Shown here one piece after another: positions 1-64,000 of a DNA stretch of 64,000 nt. The position numbers were made by a program, and so were the translations under genes. The stretch is from NCBI GenBank assembly GCA_002269645.1, contig NIVC01000440.1, forward strand, positions 1 through 64,000, written 5' to 3'. Origin of the DNA: Macrostomum lignano. Taxonomy: Eukaryota. Positions within the stretch are counted from its first letter, which is position 1, and every line of letters starts with the position of its first letter. The notes below the pieces were generated by a model. That model was not told where the DNA came from and did not search any database. It saw nothing but the letters and a program-made list of their open reading frames with translations.

Positions 1-1143
1 TAATAGGTTTAAATATGGGTACAAAAGCAATCTACCATAAAAAATCATTCTTTATAAACTGCAAGATCTTTTTTTTGAAAATTAAAATTTTTTTAACAAA
101 ATCTTAACTCTATGATATTGGAAGAGTTTAAGATTTAAAACTTTGTAGCAATAAATTTCATATCAACTTGTTCAACCAAGCCGGCCGAATCTGAATTCAA
201 CTATTTTGGACCAAGAAGCTATACAATCAAAACAAAAGTCAATAGACACAGGTAAATGAGTTAAAAAGGCAATGAAACAAAGTCAGTTTTTCAACTGAAT
301 GAAAAAAGCAGAAAATCCAACACACGTAAACCGACTGTTTTAAATGCAGGTTTTTTAAAGATTCGCTGTGCAGTGCCTATGCGTCAGTTCAGTCAGTGAG
401 GAGCCATTGTGACAAAACAACAAGCCTCAGAATAGAAAATAGTACATATCTGTATGGTCAATGGCTAGATGGTCTAGTCATTGACTGACTCTACGATTAG
501 ATATTGCGAAGGTTTCTGTGACATGACAGCTTATTATTATGACATCATGAAAACTTATTATAATGTTTATATATAATTTTGGTTTAAGTAGTTCAAATAC
601 ATTGCTTTTTGGTTCAGTAAAATGTTTAGTTTGTCTATCTCGACTCGATGTACTATAACTGACTTGTTATCTAATTATCTTGCCAATTGCCATTTTGTGT
701 TTTAACTCAAATGAAAATTAATACTCTATCTAGGTTTTTTATAGTGTGCTACTTTATTTGTTTCTTGATGTTCATATTTCATTAATTTTATACGCATATG
801 TACATATAAATTATAATTGTAAAGGATATTATATCAGTTGATGATTATAGAGATAGGGTCTCTATTAAAAATGAAATAGTTAACTTTACATTTTTGCTAG
901 AAGTGTTACTAATAGTAATAGTTAGAGGTATCTATAAATATTTTTACCCACTTTTTATTTTTATTTAATGTTTCATTCCTTTAAGTACCTTGTCATAATC
1001 ATGTAGGTTAAATATTGTTTAAATATGGTGTTCATTAAAGCCTTAGATATATATAATTTGGGTAATAGAAATCATTAATTAAAGCAAAAACTAGTTTCTT
1101 TGACAATATAGCTTTATAATGCTTTCAACTTCATTACAGAAGG

Positions 1144-2821
1144 ATGGCATCAGAAAGAATAGAGAAAAATTTTGATCCAAACACAATTGAGGTAAGTGAG
1201 GACTTGGTGTCTATAGCTAGATATCAGCTAGACTTTCTGGAAGCAGTTGACCACAAGCCCATATTGAACAGTGATGCAGTGCTAGACAGGGCGCTACACC
1301 GCTATGAAACCATGTGGCTTCCACTGTTGTGGAGTAATAAGGACAGCTGCGATTGATGAAGCCGCCATTTGATATGGCCTGGATTGCCCACTGCCACCAG
1401 CTGGCTCCCAGGTGCTACAGGAGTGACGTCATCAACCTGATTGGTTAGTCGTGGGTGACAATTTAAGAATCCAACCTGACTAAATCCCTACATTATTTTG
1501 AAAATCGGTGCTGTTAACACATTTTGGTGCCGCAGACAGTCAACTTAGCACCGCAGACACTCATTTTAGCGCCGCAGACTCATTTTAGCGCCGCAGACAC
1601 TCATTTTAGCGCAGCAGACACTCATTTTGGCGCCGCAGACACTCAATTTAGCGCCGCAGACACTCATTTTGGCACCGCAGACACTCATTTTGGCGCCGCA
1701 GACACTCATTTTGGCGCCGCAGACACTCATTTTGGCACCACAGACACTCATTTTGGCACCGCAGACACTCATTTTGGCGCCGCAGACTCATTTTGGCGTC
1801 CTCAAGCAAATGACTGATTTCGATAACGGGTCACAAGAAGGGGCGGGGGGACAAAGCATTGGCATGCCCCGCCCAGCATAACTTTTACTGCTTTTACTGG
1901 GGGACATGTTCCCCCCCCAGGGTGGCGGCGCCCCTGTTTGCTACTATCGAGGGGATAATAGATAGTTACCAAAGTGGCGAATGCACAAACACTGCAGGTG
2001 TAGGGATGAGAGCTGGGTAAGAAAGAAATTCAGGTTAAGTAGCAGCCAATCGAAAGGAAGCTAGAGGTGAGGACAGACTCAAAAAGTAAATTGACAGATA
2101 TCGGAGCACTGATAAAACCAATTCCTGCCACTGCATGCAAACTTCAGGCTTCGTCCCGGACACGCAGTCGCCCACTCCGGACACCGTTTCCGACGAGCTG
2201 AGCCGCAAGCTCTGGTCCAGCGCTCATCCCAGCGAGCCCTTTGACCTGGACTTGACTGCCGTGGCTGCCGCAGCTCCTGTGGATGGCGCTGGCAGCGGCT
2301 TCGCCAAGTCGCGGCTGACCTACGACATCCGCGGCGCAGCGCAGCGACAGCGGGGCTTCTTCTACAATGTGTCCCTGCCGCACTACAGGGACAGCCAGTT
2401 TCTTCAAGCCAGTCTCAGACGGTACAAACAGTTCCTCAGGCTGCAGCAGCTCTGCCCGCAGGTGAGCCGAGTTGGTACAATTCATTAATCCTTGATTAGT
2501 TGATTACCATTAATATTAATACCATGTCCTCTCCCATCTGGCCTCTCCCATCTGGCCTCTCCCCCCTGGCCTCTCCCCTCTGGCCTCTCCCCACTGGCCT
2601 CTCCTTTCTGGCCTCTCCCCTCTGGCCTCTCCCCTCTGGCCTCTGGCCTCTCCCCTCTGGCCTCTCCCCTCTGGCCTCTCCCCTCTGGCCTCTCCCCTCT
2701 GGCCTCTCCCCTCTGGCCTCTCCCCTCTGGCCTCTCCCCTCTGGCCTCTCCCCTCTGGCCTCTCCCCTCTGGCCTCTCCCCACTGACCTCTCCTTTCTGG
2801 CCTCTCCCCTCTGGCCTCTCC

Positions 2822-2896
<75 letters not shown>

Positions 2897-5800
2897 CCCA
2901 TCCGCCTACGCCACTGGGCAGAGTATTCAATGTAGTAAAAATACCAAGCCAGGATATACTTCAGTATCAAAACGCTGCCCAGGAGTTCCTGGTGCCCTGC
3001 TACGACATTGACCTGATGTGGCACTCGCACCAGCTCACTCCCCTGGCGTACGAGCGAGACTGTCTGCGTCTACTCAACCGGGTGCTCAGCCACGATGACA
3101 ATGTTGGCGACCGAAGCGACGGCAGCAGACTGTCCAAGGCGTACGCCAGGACTGCTGAGCTGTGGCTGCAGCACTTTGGCCAGAGCTACGCCAGGAGCGG
3201 GTATTCAAGAAAATTCATTTTTTCTACTCAGTATTTCTTTTTATGTCAATGAGTAGAATCTTTTTGAAAACTCAAAAGTCCCATAATAGTACTTTAAGGT
3301 TTTACGTCTCCTTACACGGAGCACTTCTAAGAGTCGTAGTAACCAGCACTTATTAGCCAACACTTTTTGTCAGCAGCCTATAAGGCTTATTCACACCCAC
3401 CCCATTTCTCTGTCCCCGTTCGTCACCCACCCCATTTCTCTGTCCCCGTTAATCTCCCACCCCATTTCTCTGCCCCGTTCGTCACCCACCCCATTTCTCT
3501 GCCCCGTTCGTCACCCACCCCATTTCTCTGCCTCGTTCGTCACCCACCCCATTTCTCTGCCCCTGTTATCGACCACCCACTTTGCCGCCAAATGAGGCAT
3601 CAAATCACCCGACCGATATAAAAATGAATGAAATCTGATGATCACGAATTTTGGCCCTAGTTAATGTTGATATGAAGTAGTAACCTTTAGTAGTATTGTT
3701 CCAAAGTCAGTACCAACTAGTTTTTTATATATTCTAAAGAGTTACGTTTTCTTAATCCAAATCTCTAATTACCTCCAAAGCTATCGGCAAATCTTCAGTT
3801 ACGAGTAGATTTCTGACGATGAAACCCCATAACAATCCGTGACGCCCTGCAGCTGCATGTACCGCGGCGAGTCCCCAGCTGGCAGGCTGTCCAAGTTCAA
3901 CCTCAGCTGCCTCCATTCGGGCTGCCAGCGACGCTACCAACTCAGCCTGACCCGCATGGAGCTGACTGCGCCTCCAACTATCGACCGTTACAAAGTGGTC
4001 CTGCTGGCGCCCAAACTGCCGCCTTGCAAGCCTGGTAAGAGGAGACGTCTGGTCGCCATGACGCAGGCTCAGGGAACTGTCGTTGAGTCTCCCGTAACCG
4101 TCTTTGATTACCTTGTTAACGGCGATGGCGACCAGCCTCTGCTGCTAGAGCTGATTGACAAGCGAAAGAGCTCGACTGGATTGTGCGGCTGCGGCGGTAC
4201 TATGCTTGGCAATTGCAAGGTGAATGCATTGGTTGCAATTTTGTATACAGCTTGAATAAGATGCGAATGTCTAATTCTAGCATTGCACTGATAGTTCCGT
4301 AGAACTCTGAAGTTGTGTTAAGGCTAGCTGGAAAATAGTATCGGTCTTGGTCTATGTCAAGTTTGATCATACTCGTACTTTTGGACACTCACAGCAGGTG
4401 TTGAAACTCAAACAGTAAACCAATTCCTCACCGCAGGTCGCTGTATCGGACAGCATAAAGCAGTTGCCTCCCACCGAGCCAGTTTATAAGCTGGTCTGCG
4501 ACGCTTCGTTTTCTTACGAAGCTCCAAACTACGGTATCAGCAACTTTGCGGCTGAGCTGACCTTCTCGTCAAATGTGCCTTGTATTTTCGATTGTAATTT
4601 GCGTCTTGTTCCGGGCGACTGGGTTGTTGCGATTATGCCGACGGATGTGCCCAGCCTTTGGGGGCCTGTGCCGCTGGGTCAAGTGCCCCAAGGTCAGGAG
4701 CATCGTTGCATTGTGGCGTCGCACAGGTAATAATAGATCTGTAGTTTTAGCATATGTCCAATCGAAGAAGTCATTGGTATGTGCTGTAACAATCTACTCA
4801 TTCTCTTCCAGCCTAGTCACGGAGAGCTCGCAGTTGGTTTTCACAGTTCGAGTGATTCATTCGCAACAACTGGGCCAGTCGGTAGTGCAAGTGTTCAACG
4901 GTGACAGCATGGTAACCGTAGCTTACATGATTGGCGTTGACCAGTTGCCCACGCCGTCTCAGGTGAGTCTTCAACAAACTATTATTTCTCTTGTTTAGTC
5001 GATGCAGATTCTTAGTAGGCTACGCAAAAATTCCAGGTTTCCATTAAAACCACGCTCGAATTTTAGTGTACTTGACTAGCGTTCGCCCCCTCCAGGGGTG
5101 CTGCTTTGAAAAGGATCAATGATCACTTTATTGATTTGCCATCTGAATTTTTCTAGTGCACAAATGTAATAGTGTCCTAGCTTTGATTTTTGGCATCCTT
5201 ACTATGGACCTGCGTTGCCAAATGTCATCAACGTTCTCCAGACGAATGTTACTTACGATAAACTTGAAACGAAAACACTGGTCAGGATTTACGAGGGGAT
5301 TGCTGAGATGTCAATATTCTTGACGGGGAGGAATGGCCGAGACGTCAAGGTTGATATGTCAGACGCTACACATGTATAGTTTATTCAAAAAAATTCATTA
5401 AATTCTTCGCTGGCTCTCTAACGGGGGGGCGCTGATTGCTATTGTGTTTCTAGAAGTAGTGTGGAGTTCCTAAAATCGTTCGCGCTGATAATTTGCATCT
5501 TGAATTTTATTTTGGCATCAAGTATTTAGGCCCACTACGCGAACACAACACAGTGTCAATGTCAACCAAATTTGAAGTTGAGAAACGTCTCTTCTGGTGA
5601 AATTGCATATATGGCCTTTTTCATTTTGTTTAAACTCTTTTCAGATCACTACAGCTAAGCGCGGCCCGCCCAGCCTCAATCCGGGCGTCAGGCAGCGCGC
5701 CTTCATCATCAAAGATGCCGCCGGAGACTGGGGTCTGTTGCTAGGCAACTGGACTGGCCGACGTCGCGGTGTTCCGGCGACGCCCATGACGCCACCCATT

Positions 5801-6892
5801 CGAGGAAGTCCGGGCTACCTAGACCTGATTCTGCACAACCTGTCGCCTGATACATCAGGTAACACCAGTCACAGGATGCGTCTGCCAAACTCGGACAGCT
5901 CAGACCAGCACGTGTTTGACTTAGGCGGTATCTACGTTGACCTCAGCAGAGGCAGCGCCTGCATCGATGCTCAGTGCCGCTCCGCACCTCAGCTAGTTGC
6001 GGCGGCGTTCTGTGCAGCAACTCTAGAGGCCATGTGTCAGCCGCTGCCACCAGCCGCAGCCACAGCCACTGGTCAGTTGGCCGACAGTGTCGATTGCCAG
6101 AACTCTCAGGTAGCCAACGCCGCTCAGAATCTTGGCGAGAAGATTCGTGTAATCGGCTCACCGAAGCTTCAATCGTTGGTGACGCACCCGACAACAACTG
6201 TGACCCGAGGCCGAGCCACCGTGCGTCGGGTTGACCCGTACTCGGTAGCTTTCTGCCAGGCTACAGGTGTGCTCTACCTGGACTGGATGCCGCTCCGGTG
6301 GCACTGGCACTGCGGCCACTGGTGGCAGAGGGCTCGGCAAGGCAGCGGCAGCAGCGGCGGCAGCGGCCACAGTTTCGGCTGCGAAGCTGACGCCGTCGGT
6401 CTAGCAACAATTGTTGCTACTGGCGGCTTCGACGATCTTCAACAATCTGTTGAAGAGTGCGGCGGTGGACTGGACGCCGTCACTGGCGAGGTGACTTTCG
6501 ATGACGAAGTCGGGATTGGAAACGACTGCTTTGACGCCAGCGGCGGTTGCGGCAGCGGTGATGATACTGGCTTTGACGCCGGCGGCTGCGGTGGTTGCGG
6601 CGGCGGCTTCGGCGGCTTCAGTGGCTTTAGCGGCGGTGATGATACTGGCTTTGACGCCGGCGGCGGCTTCGGCGGCGGCGGCGATGATACTGGCTTTGAC
6701 GCCGGCGGCTGCTTCGGCGGCGGCGGCGATGATACTGGCTTTGACGCCGGCGGCTGCGTCGGTGGAGGCGGGACATGCGCCGGCGGCGGAGATGGCGGCG
6801 GTGGCGGCTGCGGAGGAGGCGGTTGCGGAGGAGGCGGTTGCGGAGGAGGTGGTTGCGGAGGAGGCGGTTGCGGAGGCGGTTGCGGAGGCTGA
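1144..6892 (+). CDS. GRDP: Glycine-rich domain-containing protein (GRDP/DUF1399 family), 7 exons, with a 1-nt frameshift in exon 1
   Basis: Exons 1144-1443, 2148-2461, 2983-3200, 3853-4219, 4437-4726, 4812-4962, 5645-6892, with GT/AG ends and consistent phases. Family motifs: LHRYETMWLPLL, KPPFDMAWIAHCHQL (shifted frame), FLVPCYDIDLMWHSHQL, GCMYRG, LPTPSQ, AFIIKDAAGDWG, terminal GGCGGG repeats. Confidence 0.85.
1524..1797. repeat. 21-bp minisatellite (GGCGCCGCAGACACTCATTTT) in GRDP intron 1
   Basis: About 12 tandem units read directly; explains spurious ORFs 1524/1566/1627. Confidence 0.95.
2529..2897. repeat. TGGCCTC/TGGCCTCTCCCCTC compound minisatellite in GRDP intron 2
   Basis: Tandem 7- and 14-bp units between donor 2462 and acceptor 2982. 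Confidence 0.95.
3394..3575. repeat. About 29-bp degenerate minisatellite (CACCCACCCCATTTCTCTG...) in GRDP intron 3
   Basis: About 6 units visible. Confidence 0.85.
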
Positions 6893-9800
6893 CAGGTACA
6901 CCGCTTGCACAAGTTTATTATGATTTATTATGTCTAATAATTCTGTTCCTTGCGATGGAAAACACCTATTGAAAACATAAGGCTGCTACATTTACATGTA
7001 AGCTTTCAAAATACGTTTGTATCAACCCCAAATCTCTGTATTTATTTTCACAAGATGTTTTACAGTTATTTTTGTTTTAACAGCTGCTGGATGCCTAGGC
7101 ACCTCTTGCACTTCAGTTCAAATCCGTTTTTTGCTCAAGAATTTTACCCTTTTATGATGCAATCAATCATTGTTAATATATACAGTTAATTATAATGGAA
7201 ACTCAGCCACTCATTTTGCGTGTATATGCCTACGTCGACTGTACGTCAAGAGACATTATAAAATGATATCATAATTTAAAATCAATTTTGTTTAAACGCT
7301 AGATGTTAAATCGCAGTCACGGGAACTAAAATTCTCTGAAAAATATTTTCTTTACATTGACGCGTTTAGGATTTTAATAGCTAGCTTTAGACGATAGAAC
7401 CAGTATTTTTTTGGTTTACTTATTTATTTAAGAGAAGAAAATCGTTCTAGCAAAAGAGCCACGCAAGGACAACTAAAGCAACGTATATACAGGACGCGAC
7501 ACTCAAAATCTATGGAAAATGTTTTGAAGGCCACTTTTCGCCGAAAAATACACTATGGAGATAGGAAGTTTTCATTTTTTCAGCACAAAAATTGTTATTG
7601 CTTTCGATAGGAGGCAGACCCAATGTTGATCTTTTGATATGCTGTGCCGTTCTTATAGCTCTATTGATATTCATAAAGCTTTTCGGTCAGAAAATTAGGA
7701 ATCGAAGTAATTTTTTTATTCTACGCACAGTTGCATGTGTCATGTGCCTAAAAACCATTAAAATGGCACATTGGTTTTATGAATCTATTTTATCATTCTT
7801 GGCTGGCTGTGTAGCAATATGTGTAACAGAGATGATAAAATAGATTCATAAAACCAAATATTCGGAGCTGTGCCATGCATATCTATGATATTTAGATACA
7901 GGAAATGTACGTAGAATAAAAAATTAACACATAGAATCCTAATTTTCTGAATGTTATAGGGGGTGTTTAATTATTATAAACGATCTCACCGACGTCACCA
8001 AGTTGTCGGAGGGGTATTTGAACTAAGTTGGGAATCCTACAATTTCCACCAAATTGTGGTAGTGCTCTAAAGTTACAAGTTCTATCCTAATAGCTAACAC
8101 CAAGTTGTTGTAGGTGATTTTTATGCCTATTCACAATTTCACTGCTATTGCCAAGTGGTACTGGGGTGAAATTTGTTATGATTCTAGAATTTCATAAAAT
8201 TAGCTATTAAATTAGTTATGAACTACTAAAAGACTGGGTCACGGAGTTAGGCCTATGGGCTTTCACGTAAGCACGGATTGCCCTGGTAGCGCGCAGTGCC
8301 CGAGCGGCAAGACACTGTTTAGCTAGAAAAGGGGGGGGTGACTAAGTCCTAAAGCAGCGCCCTCCAATGGATCGAGGTTGCCCGGTGAATTTCAGTTTCC
8401 TCTTACGGATTTGCTTTTGTCATATACGACTTCCCATTGGTTGTTCAATTCGAATATTTCTATTGGGATTTTTCTCCCTCTTCAATTGGCTCTCTACGCC
8501 TCTACTGTTCGCGGTTCCGCTATTGGCTTTTAGACTGATCGTCTTGAGCTTTCGGTAAATTCTACCTGGCCAATGAGCATTCGCTCTTTATTCTTGGCAA
8601 ATGAGGAAGGCTTTAGCAAAATTCGCTTATTCAGTTTGTTAGGCAGATAGCCTTGAACCAAAAACTCGGTTGCCTCTCTGGGCGCTGAATTCGCGTCTAT
8701 TTATACTACCTAGGTCTACCTAGAATTTTAGCTATGTTTGAAGTCTAAATTTAGTCTATACTACCAAAAAGAGGGGGAGGGGGGAGGAAGAGCGTATTCA
8801 AACAAATATCTTCCAAAAAAAACGGTCACTAAGAAAAACGGCGGGGATTCAAAATAAACCCTTTCTCATGAACGAAAAGCTTTTTGAAGTGACAACCGCG
8901 CAGGCTAGGATCATCGATAAGCCAGCCATATAGGATATAGCATTGCAGTGTTCCTGTTTATGCTCTAAAATTTAAACATACGGAACGTTACAGGCTAGAG
9001 CCGCGGTGTCTACATGCAGCCACAATTGGCAGAAATACGGCAGTCGATGTTTAGGCGGCAGAGCTGCTTAAAATATTGATCAGAAAAAATCTGCACTGCA
9101 CACTATAACACAGATCCACAGTCAACCATGAACGCAATTATGCTGATATGTTTAATGTACAATACACATTCTTTCGAGTCTGCATGTCGACTGCTTGACC
9201 ATAACTTTTGATATGTACTTCTTCAATATGATCGAGTATGAGTATGAGAGCGGTCACCGACAACTGCAACATAACATATATCATGTGGATGTTCTTGGGC
9301 CAAGGGCCTTGAGTCCTTAAATGATTTCGATGCTGTCCTCTCCCACCTCGATCAATTATACCTGTACACATGTAGTGCACCGGTGTCTATTTTTATGCTG
9401 CCTTTATTTTTATGGCGAATTTTCCGGACTGTGTGAGGTCCGGACTTGGGTGAAATGCACCTTAATTTATTTCATATCTTATTTATAAAAAAAATTTTTT
9501 TATAAATATTTGTATAATCTATTTTTGGAATTAAAGTAGTTAGATATATTATTGAAACTGGATGGACTCAAATTCTGGGACAACTACACAATTTTAACAG
9601 CTACCACAGCACCTAGAAACCTAATACCAAACATAGCACATTTGTGTTTCAAATACAAAAGGAGTTACCATATAGTAAAACAATAGTAATAGAGCATGTA
9701 CAGTAAGTATTGCAGAATAGGAACACACTACTGAATAAATACTGACTAAAATAATTAATAGATAATTTCTAGGAATGCAGGATACATTATAAAAAAGTAC

Positions 9801-10005
9801 AATCATTCGAATGATATATAAAAATACTTTACAATTACTATTTTTAGTTAATAGGTCTAGGCCTAGTCTTTGAGTCACTATTGGTCAGATTAGCTATCAC
9901 TATTTAGCCAGGGGTGTTAACTAATTTGCCTTGGCAATAAACATGTTTAGCAATAGAGATTCACTAGTATAAATATAGCAAAAGCAAATTCAGCAGCAAT
10001 ATAGT

Positions 10006-10999
10006 TGTAACGTTTGGTCTCTGATTCGTCTCGAGGTGGCCTGGCAGGTCTTTGTATCCCACCGCTGCCACCAGTGAAGTACTTCTCCTTCTCGGGTTCT
10101 CGAAGATGTTCCTAGCAAATAGAACCCGCTGCTCCTGAAGAAGCTAGATAGCACCGCAGTACTACCTATCGATTTGCCTGAAAATGAACCTAAAACGTTG
10201 GCCTTGACTTGGTAGGGTTGCTGCCACCTTGGTGTGCGGACTCGACGTGTCGGCAGAGTTGTCTATCCGTCACCTGAAATAAAATTAACGAAGACACTCG
10301 TAGCAAAGGCCAAATCTGAAAATGTCTCAACAGTCGATTGTCTTAGTTGAATGCTACTCAGACCTGAAAACCTGTAAAACCTGAAATGAGAGAGGAGAGC
10401 TCGGAGGCAGAGGCTTCACGAGTTAGCCATAATGCTCCGCGAGACGACGCAGTCTACGACACGGTCTGGAGAAAATTGGCTCGCAGATGCTCCGTATTTA
10501 TAGACGAGCGGACCCCCAAAAGTCACGTGAGTTTCATGCGGTGAGCGCGTGAAACTTCCTTATTTGGGCATTGGAATCATGCGAACGACGCGTGATCCAA
10601 GGCCAACTTCCAAATAAGGCAACCCTGTCACGCAGCAGTGGCGTGACTCAAGGTCAGCGGCCACGCACAGAGTGCGTGCACAGTCACGTGCTTAGTCTGT
10701 GCTAAAAATAGAATCGTGGGCGGATGAGTCATCCTGTTTACTCCCTCTAGGCAGCCCTTACACTCCGCGCAGGTGATGAGTCATCCTGCTACGCCTCCTC
10801 AGCGCGAGTGGGAAGACATTGAGTGTGGCTGCCCGCGCCCGCTCAGGCGATGAGTCATCGGGCAGTAAACACTTAGGCCCAGCACAGGGTAACTCTCTCA
10901 CTCGCTCAGGTGGACTGAGATACTGTGCAGCGGATCACAGCACTCTTAAGGAAAGCTAGTGAATGCTGCTGAATAGCCAGATAGCAGCCAGTCACTACA
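10006..10999 (-). repeat. 3' LTR (994 bp)
   Basis: Starts TGTAACG, ends CACTACA; 10510-10999 is identical to 19610-20099 (offset 9100). Confidence 0.95.
10496..10857 (-). promoter_or_regulatory. LTR U3 promoter/enhancer: TATA box, 2 ETS+CArG composites, 4 AP-1 sites, 2 CACGTG E-boxes (copy in the 5' LTR at +9100)
   Basis: TATAAAT (minus) 10496-10502; CCTTATTTGG 10558-10567 and CCAAATAAGG 10610-10619, each overlapping ACTTCC; TGA(C/G)TCA at 10644, 10725, 10777, 10851; CACGTG at 10524, 10685. Motif matches only; function not shown. Confidence 0.65.
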
Positions 11000-11521
11000 C
11001 TCTCCCCGTCCAAATTAAATTGCAGCAGCGGAACGATGATACAATTTTATTTGAAAAACAAAACGGCTCTAACAAGGCCACTGAAGTATTTATTGCTACT
11101 AAAGAAGAAAATCAATGCGCGCCAGTCAAAAAGATGGTGTACCACTGCGAAAAGGCAACGTGAACTACATGTCATATTAATTGCGGAATAAAATGTTGAT
11201 TACATGAGACAGTTTTTAGATTAGACTGCATAGTTGTAATGATGAGAGATATTTTAATTTTGAGATTTTTGAAAGAAAGATTTCCTGATTATTGATTAAT
11301 AGATTATTTAATAAAGTATAAATGTTGTCATGTAATTTAAAATTTTGTCGCATATAAACTACAGATGATGTCAACAGTTTAACTTGTTTGATGGTGTTTT
11401 TAATGAAAAATATTGATTTGAGCAAAAGTGACTTTGAGTAATAATAGAGCCAACCTTGAGCTCGCGGAAATAACTTTCACGAAATAACGGGTTGATGAAT
11501 TATTGGCCAAAATGGCTGAAG

Positions 11522-12634
11522 TCAAAAACGAACGAACTTATTAAAACCGGCCGGCACGTCAGCGGCGAGGCCTAAAAAGAACAGTAGTTTCAATATGGCC
11601 AGTTCTAACGATGAAGCGTGCGGCGGATGAGGCGGGAGAGCAGCGGCCGTTCGACGGGCGACCTCCTTTATGGCCCGCTGCCTCTCGTCCGGTGAGGCGG
11701 CTCGGAAATCCGCTCTGATTCCTTCTGGCCAACTTCGGCAGAGCTGCCCCTTTTGTCCGGCTGATACTAGGAGCTCAGTGAGGATGATGATGGCCTTCTC
11801 GGTGATGGAGCTCGGGCGATCGCTCTGAGTTTCTGCATCCACTAGCTGCGGTCGAGCCCGGATAGCAGCGCTAATCGCCTCCGCGAGTTCGGTCCGGCTG
11901 AATAGGCGGGGCGGCGACGGCACCGGTGACGGTCGGCGAAATCGAGGGGACGACGGCGTGGGCGGCGTTGGGACCTCGTCCAGATTGACAACGTCGGGTT
12001 GGGGCGGTGGTGTCAATACACCTAAATAGTGCCCTGGCGGTGGCGAGGATGACCGAGGCGGCGTGTGCAGCACATCCTCCCTTGGATTAAGAAGAGCCGG
12101 CGGATGCTCATTCGGCGAGACCTGCTCTCCCACGATGTCCTGGATAGGAGGCAGCAGGTCTTCACCGGACTCTTCCTGCAGGGAGCTACTCAGGCTGCCA
12201 AGCAAGTTGAGCAGTTCTCCGTCAGGCGCCTGAGCCTCACCCGATTGCTGCGGATTGGGAGTGCCTTGCACTGGCCGGCTGGGCGCTCCGCCCTGATGGT
12301 CGGCGGTAGCTGGAAGTCGGGCATCGAATGAATTAGCTAGGGCCGGATTTAATCTACGGCGAATGACCTCCGCCCTCTCGTTGGCAACCGCGAGACGATC
12401 CTCCAGCGATGAGGGCTGCAGCGGAGCGAGTCGGCGTACTTCGATCCGAGGCTCCTGTCTGCGCTGATCGTCCCAACGACTGCGGCGCCTATGCGTCGTG
12501 TCCTGGGCCGGCGTCGGTAGGGCTTGCGTTCGGCGAAGCGGCAGGGCAGGCCGCGTGCGCTTCCGGCCACTAGCTGGTGAGGGCGTCCTAGAAGGCTCGC
12601 GGTCGCGCCTCTTCCGGTTTTCTTTGCCCGTCAT
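11522..12634 (-). CDS. Gypsy ORF3, 370 aa, unknown accessory protein (basic/Pro-rich, not env-like)
   Basis: Uninterrupted ATG-initiated ORF between the pol stop and the PPT, same strand as gag/pol; no signal peptide or furin/fusion-peptide pattern visible. Confidence 0.75.
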   Translation of the reverse strand: MTGKENRKRRDREPSRTPSPASGRKRTRPALPLRRTQALPTPAQDTTHRRRSRWDDQRRQEPRIEVRRLAPLQPSSLEDRLAVANERAEVIRRRLNPALANSFDARLPATADHQGGAPSRPVQGTPNPQQSGEAQAPDGELLNLLGSLSSSLQEESGEDLLPPIQDIVGEQVSPNEHPPALLNPREDVLHTPPRSSSPPPGHYLGVLTPPPQPDVVNLDEVPTPPTPSSPRFRRPSPVPSPPRLFSRTELAEAISAAIRARPQLVDAETQSDRPSSITEKAIIILTELLVSAGQKGQLCRSWPEGIRADFRAASPDERQRAIKEVARRTAAALPPHPPHASSLELAILKLLFFLGLAADVPAGFNKFVRF

Positions 12635-12638
12635 GCTT

Positions 12639-15600
12639 TTAATGTTGCTTTACAGCGCTGGAACAGGCACGAGGCCGGCGGAAAAAGTTGATTAACCGGC
12701 TCAAGTAGGACTTTGACTTTGGTTTAAGAACCAAGCGGTCAGGTTCCCTTCGAGCCCTAACTGGCCTGTCATTGACGGCCCATTCGACTTGACTAGTTGA
12801 TGGCAAATTGGCCGACAAAACATGACTATTATTTGGCAAATTGGCCGACATAACATGACTATTACATTGATTATTCCTATCAGAGTCTAGGTTAATCCTA
12901 TCGCTAATTTCAATTTCAGGTCGCCTCTGCGTTTCAGCTGTAGGAGCGGATGGAGCGTCGCAAGAATCATACGGCAGTGACTCAAGCTCAACTCTATTCT
13001 CCATAACTTCAGGTTCCTGGATGCGGACTTCGGTTGGACGCGCGCCTGGCTGAGCAGCTGATCGGAGTCGCCAGCGATAGGCGGGTCTCGTGTCCAGGTC
13101 ATCTTCTTCGTCAGAGTCCTCAGAGATGGCGGGGAGTGTCGCAGCTCCGGCGTCAACCTGTCGAACTCGGCGTTGCTTCTTCGGTTCGGCTGGCCCTTCG
13201 AGATCTGCAATTGGATAATCTGAAGTGGGCACAAGGAGGAGGTTCCGGCGATGAACTACCATCTCGTCCGGTCGTTCTCGAGGGTGTCGAACCTTCCGTC
13301 GAATCTTGTAGACGACTTCTCCTTTGCTTTCCACCACTTCATACAACGATCTCCTTGGCCTGTGGAACTTCACTGCTTCGTCTTCGTGTAGGACCGGATT
13401 GTTCAAGAAGACGAGATCTCCCGGCTGTAGCTTCTTAGCTGCTGGTCGGTTCTCGTAGTATTCGTCTCGCGCTTGCTGATGCAGGCCTAGCCGTTCCTTG
13501 GCGAGGTCCGTGGCGTGCTTGAGGCGTTGCTGAAACTCTGCGACGTAATCAGGCAGGTTGGCATACTCCGGGAGTAGCTTCAATGAGTTGTCGAGAGGCA
13601 TCCTGTATTCTCGGCCATAGACTAAGAAGTAAGGCGTATAGCCTGTGACTGGATGAACGCTGGATCGAAGAGCAATCATGCACGCTGGCAGAAATGTGTC
13701 CCAATCGCGGTGATCGTGCTCAAGGAGACATGTCAGAATGCTCTTGATCTGCTTGTTCAGATTTTCTACCAGTCCGTTGGATGCTGGGTTGTACGGCGTC
13801 ATTGTCGTGTGCCTGATAGCGTAGAGATCACAGAACTTCTTGAAGGCGTTTCCTGTAAAGTTCGTGCCTTGGTCCGTGTGAATCCAAGCTGGAACTCCGT
13901 ATTCTGGAATAAATCGGTCCTGAAGTAATCGGATAACGGTTTTAGCTTTCTGATTTCTCATCGGATAAGCTATCGAAAACTTTGATGTCGCACAGCAAAG
14001 TGTCAGGATGTATCGATGACCTCCTTTGGACGGTTGCGCAATCGGTCCGATCACATCCATGTGAAGTCTTCCAAATACTTCGCAGACTGGAAAACTCTGT
14101 ACTGGCACTTGCTGTTTTCGTCGTGACTTGCTCTCTAGGCAGGTTCGGCATTTGCTGACGTAGGTCTCAATGGCTCGGACTAGACCTGTTCGCCAGAATC
14201 TTTCGCGCACACGTTGGGCGGTCTTACGCTGTCCTTGGTGTCCTGCTAAAGGCGAATTGTGGAGCTCGTTAAAAACTTCGTCGTCGAGAGCTACTGGTAA
14301 GACAATCTTCGGTGGTGTCTTTTTCCGTCAAGTTGATCATGAGTAGATCTCGCTCGAGGAATAGTAACTCGTAGTATCCAAGCAGATTCCGTTGCTCTCT
14401 GCTAAGTCGTAATCGATCGTCAAACGCTAGTTTCGGTTGATTCTCCTTGATCAACTTGTAAACGTAGCCAATAGCTGGGTCATCCTGTTGAGCTTTGATG
14501 AGCTTGTCGCGCGGCAATGGCGGATTCAGATGATCCGTAAGCAATGCTCGGCAGCGCGGCAGACTTTGAGAAGTTGCGAGCTGGGGAGATGCTTCAGCTG
14601 TACGTACTCTGTTCTCCTCGTATGCAGACTTCGTCACCTCTGCATAGGAACGCGTCAGTTTCGGCGTAGGACGAAGGCGCGTCATGGCGCAAGACATATC
14701 GTCCACGCGTTGATAATGGGTGGTCGGCTGCAGGCTCATGGAAGAGCAACGAGACGGCTCGACCTGCTGAGTCTGTCGGCTCATGGAAGAGCAGCGGGAC
14801 TCCTCAGCGGTAAATTTTCGACCGAGATCTGAGCAGTGGCGCTCGACTGGGAGGGCTGCTGGAGCGGTGGCCTCCGAATCTTCGTCCAAGTCAGTCTCCA
14901 AACTCTGTAGGTAGACCTGATGGCTGTCGTTGGAGAGGGCTGAGGATACAGTGGCCTCTTGAACTTCATCCAGATTGGTCTCCTTGAAGTGACGGCGAGC
15001 GTGGGTGGCTCGGCAGAGGGCTGCTGGTGCGGTGGCCTCTGTGTCTTCATCCAAGCTTGCTGTCTCCTGGCTTCGACGTGAACAGTGGAGAACTCGGCAG
15101 AGGGCTGCTGGTGCGGTGGCCTCTGGTTCGTTGTCCAAGTCGGTCTCTGCCTCTGGATCGCGATTGTGGGTCTCGGTTGTGAGGGCTGCTGGTGCGGTGG
15201 CCTCTGAATCGATGCCCGGATCAGTTTCCTTAATGCGGCGACACTCACGCTGAGTGGTGGCACCTGTCTCCTCGCGGTGGCAAGCCAGGACAGCGTCGAC
15301 GTCTTGGAGTACTCCGTAATCGCATTCTAACGGAGGCGTGTCCGGGCGTCTTGATAGCGCGTCGGCGTTGGTGTGGTCAGTACCCTTGCGATGGGAGATG
15401 GTGAACTGAAATTCGCTGATCCTCTGGACCCATCGACCTAGAATCCCTGTAGATTCAGTCTGACGTAACAGCCAGAGCAAGGCCTTATGGTCACTTCTTA
15501 CTTCAAACTTCTTTCCTATTAAGTATTCTCGAAAGTGTCGCATGGCATCGACGATAGCCAGTAGCTCCCGCTTGGTGACCGTGTAGCGAACTTCCGGGTC

Positions 15601-17762
15601 ACGGAGCTTGCGACTGAAAAAGGCGATCGGTCGTTCTATTCCATCGGATTGTAGTTGTCCTAGACAGGCACCGATTCGGGTGTCGGATGCGTCGGTATCC
15701 AGGATGAACTTGACCTTCGGATCCTCATTGAACTCTGGGAGGGCGAGTACTTCGGTTGAGCATAGCTTGCTCTTCAGAGTCTCAAAGGCAGTCTGATGCT
15801 GCTGCGTCCAATGACGCTGGAATCCTTGCAGGTCCTTACGTGTCAATGCGTGTAACGGGGCCGCGATGCCCGAGTAATCTTCGACGAACTTCTTGTAGTA
15901 ATTGGCGAGACCAAGAAAGCTTCGTGTTGACGAACAGTCCGAGGCGTTGGCCAACTGCGTATCTGCTCAATCTTGTCTTCGCTTGTCCGTAGGCCTTCCG
16001 GCGTAATCACGTGGCCTAGATAGTGGAGCTCCTTCTTAAATAAATGGCATTTCTTCGGCTTTAGCTTCAAGTTGGCGGCTATGATTCGGTTTAGGACTTG
16101 TCGTAGACGGCCTAAGTGATCTTCGAACGTCACTGCGTGTACAACGATGTCGTCCATGTAACCAAGAGCGGCCTGCGGTGCTAGTCCTTCTAGCAGTTGG
16201 TTGATACAACGCTGGAACGATCCGGGGCTGTCGGTGAGTCCCATTGGTAGCACCTTGAAGCAGAATTGTCCACGATCGAGCACAGAGAAGGCAGTGATGT
16301 CCTGGTCTTCCTCGCGGAGAGGGATCTGGTAGAAGCCTTGTACCAGGTCGAGGCTTGAGTACCACTGCGCTCCTTTGAGTTTGGCGAAAGTTTCCTGAAT
16401 GTGCGGGATCGGGTACGGGTGCTTCAGCGTCACATCGTTGATCGCTCTGAAGTCGTGCACAATGCGAATCGTCTTGTCCTTTTTTGGCACTAGGATCATC
16501 GGCGAATTGTAACTGGAGTACGTTGGCCGAATGATGCCTTTCTTCAGCATATCATCGAGCATCTGATCCAATTGCGGTCGTAGATGCGGAGGTATCCGGC
16601 GAGGAGGAATCGCGATTGGCGTCGAGTCTGTGAGCACTATCTCATGAGTTACCAGGTGAGTCAGTCCGTGGTCCAACGGAGTTAGGGAGAATGCCTTCTC
16701 GCATTCCTTGAGTACTTCTTGAACCTGGTGCTTCTGGTGGCTGTTCAGCTGGTCTCCGATGTCGACCTCGTTGATCCAACTGTCAGTCGTTTCTTCAGTC
16801 GTATTCAGTTGACGGACTTCTGGCTCGTTCGACTCGCTGAAGTACTCGAGGTCCTGGGTCTTGAGTGGCGTGGCTACTCCCAATAGCATGTTGCGACGCA
16901 AGTGAACCTCTGTGTCTGATGGGTTGAGTACTTCCATCACTCCTCGACCTTCTGTCATCGTGTGCAGGACCGGGGCTGCGTCTAACTGGTGATGCTTCGC
17001 TCGCAGTCCTGATTTGAGCGGTTCGATAATCATCGGTGAACCGTAGTTCTGCTGATGACCTTCGGCTAGTTTAATGGCGACGAGGCAGGAACATTGAGGC
17101 GGCAGAGTGCATTTTTCAGCGACGTACACTCGGCAGGCCTTCAGTTCTCTCCTTGAATAGCGTACCGGAAGTCGGGTGCCTTGTCGGAATGTGAGCATTC
17201 CTTGCTGGAAGTCCAGTCCTTGGCAGTGACTCCGCATGAAATCGATTCCTAAAAGATTTTCACAGTCTCCTTCGGCGACGAAGAATTCGGTTTCCGCGAC
17301 ATAGTCCCCGAATTCGATTGATAGGATAACCTTAGCGGCGAGACTTAACTCGGTCCCGTCGTACATAGCGACTCGGTTAGGGTAAGCAGGTGCGACTATA
17401 CAACGTGGTGAACGACGCCTAATGGCGGCCCAAGTGGACGCTCCGAGGAAGTTTCTTCTGCTTCCGCTGTCTAGCAGAAAGGCGACCTCTCGTCGAGCCA
17501 CTCGTCCTGTAATAAATGGGTCGGCGTCACGCGCATGGACAGTATTTACAAAGGAGGCGTCCACGAAACCTCCATCGTCCGTTTCTTCGATTACTGACGA
17601 CTCGGACGAGTCAGCTGCCGCGGCTGCGGGGCCATACTCTTCCGGGGCGTGTTCGTTGTCGGCTGCATAGCCTGGGCTGGAGCTCGGGGGGCGTTGCCGT
17701 TTACGTCCTCCGGCCGGCCGTTTCCCGTAAACTGCTGAGATGATTGGCGTCTGTACGGACAA
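12639..17762 (-). CDS. pol: Gypsy pol (protease, RT, RNase H, integrase), split by two single-base frameshifts (~15928 and ~14320)
   Basis: LDSG protease; LDLVQGFYQI and YMDD RT motifs; DASD, ELLAIV, SDH, ADALSR RNase H; HHCC, MDVIGP, TDQG-35-E integrase. Confidence 0.95.
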
Positions 17763-18769
17763 TCTCTCGCCTTGTGTCCGTCTTGATTACACTCGTAGCA
17801 CGTGTAGTTCGGCGGTCGGTTCGCTTGACCGATCACTTGATTGGCTGTGACTTGCTGAGCCAACGTGTTAAGCAGATGCTGCTGCTGCTGCATCATTGCG
17901 GCTTGTTGCTCAACGACTTTCTCCAACTTCGAGAGGGCGCTGTTGTTGTTCTCCTTCGAGGCTTGTCCCTCCCCGTCCAACATTCTGACCGGGGGCTTTT
18001 TCGAACGATGAGCCAGGTCTTTGGCTAATTCCATCCTCTTCAGTGCTCGCAAGGCTTCGCTGAGTGTCGTAGGTCGGATCCAGAAAAGTTTCTCGCGGCA
18101 GTCTGATGACGTGCGAATCCCGCGCAGGAACTGGTCGATCAGTTCTTGCTCTAGATGGCGAGGCTCGAGCCAAGGGAAGGCTTGCTCTCCTAGCTCCTGC
18201 AGAGCATCGGCGTAATCTTCCGTTGATTCGTTCTTGCGCTGGTTGCGACCTCTGAATTCCTCTCGATATTCGTCTGGTCCTGAGAGTCGTGCGAATCTCT
18301 CTATTAGTCGTTGCTGAAGCTGTCGATAGCTGATGCGGTCGGGCAGCCTCATGCGAAGTACCGCGGCGTAGGCCGAATTTAAGTCTAAATTCGCCAGCAA
18401 TTGGGCCTTCTTGTCGTCTTCATCCTGTAGATCTTCTGCCTCGCATCGTAGGTCGAAAGCCTTTAGCCAAACGCGGATGTCCTGCGATGGCGTGTAGCTC
18501 TTCATCTTGACTTGCTTCTTAGGCTGTAGATCGAGCTGACGTTGCATGGCCTGCAGCATCCTGCGGATCATGTCCGGGTTGGTGTCGCGTCCGAGGTTGT
18601 TGAGTCCTGCAAACGAATCTTCCTCCTCCTCTCTTGAGTCGTCTCTAAAATTAAATCTTAAACCACATGGTATGGGCGAACCTGCAGCAGCTGCGGCGGA
18701 GTTTCCGTTGTCCTGACGCGTGTGCTGCTGATCACCGATGAGATCTTCTCGATCACTGTCGTGAGACAT
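17591..18769 (-). CDS. gag: Gypsy gag with CCHC zinc knuckle
   Basis: 392 aa ORF; QRKNESTEDYADALQEL capsid-like segment, DQFLRGI, CYECNQDGHKARDC; overlaps pol in the -1 frame. Confidence 0.93.
   Translation of the reverse strand: MSHDSDREDLIGDQQHTRQDNGNSAAAAAGSPIPCGLRFNFRDDSREEEEDSFAGLNNLGRDTNPDMIRRMLQAMQRQLDLQPKKQVKMKSYTPSQDIRVWLKAFDLRCEAEDLQDEDDKKAQLLANLDLNSAYAAVLRMRLPDRISYRQLQQRLIERFARLSGPDEYREEFRGRNQRKNESTEDYADALQELGEQAFPWLEPRHLEQELIDQFLRGIRTSSDCREKLFWIRPTTLSEALRALKRMELAKDLAHRSKKPPVRMLDGEGQASKENNNSALSKLEKVVEQQAAMMQQQQHLLNTLAQQVTANQVIGQANRPPNYTCYECNQDGHKARDCPYRRQSSQQFTGNGRPEDVNGNAPRAPAQAMQPTTNTPRKSMAPQPRQLTRPSRQ
17720..17726 (-). other. Candidate -1 ribosomal frameshift site G GGA AAC
   Basis: X XXY YYZ heptamer correctly phased in gag (acG GGA AAC) within the gag/pol overlap. 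Confidence 0.75.
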
Positions 18770-19010
18770 CTTGATGCTGACTTAGTCGTGGTAGGCGTGA
18801 CTGATGACGTGTCCGAAAGGGTGATAGTTGAGTGACGTTGACGTCGATTCGGTGACGTTCTCCTGCTTGCTTGCTGTATCCCGTATCTCGAATCTCGAAT
18901 CCTTTGTCTCGAATCTCGAATCCTTTGTCTCGAATCTCGGATCTCAAATCCTTTGTCTCGAATCTCGAATCTCGAATCTCGAATCTCGAATGTCGTATCC
19001 CGAATCTCGA

Positions 19011-19175
19011 ATCTCACCGCTGTTCCACCAGTGTAACGTTTGGTTGTCTCTGATTCGTCACGAGGTGGCCTGGCAGGTCTTTGTATCCCACCGCTGCCAC
19101 CAGTGAAACGTTTTGGTTGTCTCTGGGTTGTCTCGAGGTGGCCTGGCAGGTCTTAGTATCCCACCGCTGCCACCA
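19011..19175 (-). other. Three tRNA-Leu primer-binding-site-like sequences
   Basis: ATCCCACCGCTGCCACCA (3' 18 nt of metazoan tRNA-Leu(AAG), from recall) at 19085-19102 and 19158-19175; degenerate copy at 19011-19030; another copy at 10056-10073. Confidence 0.85.
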
Positions 19176-20099
19176 GTGAAGTACTTCTCCTTCTCGGGTT
19201 CTCGAAGATGTTCCTAGCAAATAGAACCCGCTGCTCCTGAAGAAGCTAGATAGCACCGCAGTACTACCTATCGATTTGCCTGAAAATGAACCTAAAACGT
19301 TGCCGTTACTTGGTAGGGTTGCTGCCACCTTGGTGTGCGGACTCGACGCGTCGGCAGAGTTGTCTATCCGTCACCTGAAAGAAAATTAACAAAGTCGCTC
19401 GGAGCAAAGGCAAATCTGAAAAATGTCTCGACAGTCGATCGTCTTAGTTGAATGCTGCTCGAACCTGAAACCTGTAAAACCTGAAATGAGAGAGGAGAGC
19501 TCGGAGGCAGAGGCTTCACGAGTTAGCCACAATGCTCCGCGAGACGACGCAGTCTACGACACGGTCTGGAGAAAATTGGCTCGCAGATGCTCCGTATTTA
19601 TAGACGAGGGGACCCCCAAAAGTCACGTGAGTTTCATGCGGTGAGCGCGTGAAACTTCCTTATTTGGGCATTGGAATCATGCGAACGACGCGTGATCCAA
19701 GGCCAACTTCCAAATAAGGCAACCCTGTCACGCAGCAGTGGCGTGACTCAAGGTCAGCGGCCACGCACAGAGTGCGTGCACAGTCACGTGCTTAGTCTGT
19801 GCTAAAAATAGAATCGTGGGCGGATGAGTCATCCTGTTTACTCCCTCTAGGCAGCCCTTACACTCCGCGCAGGTGATGAGTCATCCTGCTACGCCTCCTC
19901 AGCGCGAGTGGGAAGACATTGAGTGTGGCTGCCCGCGCCCGCTCAGGCGATGAGTCATCGGGCAGTAAACACTTAGGCCCAGCACAGGGTAACTCTCTCA
20001 CTCGCTCAGGTGGACTGAGATACTGTGCAGCGGATCACAGCACTCTTAAGGAAAGCTAGTGAATGCTGCTGAATAGCCAGATAGCAGCCAGTCACTACA
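19032..20099 (-). repeat. 5' LTR (996 bp from 19104, or 1068 bp including the extra PBS unit)
   Basis: Direct repeat of 10006-10999; ends CACTACA followed by TSD TAGT. Confidence 0.93.
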
Positions 20100-21337
20100 T
20101 AGTCAAATTTTGGCTATAATGAACAAAGAACAATTGTATAATCTTTTAGCACAATGGTATTAGTCAATATAAATTGGCTTTCCATTTAAATGAGTTTGTT
20201 TGATTTTTTATTTATCTTGTACTTTTAAATGTGCTTTCCAAGAAATGTATATTCATCTAGTCTTATCAATGACTTAATTATTAATTTTAATTAATAATTT
20301 TTAGCTACAAAAAGGAGTTGAATTTTTATTTTTTCTTCTTGCCTACATCCTAAGCCTAATATTTTAAGTGTATCTACTCTACCTATTATAAACTTATAAT
20401 ATAAACTTAATTTTGTACTTCAATAGCCAAAAAATATAAAAAAATTCTACATATACTTTTGTGATGCTAGCTAATATTGGCACCTTGGACACTACTGACA
20501 GTATAGTCTACATCTGTGCCTAAGTCTTGAAATGTATGTTATGACATTGTTTTATCTCTTATGACTCACTCAATTGGATGGCAACATATTTTGTTGTTGT
20601 ATAATAAGAGCCATTGCATGTTACTATGACACTCTTTGCATGCCAGTGGCTTAGGATCTTTTCTTAGTCTAGTTATAATATTAATTTGGAGCTAAATTGG
20701 AAATTTGGAATCTTGGCTTGGATAAGTTGTTATAGACTGGCCATGCAATTAACCATTGTGAACCTATCCCCAAGGCATTGTAAAGTGTACATATTGTATG
20801 TGCTTGTATGTCAACTCAGGAGAATTGGCAAATTGAGCAATGCCTCTTGATAGATGTATGACAATATTGTTTAAAGTATGCCAGGGTGCACACAGTCCTA
20901 TGCCTCTAACTAAAAAACATGCTTATAAGCAAAGCAAGAAGCCCACTATCTCACTGCTAGGGTGAAAAGAGCTTTGAGTTTTGGCTCAAATGCAGCTTAA
21001 TTTCAATATCCAATTCCAGCAAAAAGGCAGGTTTTTTTGTGCCTGCAAAGCAAACTTTTTTTCCTAATTTTACAATAGCAAAACTATTCTCTGATGCCTG
21101 ATCCACCCTGTTATTTCCAAGTTAATTGACCATTTTCTCATTTTCCTGACTAACTGGCTGACTTCAAAGAAGTTGTTATTCCAATGTGGAAAAGTTTTTT
21201 TACAAAAAACAACTTATTAAAGAAAAACTGGTTTTTCTCTTTTCATGCTGTTAATAATATGAATTTTCTAGTTAAATAATAGAAGCCATATCTTAACATT
21301 GCCTACTAGTAGTAGGCTTATCTGGTAAAAATAAAAA

Positions 21338-23300
21338 ATGGTAAACCGGCAATTGCAGGCTGCTACTGCTGACTCCGGGATTCCAGCAGCCGGCGCTGAG
21401 GTTGCGTTTCAATTTTTGCACTCGGAGCTGGTCAGCTTCTTGCTGCGCGAACAGCTGCAGGGTGGCGGCGGAGGTCCCGCCACTGTTCAACAGTGCAGAG
21501 CCCAGCTATCCAAGCTGGAAACCATGGGCTTTCGAGTTGGCCAAGCCTACGTTGAAAAGATGACTAAAGATTTGCCGAGATTTCGAGACGATTTGGAGAT
21601 TGTGAAATTCCTCTGCAAAGATTTCTGGGCCAGTCTGTTTAAAAAGCAGGTGGACAACCTCAAGACTAATCACCAAGGTGTCTATGTGGTTATTGACGAG
21701 AAATTTTCCCTTCTAGTGCCCATGGCCAGAGGTAAGCTGCTAAAAGTGCTATCAATTTAAATTTTGCTTTGGATGTGATCTAGCATTTCCAATCTAACAT
21801 TGTTTTACCTCATGAAGGTTCTCTACGAGCTAACTGAACTGTTTCACTTCGTCCTCATGAAGGTTCTCTACGAGCTAACTGAACTGTTTCATTTCGTCCT
21901 CATGAAGGTTCTCTACGAGCTAACTGAACTGTTTCACTTCGTCCTCATGAAGGTTCTCTACGAGCTAACTGAACTGTTTCACTTCGTCCTCATGAAGGTT
22001 CTCTACGAGCTAACTGAACTGTTTCACTTCGTCCTCATGAAGGTTCTCTACGAGCTAACTGAACTGTTTCACTTCGTCCTCATGAAGGTTCTCTACGAGC
22101 TAACTGAACTGTTTCATTTCGTCCTCATGAAGGTTCTCTACGAGCTAACTGAACTGTTTCACTTCGTCCTCATGAAGGTTCTCTACGAGCTAACTGAACT
22201 GTTTCACTTCGTCCTCATGAAGGTTCTCTACGAGCTAACTGAACTGTTTCACTTCGTCCTCATGAAGGTTCTCTACGAGCTAACTGAACTGTTTCACTTC
22301 GTCCTCATGAAGGTTCTCTACGAGCTAACTGAACTGTTTCACTTCGTCCTCATGAAGGTTCTCTACAAGTTACCAAAACAGAGCCCTATCCCAGATTTTT
22401 TAACCCGAAGGTTCGCCACCTGAATTTTTCACCTTCCCATGAAGGCTCTACCTGAACTGTTTCAGTCTCACGATGACTCACCTCATAAAGGCTCCCTATT
22501 TGGACTGTATCACTTCATAAGGCTCTCTACCTGGGCTGTTCCACTTCATAAAGGCTCCCTACATGGACTGTGCCATTTCATAAAGGCTCCCTACATGGAC
22601 TGTGCCATTTCATAAAGGCTCCCTACTTGGACTGTGCCACTTCATAAAGGCTCCCTACCTGGGCTGTGTCACTTCATAAGGCTCCCTACCTGGGCTGTGC
22701 CACTTCATAAGGCTCCCTACCTGGACTGTGCCACTTCAAAAAAGGCTCCCTACCTGGACTGTGCCACTTCATAAAGGCTCCCTACCTGGGCTTTGCCACT
22801 TCATAAAGGCTCCCTACCTGGACTGTGTCACCTCCTAAAGGCTCCCTACCTGGACTGTGTCACCTCCTAAAGGCTCCCTACCTGGGCTGTGCCACCTCCT
22901 AAAGGCTCCCTACCTGGGCTGTGCCACCTCCTAAAGGCTCCCTACCTGGGCTGTGCCACCTCTTAAAGGCTCCCTACCTGGACTGTGCCACTTCATAAAG
23001 GCTCTCTAACTGAAGTGTTTCACTAAAAGAATTTTTTTCACTGAAACTGTACTTAAATATGTCTTAACATTTTGCAATATTTCAGTTTATCTTACCATGT
23101 TTAATTAACAATAGCATACAAAAATGCATTCTGAAACAGGTAAACAATACCTGGACCGGTGCCACCTGTACACAGCATTTCCCTGCGGTCTGATTCGCGG
23201 TGCCCTCACCAACCTGGGCCTCAGGGCCATTGTCACCGCCGAAGTTGAAGAATTGCCTCGAGTGAAATTTCAAATTCAGCTTGTTCAGCACTCGGCCTGA
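21338..23300 (+). CDS. TRAPPC6: Trafficking protein particle complex subunit 6 (TRAPPC6/Trs33), 2 exons, 184 aa
   Basis: Exons 21338-21731 and 23140-23300; motifs LETMGFRVG, KFLCKDFW, KQVDNLKTNHQGVYV, FPCGLIRGALTNLG. Confidence 0.95.
21806..23000. repeat. 45-bp near-perfect minisatellite (~12 copies) followed by a degenerate ~32-bp array in the TRAPPC6 intron
   Basis: CCTCATGAAGGTTCTCTACGAGCTAACTGAACTGTTTCACTTCGT units to ~22365; AAAGGCTCCCTACCTGGACTGTGCCACTTCAT-like units ~22495-23000. Confidence 0.95.
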
Positions 23301-23654
23301 TAATATTGTTATGATTGGACATTTATCTGTTTTTTTCACATTGCCAGTTGTGTATACAGTCAGTATTTGCTAACTAATCAATAACTAACTACTGAGAGTA
23401 AAGTACATGCTGAACCACTGATTGAGGTTAGTTGAAACGTATGTATATTTTTGAACTAGCACAACAATTGCTATATTATTATATTCAATAATTTAGCTGC
23501 CCCTTTAAAAATGTGCAGATTTGCTTTGCAAAGAAATTAAATAAACTATGCTTTAAGTATCTTCATTGTTATGAGTTAACTATTCATTTATTTTAATAAT
23601 CAATATACGATTTCAGCGCCTAATTACAGTTAACTTAGGTAGCAGTACCCTACC

Positions 23655-25365
23655 CAAGTACCTGGGTTTGCAGGACCCTACCCTACTTGAATACCTGAGA
23701 TTACAGGACCCTACTTGAATACCTGAGATTACAGGACCCTACTTGAATACCTGAGATTACAGGACCCTACTTGAATACCTGAGATTACAGGACCCTACTT
23801 GAATACCTGAGATTACAGGACCCTACTTGAATACCTGAGATTACAGGACCCTACTTGAATACCTGAGATTACAGTACCCTACTCAAATACCTGAGATTAC
23901 AGTACCCTACTCAAATACCTGAGATTACAGTACCCTACTCAAATACCTGAGATTACAGTACCCTACTCAAATACCTGAGATTACAGTACCCTACTCAAAT
24001 ACCTGAGATTACAGTACCCTACTCAAATACCTGAGATTACAGTACCCTACTTGAATACCTGAGATTACAGGACCCTACTCAAATACCTGAGATTACAGTA
24101 CCCTACTCAAATACCTGAGATTACAGGACCCTACTCAAATACCTGAGATTACAGTACCCTACTCAAATACCTGAGATTACAGTACCCTACTCAAATACCT
24201 GAGATTACAGTACCCTACTCAAATACCTGAGATTACAGTACCCTACTCAAATACCTGAGATTACAGGACCCTACTCAAATACCTGAGATTACAGTACCCT
24301 ACTCAAATACCTGAGATTACAGTACCCTACTCAAATACCTGAGATTACAGTACCCTACTCAAATACCTGAGATTACAGTACCCTACTCAAATACCTGAGA
24401 TTACAGTACCCTACTCAAATACCTGAGATTACAGGACCCTACTCAAATACCTGAGATTACAGGACCCTACTTGAATACCTGAGATTACAGGACCCTACTC
24501 AAATACCTGAGATTACAGTACCCTACTCAAATACCTGAGATTACAGTACCCTACTCAAATACCTGAGATTACAGTACCCTACTCAAATACCTGAGATTAC
24601 AGGACCCTACTTGAATACCTGAGATTACAGGACCCTACTCAAATACCTGAGATTACAGGACCCTACTCAAATACCTGAGATTACAGGACCCTACTCAAAT
24701 ACCTGAGATTACAGTACCCTACTCAAATACCTGAGATTACAGTACCCTACTCAAATACCTGAGATTACAGTACCCTACTCAAATACCTGAGATTACAGTA
24801 CCCTACTCAAATACCTGAGATTACAGGACCCTACTCAAATACCTGAGATTACAGTACCCTACTCAAATACCTGAGATTACAGTACCCTACTCAAATACCT
24901 GAGATTACAGTACCCTACTCAAATACCTGAGATTACAGTACCCTACTCAAATACCTGAGATTACAGTACCCTACTCAAATACCTGAGATTACAGTACCCT
25001 ACTCAAATACCTGAGATTACAGGACCCTACTTGAATACCTGAGATTACAGGACCCTACTCAAATACCTGAGATTACAGTACCCTACTCAAATACCTGAGA
25101 TTACAGTACCCTACTCAAATACCTGAGATTACAGTACCCTACTCAAATACCTGAGATTACAGTACCCTACTCAAATACCTGAGATTACAGTACCCTACTC
25201 AAATACCTGAGATTACAGTACCCTACTCAAATACCTGAGATTACAGGACCCTACTTGAATACCTGAGATTACAGGACCCTACTCAAATACCTGAGATTAC
25301 AGTACCCTACTCAAATACCTGAGATTACAGTACCCTACTCAAATACCTGAGATTACAGTACCCTA
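23655..25365. repeat. 28-bp minisatellite, ~60 copies, intergenic
   Basis: CCTACTCAAATACCTGAGATTACAGTAC with CTCAAA/CTTGAA and GTAC/GGAC variants. Confidence 0.97.
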
Positions 25366-25557
25366 TATAAGTACCTGGGATTGCAGTACCCTACTCAAGT
25401 ACAATGGATTCTAAAACTCTGCGAGAGAGTATATACAATCATGCGTGGCGCCGAAATGAAGTAAATGGAGTAGAATGTACCTGAGGTTTTGTTGCCCTAC
25501 TTAGTCCTGCCCTACCCACATGTACTAATTCTGCGCATGCGATTCCAGCGCCCAAAA

Positions 25558-28029
25558 ATGAACTGGTCCAGTCAGCTCTATCGCAAGCTAAACGGCGTCC
25601 TCTGCATTTACAAGCCGCCTCACGTGTCGCCTCGTCAGTGCGTGAACGGCATTGTGCAGCAACTGTGCGACTCGCTTAACGACGGCCCGTTTGAACCAAC
25701 TCGGCCATTTACTGAGGTGCGCCTCTAATACCTTTTAAATATTTCTGGGCCTTTACTATGGGTATATCCCTTTTTTCTCTTCCCTCCCCTCCCCTCTCTC
25801 CCCTCTCTTCCCTCTTCCTTCCCCTTTCTTCCCTCCCCTCTCTTCCCTCCCCTCTCTTCCCTCCCCTTTATTGCCTTCCTTCTCTTCTCTTCCCTCTCCT
25901 CCTCTTTCTTCTCTCCCCTCTCTTCCCTCCCCTCTCTTCCCTCCCCTCTCTTCCCTCCCCTCTCTCCCCCTCTCTTCCCTCCCCTCTCTCCCCCTCTCTT
26001 CCCTCCCCTCTCTTCCCTCCCCTCTCTTCCCTCCCCTCTCTCCCCCTCTCTTCCCTCCCCTCTCTCCCCCTCTCTTCCCTCCCCTCTCTTCCCTCCCCTT
26101 TCTTGCCTTCCCTCTCTTCCCTTCCCTCTCCTCCTCTTTCTTCTCTCCCCTCTCTTCCCTCCCCTCCCTCCCAGGCCCCAAGGCACGGTGTTTACATCCT
26201 GCCTGGCGATCAGACAGTCAGGGCCGCTGTTCGCCCTGGCTGCGTACGCATAAGTGTGCTTGCGCAGGGGTTATCAGGAGGCATAACAGCTTTGCCTTGA
26301 TCCTCACAACTACTTGATCCTCACAATCAATTTACAGAGCTTATTTTCTAATTCAAACTGACATCCGTCTCACCAGGTGATACGTCAACCAGCAGCTATT
26401 GAGCAGCCGTCGCATGGGCAAACTCAAATTGGCTCCCCAGCCTCCCCAGCAGCATCAGTTGAGTCCATCAGCCATCGCCTAGTTGCCAGGCCGGATCTGC
26501 GCAGTCTCAGCCAAGTGGCCGGCCCAGCCTTTGTCCCCGGCTCGAGTTTCCCCTTCACAGTGGCCGACCCGCTGTCCGACTGGTGCTCCGGCGTCCAGCT
26601 GGTCGGTCTCGGCCGTCGCGGCATCATCGCCTGCGAGCTTCTTGAGCGTCAGCGCCTATTGAAAGTGTACAGAGTCCGCGCTGTGCTGGGCAGGGCTACT
26701 CACGACTGTACGGGTGACGGCACCATCGTGTTGAGAACTACTTGGCGTCACGTGACTCCGGCTATGCTTGAGAGAGTCTGCACCGTGGTCGAGGCCGGCT
26801 ATAAGCGGCAGCTGCTGGTAGGGCACTTCCATCGACTGGTGGTCTATTTCAATAGATTAAGACTAGATTCGAGTAGGTTAAGACTAGATTCGAGTAGATT
26901 GGGACTAGATTCGAGTAGATTGGGACTAGATTCAAGTAGGTTAAGACTAGATTCGAGTAGATTGGGACTAGATTCGAGTAGATTGACTAGATTCGAGTAG
27001 ATTGGGACTAGATTCGAGTAGATTGGGACTAGATTCGAGTAGATTGGGACTAGATTCGAGTAGATTGGGACTAGATTCGAGTAGATTGGGACTAGATTCG
27101 AGTAGATTGGGACTAGATTCGAGTAGATTGACTAGATTCGAGTAGATTGGGACTAGATTCGAGTAGATTGGGACTAGATTCGAGTAGATTGGGACTAGAT
27201 TCGAGTAGATTGGGACTAGATTCGAGTAGATTGACTAGATTCGAGTAGATTGACTAGATTCGAGTAGATTGACTAGATTCGAGTAGATTGGGACTAGATT
27301 CGAGTAGATTGGGACTAGATTCGAGTAGATTGACTAGATTCGAGTAGATTGGGACTAGATTCGAGTAGATTGGGACTAGATTCGAGTAGATTGGGACTAG
27401 ATTCGAGTAGATTGGGACTAGATTCAAATTGATTAGGACTAGATTCCTTCTAGTCTCTTAGGTAAAAGCAACCGCAACAATTCCCCTTGCAATTCCCCCC
27501 GTAGGCCGGCCTCCGCAATAATACCCGGGCCGCCTACGCCGCACTGGCAGCCGAAGGCGGCAGCGTTCACCGCGCCGCCCGTCAACACCTGGGCGGTCCC
27601 AGCGTGTACGCAATGCGCCTAGTTGCCTGGGATCCGCCTGGCTTCGAGCTGGAGTTCCACGTGCTGCACGAGACGCCCGGCTTCCTGCTCGAGCTGGTTG
27701 CCGACGTCGGCACCCGAGTGAAATCGTCGGCCTTCTGCGCCAGGATTCGCCGACTAAGGCACGGCCCGTTCAGCGCCGCCAAGCACAGCTTGCTTCCAGA
27801 AGATGTCACCTTGAACTCGGCTATCAGTAACTTGAGCTGGTTGCCAAGGCTGATGCCGAAGCTGGTTGTGGGCGATGAGGAGCTGCCGGAGGCTGTGCTG
27901 ACCGCAGCGGAACCGTTGGACTCTTCGCTGAAGCCGGCGCCGTCAAACAAGAAGCAGCGTCGAAAGAAGAGCCGGGCGGCAGTCGAGTTGAATGAGACAG
28001 CAACTGAAAGCCTGAAGATGAGTGACTGA
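25558..28029 (+). CDS. TRUB2: Mitochondrial TruB-family pseudouridine synthase homologue TRUB2, 3 exons
   Basis: Exons 25558 (or 25537)-25716, 26377-26817, 27505-28029, in phase; LNGVLCIYKPP, GPAF, LKVYRVRAVLGRATHD, TTWRHVT, PPGFELEFHVLHET, RIRRLRHGPF match recalled TRUB2 motifs. Confidence 0.9.
25770..26172. repeat. Pyrimidine-only (CT-rich) repeat in TRUB2 intron 1
   Basis: TCTCTTCCCTCCCC-type units. Confidence 0.95.
26852..27425. repeat. 21-bp minisatellite (ACTAGATTCGAGTAGATTGGG) in TRUB2 intron 2
   Basis: About 27 units, some 19 bp. Confidence 0.95.
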
Positions 28030-28220
28030 TCTGGCGGAAGCCGGGTCGAGTCTTTTTTGATTAGACTAAACAGAGTTGGCAACCAGCTGCGGTGCCTTTA
28101 ATCATTATAAGACCTTGTCCATGATGTAAATAAAAATTGTGGATGTGAACTGTTGGCATTTTATAGCTCATGTTTAGTATTTTTATGAAGCTTTTACAGT
28201 TGTTTATTATTTGTTTATTT

Positions 28221-29246
<1,026 letters not shown>

Positions 29247-29364
29247 ATGTGGTTGATGGACATTCAAGAAGTAAATTTTCTCACATATTGCAGCCACTGC
29301 CAAGCTAACGCTACTGAGTAAAAGAGATAAGGAAACCAGGCACTGAAGGACAAACTTTATCAGC

Positions 29365-32300
29365 ATGGCGACAGCCTCGCCCGTGGCAACAGCCGCCGCC
29401 GCGGTGGCTCCCGGCTCCAACAGAGGCACTCCTCAGCATCAGCACCATCAAAACCATCGCCGCCAATTCTACGGGGTCCGAATCCCGGTTGAAGAGGATC
29501 CCGAAAATTTTGTCCCAGTAGCCAATGCCGACAGTCCGGCAAATGCGACCGGCGGTTCCGGTGAGAAGTTTTTCACAGCCTCAGTCAGCTCCATCGATCG
29601 CGAGTTCGCGCCCAAGCCGCCGTTCCGGTTGCCGCCGTCGTGGATTCCAATTGACCACACCAGCGGCCTCACTATGTACCTGCACAAGCCCACTAAGGTG
29701 GTCACGCTGGCCAGGTGAGTTAGGCACCTCAGACCCATCCTCAAACCCATCCTCAGACCCATCTTCAGACCCATCCTCAGACCCATCCTCAGACCCATCT
29801 CCAGACTCATCTTCAGACCCATCTTCAGACCCATCCTCAGACCCATCTTCAGACCCATCCTTAGACCCATCCCCAAACCCATCCTCAGACCCATCCTCTG
29901 ACCCATCCTCAGACCCATCCACAGACCCATCCTCAGACCCATCCCCAAACATATCCACAGACCCATCCTCTGACCCATCCTCAGACCCATCCACAGACCC
30001 ATCCTCTGACCCATCCTCAGACCCATCCACAGACCCATCCTCTGACCCATCCTCAGACCCATCCACAGACCCATCCTCTGACCCATCCTCAGACCCATCT
30101 TCAGACCCATCCCCAAACCCATCCTCAGACCCATCCTCTGACCCATCCTCTGACCCATCCTCTGACCCATCCTCAGACCCATCCTCAAACCCATTCTTCG
30201 ACTCATTGTCAGGCCATTTATCCAGTCACATCCTCGAACTCAACTTCGGACCACTTAGATGTCTATAGTACCTATCAATTGTATCCGTAGACTCATATCT
30301 AAGTTTAATTTTTTTTATTTTCTAGCATGATTCCTACTTACAAACATTGTTAAAACTTCAGGCCGTACTTTGCCGGCTCCGTGGCCCTGCGCAATCACCT
30401 CATACCAGTGGCCTGTCTGCCCTGTCTAGGTTACAGACGCGGCCTGGAAGCTGCTGGTCTGTTGTCCTCAAATTCGACATCATTAAAAGCTTCTAGAGGC
30501 GTTCATACCGACTGCGACATGGTCGACATTGTCCTGCCTTTGTCGACGGACTCTCCTCAGTCGGCTGAGCCGCAGCCGCAGCCGCAGCAGCAGCCAGCGC
30601 AAGATGGCATTGAATCTGGGAAAGAACAACTAGAAGTGCCAAATGCTGCCGTTGCCGAAGACTCTCCCGCTGCTCCCGCTGCTCCCGCCGCCCCCGCCGA
30701 AGACTCTGACGCCGAGGAAGGCGAAATCACTTCGTCGGAGGACGGTAACGATAGCGATGACGCCGACAAAGACAAGAAAAAGAAAGATGATGGCAGTAGT
30801 GTTAATAACGGTAGTAGGAAGCGGCCGGTCGAAGTGGCCGCCACATCGGTTGACAATAAACGACCTCGATGGACATCGTCAACGTCGTTGGAGACCCCGA
30901 CACAACCGCCGTCATCTCCGCCGCCGCCGCCGCCGCCGCCACCGCCTCCTCTTCCGTCGTCTTCTATCAGCATCTGTCCAGCGTCTTCCAGCAGAGGCGG
31001 CGCCGTGTACCTGAGTCACGCGGAGGTGCGGGAGTACTGCCGCCGGCTGTTCCGGTACAAAACTGAACAGAGACAGCTGTGCCAGCACCCATGACAGTCG
31101 AGGTTGGTTCCGCTTGCTGAAGAGATCGCCTACTCAATACTAGCATGTTCTACCATGCTCAGGGAGAACTATTCTACCATGCTGAGGGGGAACTGTTCTA
31201 CCATGCTGATGGGGAACTGTTCTACCATGCTGAGGGGAACTGTTCTACCATGCTGATGGGGAACTATTCTACCATGCTGAGGGGGAACTGTTCTACCATG
31301 CTGATGGGGAACTGTTCTACCATGCTGAGGGGAACTGTTCTACCATGCTGAGGGGAAACTGTTCTAACATGCTGATGGGGAACTGTTCTAACATGCTGAT
31401 GGGGAACTATTCTACCATGCTGATGGGGAACTGTTCTACCATGCTGAGGGGAACTGTTCTACCATGCTGATGGGGAACTGTTCTAACATGCTGATGGGGA
31501 ACTGTTCTAACATGCTGATGGGGAACTGTTTTAACATGCTGATGGGGAACTATTCTACCATGCTGATGGGGAACTGTTCTACCATGCTGATGGGGAACTG
31601 TTCTACCATGCTGATGGGGAACTGTTCTACCATGCTGATGGGGAACTGTTCTAACATGCTGATGGGGAACTGTTCTAACATGCTGATGGGGAACTGTTTT
31701 AACATGCTGATGGGGAACTGTTTTAACATGCTGAGGGGGAACTGTTCTAACATGCTGATGGGGAACTGTTTTAACATGCTGATGGGGAACTGTTCTAACA
31801 TGCTGATAGGGAACTGTTTTAACATGCTGAGGGGGAACTGTTCTACCATGCTGAGGGGAAACTGTTCTACTATGCTGAGGGGAAACTGTTCTACCATGCT
31901 GATGGGGAACTGTTCTACCATGCTGATGGGGAATTGTTCTAACATGCTGAGGGGGAACTGTTCTACCATGCTGATGGGGAACTATTCTACCATGCTGATG
32001 GGGAACTGTTCTACCATGCTGATGGGGAACTGTTCTACCATGCTGATGGGGAACTGTTCTACCATGCTGATGGGGAACTGTTCTACCATGCTGATGGGGA
32101 ACTGTTCTAACATGCTGATGGGGAACTGTTCTACCATGCTGAGGGGGAACTGTTCTACCATGCTGAGGGGGAACTGTTTACTATGCTGAGGGGGAACTGT
32201 TCTACCATGCTGAGGGGGAACTGTTTACTATGCTGAGGGGGAACTGTTTACCATGCTGAGGGGGAACTGTTCAAATGCCTCACTTTTTGAAGGGCTCATC

Positions 32301-35300
32301 AATTGTCAGTGGTACTGAACGGCCCCCAATGGGGGGGGGGCCAGTCAGCTAGTCTAAATATACTAAAAATTCTAAATCAAACATATTCGTCAACTTTGCA
32401 GACCAGTCCAGCTGCCTCAGGTGCTGCCGCCGCAGGCATCCGCTGCCGTGGCAGGCTCAACCGAAGACACCCCGGGCGATAGTAGCATCGAATGCTCGCC
32501 GCAGAAGCCTTTTGCTGCTGCTTCTGCGTCAACTTCACCGACTGCTGCTCAACAACAGCAGCAGAAGCAGCAGCAGCAGCCGCCTGGCCATCCGCAGCAA
32601 CCATCTCCGTCTCCATCTCGCGTATCCTACCCAAACTCCAGTCGTCCCGGCGTCCGTGATACTTTAAACAGCAAATTAATTCTGGTGAATTCGGATACTG
32701 GCCGGAGGGAGCGGCTCATTAATCCGGTTGGCAAAATGCCTGCCAGCGTTATTGCCGATTTGCAGGTGCGAATGTTTTCAAGTTTGGGCAGGAGATAAAG
32801 TGGTGATAGAAGTAGATAGAGGGGTTGGCGGAGTGGGATATAGAGGGGTAGGCAGTGAGGGACGTAGAGGGGTAGGCAGTGAGGGAGATGAAGGGGTAGA
32901 CAGTGAGGGAGATAGAGGGGTAGGCAGTGAGAGAGATAGATGGGTAGGCAGTAAGAGAGATAGATGGGTAGGCAGTGAGGAAGATAGAGGGGTAAGCAGT
33001 GATGGAGATAGAGGGGTAGGCAGTAAGAGAGATAGATGGGTAGGCAGTAAGAGAGATAGATGGGTAGGCAGTGAGGAAGATAGAGGGGTAAGCAGTGAGG
33101 GAGATAGAGGGGTAGGCAGTGAGAGAGATAGATGGGTAGGCAGTAAGAGAGATAGATGGGTAGGCAGTGAGGAAGATAGAGGGGTAAGCAGTGATGGAGA
33201 TAGAGGGGTAGGCAGTAAGAGAGATAGATGGGTAGGCAGTGAGGAAGATAGAGGGGTAGGCAGTGAGGAAGATAGAGGGGTAAGCAGTGATGGAGATAGA
33301 GGGGTAGGCAGTAAGAGAGATAGATGGGTAGGCAGTGAGGAAGATAGAGGGGTAGGCAGTGATGGAGATAGAGGGGTAGGCAGTGAGGAAGATAGAGGGG
33401 TAGGCAGTGATGAGATAGAGGGGTAGGCGAAGAGGAAGATAGAGGGGTAGGCAGTGAGAGAGATGAAGGGGTAGGCAGAGAGGGAGATTGAGGGGTAGGC
33501 GGAGAGGGAGATTGAGGGGTAGGCAGAGAGGGAGATTGAGGGGTAGGCAGAGAGGGAGATAAGGGGTAGGCAGAGAGGGAGATTGAGGGGTAGGCAGAGA
33601 GGGAGATTGAGGGGTAGGCAGAGAGGGAGATAAAGGGTAGGCAGTGAGGGAGATTGAGGGGTAGGCAGAGAGGGAGATTGAGGGGTAGGTGGAGAGGGAG
33701 ATTGAGGGGTAGGCAGAGAGGGAGATTGAGGGGTAGGCAGAGAGGGAGATTGAGGGGTAGGTGGAGAGGGATATAGAGAAGAGTTGGAGAGTCGGGGAGG
33801 GACATTGAGAGATAACAGGAGAGATGCTGAGAAATAGATGGAGATAGAGATATAGACACCGGCAAAGGAAGTGGATCGATAGTAAGGATGAGAAGGAATT
33901 GCTCCCCAAGTTATTAAGAGTTTGTCGATATGTTAACAAAACAACTGCCTGCACCCCGCACGTTCCAGGTCGCACCCGACCGACAATTTCGCTACGAGTA
34001 CCAGCGCATATCCGACACGGAGCTCCGCTGCAACCTGCTCAGCCACGACGGCCGCCAGCTGGGCACCGGAGTTGGCAAGAACAAGCGCCTAGCCAGGCAC
34101 ATGGCTGCTCTCAGCGGCCTGGAAACTCTGGCGCCGAACTTCGATCAGTTCAAGGACGACTTGTTGAAGCATCCTTCTTTGGTTGGGACTGGGTCCGCCG
34201 CTGCCGCCGCCTCTGCGGATAAAGAGTCTGGTGAGTTTGGTTGATATTTGATCTGCCTGGGTCTGATTGACCTACCTGAGTCTGATTACCCACTTAAGTC
34301 TGATTGACCCACTTGAGTCTGGTTGACCCACTTGAGTCGGATTGACCTACCTGAGTCTGATTGACCTACGAGTCGGATACCTACCTGAGTCTGATTGACC
34401 TACCTGAGTCTGATTGACCTACCTGAGTCTGGTTGACCCACTTGAGTCTGATTGACCCACTTGAGTCTGATTGACCCACTTGAGTCTAGTTGACTCACTT
34501 GAGTCGGATTGACCTACCTGAGTCTGATTGACCTACCTGAGTCTGATTGACCTACCTGAGTCTGATTGACCTACCTGAGTCGGATTGACCTACCTGAGTC
34601 TGATTGACCTACCTAAGTCTGATTGACCTACCTGAGTCTGATTGACCTACCTGAGTCTGATTGACCCACTTGAGTCGGATTGACCTACCTGAGTCTGATT
34701 CACCTACCTGAGTCTGATTCACCCACTTGAGTCTTATTGACCTACTTGAGTCTGATTGACCTACTTGAGTCTGATTGACCTACTTGAGTCTGTTGACCTA
34801 CCTGAGTCTGACTGACCTACCTGAGTCTGATTCACCCACTTGATTCTGATTGACCTATCTGAGTCTGATTGACCCACTTGAGTCTGGTTGACCCACTTGA
34901 GTCGGATTGACCTACCTGAGTCTGATTGACCTACCTGAGTCTGATTGACCTACCTGAGTCTGACTGACCTACCTGAGTCTGATTCACCCACTTGATTCTG
35001 ATTGACCTATCTGAGTCTGATTGACCCACTTGAGTCTGGTTGACCTATCTGAGTCTGATTGACCCACTTGAGTCTGATTGACCCACTTGAGTCTGGTTGA
35101 CCCACTTGAGTCGGATTGACCTACCTGAGTCTGATTGACCTACCTGAGTCTGATTGACCTACCTGAGTCTGACTGACCTACCTGAGTCTGATTCACCCAC
35201 TTGATTCTGATTGACCTATCTGAGTCTGATTGACCCACTTGATTCTGATTGACCCAGCTCGTATTTCTATCTATCCTTAACCAATGCGAATGCATGATAT

Positions 35301-38300
35301 CCATTTTTCCTACTTAAACTACATAAATCCAACTATTCGGCTATATTATTGACGCTTCTAATTGCATTTTTCTTACCACTAGAGTCTACCTATAACTATC
35401 TACGTGTTGCTATAAAAATGAAAAAATTCCAATCCCAACCTGCACCCATTAATTTGACAATCCGCAGGCGGCGGCAGTTCAATGGATCAGACAAAATCAG
35501 ATAAAAAATCACAGCAGAATCGCGGGCGACCAGACGTCGGCAACAAGTCGGTGCAAAACACCGGCCGCCCGCAGCAGCAGCAGCCTCCGTCGCCCTCGTC
35601 GACAGCCGCCGCCTCCGCGGATTCGTCGGACCAGCCAGCCGAGGTGCCCGACGATTTCAAATCGATTGGCAGCTCGGATCCCAGAGCGGTTGAGCTGTTG
35701 AAACGGCACAAACTGCCCAGAATGCGCTGCCTATTAAGCGACTATATGCGCCGCTATTGCATAGAGGAAAGCGAATTAAGAATCGAATACTCCACCTGCG
35801 CCCCGGCAACTAATAATCCAGCATCCGGTCGGCATCATCATCATCATCACCGGCCGCATCAGCAGCACACCTGCTGCCTGACCCTGCGCGGCAGTCAGTC
35901 CGGCCAGTGCGTCGGCCGCAGCAAAGCGGCAGCCTACGACTTGGCGGCGCAGCGCCTGCTGGCCCAAGCCTATCCGATGGCTGGCAGCTTCTATTCCATA
36001 TTGAAACTGGTCGGGCCTTTGAGTCACGCAGCCGCTCTGGCTGGTCAGAAAAATGAATTTGCCGAGGTTTGTCAACACTTCTTTTGCCCAGATCTTCTCT
36101 TGTCTGGATTTTCGCTTTTTGGCCTTTTGTTTCATTTTTAAATGCCGACAAAAGATAGAACTCATTTTTCGCTACATACCTTTCCTTTCTCTGCCCCTAT
36201 ATCCTTCCTCTGCCTCACCCTCTATATCTACTCTCCTACTCTATCTCTCTCTCTCCTTTACTTCTCCCTACTCTACTCCAGTCCCCCAGTCCTTCTACCT
36301 TCTACCTCAGTCTCCCATCCCTCCTCTACCCCAGTCTCCCATCCCCCTCTATCCTAGTCTCCCGTCCTTCCTCTACCCTAGTCTCCCGTCCTTCCTGTAC
36401 CCCAGTCTCCCGTCCTTCATCTACCCCAGTCTCCCATCCCCCTCTATCCTAGTCTCCCGTCCTTCCTCTACCCTAGTCTCCCGTCCTTCCTGTACCCCAG
36501 TCTCCCGTCCTTCCTGTACCCCAGTCTCCCGTCCTTTATGTACCCCAGTCTCCCGTCCTTCCTGTACCCCAGTCTCCCGTCCTTCCTGTACCCCAGTCTC
36601 CCGTCCTTTATGTACCCCAGTCTCCCGTCCTTCCTCTACCCTAGTCTCCCGTCCTTCCTCTATCCTAGTCTCCCGTCCTTCCTCTACCCTAGTCTCCCGT
36701 CCTTCCTGTACCCCAGTCTCCCGTCCTTCATCTACCCCAGTCTCCCGTCCTTTATGTACCCCAGTCTCCCGTCCTTCCTCTACCCTAGTCTCCCGTCCTT
36801 CCTGTACCCCAGTCTCCCGTCCTTCATCTACCCCAGTCTCCCGTCCTTCCTGTACCCCAGTCTCCCGTCCTTCATCTACCCCAGTCTCCCGTCCTTTATG
36901 TACCCCAGTCTCCCGTCCTTCATCTACCCCAGTCTCCCGTCGTTCATCTACCCCAGTCTCCCGTCCTTCCTGTACCCCAGTCTCCCGTCCTTCCTGTACC
37001 CCAGTCTCCCGTCCTTCATCTACCCCAGTCTCCCGTCCTTTATGTACCCCAGTCTCCCGTCCTTCATCTACCCCAGTCTCCCGTCCTTCATCTACCCCAG
37101 TCTCCCATCCCCCCTGTACCCCAGTCTCCCGTCGTTCATCTACCCCAGTCTCCCGTCCTTCATCTACCCCAGTCTCCCATCCGCCTGTACCCCAGTCTCC
37201 CGTCCTTCATCTACCCCAGTCTCCCGTCCTTCATCTACCCCAGTCTCCCATCCCCCTGTACCCCAGTCTCCCGTCCTTCATCTACCCCAGTCTCCCGTCC
37301 TTCATCTACCCCAGTCTCCCATCCCCCTGTACCCCAGTCTCCCGTCCTTCATCTACCCCAGTCTCCCGTCCTTCATCTACCCCAGTCTCCCGTCGTTCAT
37401 CTACCCCAGTCTCCCGTCCTTCATCTACCCCAGTCTCCCATCCCCCTGTACCCCAGTCTCCCGTCCTTCATCTACCCCAGTCTCCCGTCCTTCATCTACC
37501 CCAGTCTCCCGTCGTTCATCTACCCCAGTCTCCCGTCGTTCATCTACCCCAGTCTCCCGTCCTTCATCTACCCCAGTCTCCCGTCCTTCATCTACCCCAG
37601 TCTCCCATCCCCCTGTACCCCAGTCTCCCGTCGTTCATCTACCCCAGTCTCCCGTCCTTCATCTACCCCAGTCTCCCGTCCTTCATGTACCCCAGTCTCC
37701 CGTCCTTCATGTACCCCATTCTGCATCGAGCATAAAAAATAGAAAAATGTCAAAGTTAGACATCAATTTTCATGACCACACGGTCAAATTTAAAAACTTT
37801 TGCTTGTCGCTGTAAATTGGCAATGTATATATCTGGATGTCAAATTCAAACATAGTTAATTGACTCCAGCAGACAATAAGGCGGCACACGCAATCGCTGC
37901 ACAACCTTTCCTCTCCTTATTTTATCATAATTGTCTCGTTTATTATATTTCAAATGTCTATTCTGTAATAGTATTTATGAAACTTCAGGTCCAAGAGCAG
38001 CTGAAGAGCTCAGACCGAGGCACTCTAAAGAAGGGCCTGCTGGACATGCTTCGGCGGAAACTGCGCGAACTCGGCCGGAACTGGACCGAATACGGACCGC
38101 AGTTTAAAGGAAAATTCTACGACATACCGGAGCTGCTGCCCCGGATCGAGCCCCATCCGGACTCCGCTCTGCCAACGTTCAGCATGGACGAGACCGCGGC
38201 CGCCGCGTCAGCCAAGACTGAACTAGTGGAATCCGATCCTATGGAACCTGCACCCCACGTAGCCATGGATGTGGAAGTGCCAACAAGTGGAAATCAGCCG

Positions 38301-38339
38301 GAAAGTCAACTGGAATTGGCGTCGGAACATCAAGATTAG
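29365..38339 (+). CDS. DGCR8: Microprocessor subunit DGCR8/Pasha, 6 exons, ~872 aa
   Basis: Exons 29365-29714, 30362-31054, 32402-32765, 33969-34230, 35468-36066, 37989-38339 (total 2619 nt). WW/Rhed LPPSWIPIDHTSGLTMYLHKPTKVVTLARPY with LPCL heme Cys; dsRBD1 INPVGK...GKNKRLARHMAA; dsRBD2 ...YDLAAQRLL...YSILKLVG. The exon-2 donor is uncertain. Confidence 0.9.
29725..37718. repeat. Five different minisatellites, one in each DGCR8 intron
   Basis: 12-bp CAGACCCATCCT 29725-30190; 24-bp ACCATGCTGATGGGGAACTGTTCT 31144-32270; GA-rich 32805-33775; 19-bp GAGTCTGATTGACCTACCT 34255-35256; 21-bp CTACCCCAGTCTCCCGTCCTT 36280-37718. Confidence 0.95.
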
Positions 38340-38759
38340 CTGGAAATACAAAGGAATCCGAACCGAAGCTTGAAGCGTCATTTGCAATTAATTTCGAAAG
38401 TGAAGTTTAGAAGTGATAATAATATTAATAGAAGTAATAAAAGACAGTAAAAATATCGGTAACGAAAGTTAAATGGAGGCCATCCTCGAAAATGGGACAG
38501 AAGCTGAAAACAACATTCTCTGAAAAAAGGCAGTAATGGAAAAAAATCGTCAGAAAAAAGACTGGAACTGAAATCGTGGTCTTGGAATTGAAAGAATCGC
38601 CGAAAAGATATTTTTAAAAATGCACGATATTAAAAAATCAGACTGCAAATAGACAAGTTTAAAGAATCCTTATTAATGAAACAGAAGCTGATGACTTCCT
38701 TGGAAATGAAACATAAGCTGAAGGAATATTTGTACTTAAAGTAAATGAGACAAGCTAAA

Positions 38760-39462
38760 GACATTAATGGAAATGAGACATGAGCTGAAGACATCCTTGG
38801 AAATGAGACATAAGCTTGAAGACATCCTTGGAAATAAAACAAAAGCTGAATACATTCTTGGTGATGAGACAGAAGCTAAACCCATTGGAAGTAAAACAGA
38901 AGCTAAATACATTCTTGGTAATGAGACGGAAGCTGAAGACATCCTTGGAAATGAGACGGAAGCTGAAGACATCCTTGGAAATGAGACGGAAGCTGAAGAC
39001 ATCCTTGGAAATGAGACGGAAGCTGAAGACATCCTTGGTAATGAGACGGAAGCTGAAGACATCCTTGGTAATGAGACGGAAGCTGAAGACATCCTTGGAA
39101 ATGAGACGGAAGCTGAAGACATTAGAAATGAAACAGAAGCTGAATACATTCTTGGTAATGAAACGGAAGCTGAAGACATCCTTGGAAATGAGACGGAAGC
39201 TGAAGACATCCTTGGTAATGAGATGAAAGCTGAAGACATTAGAAATGAAACAGAAGCTGAATATATTCTTGGTAATGAAACGGAAGCTGAAGACATCCTT
39301 GGTAATGAGATGAAAGCTGAAGACATTAGAAATGAAACAGAAGCTGAATACATTCTTGGTAATGAAACGGAAGCTGAAGACATCCTTGGTAACAAGATAA
39401 AAGCTGAAGACATTAGAAATGAAACAGAAGCTGAAGACATTCTCGGTAATGAGACAGAAACT
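38760..39462. repeat. 30/27-bp minisatellite downstream of DGCR8 (reads GNETEAEDIL)n
   Basis: GAAGACATCCTTGGAAATGAGACGGAAGCT units; ORF 38767-39465. Confidence 0.9.
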
Positions 39463-40182
39463 TAAAGAATCGTCGAAATGAAACCGAAGGGAACCGAAAA
39501 TACAGTCGAAAGTACGAGCTAAAACCGGGACTAAAACCATCAAGAGTGCAACCGATACTGGAGACCTATTTTAATTGTGGTAACCACCACTGACTCAACT
39601 GATTTTGCAATGAGGAGTAAGTTCAAAGCTTAAACAGAATTCCTAGTTTTAATTTAACAAGCTATCCGATCAAATGAGAGATTCCTTTGATTTTTTCGCG
39701 GTAAGTGAAACTGACTTTGTGATTTATGCTTTATGCATCGTATGTTCACTACACTCTAACTTAATGTTTTTATTCGTAATTTTTTTAAAAATCGTTGTTT
39801 TATCGCAACTAACTCATTCATTTTGCAATCTGTTTAATTACGAGTTAATTTAATACCTTAGCTTATTGTACATGTATATTTTGTCATGATATTCAAACTT
39901 GATACAAACCATAAGCTCTCAACTTTAAATGTCACGACAATTAGCGTGACAAAAGTGTTACGAGCTACTACCCAACTTGCCTTAATTACCAAGTAGTTTA
40001 CGCTACGTAGAAATGTCTGTGCACATCAAAATAAACACAAAATGCATTCGGCCATTTGTTAAGCGTTAACTTAACGCGCTTCTAATCGGGCAGTATTAAT
40101 TATTTCATTTGTTTGTATTGTCACTTTATTTTGAAAAAGCTAGTTTTAGTTTCCATAAGTATAATTAACATAATTAGACTAC

Positions 40183-40815
40183 CTGGGCTGCGCAATAAGA
40201 AGGGAGGGGTGGATCTACAGATAATGGCTTGGGGCTGCGCGATAAGAAGGGAGGGTGGATCTACAGATAATGGCTTGGGGCTGCGCGATAAGAAGGGAGG
40301 GTGGATCTACAGATAATGGCTTGGGGCTGCGCGATAAGACGGGAGGGGTGGGTCTACAGATAATGGCTTGGGGCTGCGCGATAAGAAGGGAGGGTGGATC
40401 TACAGATAATGGCTTGGGGCTGCGCGATAAGAAGGGAGGGGTGGGTCTACAGATAATGGCTTGGGGCTGCGCGATAAGACGGGAGGGGTGGGTCTACAGA
40501 TAATGGCTTGGGGCTGCGCGATAAGACGGGAGGGGTGGGTCTACAGATAATGGCTTGGGGCTGCGCGATAAGACGGGAGGGGTGGGTCTACAGATAATGG
40601 CTTGGGGCTGCGCGATAAGAAGGGAGGGGTGGGTCTACAGATAATGGCTTGGGGCTGCGCGATAAGACGGGAGGGGTGGGTGTTCAGATATTGGCTTGAG
40701 GCTGCGGGATACGAGGGAGGGGTGGGTGTTCAGATATTGGCTTGAGGCTGCGGGATACGAGGGAGGGGTGGGTGTTCAGATATTGGCTTGAGGCTGCGGG
40801 ATACGAGGGAGGGGT
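40183..40815. repeat. About 47-bp minisatellite upstream of iRhom-1
   Basis: CTACAGATAATGGCTTGGGGCTGCGCGATAAGAAGGGAGGGGTGGGT units. Confidence 0.93.
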
Positions 40816-40943
40816 AGAGCGACTGACAAAAACACAGCAGTTGTTATCAAGGACTGCTATTTATCTAGATAGTTATATAATTACCCACCTGTCTTGATGA
40901 TCTCTTTCAGAGAAGCTAAAAAAGAACCAATTTAATTCCGGGA

Positions 40944-43900
40944 ATGCAGCAGCAGCAGAACCCAGATGTCCCAGCTGAGCAGCAGCAATCAAACCAGCCG
41001 GCACGAGCAGGAAATCAGAAGTCGTCTTTCGTTCAATCGGTTCCATTTTATCTGACCGATTTTCACGATCGCAATTATACAGACGACGATTTAATCGGAG
41101 ATTTAGAGGCCGATTTAGCCAGGTACAGCGAAGCGGATCAGGTTGAGAGGGAGTTGGCGGACAAGCGGCAGCAGGTTCAGCAGGCTAAGCAGAGCTGGCA
41201 GCAGGTTCAGCAGGCTAAGCAGAGCTGGCAGCAGGTTCAGCAGGCTAAGCAGAGCTGGCAGCAGGTTCAGCAGGCTAAGCAGAGCTGGCAGCAGCAGAAG
41301 GCTTCGACAGTTAGCGTTGAAAGGCGTCGCCGAGTGCAGCAACGGCAGGTCAGCCATGCCGAGACTCGGACGGCGGCGAAGCGACTGGCCGAGGCCTACC
41401 GGCTGGCAACCCTGCTGCAGTGAGGATTGGGGCCGATTCAGAGTTCAGTGTCAGTTTCAGGTAGTTGAGTGTCAGTTTCAGGTAGTTGAGTGTCAGTTTC
41501 AGGTAGTTGAGTGTCAGTTTCAGGTAGTTGAGTGTCAGTGTCAGGTAAGCGCTAGCTGTGAAGACGCAGTTTCTCCGTTGTATCTTAATTCGCCACTGTC
41601 AATCACGCCATCTCTTTCGCAGCTTCCTCAAAGTGGAAATGTCCAGAGAAGGGGAGGCAAAAATCTTGGAAGCAGCAGTTTCCGAAGAACTTGGCTGCAG
41701 ACACCGGCCCTACTTCACCCTGTGGATCACTGGCGTTCACGTGATCCTGTTTGCAGTGTCCCTGCTGATGTTTGGCATTGTGACTCCCGGCATCAACACC
41801 GTTGTTCACCAGGACAAGATTGTGAAGGACAGGCACAACTTCAAGGTTAAGGTTAGTACTGTTTGTCTGTCTGTATGTCTGAGAGATCTGTCTGTATGTC
41901 TGAGAGATGTCTGTCTGTATGTCTGAGAGTTGTCTGTCTGTATGTCTGAGAGATTTCTGTCTGTATGTCTGAGAGATCTGTCTGTATGTCTGAGAGTTGT
42001 CTGTCTGTATGTCTGAGAGATCTGTCTGTATGTCTGAGAGATGTCTGTCTGTATGTCTGAGAGATCTGTCTGTATGTCTGAGAGATGTCTGTCTGTATGT
42101 CTGAAAGGTGTCTGTCTGTATGTCTGAGAGATCTGTCTGTATGTCTGAGAGATGTCTGTCTGTATGTCTGAAAGGTGTCTGTCTGTATGTCTGAGAGATC
42201 TGTCTGTATGTCTGAGAGATGTCTGTCTGTATGTCTGAAAGGTGTCTGTCTGTATGTCTGAGAGATCTGTCTGTATGTCTGAGAGATGTCTGTCTGTATG
42301 TCTGAGAGTTGTCTGTCTGTATGTCTGAGAGATCTGTCTGTATGTCTGAGAGATGTCTGTCTGTATGTCTGAGAGTTGTCTGTCTGTATGTCTGAGAGTT
42401 GTCTGTCTGTATGTCTGAGAGTTGTCTGTCTGTATGTCTGAGAGATCTGTCTGTATGTCTGAGAGATATCTGTGTGTTTGTCTGTCTGTATGTCTGAGAG
42501 ATGTCTGTCTGTATGTCTGAGAGATCTGTCTGTATGTCTGAGAGATCTGTCTGTATGTCTGAGAGATGTCTGTGTGTTTGTCTGTCTGTATGTCTGAGAG
42601 ATGTCTGTCTGTATGTCTGAAAGGTGTCTGTCTGTATGTCTGAGAGATGTCTGAGAGATGTCTGTCTGTATGTCTGAGAGATGTCTGTATGCACTGAATT
42701 TCTGTAAATTGTTACGCAATCTGCCGCTTTGCTCTTCAATCGCAGATGTGCACCATAGACTATCCAAACTTTCTGATTGGCCCGCGACTGCCCGACCTGG
42801 TCAGGCTAGGGGCCAAGTACGGACCGTGCATGCGTCGGTACTCGAGTCTGTATAGGGATGTTTTAGATCGGCTGCGATTGGATGAAGCCGCTAGCGGTTG
42901 CTGCATTCATAACGACGGTTCCGCTTGCTATCAGAGTGACATGGCCGACTGTCCGGAGCATTTAGGCACCTGGCTTAAGTGGGACAATGCTAGCAGGGTA
43001 AGTCACTTTTAAGTAAACTGTATGTATGCGACTCGAATGTAAGTTGTAAAGTGATGGTAGCCATATAGAGCTCTATGGGGTGGGGGTTGGGGGCAATGGG
43101 GCTCATGGGGTGGGGGTTGGGGAAAAGTGGAGCTCTATGGGGTGTGGGGTTGGGGCAAGTAGAGCTCTATGGGGTGTGGGGTTGGGGCAAGTAGAGGTCT
43201 ATGGGGTGTGGGGTTGGGGCAAGGGGAGGTCTATGAGGTGTGGGGTTGGGGCAAATGGAGCTCTATGGGGTGTGGTGTTGGGGCAAGGGGAGGTCTATGG
43301 GGTGTGGGGTTGGAACAAATGGAGCTCTATGGGTGTGGGGTTGGGGCAAGGGGACGTCTATGGGGTGTGGGGTTGGGGCAAGTGAAGCTCTGGGGTGTGG
43401 GGTTGGGGCAAGTGGAGGTCTATGGGGTGGGGGGTTGGGGCAAGTGGAGGTCTATGGGGTGTGGGGTTGGGGGCAAATGGAGCTCTATGGGTGTGGGGTT
43501 GGGGCAAATGGAGCTCTATGTGGTGTGGGGTTGGGGCAAGGGGAGCTCTATGGGGTGTGGGGTTGGGGCAAGGGGAGGTCTATGGGGTGTGGTGTTGGCA
43601 AATGGAGCTCTTTGGGGTGTGGGGCAAGTGGAGCTCTATGGGGTGTGGGGCAAGTGGAGCTCTATGGGGTGTGGGGCAAGTGGAGCTCTATGGGGTGTGG
43701 GGTTGGGGCAAGTGGAGCTCTATGGGGTGTGGGGTTGGGGCAAATGGAGCTCTGAACCTACGGGCAAGAGACCTGCACTTGATTGACTCGTATAACCTTA
43801 GATGAGTATCAGCTTATCTCATTGACGCACTCCCTCGCTAAAAAATCGCAGGGACCGGATGGCCGACTCAGTGGCCCCGTATGCGGAGCGGACCCTCGCA

Positions 43901-46900
43901 CCTGCGATCAGCCGCTGTCGCTTCTCGGCGGTGGCGTCAGCGTCTGGGCCGACGATGTGACTCGATGGCCGGCCTGCCAGAGGCAGACTCCGCTAGCGCC
44001 TGTGCCTGGGGAGTTGAACCACCTGGCCTGTCCGGTCAGCGCCAGGCCCTGTTGCTTCGGCTTGATCGGTGAGCAGCCATGGTAGATGAGCAATTCACCT
44101 GGTTGAACCATTTGGGGGCATTCAATTTGCAAAATAATGCTTTCAGGGTTCATGCGAGCGTACATGTAAAGCCGTAAAGACGGTCTCTGACTGTTTTTAC
44201 CCTGGCTGCCTCTCTGGTAGCTTGTCTTAGGGTTGTGCGCAATCCGATTGGCCTGGCTTCGGCTAGCCCAATTTTCTAAGGGTCCGCCCGGAGGGGCTGT
44301 GCCCATTCAAAAAATAACCCAATTTTTCATTCCAATTATTTCGGCCCTCGGCCCTGGTTTAGGGGGGGGGGTGTACCTGGAGTGAGTGTGTACTCTGGAC
44401 TGCAGTGTGACTAGAACGGGGCTTGAGCCCCCCGGTCGTACCCGCCCTGCAGGAAAGAATGACCATTCACGAAAGTGTACGGTAGAGCCTAGTTGATGCC
44501 AGCCCTGAGGCTGTGCCCCGGCAAGCAGGTCAGTAAGCAGCCTGCTAAGTAGGGTTCAGGTGCTTCTCCGTCCTGTTTTTATCCCCATTACTTGTATATT
44601 GGTTTTATTAATGTAAGGCCTTTGACTGCCGCTCCAATTTTCCGGAGTTATGAGCTCTGCCCTCCCTGCCCGGTCCATCCTGCGCTGTCCTTGGTCCATC
44701 TGCTGGCTCCTCTGGCTGTCTCCCTGCCTAAGTGTCTCTGGCTCTCATCCTGACAGTGGATTGGTGTCCTGGGTTGGATGTTCGTCCCGAATCGGGGATA
44801 CCGGCTGAGTCCGGGTCCTCTTGCTCCTGGTGTCTCTTCCCGACCCCTTGGCCTGGCCTCCAATATTGAGCTGGATAGGCGATACCCTTGGATTTTTAGC
44901 CGGTAGACGGTCTTCCTTCCTGGAGTCTCGCCCTCGGAAACAAGCCTTCCAGACCCGTAGACTTCTGGGTTTCCCCGCTCTCGGACCGCTCTCAGTAGTA
45001 ACCCAAGCTTTTTTCGCATTTCCAATTTTTTCTGCGCACTCCCGAGGACTTGTCTGCTGGGGGGTGGCCTGGGTGGACTCGGTCTCAGCACCGTCCCTGA
45101 TTCCACTTTTGGGTTGGCGGTGTCTTGTACCGTAGGTTTGGGCTAGTAGCACCAATACTCCATGTTCTCACCAGAGTCCTGATCTCTGGTCCCAATTGTG
45201 GCCTCTCGGGCTACATGCCCCTGGTAGTATGGCCCACAGACAGATCCCTGCGGTAGAGCCCCCTTTCGGGCTGATCCGCGGCAAGCCCCTGGCTTTCCAC
45301 CCCCGTTTAATTAACAACAACAACAACATGTAAAGTTAGGAATTGATGCAGACCTGAATTACACTACTGATAGTAGCTGCCAGAATTAAAAATACGAGGG
45401 GTGATCAAAAAGTTCTGCAAGTGACCTCACAACTCAATGTTACAGCAACCACGGCGTCTAATCAGTTGTCACATTCCCTCAAAGTACTTTCCACCACTAT
45501 CTATGCACCATCGCAATGCGTATGCACCATGTCTGAAAGCAGTCATGGTACTCCGAAGTTGGTATACCCTGTAGAGCTGAATTTACCGCTTGGGCAAGGT
45601 CTTGTATGTGTGAAAACGGCCTCCCAAAAATGATGGATTCGAACCTCGGGAACAGCCAAAAGTCGCATGATGCTAGGTCTGGAGAGTAGGGTGGATGGGG
45701 CAGCAGCCGGACCCCCTGCTGCTCCAGGTACGCCATGGTTGAGGCCGCTCTGTGCGGTGCCGCATTGTCATGGTGCAGCAGGAGTCGAGGTCCATGCCTG
45801 GTTCGCGCACGTTCCTGCCGCTCCTGCAGCACGCCTGGCAGAACAGTGTCTGTGTAGTACCTGGCAGTCACTGTGGCACCCGCTGGAAGGATGTTTACCG
45901 ATACAACACCCTGAGAGTTGAAAAAAAATGGTGAATATCCGCTTCCGACTGCGGAATCCGGTCTTCAGCACCTTGGGCCTCGGGCTCATCTTCTGCAGGC
46001 CAGACCATGTTGGACTGCTTATCCTTCATGGTAAAAGAAGGAGATCCAACATTTGTCTCCTGTGATGACATCCGACAGTCGTCGTGGGCCGTGGGGCTCA
46101 AACATTTGCACCCACAAGAGACAGATGCGCACCCTCTCTGCTTTCTGCTCCGGAGTGAAGAAGATGGGGTACCCACCGAGCGCAGGTCTTTGTGCGGCCC
46201 AGTCGCTCATGCATGATGTTATGAGCACTTCCATAGCTGACACCAAGCTCATAGGCAAGGAATCTTAGCGTAATGCTCCGATCCTCACGAATTATTGCAT
46301 CGGCATGGGCCACGACATCTTCGGTCACGGATGTCCGGGGTCGGCCAGACCTCGGTTCATAGTTGAAGCTGTCCCAGCCTTCCAAGAAATGGCGCAGCCA
46401 GCGGGAAACCGTGTCAAATGATGAAGCAGAGTCAGCTAAAACATTCACCGGATCGGTATGAATCTCAGTCACTTTGCAACCAAGTTGCATGCACATAAAG
46501 ATATAGAAGCGAACACTGTCTTTTGATGTTTCCATCAGCTACTGAAAACACATGGAAAATATATGGCTGTGAAATTTGACTGGAGCACATTAGGAAGCCA
46601 AAAATGCATATAAATATAGCAAACAGATATAGCCGCATAGATGTAAGTTTTTGGCTTTTTCCGATCCTATAACTAAAAGCTATAACAAAAGGTTGCAGAA
46701 CTTTTTGATCACCCCTCGTAGTTAAGGATGGTCTGAAACGGCGCCAACAAGAGATAATCAATCAACCATTTTTAGCCGCTATTTTACTCAGCCTAGCTTA
46801 ATCAGCTCAGATACTCTGGTTATATGGCTGCAGTGTTTCAGCATTTGGGGATGAGGGCAGAAAAGTTTATAGGCCAGCTTTTAACTTGATTTCTTGCATT

Positions 46901-49900
46901 CAGTTTATTCATCTCCGAGGACAGGGAGATCGAGAAGTTGCCATGGAATTGTGAATAGTTTCCAGTCTGAGACAGCCTATTTAGTGGGACAGCATACAGT
47001 AGTCTAATCAACTGTTACAGCCTACAGTAGTCAAATCAACTGTTACAGCCTACAGTAGTCAAATCAACTGGGACAGCCTACAGTAGTCAAATCAACTGGG
47101 ACAGCCTACAGTAGTCAAATCAACTGGGACAGCCTACAGTAGTCTTATCAACTGGGACAGCCTACAGTAGTCTGATCAACTGTTACAGCCTACAGTAGTC
47201 AAATCAACTGGGACAGCCTACAGTAGTCAAATCAACTGTTACAGCCTACAGTAGTCTTATCAACTGGGACAGCCTACAGTAGTCAAATCAACTGGGACAG
47301 CCTACAGTAGTCTTATCAACTGGGACAGCCTACAGTAGTCTGATCAACTGTTACAGCCTACAGTAGTCAAATCAACTGGGACAGCCTACAGTAGTCAAAT
47401 CAACTGGGACAGCCTACAGTAGTCTGATCAACTGGGACAGCCTACAGTAGTCAAATCAACTGGGACAGCCTACAGTAGTCTGATCAACTGTTACAGCCTA
47501 CAGTAGTCAAATCAACTTGGACAGCCTACAGTAGTCAAATCAACTGGGACAGCCTACAGTAGTCTAATCAACTGGGACAGCCTACAGTAGTCAAATCAAC
47601 TGGGACAGCCTACAGTAGTCTGATCAACTGGGACAGCCTACAGTAGTCAAATCAACTGGGACAGCCTACAGTAGTCTGATCAACTGTTACAGCCTACAGT
47701 AGTCAAATCAACTGGGACAGCCTACAGTAGTCAAATCAACTGGGACAGCCTACAGTAGTCAAATCAACTGGGACAGCCTACAGTAGTCAAATCAACTGGG
47801 ACAGCCTACAGTAGTCAAATCAACTGGGACAGCCTACAGTAATCAAATCAACTGTTACAGCCTACAGTAGTCAAATCAACTGGGACAGCCTACAGTAGTC
47901 AAATCAACTGGGACAGCCTACAGTAGTCAAATCAACTGGGACAGCCTACAGTAGTCAAATCAACTGTTACAGCCTACAGTAGTCAAATCAACTTGGACAG
48001 CCTACAGTAGTCAAATCAACTGGGACAGCCTACAGTAGTCAAATCAACTGGGACAGCCTACAGTAGTCAAATCAACTGGGACAGCCTACAGTAGTCTGAT
48101 CAACTGGGACAGCCTACAGTAGTCTGATCAACTGGGACAGCCTACAGTAGTCAAATCAACTGGGACAGCCTACAGTAGTCAAATCAACTGGGACAGCCTA
48201 CAGTAGTCAAATCAACTGGGACAGCCTACAGTAGTCAAATCAACTGGGACAGCCTACAGTAGTCTGATCAACTGGGACAGCCTACAGTAGTCTGATCAAC
48301 TGGGAGGTTTTATTAGAAGAGTTTTAGCTCCGGGTTTTAGTTCCAGATCTCTTTGGTTGAGGAAGGCCTCTGACGCCGCTTCCACCCCTCCATCTCTAAC
48401 TTCGCATCAGCTTGGCCACTCTTCCGATAATAAAAAATGACGGACCATTGATGCCACCTCGCCAATTTATGCAATAATCGTTATTTTATAAGGCTACCGC
48501 AGTTCTATTTTATAATTACTCTGCATCTCGCAGGGCCAAGCATTTGTTTGCTTAGAAGAGTCAATTTAATTAATATAGCGATGCCGCACGGAGTGGGATT
48601 GTATTTATAGCTAAAGCATCGCTATTTCGCAAATTTATCTCATTAGCTTTTAGTCAGCCCTCAATTTGTTTTTTACTGTTACTGCACTGGTCTGATTGGA
48701 GACAGATTCTCAGTAGCTTCTTACTATGGACCAATATTGAGCTCTTATTGAAAATTGTCTACACATTCAAAAAAACAAGTAACACATTTTTAATAGATGA
48801 AATTTAAATTCGGTTTTTCAGAGGTTACAAAACTCACGATACCTTTATAAAACAGGTGAATTAATTACGAGCTTGTTCAATAGACAAGCATTAACAATCG
48901 GTGCTTGAAAGAGCTGTTACAAAACTCACGATACCTTTATAAAACAGGTGAATTAATTACGAGCTTGTTCAATAGACAAGCATTAACAATCGGTGCTTGA
49001 AAGAGCTGTTACAAAACTCACGATACCTTTATAAAACAGGTGAATTAATTACGAGCTTGTTCAATAGACAAGCATTAACAATCGGTGCTTGAAAGAGCTG
49101 TTACAAAACTCACGATACCTTTATAAAACAGGTGAATTAATTACGAGCTTGTTCAATAGACAAGCATTAACAATCGGTGCTAAAAAGAGCTGTTACAAAA
49201 CTCACGATACCTTTATCAAACCAGGTGAAACTCTAGAAAGATATATTATAATACTATTAAAAACTTTGAACCATGTGGACACCAAGCTTAAAAGTAGAAA
49301 TCATCGATTTTCATTAACAATTATTTGGCATTAAATAATTCTATCGATACTTGCTTTCGTGCGTTTAAAACAAATGTTCAAAATAGCTTTACAAAGCTTA
49401 CTTTGCTCAATTAGTATGAAGCATTTTGAATTGTTTGTCAGTTCAAACAAACGGATCGATGCACTCGCACAGGCACTTTTCAACATTGGTGTAGCTCTCA
49501 GTGAGGTCGTTGATTCCGTAGCTGTGCGAGTACCAGATATTTCCTCGATACGACGAATCGCCCATATTTGGCTGGCCAGGGTACCAGACCTCAGGCAGGA
49601 AGGTGAAGTTGCAGTGCTCCCAAATCCAGGTGCCAGTGCTATAGCTACCGATTCTGTAGCCGCCAATGAGATAGCCATATCCAATGCTTTCTTGTGTCTT
49701 CAGCCAGTGCATGTATTCAATTTCGGCTCTGTCCAGTCCATCAGCGTACTTGGTCAGTCCAGGCTCTGAGTTGCACTTCTGAGATCCTTCAGTCCAGGTG
49801 CTTGCCGGATAGAACTTGTAGGTCATGCCGTGATTTTCATAGCCGTAGCCGCTTGGGCATAACTGGCCATTGGGCAGGTTCTTCATGTTGCGAACAAATG

Positions 49901-52900
49901 CCCAGCCAAAGTCGGTGCAGTTCGGCTTTTTAGGCATGTGAGTGCACGCGTCGAATAGGAACATCTGGCAGCCGAGGCCGTTGCCGCCAGGCTGACGGAA
50001 GCCGCGGCAAGATGCGCCCCGCTCGGTGCAGGCGAACGCGCATTGCATCTCCGTGGCCTTGGCCAATTCGGCCGGTTCAACAATGAGCTCCGGCTTCAGG
50101 CAGAGTCGGATGTACTTTTCCACGAACGTGTTGTCGGGTTGGCTGTACAAGACAGCGAGTGGTAGGCTTGTAATTAGCACTGCCAGAATTGACAGGCAGA
50201 TCGATTGAACGGCTGAAAGTAAAAAGAAAATAATTATCTAATTAAAATGAGCAATAGTGGTACTGAGTGGTACTTTTAATATTGTTAATTTCAATATTAT
50301 ATTATACTCACAGGTAGTTTCCATGATGAAGAAATCGACTCAGAGTTGCTGCTTTTAGATTTTAATTTGACGCAACCTTAACGTGTGAGTAGGCTGACGA
50401 CTAAATTTGTAGTGTTTAGGATCAAATTTCCAACCAATGGAGAGCTAGGCGAGAAACAGAAGCAAGCTAGCTCTGCTCAATTATTTGCTCTAAGTCTAGG
50501 TAATCGCCAGAGGCTTCAAGGCTCAGCCACTGCGTGGTTGGCCGTTCCTAATTTAAGCAGCAGTAAATGATTGTATTTGCTTTATTGGTTACCATGCAAC
50601 GGAAGGGATGGCATTGCCTAGTGAGTGCGTGCATTAGGTAAAATATGGGGAGCTAAATAGCAGAGCGGAAGCAGTACAAACTAACCAACTTACTAACTAA
50701 CTAACTAACTAACTAACTGACTGACTGACTGACTGACTGACTGACTGACTGACTGACTGACTGACTGACTGACTGACTGACTGACTGATTAAATATCTTA
50801 CTTACTTACTTACGAGCTACTAAAACTAACTAACTATTCGTCACACCCCGACCCCCGCCGCAGGCGAGTGCGCCATCGTGTCGCGACTCCGCTGCCAGCA
50901 GTTGCGCGGTTTTTACCACCCAGACAACCAGCTGTGCTCGCAGGTCAACTGCCTGGCTGACGTCTGTGGCATGCTCGGCTTTTCCAATCCTCAGCAACCG
51001 AACCAGTTCTATCGCCTGGCAACCAGCCAGTTCCTGCACGCAGGGCTGGCCACCCTCCTGGTCACTCTGCTGCACCACGGCTTCTATCTGAGGCGCTTGG
51101 AACGCCTGGCTGGTTGGAGGCGGACAGCCTGTCTGTACATTGGCTGCGGCCTGTCCGGCTGCCTGCTGTCCGCCATCGCCTTGCCCGCAGCTGTGGATGT
51201 TGGACCTGCGGCTGCTCAGGTGCCCAGGCTGGCTGCTCCTCTCTGCTTTTGCATTGCTCGTATTGATCACCGCTGGGCTCTGGCTGTTGCTGTGTATGCG
51301 TGTGTTTGCCTGCACTTCTCGGAATATATCTCATCTATCCTCTCTACCCCTGTCCTCTCCTATCTCCTCTTCTTTCTTCTCCTCTCTTCTCTCCTTTCCT
51401 CTCCTCTCCTCTCCTCTCCTCTCCTCATCTCTCCTCTCTTCTCTCTTCTCTACTCTACTCTCCTAACTCTTCTCTTCTCTCCTCTGATCTCCTCTCCTCT
51501 CCTCACGTCATTTTTGGGCTTTGCTAGAATTTGATATACTCTCGCATCTCTTAATGCATATAAGAGCTATCAAAATGTGTTATATCATTTTGATAACATT
51601 TGAGCTTTTTACTTTACTTACCTAATTAACTCAATTGTAACCATAAATTATTTTCACCACAGGTTGGCTCGCTGACAGCCATATTAGTCGAGTACATCAC
51701 TGCCTGGCGGTATGTTGAAAGCCGAGTAAAATCCACGGTTCTGCTGTTGCTGTGTCTGTTGATTCTCCTGCTGCTTGGCGTGTCGCCATGGCTGGACCTG
51801 TTTGCCAGCGTTGGCGGCTTCGTTAGTGGCTGTCTGCTGTGCTCTGCAGGCCTTCTGCCTCACCTGAGGCTGCTCTACTCTCGCGGCGACGCCAGCTTTG
51901 AAGACGAAGTGGATGGAGTTAATATTGATAAAAAAGAGGAAGCTGCATCGGCAGCCGTTGTTGAGGACAACGCTGACGACTTTGACGGTTCAATGTTTAG
52001 TGCTACTAGTGATAATTATAAAAACTATCATAATAATAGCAATAGTAAAGAGGCTGATGTCATAGCTTCTCCAACTGCTGCGGGCAGGGCCACAGCCTTT
52101 GGCGCGGTGGCCTGGCGATCCTTGGCTCGAATCTGCGCGGCCGTCTATCGGATTTGGGTTGCGAGTGTCCTGCCCAGGCTGAGGATTTGGTGGGTTCTTC
52201 GTTTGGTTTCATTGCTGGGATTCGGGTGTGGGGATCGCTTATTTGGGATTTGGGATCTGGGGATTGTTTCTTTGGGATTTGGGATCTGGAGATTGTTTCC
52301 TTTGCGATTTGGGATCTGGGGATTGTTTCTTTGGGATTTGTGATCTGGGGTTTGTTTCTTTGGGATTTAGGATCTGGGGATTGTTTCTTTGGGATTTGGG
52401 ATATGGGGATTGTTTCTTTAGGATTTAAGATCTGGATATTGTTTCTTTGGGATTTGGGATCTGGGGATTGTTTATTTGGGATCTGGGGATTGTTATTTGG
52501 GATCTGGGGATTGTTTCTTTGGGATTTGGGATCTGGGATTGTTTCTTTGGGATTTGGGATCTGGAGGTTGTTTCCTTTGGTATTTGGGATCTGGAGGTTG
52601 TTTCCTTTGGGATTTGGGATCTGGGGATTGTTTGCTTTAGGATTTGGGATCTGGGATCTGGGATTTTTTTGGGATTTGGGATCTGGGGATTTTCGGCGAG
52701 GTTTGGGGTCTGATATATTTTTTAGAAATTACAGACTTTTCTTTGAGAGATGAAGATTAGGAATGGCTCAGGTTTTAGTCTGCATGTAATTCGCTTGAAA
52801 GTATTTCACAGCTGGGTACAAAGTGTACAATGCACTTCTTATTGACGCTTCCTCAGGCATCGGACTGGCCAGCTGAGACGCCTGGCATTCCTGTCAGTCT

Positions 52901-53094
52901 GGTTGGCGATGACTGTAGCACTCCTGCTGCTGTTCTTCCTACCTGCCGATCTGCCCTCCGTCTGCCTCTGGTGTCGCCAGGCAAACTGCTTCTTCACCTG
53001 GCTGCAGTCGGTGTTTCCCAACGATATTCACGACAGTCACTGCGGAGTGGCTTACGGGACCAGGTTTGAGCGGAGCAAGTGCAGACCGTTGTAG
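40944..53094 (+). CDS. RHBDF: Inactive rhomboid (iRhom/RHBDF) paralogue 1, 7 exons, ~764 aa
   Basis: Exons 40944-41419, 41623-41851, 42746-42997, 43852-44068, 50864-51219, 51663-52189, 52857-53094 (2295 nt, in frame). HRPYFTLW, LGAKYGPCMR, GCCIHND, SGPVCGADPRTC, PCC, CSQVNCL..VCGM, QFYRL..S.FLHAG; GP in place of catalytic GxS. First and last junctions are less certain. Confidence 0.85.
41862..43752. repeat. Intronic minisatellites of iRhom-1 (TGTC/GAGA compound 41862-42688; G-rich ~31-bp 43070-43752)
   Basis: Direct reading. Confidence 0.93.
44361..45327 (+). mobile_element. Unclassified GC-rich insertion ending in (AAC)5, possibly the 3' end of a truncated non-LTR element
   Basis: G-run at 44361-44371, GC-rich body, hairpins near the 3' end, AACAACAACAACAAC tail; no recognisable protein domain. 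Confidence 0.35.
45395..46718 (-). mobile_element. Mariner (DD34D) DNA transposon, 1324 bp, transposase pseudogenised
   Basis: TIR CGAGGGGTGATCAAAAAGTTCTGCAA at both ends, TA duplication; PRSGRP, WVPHLL, GDKCW (for DETW), HDNA-34-D with YSPDL; several frameshifts. Confidence 0.95.
46995..48304. repeat. 28-bp minisatellite (ACAGCCTACAGTAGTCAAATCAACTGGG), ~45 copies
   Basis: Direct reading; in iRhom-1 intron 4. Confidence 0.97.
48824..49225. repeat. 92-bp tandem repeat, ~4.3 copies
   Basis: Unit starts at 48824, 48916, 49008, 49100, 49192. Confidence 0.95.
49443..50324 (-). CDS. Secreted PAN/Apple + C-type lectin domain protein, nested antisense in iRhom-1 intron 4
   Basis: Exon 1 50324-50312 (METT, GTGAGT donor), exon 2 50212-49443; signal peptide VQSICLSILAVLITSLPLA; CAFAC...C.GF...C Apple pattern; CPSGY..YKFY..TW....KC, LIGG, W.W, WYPGQPN, IND, LCEC. 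Confidence 0.85.
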
Positions 53095-54668
53095 TGTGCG
53101 CTTTTTAATTTTTTCCTGCGTATTTCTGTCTGGCATTTCTATGAATTTGGTGCCATTATTCGCTTGCATTTTTACCGATTTTATTTCTAGCCATTATTGT
53201 TTGTCTGGTATCTGTACCACCACCTCACCTGACATCCCATCCTCCCACCTGACATCCCACCACCTCACCTGACATCCCATCCTCCCACCTGACATCCCAC
53301 CACCTCACCTGACATCCCATCCTCCCACCTGACATCCCACCACCTCACCTGACATCTCACCACCTCACCTGACATCCCATCCTCTCACCTGAAATTCCAT
53401 CGTCTCACCTGACATCCCATCGTCTCACCTGACATCCCATCGTCTCACCTGACATCCCATCGTCTCACCTGACATCCCATCGTCTCACCTGACATCCCAT
53501 CGTCTCACCTGAGATCCCATCGTCTCACCTGACATCCCATCATCTCACCTGACATCCCATCCTCTCACCTGACATCCCATCCTCTCACCTGACATCTCAT
53601 CCTCCAAGTTCACCCGACACCCCATCCTCATCTGACATCCCATCCTCCCACCTGACATCCCATCCTCCCACCTGATATCCCATTCTCTCGAGTTCACCTG
53701 ACATCCCATCGTCTCACCTGACCCTCAGTCTTCTCAACTGACACCTTTGAGAGTTTATTTTTATCAGTTGATATTGCAGATGAGTTTTTTCAAGTCAGTT
53801 TATGACCTCATGCATTTTATTTTTGTTATTACTTTTTTTCAGAGAAACTTTATTCTCTTGAATAATTTGCTTCTTCTTTTCATAGAAATAACGCCGTATA
53901 CTCCAAGTTTAAAAAGATACCTTTAAAATGATTTCAGTAAAAATACAGTCATAGTTGAACAATCTGTTTTTATCAAAGCAGAATTTACCTGTGCCGTCTT
54001 CGTTTTTCATATTTTTACCTTCGTTCTAATCATAGATACTTCAACGCTCTGCTTGAGATTTTGTTCATACTGCTCAGAATCAGTAGTCCTTATCATATCA
54101 GTAAGACAGTTTATAATTCAATAAACATATGGATAATAGCTAGGCTGTTATGTGTTAGCTATAAATATCCAGTTGTTACGAGATATCTTAGTGGCTATCA
54201 GCTCCAATTGTATTTGATTCATCTTGCGCAGTTACTTTTTAGCTATTGCTATACTTGTAATTGGAATACGAGTGGAGTTTGCCTCAGCGTATCTTGTTCA
54301 AGATTCTATGAAGCTCCACCCTCATCTTACCCTTATTCCCACCCTCACCCTCCTTAACCACCCTCTCACCCTCCTTTCCTACCCTCTCACCCTCCTTTCC
54401 CACCCTCTTACCCTCCTTACCCACCCTCTTAACATCCTTTCCCACCCTCTTAACATCCTTTCCCAGCCTCTTACCCTCCTTATCCACCCTCTCACCCTCC
54501 TTTCCCACCCTCTTACCCTCCTTACCCACCCTCTTACCCTCCTTATCCACCCTCTCACCCTCCTTTCCCACCCTCTTACCCTCCTTACCCACCCTCTCAC
54601 CCTCCTTTCCCACCCACTTACCCTCCTTACCCACCCTCTCACCCTACTTTCCCACCCTCTTACCCTCA
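50678..54668. repeat. Further simple repeats: (ACTA)/(CTGA)n 50678-50788; CT-rich 51340-51505; GGGAT-rich 52245-52690; 20-bp 53215-53725; 21-bp 54340-54668
   Basis: Direct reading; these account for most spurious ORFs in this interval. Confidence 0.9.
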
Positions 54669-54873
54669 TTTAAGTCAGGAGAAATGACCAGAATAATTGC
54701 ATTTACGCAATCCAACTATTTCATGCTGAGCCGATTAAATCAATGATAAGTAACGGCAATGTTTCCATTACGCCAGAGATAGCTTGGATCAGCGATAAGA
54801 ACTGTATCAACTGTTTTACAAAAGGCCCATTCGCATCACACGTGAAGATAAAATTTGAGCGTGAAAAACCAAG

Positions 54874-57800
54874 ATGAAACCTCGGCCAAAGAACAGCAGC
54901 GGCTCGACCAGCCTGGAACTGCAACAGCAGCCGCTGTCGGCCGCTTCGCCTTTGACCTCGGCAAGTCGTCAGCGCACGAACAGCTACAGGCGTCGGCCCA
55001 GTGTGAGCCTGCTCCGCCAGGTGTCCACCAGGGCTGGCAACAGCTGCATGACGGCTCTGGGCTTGAGGCCCGAACTGCCTGAGGCCAGTCAGAAATGGAA
55101 CCAGCGCCGGCTGCAGCTGCTGTCCAGCTATGGCAACCTGCGCGTTAGTCAGCTGCCTGCCGCTTCGGGCACGTCAGCGGCTGCCAGAGTTCAGCCGCCC
55201 TGTCGCCGACCAATCGATCGGCAGCTGTCCTGCCCGACGCCTAGGATTCCGCAGCGGCTGGAAGCTGCCCCGCCGACTGCCCCAGCCGATGTCGAGTCGC
55301 CACTGCTGTTGCGTCCGCCTTCTTCGGCAGCTTCTGCTGCACGAAATTCGCCGTCAGTAGATTTTGTCGACGCTACTGATAGCGGTTTTCAGTTGCGAAA
55401 GCAGAAATCCTTGCGCAAGGAAAACGCTATCAAGTGCCTGTTTCGCGGTGTTCGCTCGCTGTCTTCTGGCGGCGGAAGCAGGAGCAATTCGAGCCAGCAG
55501 CTGCCGCAGACACCGAAGCAGGAGCCAGCAGCAGCAGCTGACCGCAGTGAAGACAACACTGAGTGCCAGCTTCCAGCTGTTCCGGAAGAGCAACCAGCTG
55601 GAGGGTCGGGTCAAGAGTCTGGTCAGGATGTTGTGGACGGTGTCACCATAAGCGAAGTTGGGTCTTCAGTGCGGCCCAGATCAACGGGCAACGTTTTTGC
55701 CGAGGATTTCAATAGGAAAATAGAAGAGCTCACAAGCAAATCTGGAGATTTGTTGGCAGGGCGTCAGTTGGCTCCTGCGATCGCTGCGCCGCCGCCTCAG
55801 CCTCCGTCGCCCAGTCTGCTGGCCCGACTTCGCCTGTCCTGCCTGACCAGCTCCGACACCAGCGAGCTCAAAGCCAGTATTGATGCTCACCTGCTATTCA
55901 GGCCCTACTTTACGTATTGGATAACGCTGATTCATATTGTCATATTTATTGCCACTGTGGTGCAGTTCGGCTTCGCGCCAATCGGAGTCACCCTGTTGAG
56001 CACCAGGACAGCTACGGTTGTGAATAGGAATACGCTGCAGGCTAAGGTTCGTGAATATGTTGCAATTTGTTATCAAAACATTTAATCAACAATTAAAGAG
56101 GTTGTAGCCCAGTGGTTAGAGCGTCCACTCGCGACTTGAAGATCGGGGGTTCGATTCCCGATCCCACTCGGAACAATTTGTGTCCTTGTGCAAGAAAACT
56201 CTGCATTGCTTCAGTTCACCCAGCTGTAGAATGGGTGCCAGCATTAGCTGGGGTAATTGAGGGTGTGTGTGGCGACCCCCAAGTCATTGGACTGAACAGC
56301 CGTACGCAGCCTTCAGATGCGACGTGCAATAGCTGCGGCCGGGCTTTCGGTTGCACGTCTGCCCATTCGGGCAGGTGTAATCAATAATTATTATTAATTA
56401 TTGTAATTGTGAAGAGAAACTTTGAAAGCAGACCAGCAGTCAAAAAGGAGGCAGAAAAAATAATAAAATTTTTAAATAGACAACGAAGTAGGTTTTGACC
56501 TTGCTTGGAATCGCTATTGTTAACATCGCAAGTGAAATGATGTTTAAGCCAGCTGTCTACTAAGATATCGGCATCCCCTGTGACCTTTGGCATCAAAGCC
56601 TCTCTGCTCCTGCAAGGGCTGATCAGAGTCTTATTTAACAATCTGCGGTCATAGACATAGTCTATAGTTGCCTGTGCATAGTCAGGGCTTGATGAGTCGT
56701 AACTCAACTCCTAGAACACTTAGCAAAGCCAAAATGTTTACCTAATGACTACAATTGATTAGGTTGATTTGGAAACAGCAGGAGCCAGTAGGGTTAGTGT
56801 AGTGGGCCAGTGGGAGGTCAAAACCTCGTCTGAATTGAATAAATCTTATACCAGGTATTGTATAAGCCACTCACTGATTATAATGCTTGATGCGTTCGAA
56901 CTAAACAAATTTTGACATAAAAATGTTTCAGTAGTATAAACGCGCATTTTGTTGTTTTTAAGCTATATAGAGAAATATTCCCCCCTCCTGTGGCCACAGG
57001 TTTGCGCCATAGACTACCACAATTTGTTCCTCGGTCCGCGCATGTCCGACCTAATTCGAGTTGGCGCCAAGTACAGCCTCTGTATGCGCCGTTACGACAG
57101 TCTTTATACTCAGATTCTGGACAGGCAGAGGATTAACGAGTCCAACAGCGGCTGCTGCGTTCACAACGACAGGTCGGCCTGCTATCAGAGCCAGAGGGCC
57201 GGCTGTCCCAAGTGGCTGGGCACCTGGCTTAAGTGGAACAATTCTACCAAGGTTGGTGTGCAGCCTGACTTGGAGTGCGACTTCTAGTCTCTATCTACCC
57301 CCTCCCATCTCTTCTCTCATCTCTCCCCTCCCATCTCTCCCCTCCTATCTCTAACCCCATCTCTCTCTTTTCCATCTTTCAGTTCCATCTCTCCCCTCTC
57401 ATCTCTCCCCTCACATCTCTCCCCTTATCTCTCCCCTCACATCTCTCCCCTCTCATCTCTCGCCTCATCTCTCCCCTCTCATCTCTCCCCTTATCTCTCC
57501 CCTCACATCTCTCCCCTCTCATCTCTCCCCTCTCATCTTTCCCCTCTCATCTCTCCCCTCTCATCTCTCCCCTCTCATCTCTCCCTTACCATACCTCCCC
57601 TCTCATCTCTCCCCTCTCATCTCTCCCTTACCATATCTCCCCTTACATCCCTACCCTTCCATCTCTCCCACGCATGCAGCTCACAAATCAGGTCAATTAA
57701 TCCACAGACTTCGCACGGCCGACTTAGCGGACCGGTGTGCGGTCAGGATCCTCGCACCTGTCTGGAGCCGCTCTCCCTGCCCGGCGATCCCAACGCTTGG

Positions 57801-59550
57801 CCAGATGACGTGTCACGTTGGCCGCCCTGTCATCGTCAGCAGACGCTGTCGAACAACAACAGCTCCAATGCTTTGCTTAGCGACGATTTGGCTCACCTGG
57901 TTTGTCCTATCAGCGCCAGGCCTTGCTGCGTTGGGATCAAGGGTAGGTTATATTTTATCAAATCTGATTAGATGGCGAGGCATTTTTGTAGTGAAATACT
58001 GTTATAGTTGCTCCCGCCGTTTACTTTTAAATGTGCTAAATCGATGACGAGGCAACAATATCAGTCATAGTTGCTCCCGCCGTTTACCTTATTATAACAA
58101 AATATTACTTTTGACTTTCAATCCAGGCGAATGCGTTATCACGTCGCAGCAGCGTTGCGAATTCATGCGCGGCTCATTTTTCCCAGATCGGCAGCTTTGC
58201 TCGCAGGTGAACTGCATGAGCGAAACCTGCGGCATGCTCGGCGTGGCGGATCCCCAGCAGCCCAACCAGTTCTATCGGGTGCTCACCAGCCTGTTCCTGC
58301 ACTCGGGCCTCATCACCCTGGCCGTCACTCTGGTGCATCATCTGCTGTTCCTGCGCAAACTGGAGCAGAGCCTGGGCTGGCACAGGACCGCCTTCATCTA
58401 CCTGGGCTCCGGCGTGGTTGGCAACCTGGTGTCCATGATATTCCTGCCCTATCTGGTTGACGTGGGTCCGACTAGCGCTCAGATCGGCTCTCTGGCGCCG
58501 ATTCTGATTGAGCTGGGCATGTCCTGGAGTCACTACGAGAGCAAGGTGAGAGGGTGATTTGAGTCGCTCTGGTTTAAATGGTTCACAACTTGCTTGAGAT
58601 AGTTTGGTTTATCATTGAAATTGGGACTAGAATCTACAATTTGGCCTCTTAAACTTAACTTAACTTATCTTTAAACTCATTTAAATCCCACAATAAACTC
58701 AATTTAAAATAAATTCACCCATAAACTCAACAGAAATCTCACCCATAAACTCAACAGAAATCTCACCTATAAATTCAACAGAAATCTCACCCATAAACTC
58801 AACAGAAATCTCACCCATAAACTCAAAAGAAATCTCACCCATAAACTCAAAAGAAAACTCACCCAAAAACTCAACAGAAATCTCACCTATAAACTCAACA
58901 GAAATCTCACCCATAAACTCAAAAGAAATCTCACCCATAAACTCAACAGAAATCTCACCCATAAACTCAACAGAAATCTCACCCGTAAACTCACAGAAAT
59001 CTCACCCATAAACTCAAAAGAAATCTCACCTATAAACTCAACAGAAATCTCACCTATAAACTCAACAGAAATCTCACCTATAAACTCAACAGAAATCTCA
59101 CCTATAAACTCAGCCACCCCACCTCCCAAATCCCAGGTGCGGCCGCTCTGTCTGTTCTTCCTGTCCCCCCTAGTCCTAATCCTATTCGGCTTCTTTCCCT
59201 GGTTCGACAATTTCGCTAATCTTGGCGGATTAGCGAGCGGCCTGCTGCTATCGGTGGTGCTGATGCCCTACGTGAGCTATGGCAGTTCGCCCAATGCCGT
59301 CATGCTGTGCCGCCGCATCAGCGTCGCCATCTGCCTGACAGCCTGGTTGCTGCTCCTAGTAGGCCTGTTTGCCGCTTTCTACCTGGCACCGCTAGCGTCC
59401 TGCGATTTCTGTGTGTACTTCAACTGCGGCCCGAAATGGTTTGACGGCTACTTCTCTGATCAGAGCCACGTTGATTATTGCGGCAATGTGAATTTGAGCA
59501 ATCTCGAGCCCACCAGATGCATTGAGTCGCTTTCGCATCAGCTGACTTGA
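54874..59550 (+). CDS. RHBDF: Inactive rhomboid (iRhom/RHBDF) paralogue 2, 5 exons, ~830 aa
   Basis: Exons 54874-56046, 57000-57251, 57708-57942, 58127-58545, 59137-59550 (2493 nt). QKWNQRR...YGNL N-terminal motif, FRPYFTYWIT, VGAKYSLCMR, SGCCVHNDRSAC, GPVCGQDPRTC, VDVGPTSAQIG, WFDNFANLGG (catalytic S and H absent). Confidence 0.93.
56100..56403 (+). mobile_element. tRNA-derived SINE with CORE-like central domain and (ATT)n tail, in iRhom-2 intron 1
   Basis: A box TAGCCCAGTGG 56105-56115, B box GGTTCGATTCC 56148-56158; TGTGTCCTTGTGCAAG...CTTCAGTT...CTGTAGAATGGG resembles the MIR/CORE consensus. Confidence 0.75.
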
Positions 59551-60047
59551 CTTGATGCTTTGCTTTTGGTGTTGATGACGTTTAGAGTTTTCTGGTGGGT
59601 AGCTGTTATCTACAGGTGGGTAGCTGTTATCTACAGGTGGCTAGCTGTTATCTACAGGTGGGTAGCTGTTATCTACAGGTGGGTAGCTGTTATCTACAGG
59701 TGGCTAGCTGTTATCTACAGGTGGGTAGCTGTTATCTACAGGTGGCTAGCTGTTATCTACAGGTGGGTAGCTGTTATCTACAGGTGGCTAGCTGTTATCT
59801 ACAGGTGGGTAGCTGTTATCTACAGGTGGCTAGCTGTTATCTACAGGTGGGTAGCTGTTATCTACAGGTGGCTAGCTGTTATCTACAGGTGGGTAGCTGT
59901 TATCTACAGGTGGGTAGCTGTTATCTACAGGTGGGTAGCTGTTATCTTCAGGTGGCTAGCTGTTATCTACAGGTGGGTAGCTGTTATCTACAGGTGGCTA
60001 GCTGTTATCTACAGGTGGCTAGCTGTTATCTACAGGTGGGTAGCTGT
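57290..60047. repeat. iRhom-2 intronic/downstream repeats: CT-rich 57290-57670; 22-bp 58700-59112; 21-bp GGTAGCTGTTATCTACAGGTG 59594-60047
   Basis: Direct reading. Confidence 0.93.
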
Positions 60048-61779
60048 CTTTTTATTGTCGGCTCTTTACCTTTTTTATGACCGATCTAATATTTTGTAAA
60101 TTTTGGCAAGTTTTTAATAATTACATGTAGTTTTGTGATTAATCCTTGTATAATTTACTGAATTTGCGATTATTTGACCAGCTTGCATTGCATTTAGCCT
60201 TAGTTCTGCATAACATATATAGATATCTTGTTCAAATACATGTACTTCTACTTGACCAGTTACTGAAACAGGTACTGGAACAGGTATTTTAGGACTAGGA
60301 TTGGAACAGGTATTAGAGCAGGGGCTTGAACAGGTACTGAAACAGGTACTTGAACAGGTACTGAAACAGGTACTTGAACAGGTACTCAATAAGATACATT
60401 TACGAATAAGTAATCAAATTGTTGCAATAAGTCACGGCGTTAAAGAACCCACAACTTCCCAATGTTAACTGGCCAATACTGACGCATTCATTCGTGTATT
60501 TGTTCAGAACTTTTTATATTATATTGAATAGTTGTTATCCTATAAATGAGCTGCCTGATTTTGGCATTGCAATCATTAAAATTTTCTCCAAATCAATTAC
60601 TTGTGTACTTTTAATTTAGCTAAAGCCTTCACTCGCAACTTTTAAATTGGTTAAGTTTAAATTATTCCAAAATGGCGCCTATTCGCCCATGAATCTACGA
60701 GTTTTGCTACTAGCAGTAGCGCTGCTGGATTTTAGCAATCAATTTATTGAACAAAACTCGCATCTGTTTATAATTTGTTTTAGTAAAATTTTATACTGTT
60801 ATCTTGTACGCTTTATAAACTGTTTTTCTAATTGTGCCCAAAGCCAACGCAAATTATGCATGCAACACGCGCATTATTCAGAAACTTTCTAAAATTAATT
60901 TGCTCATTAATGGGAATGTTTTTTTGCTATTTGTCCCACGCGTGTTTAAATAAACGGTCAAACTGTGCCTTTGACTTAAGCATGACTTGGTATTTTATTA
61001 TAATTTAATTTGAATATATTGCGGCTTCTTATATATAACTCTTGTGGTATAGTTTCAATATTTCAGCATTTTGGGATGAGGGCAGAAAAATTTTAACCGT
61101 AGGCAATTACTTAATTGATTGCCTTTAATTTATTTGTTCTCGCGAGGTCAATTGTGAATATTTTTATTTGGTCTTTTTCAGCCTTTAGTAGCGTTTCATT
61201 CTAGCAGTAGAACTGCCAGAAGTCGCCCCTGACCATTTTTGCTGCTGAGCAATGCAGGCACACGAAACCCCATAACGCAGACAAACTTTTTGTTGTGCAT
61301 CTTTTCAAATAAATATTAAGTCACCAGCCCTCCAGACCGTCGAGATATTAAAAATTCGCCTCAGTGCAGCCTTGCCAAGTCTCCAAACTCTTAAAACGGT
61401 AAGCCGACGGATGTCCCGAATACGGGAATACGGGACAAGCAGCCACTTCTGCTGCAGCCGAAAACTTAAAACTAAGCTCTATGGTCAAAACTGCAGCTGC
61501 GCTGCACTGCCGTTGCCGATGGCTGTGTCCCAAAAACGGGACACACAGCTTTATTTTAATTTAAAATAAGTGAAAGTGCTAACAGAACAGAAACAGGATT
61601 AGAACAGATAATTTTGGATTGACACCATAGCAACGGAAAGCTCCTTGTTAGGGTACTCCATAAATATTTAAATTTTATTCAAGGGTGGGGACAAAAAGGG
61701 AGCGGGTTAGGAATGGAAAGAGCAAAGTCAACCGAGGGTGTGGAAGAAAAAAACATGAAGACGAGAAGTTCTGTAACAG

Positions 61780-63001
61780 TCAGTGCGGTTGGCTGTGCCA
61801 GTTTCTGAAGCACTGGCCTATACAAAGTGCTGGTACTCCCGGACAATCAGGGCATATGTACACTGTCTTCTTCGCGATTCGGTTCTCGCTGCACACGCGG
61901 CATCGATTACACGGCCGAACATGGGCAGCGTTCAATGGAGCTTTGGTCGGCAAATGCTGTACTGCAGGGCCGTCACCTGCCGGTCCGACTGCTGCAGGAC
62001 GGCCTGCCCTGACAGCGAAATGGCGCCTGCTCCTGCCAGTCTCCTCCACCAAGATGCTGACCGCTTTGCGCAGAAACGCCAGGAAAGTCTTGGTACCTCC
62101 GTGCTGGCGGTAGACGATCCACGAGTTACGAACCAGAAGCAGCAGCAGGTAAAACGCGAGTTTCTGAAACCAGCGCTGCGTTTTCCGGCTGGCCAGGTAG
62201 GGGTTCGCTGCCGAATCCATACGGTCCACGCCGCCCATACTCTTCGAGTAGGTGACCACTGTCACTGGCTTCGCAATCACCTGCTGCTCGCCTCCCCGAC
62301 GGACTCGTGGCACGTTCACACAGGCAGCCTGCCCAGCAGTGTCCAGGAGATACACGGTCTTTGTTCCGCTGCTCTTCCTGTCCGCTGGATCTTGGCCAAG
62401 GGCCCTTCCTGGACATCCGTGCAGTCGTAGAAACGAAGGCAGGAAAGCAGCTGCTTGAACCTATCTCTCGAGAGGGCATTGGGCATGGACAGAAAGGAGC
62501 AATGGAAAACAGGGTCCTGGCTCCAGTAGCTGCTGATCTCCGGCTTTTTGTCCAGGCCCATCAACAGAACAGCTTCCTCACCTCATCATCTGTACAATCT
62601 CTCCAGTTCTTTACCAGCTTCGGCAACTGCTCTTCGTCAGCACACTCCTCGAATATCTTCCACGCCCTACGATTCGTCCAGGTTTTCACGCTTGCAATGA
62701 TTCCATCAGTGAGGTAGAGACGCAGAAACTCCTCTTCGTTTCCATCAGCTGAAGCTTGAGGCCTCCAATCTGGGTGAACCCCTGGTGTTCCCAGAAACTC
62801 GGCTTCATTCGGCACAGCATCCATTCCTGTCTGAACAAAGTGCCACTCTGGTACATCACCAACTTCCTCTGTCTGCATGCCTTCTTCTTCTTCTTCTTAT
62901 TCTTCGCCTTCTTCCTCCATCAACTCGTCCTCGATTCTATCTAGCGACTCCAGCGAGTCGTCATCAGTGAAAATGTCTGCGTATTCGTTTTCAGATTCCA
63001 T
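61780..63001 (-). pseudogene. piggyBac-family transposase remnant with internal deletion of most of the catalytic core
   Basis: ATG 63001, early TAA; LRLYLTDGII, YWSQDP, LSRDRFKQLLSCLRF...PLAKI then a jump to KTVYLLDT, YSKSMGGVDRMD, RWFQKLAFYLL, C-terminal CRVC...YICPDCP..LCIGQCF Cys-rich domain; TIRs not identified. Confidence 0.85.
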
Positions 63002-63089
63002 GGCAATAACAACGCGAGTAAGCGCAGCAGCCAGTGAGACAGTAAATATATAGTTAGAGTGAAAGTGCAGGAAAAATAAGAGAGGCTAT

Positions 63090-64000
63090 TTAATTGTAAT
63101 TGGACAGGGCCCTAAACGAATATATTTAAAAGACATTAAACTAGGGAGGGGGAGTGCAGATAATAAAAAAGGGGATGGAACTCGCGACTAAAAGAGGCGA
63201 GGTTGAAGAGCCAATCAGAAGGCAGCGAGGGAAACAGATAAAAATAACAAGACTGAACTGGACAAAGAGGGAAAAAACAGTAAACAGAGACAAGTGCAGA
63301 TAAAATTAAGAAATGACTAAGACAGTCGCGACAGAGAGAAACCGGCGGGAAAGGGGGTGCTGCAGCAGCAACTTTAGCGACTGTTCAATAGTCTATGACC
63401 CGATTTCGGGACAGCCGTCGGCAACAGGGGTGATGCTAAACGTAGCGGACGAGCTGGCAGAGATTCTCGGGCCTGAAAACGTCGGAGCCTGTCCTGAGTA
63501 AAGGCGAGGCATTCACAGATGAAGTGCTTCGAATTCTCGACACTAGAGAGGCAGAGAGGGTATTCCTTGCTACGGATTTTTCCCTGGAGGTGGCGATGCC
63601 TGGCAAAACAGCCATGACCCGAGAGGGCCATGGTCACCGCCCTGATGTCCCTGCGGTTGAGTCCAAGCAGGGCGGAGGAAGGACAGGGGACCGCCGCGCG
63701 GCATTGCCGGCAGTCGGGGGCGTTAGCCAACCTCCGTGTGCTTTGAAGCCACCCACTGGTTGATCCGAGTGGTGACAACGGCGGTGGGTGTGGGGGCCAC
63801 GGGCAGGGGACCAGTAAAAGAACCGGTCGAGCCAGCCTTGGCCAGGCGATCGGCCAACTCGTTGCCGGGGTGGCCCGAGCGCCCGAGGATCCACCTTAGT
63901 GACACCTTGTTAGAGGCGCCTAAGCGGTTGAGCTGCCCGATGCAATCGAGGACTGTACGCGAGCAGGTGGTGGTGCGCGCAAGAGCGTCGATCGCCGCTT
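63090..64000 (-). mobile_element. 3' end of an RNase H-containing non-LTR retrotransposon (R1/I-like), degenerate, runs off the window
   Basis: [25 protein letters not shown] RNase H motif; ALSGHG and ..PLC...[10 protein letters not shown] zinc-finger-like motif; pyrimidine-rich 3' UTR; left boundary approximate. Confidence 0.8.

What the first reader, a model, noticed from the sequence alone, without database searches (positions are those of the whole stretch)
10178..10502. Outron-like cluster of six 3' splice acceptors in LTR R/U5, conserved in both LTRs
On the element strand, downstream of TATAAAT (10496-10502), lie a branch-point CTAAC (10422-10426), a polypyrimidine tract CTCTCCTCTCTC and TTTCAG|G (10381). 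Five further TTT(T/A)CAG-type acceptors follow at 10372, 10364, 10316, 10274 and 10178, with no good upstream GT donor. All six are retained in the 5' LTR (19280, 19375, 19416, 19465, 19472, 19481) although this segment carries ~17 differences between the LTRs. An unpaired acceptor near a TSS is the hallmark of spliced-leader trans-splicing, which is established in flatworms. It could also act as a gene trap. An alternative reading is a repeated CCTGAAA factor-binding motif.
Basis: partly seen in the sequence, partly recalled or inferred. Interest (0 to 1): 0.75.

Follow-up and report, generated by a model that had tools for sequence, protein, structure and literature searches.

The report
Splice-acceptor cluster in flatworm retrotransposon LTR
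A jumping gene in a flatworm carries, just after its promoter, a run of RNA-splicing landing sites without a partner, a layout that would let it receive the host's spliced-leader cap, though no RNA showing this was found.

Summary
Six TT(T/A)CAG acceptors lie on the sense strand after the TATA box of both LTRs of a Ty3/Gypsy element (6 seen, 0.6 expected, 0 of 2000 shuffles; none antisense or in U3). The host has spliced-leader (SL) RNA genes, and the sites fit its published SL-acceptor motif. Across 69 LTR haplotypes position -3 toggles only C/T and no AG-breaking change is shared by 3 or more haplotypes, but AG conservation alone is weak (p 0.06; 0.24 in a second sample), and the two-LTR argument is worth little (chance about 0.3-0.5). 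23 LTRs of other families lack the cluster. No RNA junction was seen; only assembled contigs were available, so this test is open. An unrelated Bel/Pao family in the same genome has the SL exon fixed in both LTRs, ending exactly at the SL donor: a fossil indicating that SL splicing onto LTR RNA happens here and survives copying. Best reading: SL trans-splicing of part of the element's RNA (about 0.5). Precedent: C. elegans Cer1. The scan earlier noted intron-shaped LTR units in fungi, a different design.

The parts
10006..10999 (-). 3' LTR (TG...CA, 994 nt) of a Ty3/Gypsy element
   Evidence: polypurine tract just upstream, target duplication ACTA at 10005-10002
19032..20099 (-). 5' LTR, with one extra 73-nt U5 unit
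   Evidence: target duplication ACTA at 20103-20100
10495..10502 (-). TATA box (TATAAATA); partner at 19602-19595
   Evidence: present in most copies
10405..10466 (-). Hypervariable segment between presumed start site and first pyrimidine tract (candidate outron); holds CTAAC 10426-10422 in this copy
   Evidence: length and sequence differ widely among copies; start site inferred, not mapped
10364..10400 (-). Pyrimidine tract and three tandem acceptors (10381, 10372, 10364)
   Evidence: 101 exact genomic matches to the first two sites; third unit missing in 4 of 40 second-sample loci
10316..10322 (-). Acceptor 4 (TTTTCAG|A)
   Evidence: AG broken in 4 of 69 haplotypes
10274..10290 (-). U-rich tract and acceptor 5, followed by a moderate donor-like GTGACG
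   Evidence: a similar U-rich tract without the AG sits at the same place in sister families
10178..10196 (-). Acceptors at 10190 (TTTTAG) and 10178 (TTTTCAG), with CTAAC about 20 nt upstream of 10178 in many copies
19280..19481 (-). The same six acceptors in the 5' LTR, inside an 833-nt leader free of ATG
10006..10078 (-). 73-nt U5 unit beginning with a primer-binding-site-like word
   Evidence: tRNA-Leu match is recalled, from no call
19011..19030 (-). Primer-binding site after the 5' LTR
17591..18769 (-). gag (Retrotrans_gag, CCHC knuckle); ATG at 18769 is the first ATG after the TATA box
12639..17786 (-). pol (RT, RNase H, integrase), in three frames in this copy
11522..12649 (-). Extra ORF (375 aa), no Pfam hit, no homologue found; acceptor-like CCAG about 25 nt before its ATG; AATAAA words before the polypurine tract

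Best explanation
The LTR promoter is built like the 5' end of a trans-spliced host gene. Shown: a TATA box, then a short variable segment with no consensus donor, then a run of TTNYAG acceptors on the sense strand, in a leader without ATG, in a host that has SL RNA genes. Inferred: transcripts start about 25-30 nt after the TATA box; the first 70-110 nt act as an outron; for a part of the transcripts the spliceosome joins the SL exon at one of the acceptors, most likely the first with its pyrimidine tract, and the others are back-ups that are equivalent because no ATG lies between them and gag. The SL-capped RNA would serve as mRNA, while unspliced RNA (or spliced RNA whose repeat region extends past the acceptor) is copied, so that the LTR is rebuilt whole. 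The SL's own AUG opens only 3-38-codon frames, none running into gag, so the gain would be the cap or the mark of having been spliced, not a start codon.
For: Enrichment and strand bias. Host SL RNA genes. Published SL-acceptor motif YTNCAG, and the statement that an unpaired acceptor near the 5' end suffices for SL splicing (PMC8629364). Over 69 haplotypes and five sites, -3 is always C or T and varies at all five, -4 takes all four letters, and no AG-breaking change is shared by 3 or more haplotypes (0 of 10 positions against 34 of 154 other non-CpG positions); AG plus TT positions are less variable than background, p 0.007. The segment before the first acceptor is freely variable. A Bel/Pao family of the same genome has SL-derived sequence in 30 of 30 LTR loci shown, 4 of them with the full exon, ending exactly at the SL donor and 13 nt before the LTR end. 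Cer1 precedent.
Against: No genomic copy with SL joined at 10381, 10372, 10364 or 10274, 10178, although 101 copies match the cluster; site 10316 was not searched. AG conservation alone is not significant (p 0.06 overall, 0.24 in the second sample), the AG is broken in 6 of 345 site-by-haplotype cells, haplotypes are related, and alignment in T-runs flatters the TT positions. Three sites are one tandem triplication. 0 of 23 other LTRs show the cluster, and sister families keep ATG-poor leaders without it, so it is not needed for this kind of element. Contigs of probable RNA runs cross several acceptors unspliced.
Confidence: 0.5

Rival explanations
1. No splicing role: U-rich tracts of the LTR (likely 3'-end signals) and local slippage of an 8-10-nt word produced acceptor look-alikes in one young family, and they persist because the family is young.
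For: Three sites are a tandem triplication, reduced to two in 4 of 40 loci; the tract before 10274 has an AG-less counterpart in sister families; the cluster is family-specific; AG-only conservation is not significant.
Against: Five separate places, not one array, end in TTNYAG; all on the sense strand; -3 toggles only C/T and further sites appear at 10112 in many copies.
Confidence: 0.2
2. The sites are true 3' splice signals but work in the 3' LTR: they recruit U2AF to define a terminal exon and so set the poly(A) site in an LTR that lacks AATAAA, or trans-splicing there cuts read-through RNA as at an operon boundary.
For: No AATAAA in this LTR, whereas three other families have AATAAA before a U-rich tract at the matching place. 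Coupling of 3' splice sites to polyadenylation is recalled knowledge.
Against: The sister group L131/L132/L135 lacks both AATAAA and acceptors there. The poly(A) site is unmapped.
Confidence: 0.13
3. Cis-splicing: a short leader intron (donor CAG|GTGACG at 10273 to acceptors 10190/10178), recursive AG|GT sites, or capture of host or U3 donors (gene trap).
For: Five of seven sites are followed by GT; a branch-like CTAAC precedes 10178 in many copies; two GTRAG words lie in U3. Parasitic flatworms share acceptors between cis- and trans-splicing (PMC12582326).
Against: No genomic copy has lost the candidate introns (0 hits); none of the 5 joints has GT..AG ends on the element strand; the first five sites have no consensus donor upstream within the transcript.
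Confidence: 0.1
4. A repeated DNA-binding site (CCTGAAA read on the other strand) for a transcription factor downstream of the start site.
For: The word CATTTTCAGG recurs almost unchanged at several sites.
Against: All copies face one way; -4 and -3 vary as in splice sites; two of six do not read CCTGAAA.
Confidence: 0.07

Closest known systems
Cer1 of Caenorhabditis elegans (Ty3/Gypsy; PMC3315495, passages read)
   Same: An LTR retrotransposon with an acceptor near its 5' end that receives the spliced leader, beside an unspliced long RNA for Gag and Pol.
   Different: Cer1 has one SL1 site, used on a cis-spliced 2.4-kb RNA, and it was shown by RT-PCR. Here there are 6-8 sites inside the LTR itself and use is not shown.
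SL-bearing retroelement loci of parasitic flatworms (PMC12582326: 597 loci, mainly LTR and LINE; PMC5832876: six in Schistosoma mansoni; passages read)
   Same: Both papers propose that retroelement transcripts receive the SL and are then reverse transcribed; the Bel/Pao LTRs found here fit that.
   Different: They report SL remnants, not acceptor arrays kept in an LTR, and in the passages read do not place the SL at a defined LTR position.
Outrons of SL-trans-spliced host genes in Macrostomum lignano (PMC8629364, part 2 of 4 and passages read)
   Same: YTNCAG acceptor near a 5' end with no donor upstream.
   Different: Those were defined by SL reads; here none was obtained, and the sites are duplicated at both ends of a mobile element.
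ta-TRIM solo LTRs of Echinococcus (PMC4558846, passages read)
   Same: Flatworm LTR promoter interacting with a trans-splice acceptor.
   Different: There the LTR gives the donor and the host gene the acceptor; here the LTR holds the acceptors.
Ty3/Mdg4 (Gypsy) families of M. lignano (PMC12801592, parts 1-2 of 6 and a term search)
   Same: The element is of this superfamily; LTR regulatory words arise family by family, as the heat-shock elements in that paper do.
   Different: The text has no occurrence of 'splic' or 'leader'. Its supplements were not read, so the family number is not assigned.

Membership tests
Ty3/Gypsy LTR retrotransposon | Two TG...CA LTRs, target-site duplication, PBS and PPT | tested here: met
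Ty3/Gypsy LTR retrotransposon | gag, then RT - RNase H - integrase order | tested here: met
   protease not detected by Pfam at E 0.001
Ty3/Gypsy LTR retrotransposon | Placement in a named clade by RT phylogeny | not tested
   no reference RT set was aligned
SL trans-splice acceptor (outron) | Host has SL RNA genes | tested here: met
   19 of 50 inspected SL hits followed by GTAAG
SL trans-splice acceptor (outron) | Acceptor fits YTNCAG on the transcribed strand | tested here: met
   6 of 6 named sites
SL trans-splice acceptor (outron) | No cis donor between start site and acceptor | tested here: met
   no GTRAG between TATA and 10160; met for the first five sites, doubtful for 10178 because of GTGACG at 10273
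SL trans-splice acceptor (outron) | Start site upstream of the acceptors | not testable with these tools
   contigs cannot show starts; inferred from the TATA box
SL trans-splice acceptor (outron) | SL joined to the acceptor in RNA | tested here: inconclusive
   0 of 24 loose ends shown (84 in all) carry SL; contigs only, runs not confirmed as RNA
Cis intron in an LTR leader | Donor-acceptor pair joined in RNA or lost in retrocopies | tested here: inconclusive
   0 intron-less copies; no canonical joint in contigs
Errantivirus-like (env-bearing) element | Third ORF encodes an envelope protein | tested here: not met
   no Pfam family and no homologue among 8000 scored candidates of similar length; structure not predicted

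The most novel reading that the evidence does not exclude
This family has evolved a redundant outron inside its LTR so that its intronless RNA is handed the host's spliced-leader cap, splitting its transcripts into a host-like translated pool and an unspliced copied pool; in the same genome a Bel/Pao lineage went one step further and fixed the SL exon in its LTR. LTR retrotransposons would then routinely exploit SL trans-splicing in flatworms.
Probability: 0.3. Interest if true: 0.75.

Novelty: new variant of a known kind. Interest (0 to 1): 0.5.

Why it matters
SL trans-splicing removes the very 5' end that an LTR element needs for copying, so an element that invites it must have solved that conflict. 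If confirmed, this gives a simple system in a transgenic-tractable worm to ask what an SL cap does for a single-gene transcript, which PMC8629364 calls unclear, and whether mobile elements use it to pass as host mRNA in stem cells. About a hundred copies could also donate acceptors to neighbouring transcription units. The test needs only existing SL-read data.

Tried and rejected
RNA: no holder was listed as RNA. Four contig sets (X1, X5, X7, X9; 4 of 24 runs) laid on 9400-13000 covered the LTR more than the interior; 24 of 84 loose ends were shown, none SL; 5 joints, none canonical; no claim on expression is drawn. SL-junction fossils: 0 hits. Intron-less copies: 0 hits. Idea that LTR-pair differences always cluster at the acceptors: seen in 2 of 6 pairs (window; C206 with 7), the other four have 0-2 substitutions, so a conversion tract, mixed templates or an assembly mosaic is as likely; unresolved. 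Idea that the A-run before the SL in Bel/Pao LTRs is a poly(A) relic: rejected, it is decay of the SL 5' part. Stable RNA structure over the leader: z -0.54, none. General feature of LTRs in this genome: rejected, 0 of 23 (15 of 38 fetched stretches had no LTR pair and were left out; two of the 23 may be tandem repeats). First conservation test (0 of 12 AG positions variable in 37 haplotypes, p 0.02) was biased to close copies and weakened in the second sample (2 of 40 loci left out as interrupted, 9 of 100 overall). ORF3 homologues: none. Literature: searches listed no paper on acceptor arrays in LTRs; subscription papers are not covered and supplements were not read.

Full report
What is there. 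The finding lies in the 3' LTR of a full-length Ty3/Gypsy element on the minus strand, 20099 to 10006, with a 4-nt target duplication, gag, a pol in three frames (RT, RNase H, integrase) and an extra 375-codon ORF. In the 336 nt after the TATA box TT[TA]CAG occurs 6 times against 0.61 expected (0 of 2000 shuffles), never on the other strand or in U3, and at background rate inside the element. Outside a 28-nt satellite, the two LTRs are the only 210-nt stretches of the window with six. The motif was picked after the fact, and three of the six are one tandem triplication, so the true surprise is smaller than the shuffle figure.

The host. The 3' 21 letters of the published Macrostomum lignano spliced leader match G000 61 times, the reversed control 0 times. 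Of 50 hits inspected, 19 are followed by the GTAAG donor of SL RNA genes, 12 lie in the LTRs of one other element family, and 19 are other SL-bearing DNA. PMC8629364 (part 2 of 4 and passages) gives YTNCAG as the top motif at SL acceptors, GTRAG at donors, about 30% of genes trans-spliced, and cites that an unpaired acceptor near the 5' end is enough. All six sites fit YTNCAG; there is no GTRAG between the TATA box and 10160. A moderate donor-like CAG|GTGACG at 10273 precedes the last sites.

Are the sites under constraint? The two-LTR comparison is weak: 14 substitutions and 4 indels between 10430 and 10201 would spare the 12 AG letters about half the time by chance. In five other LTR pairs the differences are 0-8, clustered after the TATA box in only one, so the window's pair is a mosaic of two family alleles. 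Copies say more. In 37 haplotypes from 53 close loci, 0 of 12 AG positions vary against 62 of 200 others (p 0.02; against other AGs 7 of 24, p 0.07). A second sample of 40 of the 101 pattern matches, chosen only by the first two sites, weakens this: the AG is broken at 10316, 10274 or 10178 in 6 haplotypes (about four events), p 0.24. Pooled over 69 haplotypes and five sites: AG alone p 0.06, AG plus the two upstream T p 0.007, no AG-breaking variant shared by three or more haplotypes (0 of 10 positions against 34 of 154), -3 always C or T and variable at all five sites, -4 taking all four letters. That is the grammar of a 3' splice site and not of a fixed DNA word, but haplotypes are related, C-T changes are common anyway, and T-runs align leniently. 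The named CTAAC is not constant; the segment between the presumed start and the pyrimidine tract varies freely in length and sequence, as an outron or a strand-transfer edge might.

Context. The 833 nt from TATA box to gag hold no ATG; in five other elements the first ATG lies 571-697 nt after the TATA box. The SL's terminal AUG would open only 3-38-codon frames at these sites, none reaching gag. Other families of the genome lack the cluster: at most one TT[TA]CAG per 210 nt in 23 LTRs of 13 similarity groups, from 38 stretches examined. Sister families (gag 44-57% alike) keep ATG-poor leaders, primer-site-like U5 units and a U-rich tract like that before 10274, some with AATAAA before it; this LTR has no AATAAA. 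The cluster is therefore a trait of one family.

RNA. No run is on record as RNA and all are assembled contigs. Laying four of them showed no SL among 24 of 84 loose ends, no canonical joint, and contigs that cross several acceptors unspliced. Contigs drop rare forms, so this neither supports nor refutes. No genomic copy has the SL joined at five of the six sites or has lost a candidate cis intron.

A fossil of the mechanism. A Bel/Pao family (Peptidase_A17, DUF1759) with LTRs of about 270 nt carries SL-derived sequence in 30 of 30 loci shown (40 scored of 106 candidates). In 4 loci, probably two assemblies of one insertion, the whole exon is present with one mismatch, from the same first letters as in the SL RNA gene to the exact donor boundary, followed by the last 13 letters of the LTR and, at the 5' LTR, a primer site. 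The simplest history is SL splicing onto the element's RNA, reverse transcription to the cap, and strand transfer; template switching onto an SL-capped RNA is not excluded. It is another family, so it shows possibility, not use of the six sites.

Mechanism. Most likely (0.5) part of the transcripts from the TATA box are trans-spliced at one of the acceptors and translated, while unspliced RNA is copied. Anatomy, host machinery and motif fit are shown; start site, junction, share and benefit are inferred. Rivals: functionless look-alikes (0.2), 3'-end formation in the 3' LTR (0.13), cis-splicing or gene trap (0.1), DNA factor site (0.07).

Known systems and novelty. Cer1 of C. elegans receives SL1 on a spliced 2.4-kb RNA while its 8-kb RNA skips the site (PMC3315495, passages). 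SL remnants in LTR and LINE elements are reported for parasitic flatworms (PMC12582326, PMC5832876, passages). The catalogue of M. lignano LTR families does not mention splicing (PMC12801592; supplements not read and may bear on the family's identity). PMC4558846, PMC5730564 and PMC9911081 were seen as passages. Eight searches listed no acceptor array in an LTR. The scan's earlier notes concern donor-plus-acceptor units in fungal LTRs, which prompted the cis-intron tests. Verdict: a real, family-specific feature, a new variant of a known kind, unproven at the RNA level; interest 0.5.

Noticed in passing
L095:207-472 and 6951-7216; L094; L168-L197 (full exon in L184-L187): A Bel/Pao family has the spliced-leader exon fixed in both LTRs, ending exactly at the SL donor and 13 nt before the LTR end; most copies have a decayed 5' part and many a changed base just before the final ATG. 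At least 40 loci. This is directly visible in DNA and may be more interesting than the given finding.
   Followed up: partly
L047-L060, L044, L046, L063, L065, L066, L070, L075, L184-L187: SL RNA genes and SL-bearing DNA copies share about 10 more letters upstream of the 35-nt leader printed in PMC8629364, so the exon is probably about 45 nt; a longer version in an earlier paper is recalled, not checked.
   Followed up: partly
L034, L042, L043, L045, L062, L064, L067, L076-L078: Other repeated DNA with an embedded SL part, not SL RNA genes; L064/L078 hold a second, decayed SL copy right behind the first.
   Followed up: no
window 10006-10078 and 19032-19180; 18885-19015: U5 grows by 73-nt units that begin with a primer-site-like word and end like the LTR; copies end at three or more different places, and sister families show the same build. 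A 7-nt repeat after the primer site extends the tRNA-like match (recalled).
   Followed up: partly
window 11522-12649: Extra ORF after pol, proline-rich, no family or homologue; 62-97% alike in five other copies while gag is 96-98% alike; sister families have unrelated-looking ORFs at the same place. It has an acceptor-like site before its ATG and AATAAA words before the polypurine tract, so it may have its own mRNA.
   Followed up: partly
window 10201-10430 against 19303-19530: The two LTRs differ at 18 places in 230 nt but at one in the 497 nt of U3: a conversion tract, mixed templates or an assembly mosaic.
   Followed up: partly
window 14781-15326: An insert of repeated units (period about 84 nt) between RNase H and integrase, in frame.
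   Followed up: no
window 23540-25500 (+): 28-nt satellite of about 60 units, each holding a TT[TA]CAG word.
   Followed up: no
G000 C1211-C1214, C3830, C4525, C4853: SL RNA genes in tandem arrays spaced about 11.4 kb or longer apart.
   Followed up: no

Follow-up and report, generated by a model that had tools for sequence, protein, structure and literature searches.

A non-env accessory protein on a divergent 3' cassette of a Ty3/gypsy retrotransposon in Macrostomum lignano

The host element and its third open reading frame

The window analysed here is a stretch of 64,000 nucleotides from Macrostomum lignano (contig NIVC01000440.1), and all features of the element described below lie on its minus strand. 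A 370-codon third open reading frame (ORF3), which an earlier note on this DNA had called, was confirmed at 12634..11522. Pfam domains and LTR structure placed ORF3 in a Ty3/gypsy LTR retrotransposon of about 10.1 kb, with TG..CA LTRs, a TSD (ACTA, 4 bp), a polypurine tract (PPT), and gag followed by pol in the order PR-RT-RH-IN by Pfam. The 5' LTR (19032..20099) carries a TATA box, six acceptor-like TT(T/A)CAG sites and two internal PBS-like repeats, and is followed by a PBS-like sequence at 19011..19030, which we take to be of the tRNA-Leu type, by gag (17591..18781; Retrotrans_gag and zf-CCHC in Pfam) and by pol (12639..17786), which is spread over three frames with breaks near 15925 and 14314. 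Downstream of ORF3, the polypurine tract and 3' LTR occupy 10006..11013 (LTR 10999..10006), and the two LTRs of the window copy are 97.7% identical to each other. Neither AATAAA nor ATTAAA was found in the LTR, and the only two AATAAA signals in the element are at 11094 and 11051.

Some further observations were made on this layout. The six acceptor-like sites lie 3' of the LTR TATA box (window 19280-19481, and again at 10178-10381). The PBS-like units (TGGTGGCAGCGGTGGGAT) stand in tandem inside the LTR end (19030-19175, and 10073), two in the 5' LTR in addition to the PBS and one in the 3' LTR, and the 12-mer core of the unit occurs 2,021 times in the genome against 64 for a control. Within pol, between RNase H and integrase (14700-15250), lies a long imperfect-repeat insert of xEATAPAAL units, which is common to the sister families. 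A contig of sequencing run X9 joins both flanks at window 10001/20100 (an empty site), and thus the insertion is missing from some homologous copies. What we take to be host exons lie elsewhere in the window among simple repeats, at 2090-6892, 21335-22640, 27505-28029 and 29347-29718, and presumably resemble a Gly-rich-domain protein, TRAPPC6, a TruB-type pseudouridine synthase and DGCR8.

The earlier note had considered it telling that ORF3 is intact beside a broken pol. This argument carries no weight, since two breaks placed randomly in gag, pol and ORF3 would spare ORF3 with P=0.72; selection is instead shown by dN/dS. Stops are present in seven of the 12 longest matches among the 69 obtained by searching the genome with ORF3. 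The pol breaks themselves are private to the window copy or its assembly, as pol is a single frame of 1716-1717 aa in two other copies (C19 and C722), and at both breaks the contigs of all four sequencing runs examined show an indel relative to the window. Between the window ORF3 and the open-frame ORF3s of C19 and C722, protein identity is 64-67%, with dS of 1.6-1.7, dN of 0.24-0.27 and dN/dS of 0.15-0.17 by the Nei-Gojobori method, the ORF3 dS values being rough with synonymous sites near saturation, while gag and pol of the same copies gave dS of 0.04-0.08. A dN/dS of about 0.15, the comparison across copies that the earlier note had proposed, indicates purifying selection rather than neutral evolution. 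ORF3 is a coding gene under purifying selection. Positive selection was rejected, dN being far below dS throughout, and so was recent hypermutation, as copies that carry the same allele have ORF3s 97-99% identical over their length.

ORF3 gave no match in Pfam, the protein and its domain alignment gave none in a word-indexed protein search, none came from the ESM Atlas or PDB sequences, and an exact look-up of ORF3 alleles in the protein collection returned none of ten. A profile search of 1.84 billion representatives yielded eight matches at E<=0.001, five of which belong to the family: three proteins named as hypothetical proteins of M. lignano, an unnamed fusion with pol, and an unnamed Logan protein; the remaining three look like repeat-driven noise. 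The Logan protein, P0005, is 43% identical to the C-terminal half of ORF3 and at most 45% identical to anything in the genome; it retains the SIM-like and LC8-like motifs described below, and thus the ORF3 family exists in another lineage. Foldseek with the C-terminal domain, as the earlier note had suggested, produced no match at E<=0.001 in the pdb or viral sets, and a VIA fold search gave none at Z>=8, the best Z of 6.1 being ordinary for helical bundles. The C-terminal domain is thus without a sequence or fold match in these searches, an absence that does not prove a new fold. The match to a known env or ORF family that could have undone the earlier reading appeared in none of the Pfam, PDB-sequence, profile or fold searches. 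No description of ORF3 or its cassette was found in our literature searches; the main text of PMC12801592 does not contain 'ORF', and its supplements and one 2020 classification paper may bear on novelty. ORF3 represents a real, selected and apparently undescribed family of non-env accessory proteins.

The position of ORF3 is that of env, and a single hydrophobic 19-mer (aa 345-363) has a borderline hydropathy of 1.82. A reading of ORF3 as degenerate env or as a neutral remnant is nevertheless highly improbable, and largely refuted by its dN/dS of about 0.15 over saturated dS. In the model the hydrophobic stretch is a helix of a soluble-looking bundle, and it is more polar in relatives, the best 19-aa hydropathy of sister C-terminal domains being only 0.5-1.6. 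The earlier note was also right that ORF3 lacks the signal peptide and TM architecture of env: the N-terminus is basic and polar with no hydrophobic stretch, and the protein is Pro/Arg-rich and disordered, with one Cys.

A divergent cassette on a near-identical backbone

What the earlier reading overlooked is that ORF3 belongs to a deeply polymorphic cassette, bounded by an acceptor and a poly(A) signal, and that its SIM-like, LC8-like and helical features are widely shared. The cassette consists of ORF3 and the 3' UTR (11046..11521), which vary together; its alleles differ by 30–40% in DNA, with ORF3 dS of 1–2, near saturation, on backbones (gag/pol/LTR) that are mostly 95–99% identical. Against five copies aligned end to end, the element of the window is about 90-99% identical over its length, save that in three of them (C19, C722 and C206) one 1.5-kb block, ORF3 plus 3' UTR, is only 57-74% identical. 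Among eight copies with all parts, identity is 90-98% for integrase tails and 87-98% for U3, against 57-80% for ORF3 between alleles. The variable block starts at the pol stop, just past TTCCAG (12658), and ends at AATAAA (11094/11051). Its 5' edge is marked by a predicted 3' splice or SL trans-splice acceptor (TTAAT, pyrimidine tract and TTCCAG; 12658..12695), 23 nt 5' of the ORF3 ATG, and its 3' edge by the two AATAAA signals, 95 and 52 nt 5' of the LTR. A contig of run X2 departs from the window at 12639 into another ORF3 allele. In the mosaic copies C19 and C722 a crossover lies within ORF3, and thus exchange does not always involve the whole cassette. Some older copies have integrase tails of 73-89% identity and are possible cassette donors.

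The same arrangement was seen in sister families, of which 60 stretches were fetched and 55 parsed. Weak matches to the C-terminal domain sit downstream of sister integrases of 73-78% identity, and an ORF3 counterpart stands behind a conserved pol-tail motif in sister loci, being missing in 15 of the 55. This pol-tail peptide (PxRL..xPxxKxY, then an amphipathic stretch; window 12685-12745) lies directly ahead of the acceptor, and the PxRL..xPxxKxY peptide is kept in all families, down to integrase identities as low as 56%. The families of 68-78% identity have ORF3 in frame with pol, and those of 56-61% have it as a separate frame. As no stop intervenes between pol and ORF3 in the former (L076, L077, L079-L082, L090 and others), the in-frame ORF3 could also be an integrase C-terminal extension. 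Sister pairs with integrase DNA 96-99% identical have ORF3 proteins only 44-67% identical, and in nine of nine pairs ORF3 dS ranges from 0.9 to saturated against 0.01-0.19 for integrase, with ORF3 dN far below dS. In all 25 distinct contexts the ATG has a YAG acceptor 6-30 nt upstream. AATAAA occurs 48-61 nt before the LTR in all 39 sister loci with a located PPT (it was not located in the other 16 of the 55 parsed) and in six of six family copies, and identity returns to 98-100% at AATAAA in four of four comparable pairs.

The 15 ORF3-less loci of the 55 parsed (L099-L102, L104, L106, L109-L115, L120 and L123) form a young subfamily (mean 97% identical) that has no acceptor and keeps the AATAAA; eight of the 15 have an open integrase frame. 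As such young copies are common, ORF3 is dispensable in cis, and acts in trans or is optional. One sister 3' UTR contains two occurrences of a TTTAGGCGC...GGCGCCCCC motif (L107:2780-3450, L100:1600-1750), which may be a hairpin and survives in the ORF3-less copies.

Several public M. lignano hypothetical proteins with PAA accessions are identical to ORFs of sister elements. PAA55839.1, annotated as 'partial', is the ORF3 of L090 and begins at the first whole codon past the acceptor, even though 551 open codons precede that start in the genomic frame; a gene model that starts exactly at the acceptor points to SL trans-splicing in this sister family. PAA48053.1 begins at the ATG and PAA74962.1 one codon past it, not at the acceptor. 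One RNA-based annotation is described as trimming gene ends at SL trans-splice and poly(A) signals (PMC5730564), and the PAA accessions, judging by their names, probably derive from that annotation. The ORF3 mRNA is thus probably SL trans-spliced, the gene-model evidence concerning sister families. Contigs of the four sequencing runs contained no splice joint to ORF3, though such contigs do not report on expression.

Both cassette edges agree with a recapture of ORF3 mRNA through template switching; backbone sweeps with ordinary recombination and rare-allele selection may be an alternative. Another explanation for the many alleles is that ORF3 and its UTR act as a self-recognition or copy-number module, whereby an allele would restrict or license no elements other than those with its cognate cassette, and many old alleles would thereby be kept on one backbone. 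The 29 copies readable at the ULM-consensus motif described below (rows with an identical 1.2-kb context being dropped) fall into at least 17 clusters when their N-terminal sequences are grouped at 88% identity, ORF3 and UTR covary, and sister backbones have the same pattern, all of which would suit such a module. As dN is far below dS, with no positive selection, and mosaic alleles exist, we consider it quite unlikely.

Motifs and domains of the ORF3 protein

The first 270 residues of ORF3 are mostly disordered, and the full-length AF2 model is poor (pLDDT 45). The helical C-terminal domain that the earlier note anticipated was borne out as a four-helix domain common to the clade (aa ~279-370; 11525..11800), AF2 modelling of the last ~95 aa from a 19-sequence alignment giving four helices with pLDDT 88.9 and pTM 0.81. 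Basic NLS-like clusters are present, as noted before, at aa 7-10 (RKRR) and 24-28 (RKRTR; 12551..12616 for both) and are conserved in the alignment. An earlier estimate of about 14 S/T-P sites was exact; at least 14 occur in only 14 of 5,000 shuffles of ORF3, the shuffle mean being 6.9. A candidate Rev-type NES, LLPPIQDIV, was rejected because the final hydrophobic position of what we take to be the NES consensus is missing.

A SIM-like motif (VVNLDE, aa 215-220; 11975..11992) lies within a conserved S/T-P cluster. The predicted core reads VVNLDE, IINLDD or TINLDE in the window's family and exactly VIDLT, the PIAS SIMb core (PMC3901395), in many sister ORF3s. A candidate LC8-type motif, DAETQSD (aa 266-272; 11819..11839), fits the LC8 rules at D-4, T-1, Q0 and D+2 but has Ser at +1, and several sisters have an exact TQT. 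LC8 motifs are described as a T/V/I-Q-T anchor with Asp at -4 and D/E/P at +2 in a disordered setting, with many anchors that do not bind (PMC6607443). Among 20 full-length or C-terminal ORF3 proteins, the SIM-like motif was found in 16 (shuffle expectation 0.07) and the LC8-like motif in 15 (expectation 3.1); the patterns were chosen post hoc and the proteins are related, not independent. As predicted from sequence, the clade-wide features are an Arg-rich patch, the SIM-like and LC8-like motifs and the four-helix C-terminal domain.

That these two motifs are so much commoner than the ULM, which is present in just four of the 20, raises the possibility that ORF3 is an anti-silencing factor, which would use its SIM and LC8 motifs to join or block complexes of co-transcriptional silencing that depend on SUMO and LC8, and whose nucleotide-divergent alleles would persist because their mRNA evades piRNAs directed at common alleles, under negative frequency dependence. 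Near-saturated synonymous sites with a conserved protein, and abundant ORF3-less copies as expected of trans action, are consistent with such a role. To our knowledge, however, Panoramix is specific to flies, piRNA escape should favour divergence of gag and pol too, and the SF3B1-type ULM is left unexplained; we consider an anti-silencing role somewhat unlikely. LC8 is reported to dimerise the fly PICTS silencing complex (PMC7861614), and VANC of VANDAL elements provides a functional precedent, being, like ORF3, a transposon-encoded, fast-evolving accessory that acts in trans (PMC5735166). In contrast to ORF3, VANC is described from plant DNA transposons and acts on DNA methylation, and no homology between the two was found.

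The Arg-rich motif RRRSRWDD (aa 49-56), which the earlier note had read as a ULM consensus, was found at 12490..12467, with W54 at 12473-12475; it has the basic residues, Trp and following Asp/Glu/Asn by which a ULM is defined, with HIV Rev as the viral precedent (PMC6511859). The pattern [RK][RK].[RK]W[DEN] arose in only 12 of 20,000 shuffles of the ORF3 protein, and the region is disordered (AF2 pLDDT below 50 over aa 11-74). The earlier note had held that variation of RSRWD across copies would count against its reading, and here the outcome was mixed. RRSRWD is exact in only 21 of the 29 readable copies, with Trp retained in 24, and in 12 of the N-terminal clusters; all eight departures, five of them losses of W54, are in copies with ORF3 stops, and many copies with exact RRSRWD also carry a broken ORF3. 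In seven chosen diverged alleles (7/7), however, RRSRWD is invariant and makes up six of the 12 invariant columns of a 41-column alignment with variable flanks. It is encoded by varying codons across copies, and the residue after S-R-W-D varies (D/E/A/V/T), as it does between RWDE and RWDV in host ULMs. The host SF3B1 ULMs are RRNRWDE, (K)RRSRWDE and KRGRWDV, the second of them identical to the ORF3 motif over RRSRWD. The motif serine is TCG in SF3B1 and always AGY in ORF3; capture of the motif from host SF3B1 was therefore rejected in favour of convergence.

The ULM is confined to the window's family, with four of the 20 proteins, all of that family, having it and none of the other 16, whose Arg-rich patches lack the Trp. 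As these sister ORF3s have the same acceptor and AATAAA, the ULM is not the core mechanism. The earlier interpretation of ORF3 as a nuclear mimic of a splicing factor is thus upheld as regards a conserved, selected non-env protein with a ULM consensus identical to that of SF3B1, and weakened by the restriction of the ULM to one family. The host genome encodes UHM domains with the RXF motif. One host UHM (L138), which we take to be PUF60/SPF45-like, was co-folded with residues 32-71 of ORF3, each partner entered as a single sequence; the score of 0.18 against a mark of 0.34 is evidence neither way. No SF3B1-type ULM from a retrotransposon was found in our literature search.

ORF3 could alternatively be a nuclear regulator in which RRRRSRWD is an Arg-rich RNA-binding or nuclear/nucleolar localisation motif, its Trp-Asp is retained for some other cause and the ULM match is incidental. 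The sister patches without Trp agree with this, as do many other ORF3 blocks that are equally conserved and the description of Rev residues as serving both RNA binding and import (PMC6511859). The retention of S-R-W-D with a next residue that varies as in host ULMs, and the rarity of the pattern in shuffles, argue against an incidental match, which seems to us quite unlikely.

Possible function and known systems

The interpretation we favour, tentatively and at a little under an even chance, is that ORF3 is a nuclear Rev/CERV-like regulator, carried on an exchangeable cassette with its own mRNA, that shifts element RNA towards the full-length form. By default, cleavage of the transcript at the acceptor and at the poly(A) signal ahead of the PPT would give ORF3 mRNA. 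The protein would then enter the nucleus, dimerise via LC8 and dock on SUMOylated nuclear factors via its SIM; proline-directed kinases may switch it, and its Arg-rich patch may contact RNA. In the window's family, RRSRWD would compete for UHM proteins (U2AF65, PUF60, SPF45 and RBM39), reducing use of the acceptor, and full-length genomic RNA would accumulate. The ULM would thus be a family-specific add-on competing for UHM factors, as in Rev. The cassette would move when reverse transcriptase switches onto co-packaged ORF3 mRNA, and such template switching would explain why the swapped unit is the predicted mRNA. Against this interpretation, a protein that solely blocks its own acceptor gives no net gain.

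The closest functional parallel considered was CERV of Cer1, described as needed for export of genomic RNA and as having an NLS and a proline-directed phosphosite (PMC10309623), in an element whose spliced mRNA, in contrast to its genomic RNA, is reported to be SL1 trans-spliced (PMC3315495). ORF3 and CERV are both non-env accessory proteins of LTR retrotransposons with a processed mRNA (predicted for ORF3), an NLS and a proline-directed site. However, CERV is a protein of 517 aa with three folded domains and exons shared with gag, whereas ORF3 forms one 3' unit and is disordered over most of its length, apart from a four-helix domain. No mention of ULM, UHM or U2AF was found for CERV (PMC10309623), and CERV was not among the profile and fold matches of ORF3. 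HIV-1 Rev likewise has a ULM within an arginine-rich motif, with basic residues, Trp and an acidic residue (PMC6511859), but folds as a small helical hairpin and has both an RRE and an NES that are known, whereas ORF3 has 370 aa, a motif nearer to SF3B1/SF1 (RRSRWD) and additional SIM-like and LC8-like motifs. The N-terminal region of SF3B1 (host copy L051) shares the identical RRSRWD in a TP-rich disordered context; in contrast to ORF3, it has at least three ULMs rather than one, 26 TP rather than seven and a different serine codon family, and the best pairwise blastp E between the two was 0.012. ORF3 also lacks a TP directly after Trp-Asp, which in ULM5 of SF3B1 is reported to raise U2AF2 affinity four-fold (PMC9364107). 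The non-env ORF3s known from LTR retrotransposons of bdelloids and plants are described as family-specific, with GDSL, DEDDy, coiled-coil or TM features (PMC5408684, PMC7264820), while the flatworm ORF3 is one family with many ancient alleles within each near-identical backbone.

Taken more broadly, these elements may be an animal LTR-retrotransposon clade with a swappable, mRNA-sized regulator cassette, a wider reading that we regard as possible but put at below an even chance. SL trans-splicing and internal poly(A) would excise the ORF3 mRNA, reverse transcriptase would recapture it, and frequency-dependent selection would keep dozens of alleles 20-100x older than the backbone; the protein would be a new scaffold mimicking an SF3B1-type ULM, a PIAS-type SIM and an LC8 anchor.

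By what means LTR retrotransposons that lack Rev carry their full-length RNA through the splicing and silencing of the host is an open question, for which CERV is the worked example that our searches found. ORF3 adds an apparently unrelated protein family, in a flatworm amenable to RNAi-type and transgenic tests, and would, should binding be borne out, provide a transposon-encoded SF3B1-type ULM. More unusual still is the allelic cassette, a natural record of strong, long-lived diversification limited to one transposon transcript unit. With it, existing small-RNA and SL-read data can be used to test piRNA escape, self-recognition and mRNA recapture.

Follow-up and report, generated by a model that had tools for sequence, protein, structure and literature searches.

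Serial tRNA-Leu primer sites at a variable LTR end in a Ty3/gypsy retrotransposon family of Macrostomum lignano

The end of a long terminal repeat (LTR) is usually taken to be fixed by a single primer-binding site (PBS), whereas in a retrotransposon of Macrostomum lignano several ends, each a CA followed by a PBS, lie in series and a perfect site appears to have been passed over. Is such an array real and, if so, which of its sites primes reverse transcription, and how did a perfect site come to lie inside an LTR? We addressed these questions in a window of 64,000 nucleotides from contig NIVC01000440.1, and in contigs from sequencing runs in which the same stretch is present. The array is real, family-wide and mechanistically interpretable.

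The element is an LTR retrotransposon occupying positions 10006-20099, and all of its features lie on the minus strand. It has TG...CA ends and is bounded by a 4-bp target-site duplication (TSD), ACTA, at 20100-20103 on the 5' side and at 10002-10005 on the 3' side. Downstream of gag (17591-18769; Pfam Retrotrans_gag and zf-CCHC), pol is distributed over three frames: a first piece (15843-17786) bearing reverse transcriptase (RT) and a protease-like match at E=0.003, below the Pfam cut-off; a second (14269-15966) bearing RNase H; and a third (12639-14327) bearing integrase. The frame changes, near 15,850-15,960 and 14,270-14,330, may be real or may reflect sequencing error. An 84-nt coding repeat lies at 14836-15217, within a long insert that separates RNase H from integrase. 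After integrase comes an additional proline-rich open frame of 375 codons (11522-12649) belonging to no family; considered as an env candidate, it gave no Pfam match and no usable Atlas match. A polypurine tract (11000-11011) precedes the 3' LTR (10006-10999), which measures 994 bp and is again bounded by TG...CA.

Protease, RT, RNase H and integrase following gag, TG...CA repeats with a TSD, a polypurine tract and a tRNA-type PBS together place the element in Ty3/gypsy. The best RT relative, among 312 matches at E<=1e-20, is from Macrostomum lignano itself, at 74% identity over 92% of the query. The accessible text on Ty3/gypsy elements (Ty3/Mdg4, Metaviridae) of this species describes the same gag, protease, RT, RNase H and integrase, TG...CA LTRs, polypurine tract and TSD, the candidate clades being Mag, CsRN1, Gmr1/Osvaldo and Mdg3/micropia; neither “PBS” nor “tRNA” occurs in its main text as available (PMC12801592). 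The window holds no second copy of the element.

The unusual part of the element is its 5' end. The first U5 tip (19177-19236) ends in ACTTCA and is followed by one C and a perfect 18-nt primer site (site 1, 19158-19175), then by a 54-nt spacer (19104-19157) that terminates in the att-like GTTTCA, another C and a second perfect 18-nt site (site 2, 19085-19102). A 53-nt spacer (19032-19084) terminating in GTTACA, and a further C, lead to a third, bulged site (19007-19030), which adjoins the internal region; it starts at 19030, departs from the 18-mer by one mismatch and by a 2-nt insertion behind base 6, and extends to ATTCGA at 19007. An array of GAGATTC-type heptamers (18885-19015) and then gag come next. 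Site starts are spaced 73 and 72 nt apart, and TRF reports a period of 73 at 19011-19180 (2.3 copies, 89% matches). The 3' LTR closes with the same U5 tip, a C, a perfect site (10056-10073, 50 nt from the LTR end), a 50-nt spacer terminating, as spacer 2 does, in GTTACA, and the TSD. Every primer site is preceded by CA and one C. These observations bear out what a sequence-only reading of this DNA had proposed, namely a tandem series of two perfect primer sites and one imperfect one, a perfect copy inside the 3' LTR, and the availability of several U5 ends. The 5' LTR, with two PBS-spacer units, measures 1068 bp (19032-20099, TG...CA) if the last CA is its end, 996 bp if it ends at 19104 and 923 bp if it ends at 19177; the 3' LTR has one unit. 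Neither AATAAA nor ATTAAA occurs in 18800-20099, so the R/U5 border is not placed.

A scan of the window for the 18-mer with up to three mismatches returned 3 matches against 0.02 expected, a number reached in none of 100 shuffles. The 18-mer is the exact reverse complement of human 3'-tRF-Leu(AAG/TAG) as given in a table of PMC8698603, so that its proposed identity as a tRNA-Leu 3' end holds on the strength of the human sequence; the window contains no tRNA genes. Both perfect copies repeat one and the same 18 nt, which is not the bipartite PBS of Ty1/Ty3 type, and the T-loop is reached by the bulged site and the heptamers only. The heptamer array begins inside the bulged site, repeating its T-loop-complementary end, grows from the 3' end of that site, and has length variants in contigs (joints at 18892 and 19000). 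A 9-nt PBS-like piece following CA-A at 19321-19329, 150 nt upstream of site 1, matches the 5' part of the PBS and may be a relic of an older unit or chance; any PBS 9-mer was present in 22 of 1000 shuffled LTR cores.

Could the array be a product of assembly? Across 73 aligned columns the three units differ by 8 events, a single one among columns 1-40 and the other 7 among columns 41-73 (p=0.019, or p=0.13 with the PBS excluded). Assembly stutter is unlikely because of these differences and because independent runs have contigs with letters of both spacer types. More broadly, an assembly artefact or a chimera of two family members might account for pol lying in three frames despite near-identical U3 parts, and for the fact that none of the contigs listed spans both 5' units, the two-unit form being read from the window itself. 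Against this stand the differences between units, the intact TSD, and the presence of the unit and its variants in contigs from 4 studies, and we regard the explanation as scarcely credible. The duplication is thus unlikely to be artefactual, which was an objection raised in the original reading.

The stretch is present in 20 of 24 listed runs, from 8 studies of one organism. Four of the 20 (X1, X4, X6 and X11, from 4 studies) were compared over 18600-20300 at the level of contigs, covering 15 of the 19 joints, 24 of the 408 loose ends and 40 of the 155 variant positions. No RNA dataset is on record among the runs with the stretch; X11 is RNA by guess only. The summed contig depth of unit 1, which is not a copy number, exceeded that of a gag-side bin (18771-18827) by factors of 21, 25, 28 and 5 in the four runs, and was at least that of the lowest LTR bin (19512-19568). 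Past site 2, between bins 19056-19112 and 18999-19055, summed contig depth fell 90-, 75-, 66- and 6.5-fold; this step suggests that the embedded unit belongs to an abundant LTR class and not to leaders alone.

The contigs show that the family is polymorphic in unit number and LTR end. In X1, X4 and X11 at least one contig each carries a zero-unit joint, in which a 145-nt skip brings the bulged site straight after the first U5 tip. Spacer-1 letters are found at the spacer-2 position (19053, 19054 and 19056) in the same three runs, as expected of a one-unit form. At least two X11 contigs exit the LTR at 19177 into unlike flanks, marking the first U5 tip as the true LTR end in some copies, and LTR ends of the 19177 type and of the 10006 type both appear to occur in the family, which would imply that more than one of its sites has primed. 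The boundary variation suggested earlier is therefore borne out. The same cannot be said of the description of the third site as a degenerate copy. Bulged-site forms stand directly after other upstream ends in all four runs compared, and in the window the site adjoins the internal region; because it recurs in other copies, the bulged site is not private decay of this insertion.

Which site, then, primed? Our firmest result is that at least one round of reverse transcription began downstream of a perfect site and copied that site into an LTR. The U5 of a 3' LTR is copied from the primer site used, an established mechanism in the available account of it (PMC6894440), and the 3' LTR here ends 50 nt past a perfect site; priming must accordingly have occurred downstream of that site. 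This much upholds one part of the earlier proposal, that the LTR boundary moved by capturing an old PBS, since the LTR end does lie downstream of an embedded site. Capture itself is one of two live readings. On this view the ancestral PBS and the start of the leader survive as the perfect site with its hairpin arm, the element later took up another CA end and primer site further downstream, and additional units were produced by ordinary slippage or unequal exchange. Primer sites usually do consist of a perfect 18-mer immediately following CA, and in all four runs at least one or two contigs exit the unit exactly at 19137, the last hairpin-arm base, as a sister leader might. The weak homology of spacers to U5 and the tandem-repeat-rich setting point the same way. 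Two observations are left unexplained by capture, namely units in which the spacer copies the U5 tip (in at least three of the four runs) and bulged sites directly after the first tip, and we consider it rather unlikely. As to the setting, the window has 44 TRF rows scoring at least 200; minisatellites of many unrelated periods are dense at 21800-60050, and many of the long ORFs there overlap the arrays.

The other live reading, which we favor but give no more than an even chance, is that the perfect 18-mers are copies of the tRNA itself, left by misplaced plus-strand transfer and then carried into U5 by downstream priming. The U5 end would be expandable in units of a CA end, one base, an 18-nt tRNA-Leu site and a spacer, and the primer site inherited by the family through the genome would be the bulged one. 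Plus-strand strong-stop DNA, ending in an exact 18-nt copy of the tRNA, would pair badly with that bulged site and might sometimes resume on an upstream U5 end, in the same or a co-packaged RNA, leaving a perfect 18-mer and a second U5 tip. Downstream priming would then move the unit into both LTRs, out-of-register pairing between sites would gain or lose units, and a predicted hairpin of each perfect site with its spacer could reduce use of that site, allowing long LTRs to persist. Whichever site primed would fix the LTR end of the copy concerned.

Several features are consistent with tRNA copying. In retroviruses plus-strand copying stops at m1A58, after 18 tRNA-copied bases, according to the accessible text of PMC11251516. 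The perfect sites end at exactly 18 nt while the bulged site continues into T-loop complementarity, which copying of this kind would not produce. Length alone does not show copying, because exact 18-mers are ordinary in single-PBS elements. For instance, two metagenome contigs (L002 and L003; matches at 2501, minus strand) contain an unrelated Ty3/gypsy family whose LTR is short and which has one perfect copy of this 18-mer. More telling are contigs of X1, X4 and X6, at least one in each, in which a perfect site is followed by a 15-nt copy of the U5 tip, one base and the bulged site; these directly show a perfect 18-mer and second tip as a mis-resumed transfer would leave them. In X1 and X6, moreover, at least three contigs each have a spacer ending in first-tip sequence and then a short CA-C-TGG duplication, and a sister U5 lacking 19266-19114 shares its final 10-11 bases with the spacers (X1, X4 and X11). 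An imperfect inherited site could persist by analogy with Ty3 and Ty1, which do not inherit the PBS from the tRNA in the portion of PMC5371799 available to us. Common mouse endogenous retrovirus (ERV) primer sites are likewise imperfect, as the part of PMC7472051 at hand reports.

For the long spacers, homology to the U5 tip is weak and reaches significance in one of the three only. The homology of spacer 1 was reached by 4 of 2000 shuffles (29 of 2000 with CA fixed) and that of the remaining two by 202 and 288 of 2000; in an unanchored search of spacer 1 against the tip, 103 of 500 reached the score. Derivation of the spacer from U3 was also considered and set aside; the best score, seen with one spacer of the three, was reached in 4 of 500 shuffles and is likely due to chance. 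Other points weigh against tRNA copying: the order of zero-unit and one-unit forms, whose direction is not given by the data, the stronger duplex of the perfect sites, the use of a hairpin PBS by HTLV-1, and the minisatellite-crowded window.

Predicted folding bears on why a perfect site might be skipped. Each perfect site can, in the model, fold onto the first 21 nt of its own spacer in two 6-pair stems. The predicted cost of opening the perfect sites is 16-18 kcal/mol in isolated units and 14-18 kcal/mol in three longer contexts, compared with 5 and 8-12 kcal/mol for the bulged site and 8-11 kcal/mol for three ordinary single sites. Costs as high as those observed arose with shuffled spacers in 30, 10 and 25 of 300 trials, and conservation of the hairpin is not significant without the PBS (p=0.13). 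Masking of the perfect sites by these hairpins is accordingly suggestive only, and barely beyond chance. The HTLV-1 PBS, for example, sits in a stable hairpin yet is used, as the consulted part of PMC11251516 has it. Predicted pairing with the tRNA favors the perfect sites. With the 18-nt tRNA end the predicted duplex is -39.8 kcal/mol for a perfect site and -26.1 kcal/mol for the bulged one, and with a T-loop-bearing stand-in tRNA lacking CCA the values are -32.6 and -28.0 kcal/mol. The stand-in was one viral locus retrieved when tRNA genes with the matching 3' end were sought; ARAGORN called no tRNA gene there, and the locus was used for T-loop geometry alone. On these predicted energies, both perfect and bulged sites could serve as primer sites.

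Site 2 also deserves consideration as the working primer site of this copy, with the bulged site and heptamers acting as an auxiliary contact for the tRNA T-arm. LTR lengths would then agree (996 bp from 20099 to 19104, against 994 bp), the perfect duplex is predicted to be the stronger, and Ty1, Ty3 and gypsy offer examples of bipartite sites, as far as the available text of PMC5371799 and PMC1635307 goes. But the spacer of the 3' LTR resembles spacer 2 more than it does spacer 1 (alignment scores 90 and 70), zero-unit forms carry the bulged site only, and skipping of site 1 would still be required. We judge this arrangement distinctly unlikely.

Comparison of the two LTRs shows why this copy alone cannot discriminate between priming at site 2 and at the bulged site: its R-U5 looks to derive from two templates. 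Between 20099-19177 and 10999-10075 the LTRs differ at 1 of 530 U3-like positions and at 18 of 393 positions downstream, from 19569 to 19177 (p=2e-6). A TATA-like box, recognized by motif and position at 19595-19602, lies close to this transition, the pair being near-identical upstream of it and diverged downstream. Alleles at 19604, 20003 and 20049 are common to both LTRs though rare in reads, and the downstream differences at 19381 and 19391 are standing family variants in reads. Template exchange at the R-U5 end did occur, because LTR differences are concentrated downstream and some of them are standing variants. The insertion looks young, and the element is likely a recombinant of two family members. 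Canonical reverse transcription yields identical LTRs, in the available text of PMC6894440, and the pair described here would therefore need an intermolecular second transfer or later conversion.

Might the embedded sites be under selection? By sequestering tRNA-Leu 3' fragments or by loading primer tRNA in advance, they could protect an imperfect working site. No variation is seen in the three embedded 18-mers, in contrast to the distal spacers (1 versus 7 events, p=0.019), the unit is common among LTRs, and 18-nt 3'-tRFs block ERV priming in mouse (PMC7472051 and PMC11251516, as far as their accessible text extends). Perfect sites on the same RNA would nevertheless invite silencing, they are predicted to be paired, and tRNA copying keeps sites perfect without selection; we find a selected decoy very unlikely. 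An extension of the tRNA-copy reading, which we rate as unlikely, is a self-renewing switch, in which priming would proceed from a deliberately imperfect site while perfect tRNA-copied sites were regenerated in U5 and masked by hairpins, giving several LTR lengths. If true, primer-site choice in vivo could be read by counting genomic LTRs, and the host genome would be strewn with perfect targets for 3' fragments of tRNA-Leu.

Partial parallels exist in better-known systems. Voronin and Pathak (2004) reportedly built retroviral vectors with two serial primer-binding sites for one tRNA, either of which may prime. Here, in contrast, the arrangement is natural, a separate CA end precedes every site, and LTRs commonly contain the upstream site. 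A natural case is the 23-nt partial PBS duplication of HIV-1 MAL type, present in 14% of isolates in the available text of PMC3185550; that duplication is partial, downstream of the PBS and outside the LTR, whose end is unmoved. Ty1, Ty3 and Drosophila gypsy possess more than one tRNA-complementary stretch (PMC5371799 and PMC1635307, from the portions at hand), but there the second site binds a different region of the tRNA, whereas here the 3' 18 nt are repeated, each time behind an integrase-type end. In mouse ETn, MusD and IAP the working PBS may be imperfect and occasionally becomes perfect again via tRNA copying; each element has one site there, with no array described in the accessible part of PMC7472051. 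Nor is an embedded PBS mentioned in the accessible part of a review of LTR structure (PMC3601003). A full-text literature search found no natural CA-plus-PBS array in an LTR, a result that is weak since Repbase and most subscription papers lay outside it.

We also scanned viral and metagenome contigs, which contain few animal genomes. In the viral contigs the tandem-site pattern and a unit-specific pattern each gave 0 matches, the single 18-mer gave 2, neither tandem, and none of 10 candidate RT relatives was confirmed. Two metagenome matches to the tandem-site pattern (spacers of 30-60 nt) were rejected as single-PBS elements of one family with a second TGGTGG near the coding start.

If a perfect site has indeed been passed over, counts of LTR ends in one genome measure which primer site wins in the animal, whether through pairing, position or RNA structure; primer-site choice has otherwise been studied in engineered vectors. 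Such counts would bear on the trade-off between priming and tRF silencing, which has been proposed for ERV sites in the available text of PMC7472051. There is a practical warning too, in that LTR callers can misplace boundaries in families of this kind. Moreover, dating by LTR pairs fails where R-U5 derives from two templates, as the 1 U3-like difference against 18 downstream illustrates.

Two minor features of the LTR complete the description. Just past the LTR start (20099), the flank consensus shows the same four letters in 3 runs, at low agreement and among the loose ends listed, a pattern that could stem from a target preference or from the polypurine tract. Six TT(T/A)CAG acceptor-like motifs also cluster on the minus strand in the LTR's downstream half (19486, 19477, 19470, 19421, 19380 and 19285) and might serve cis- or trans-splicing.
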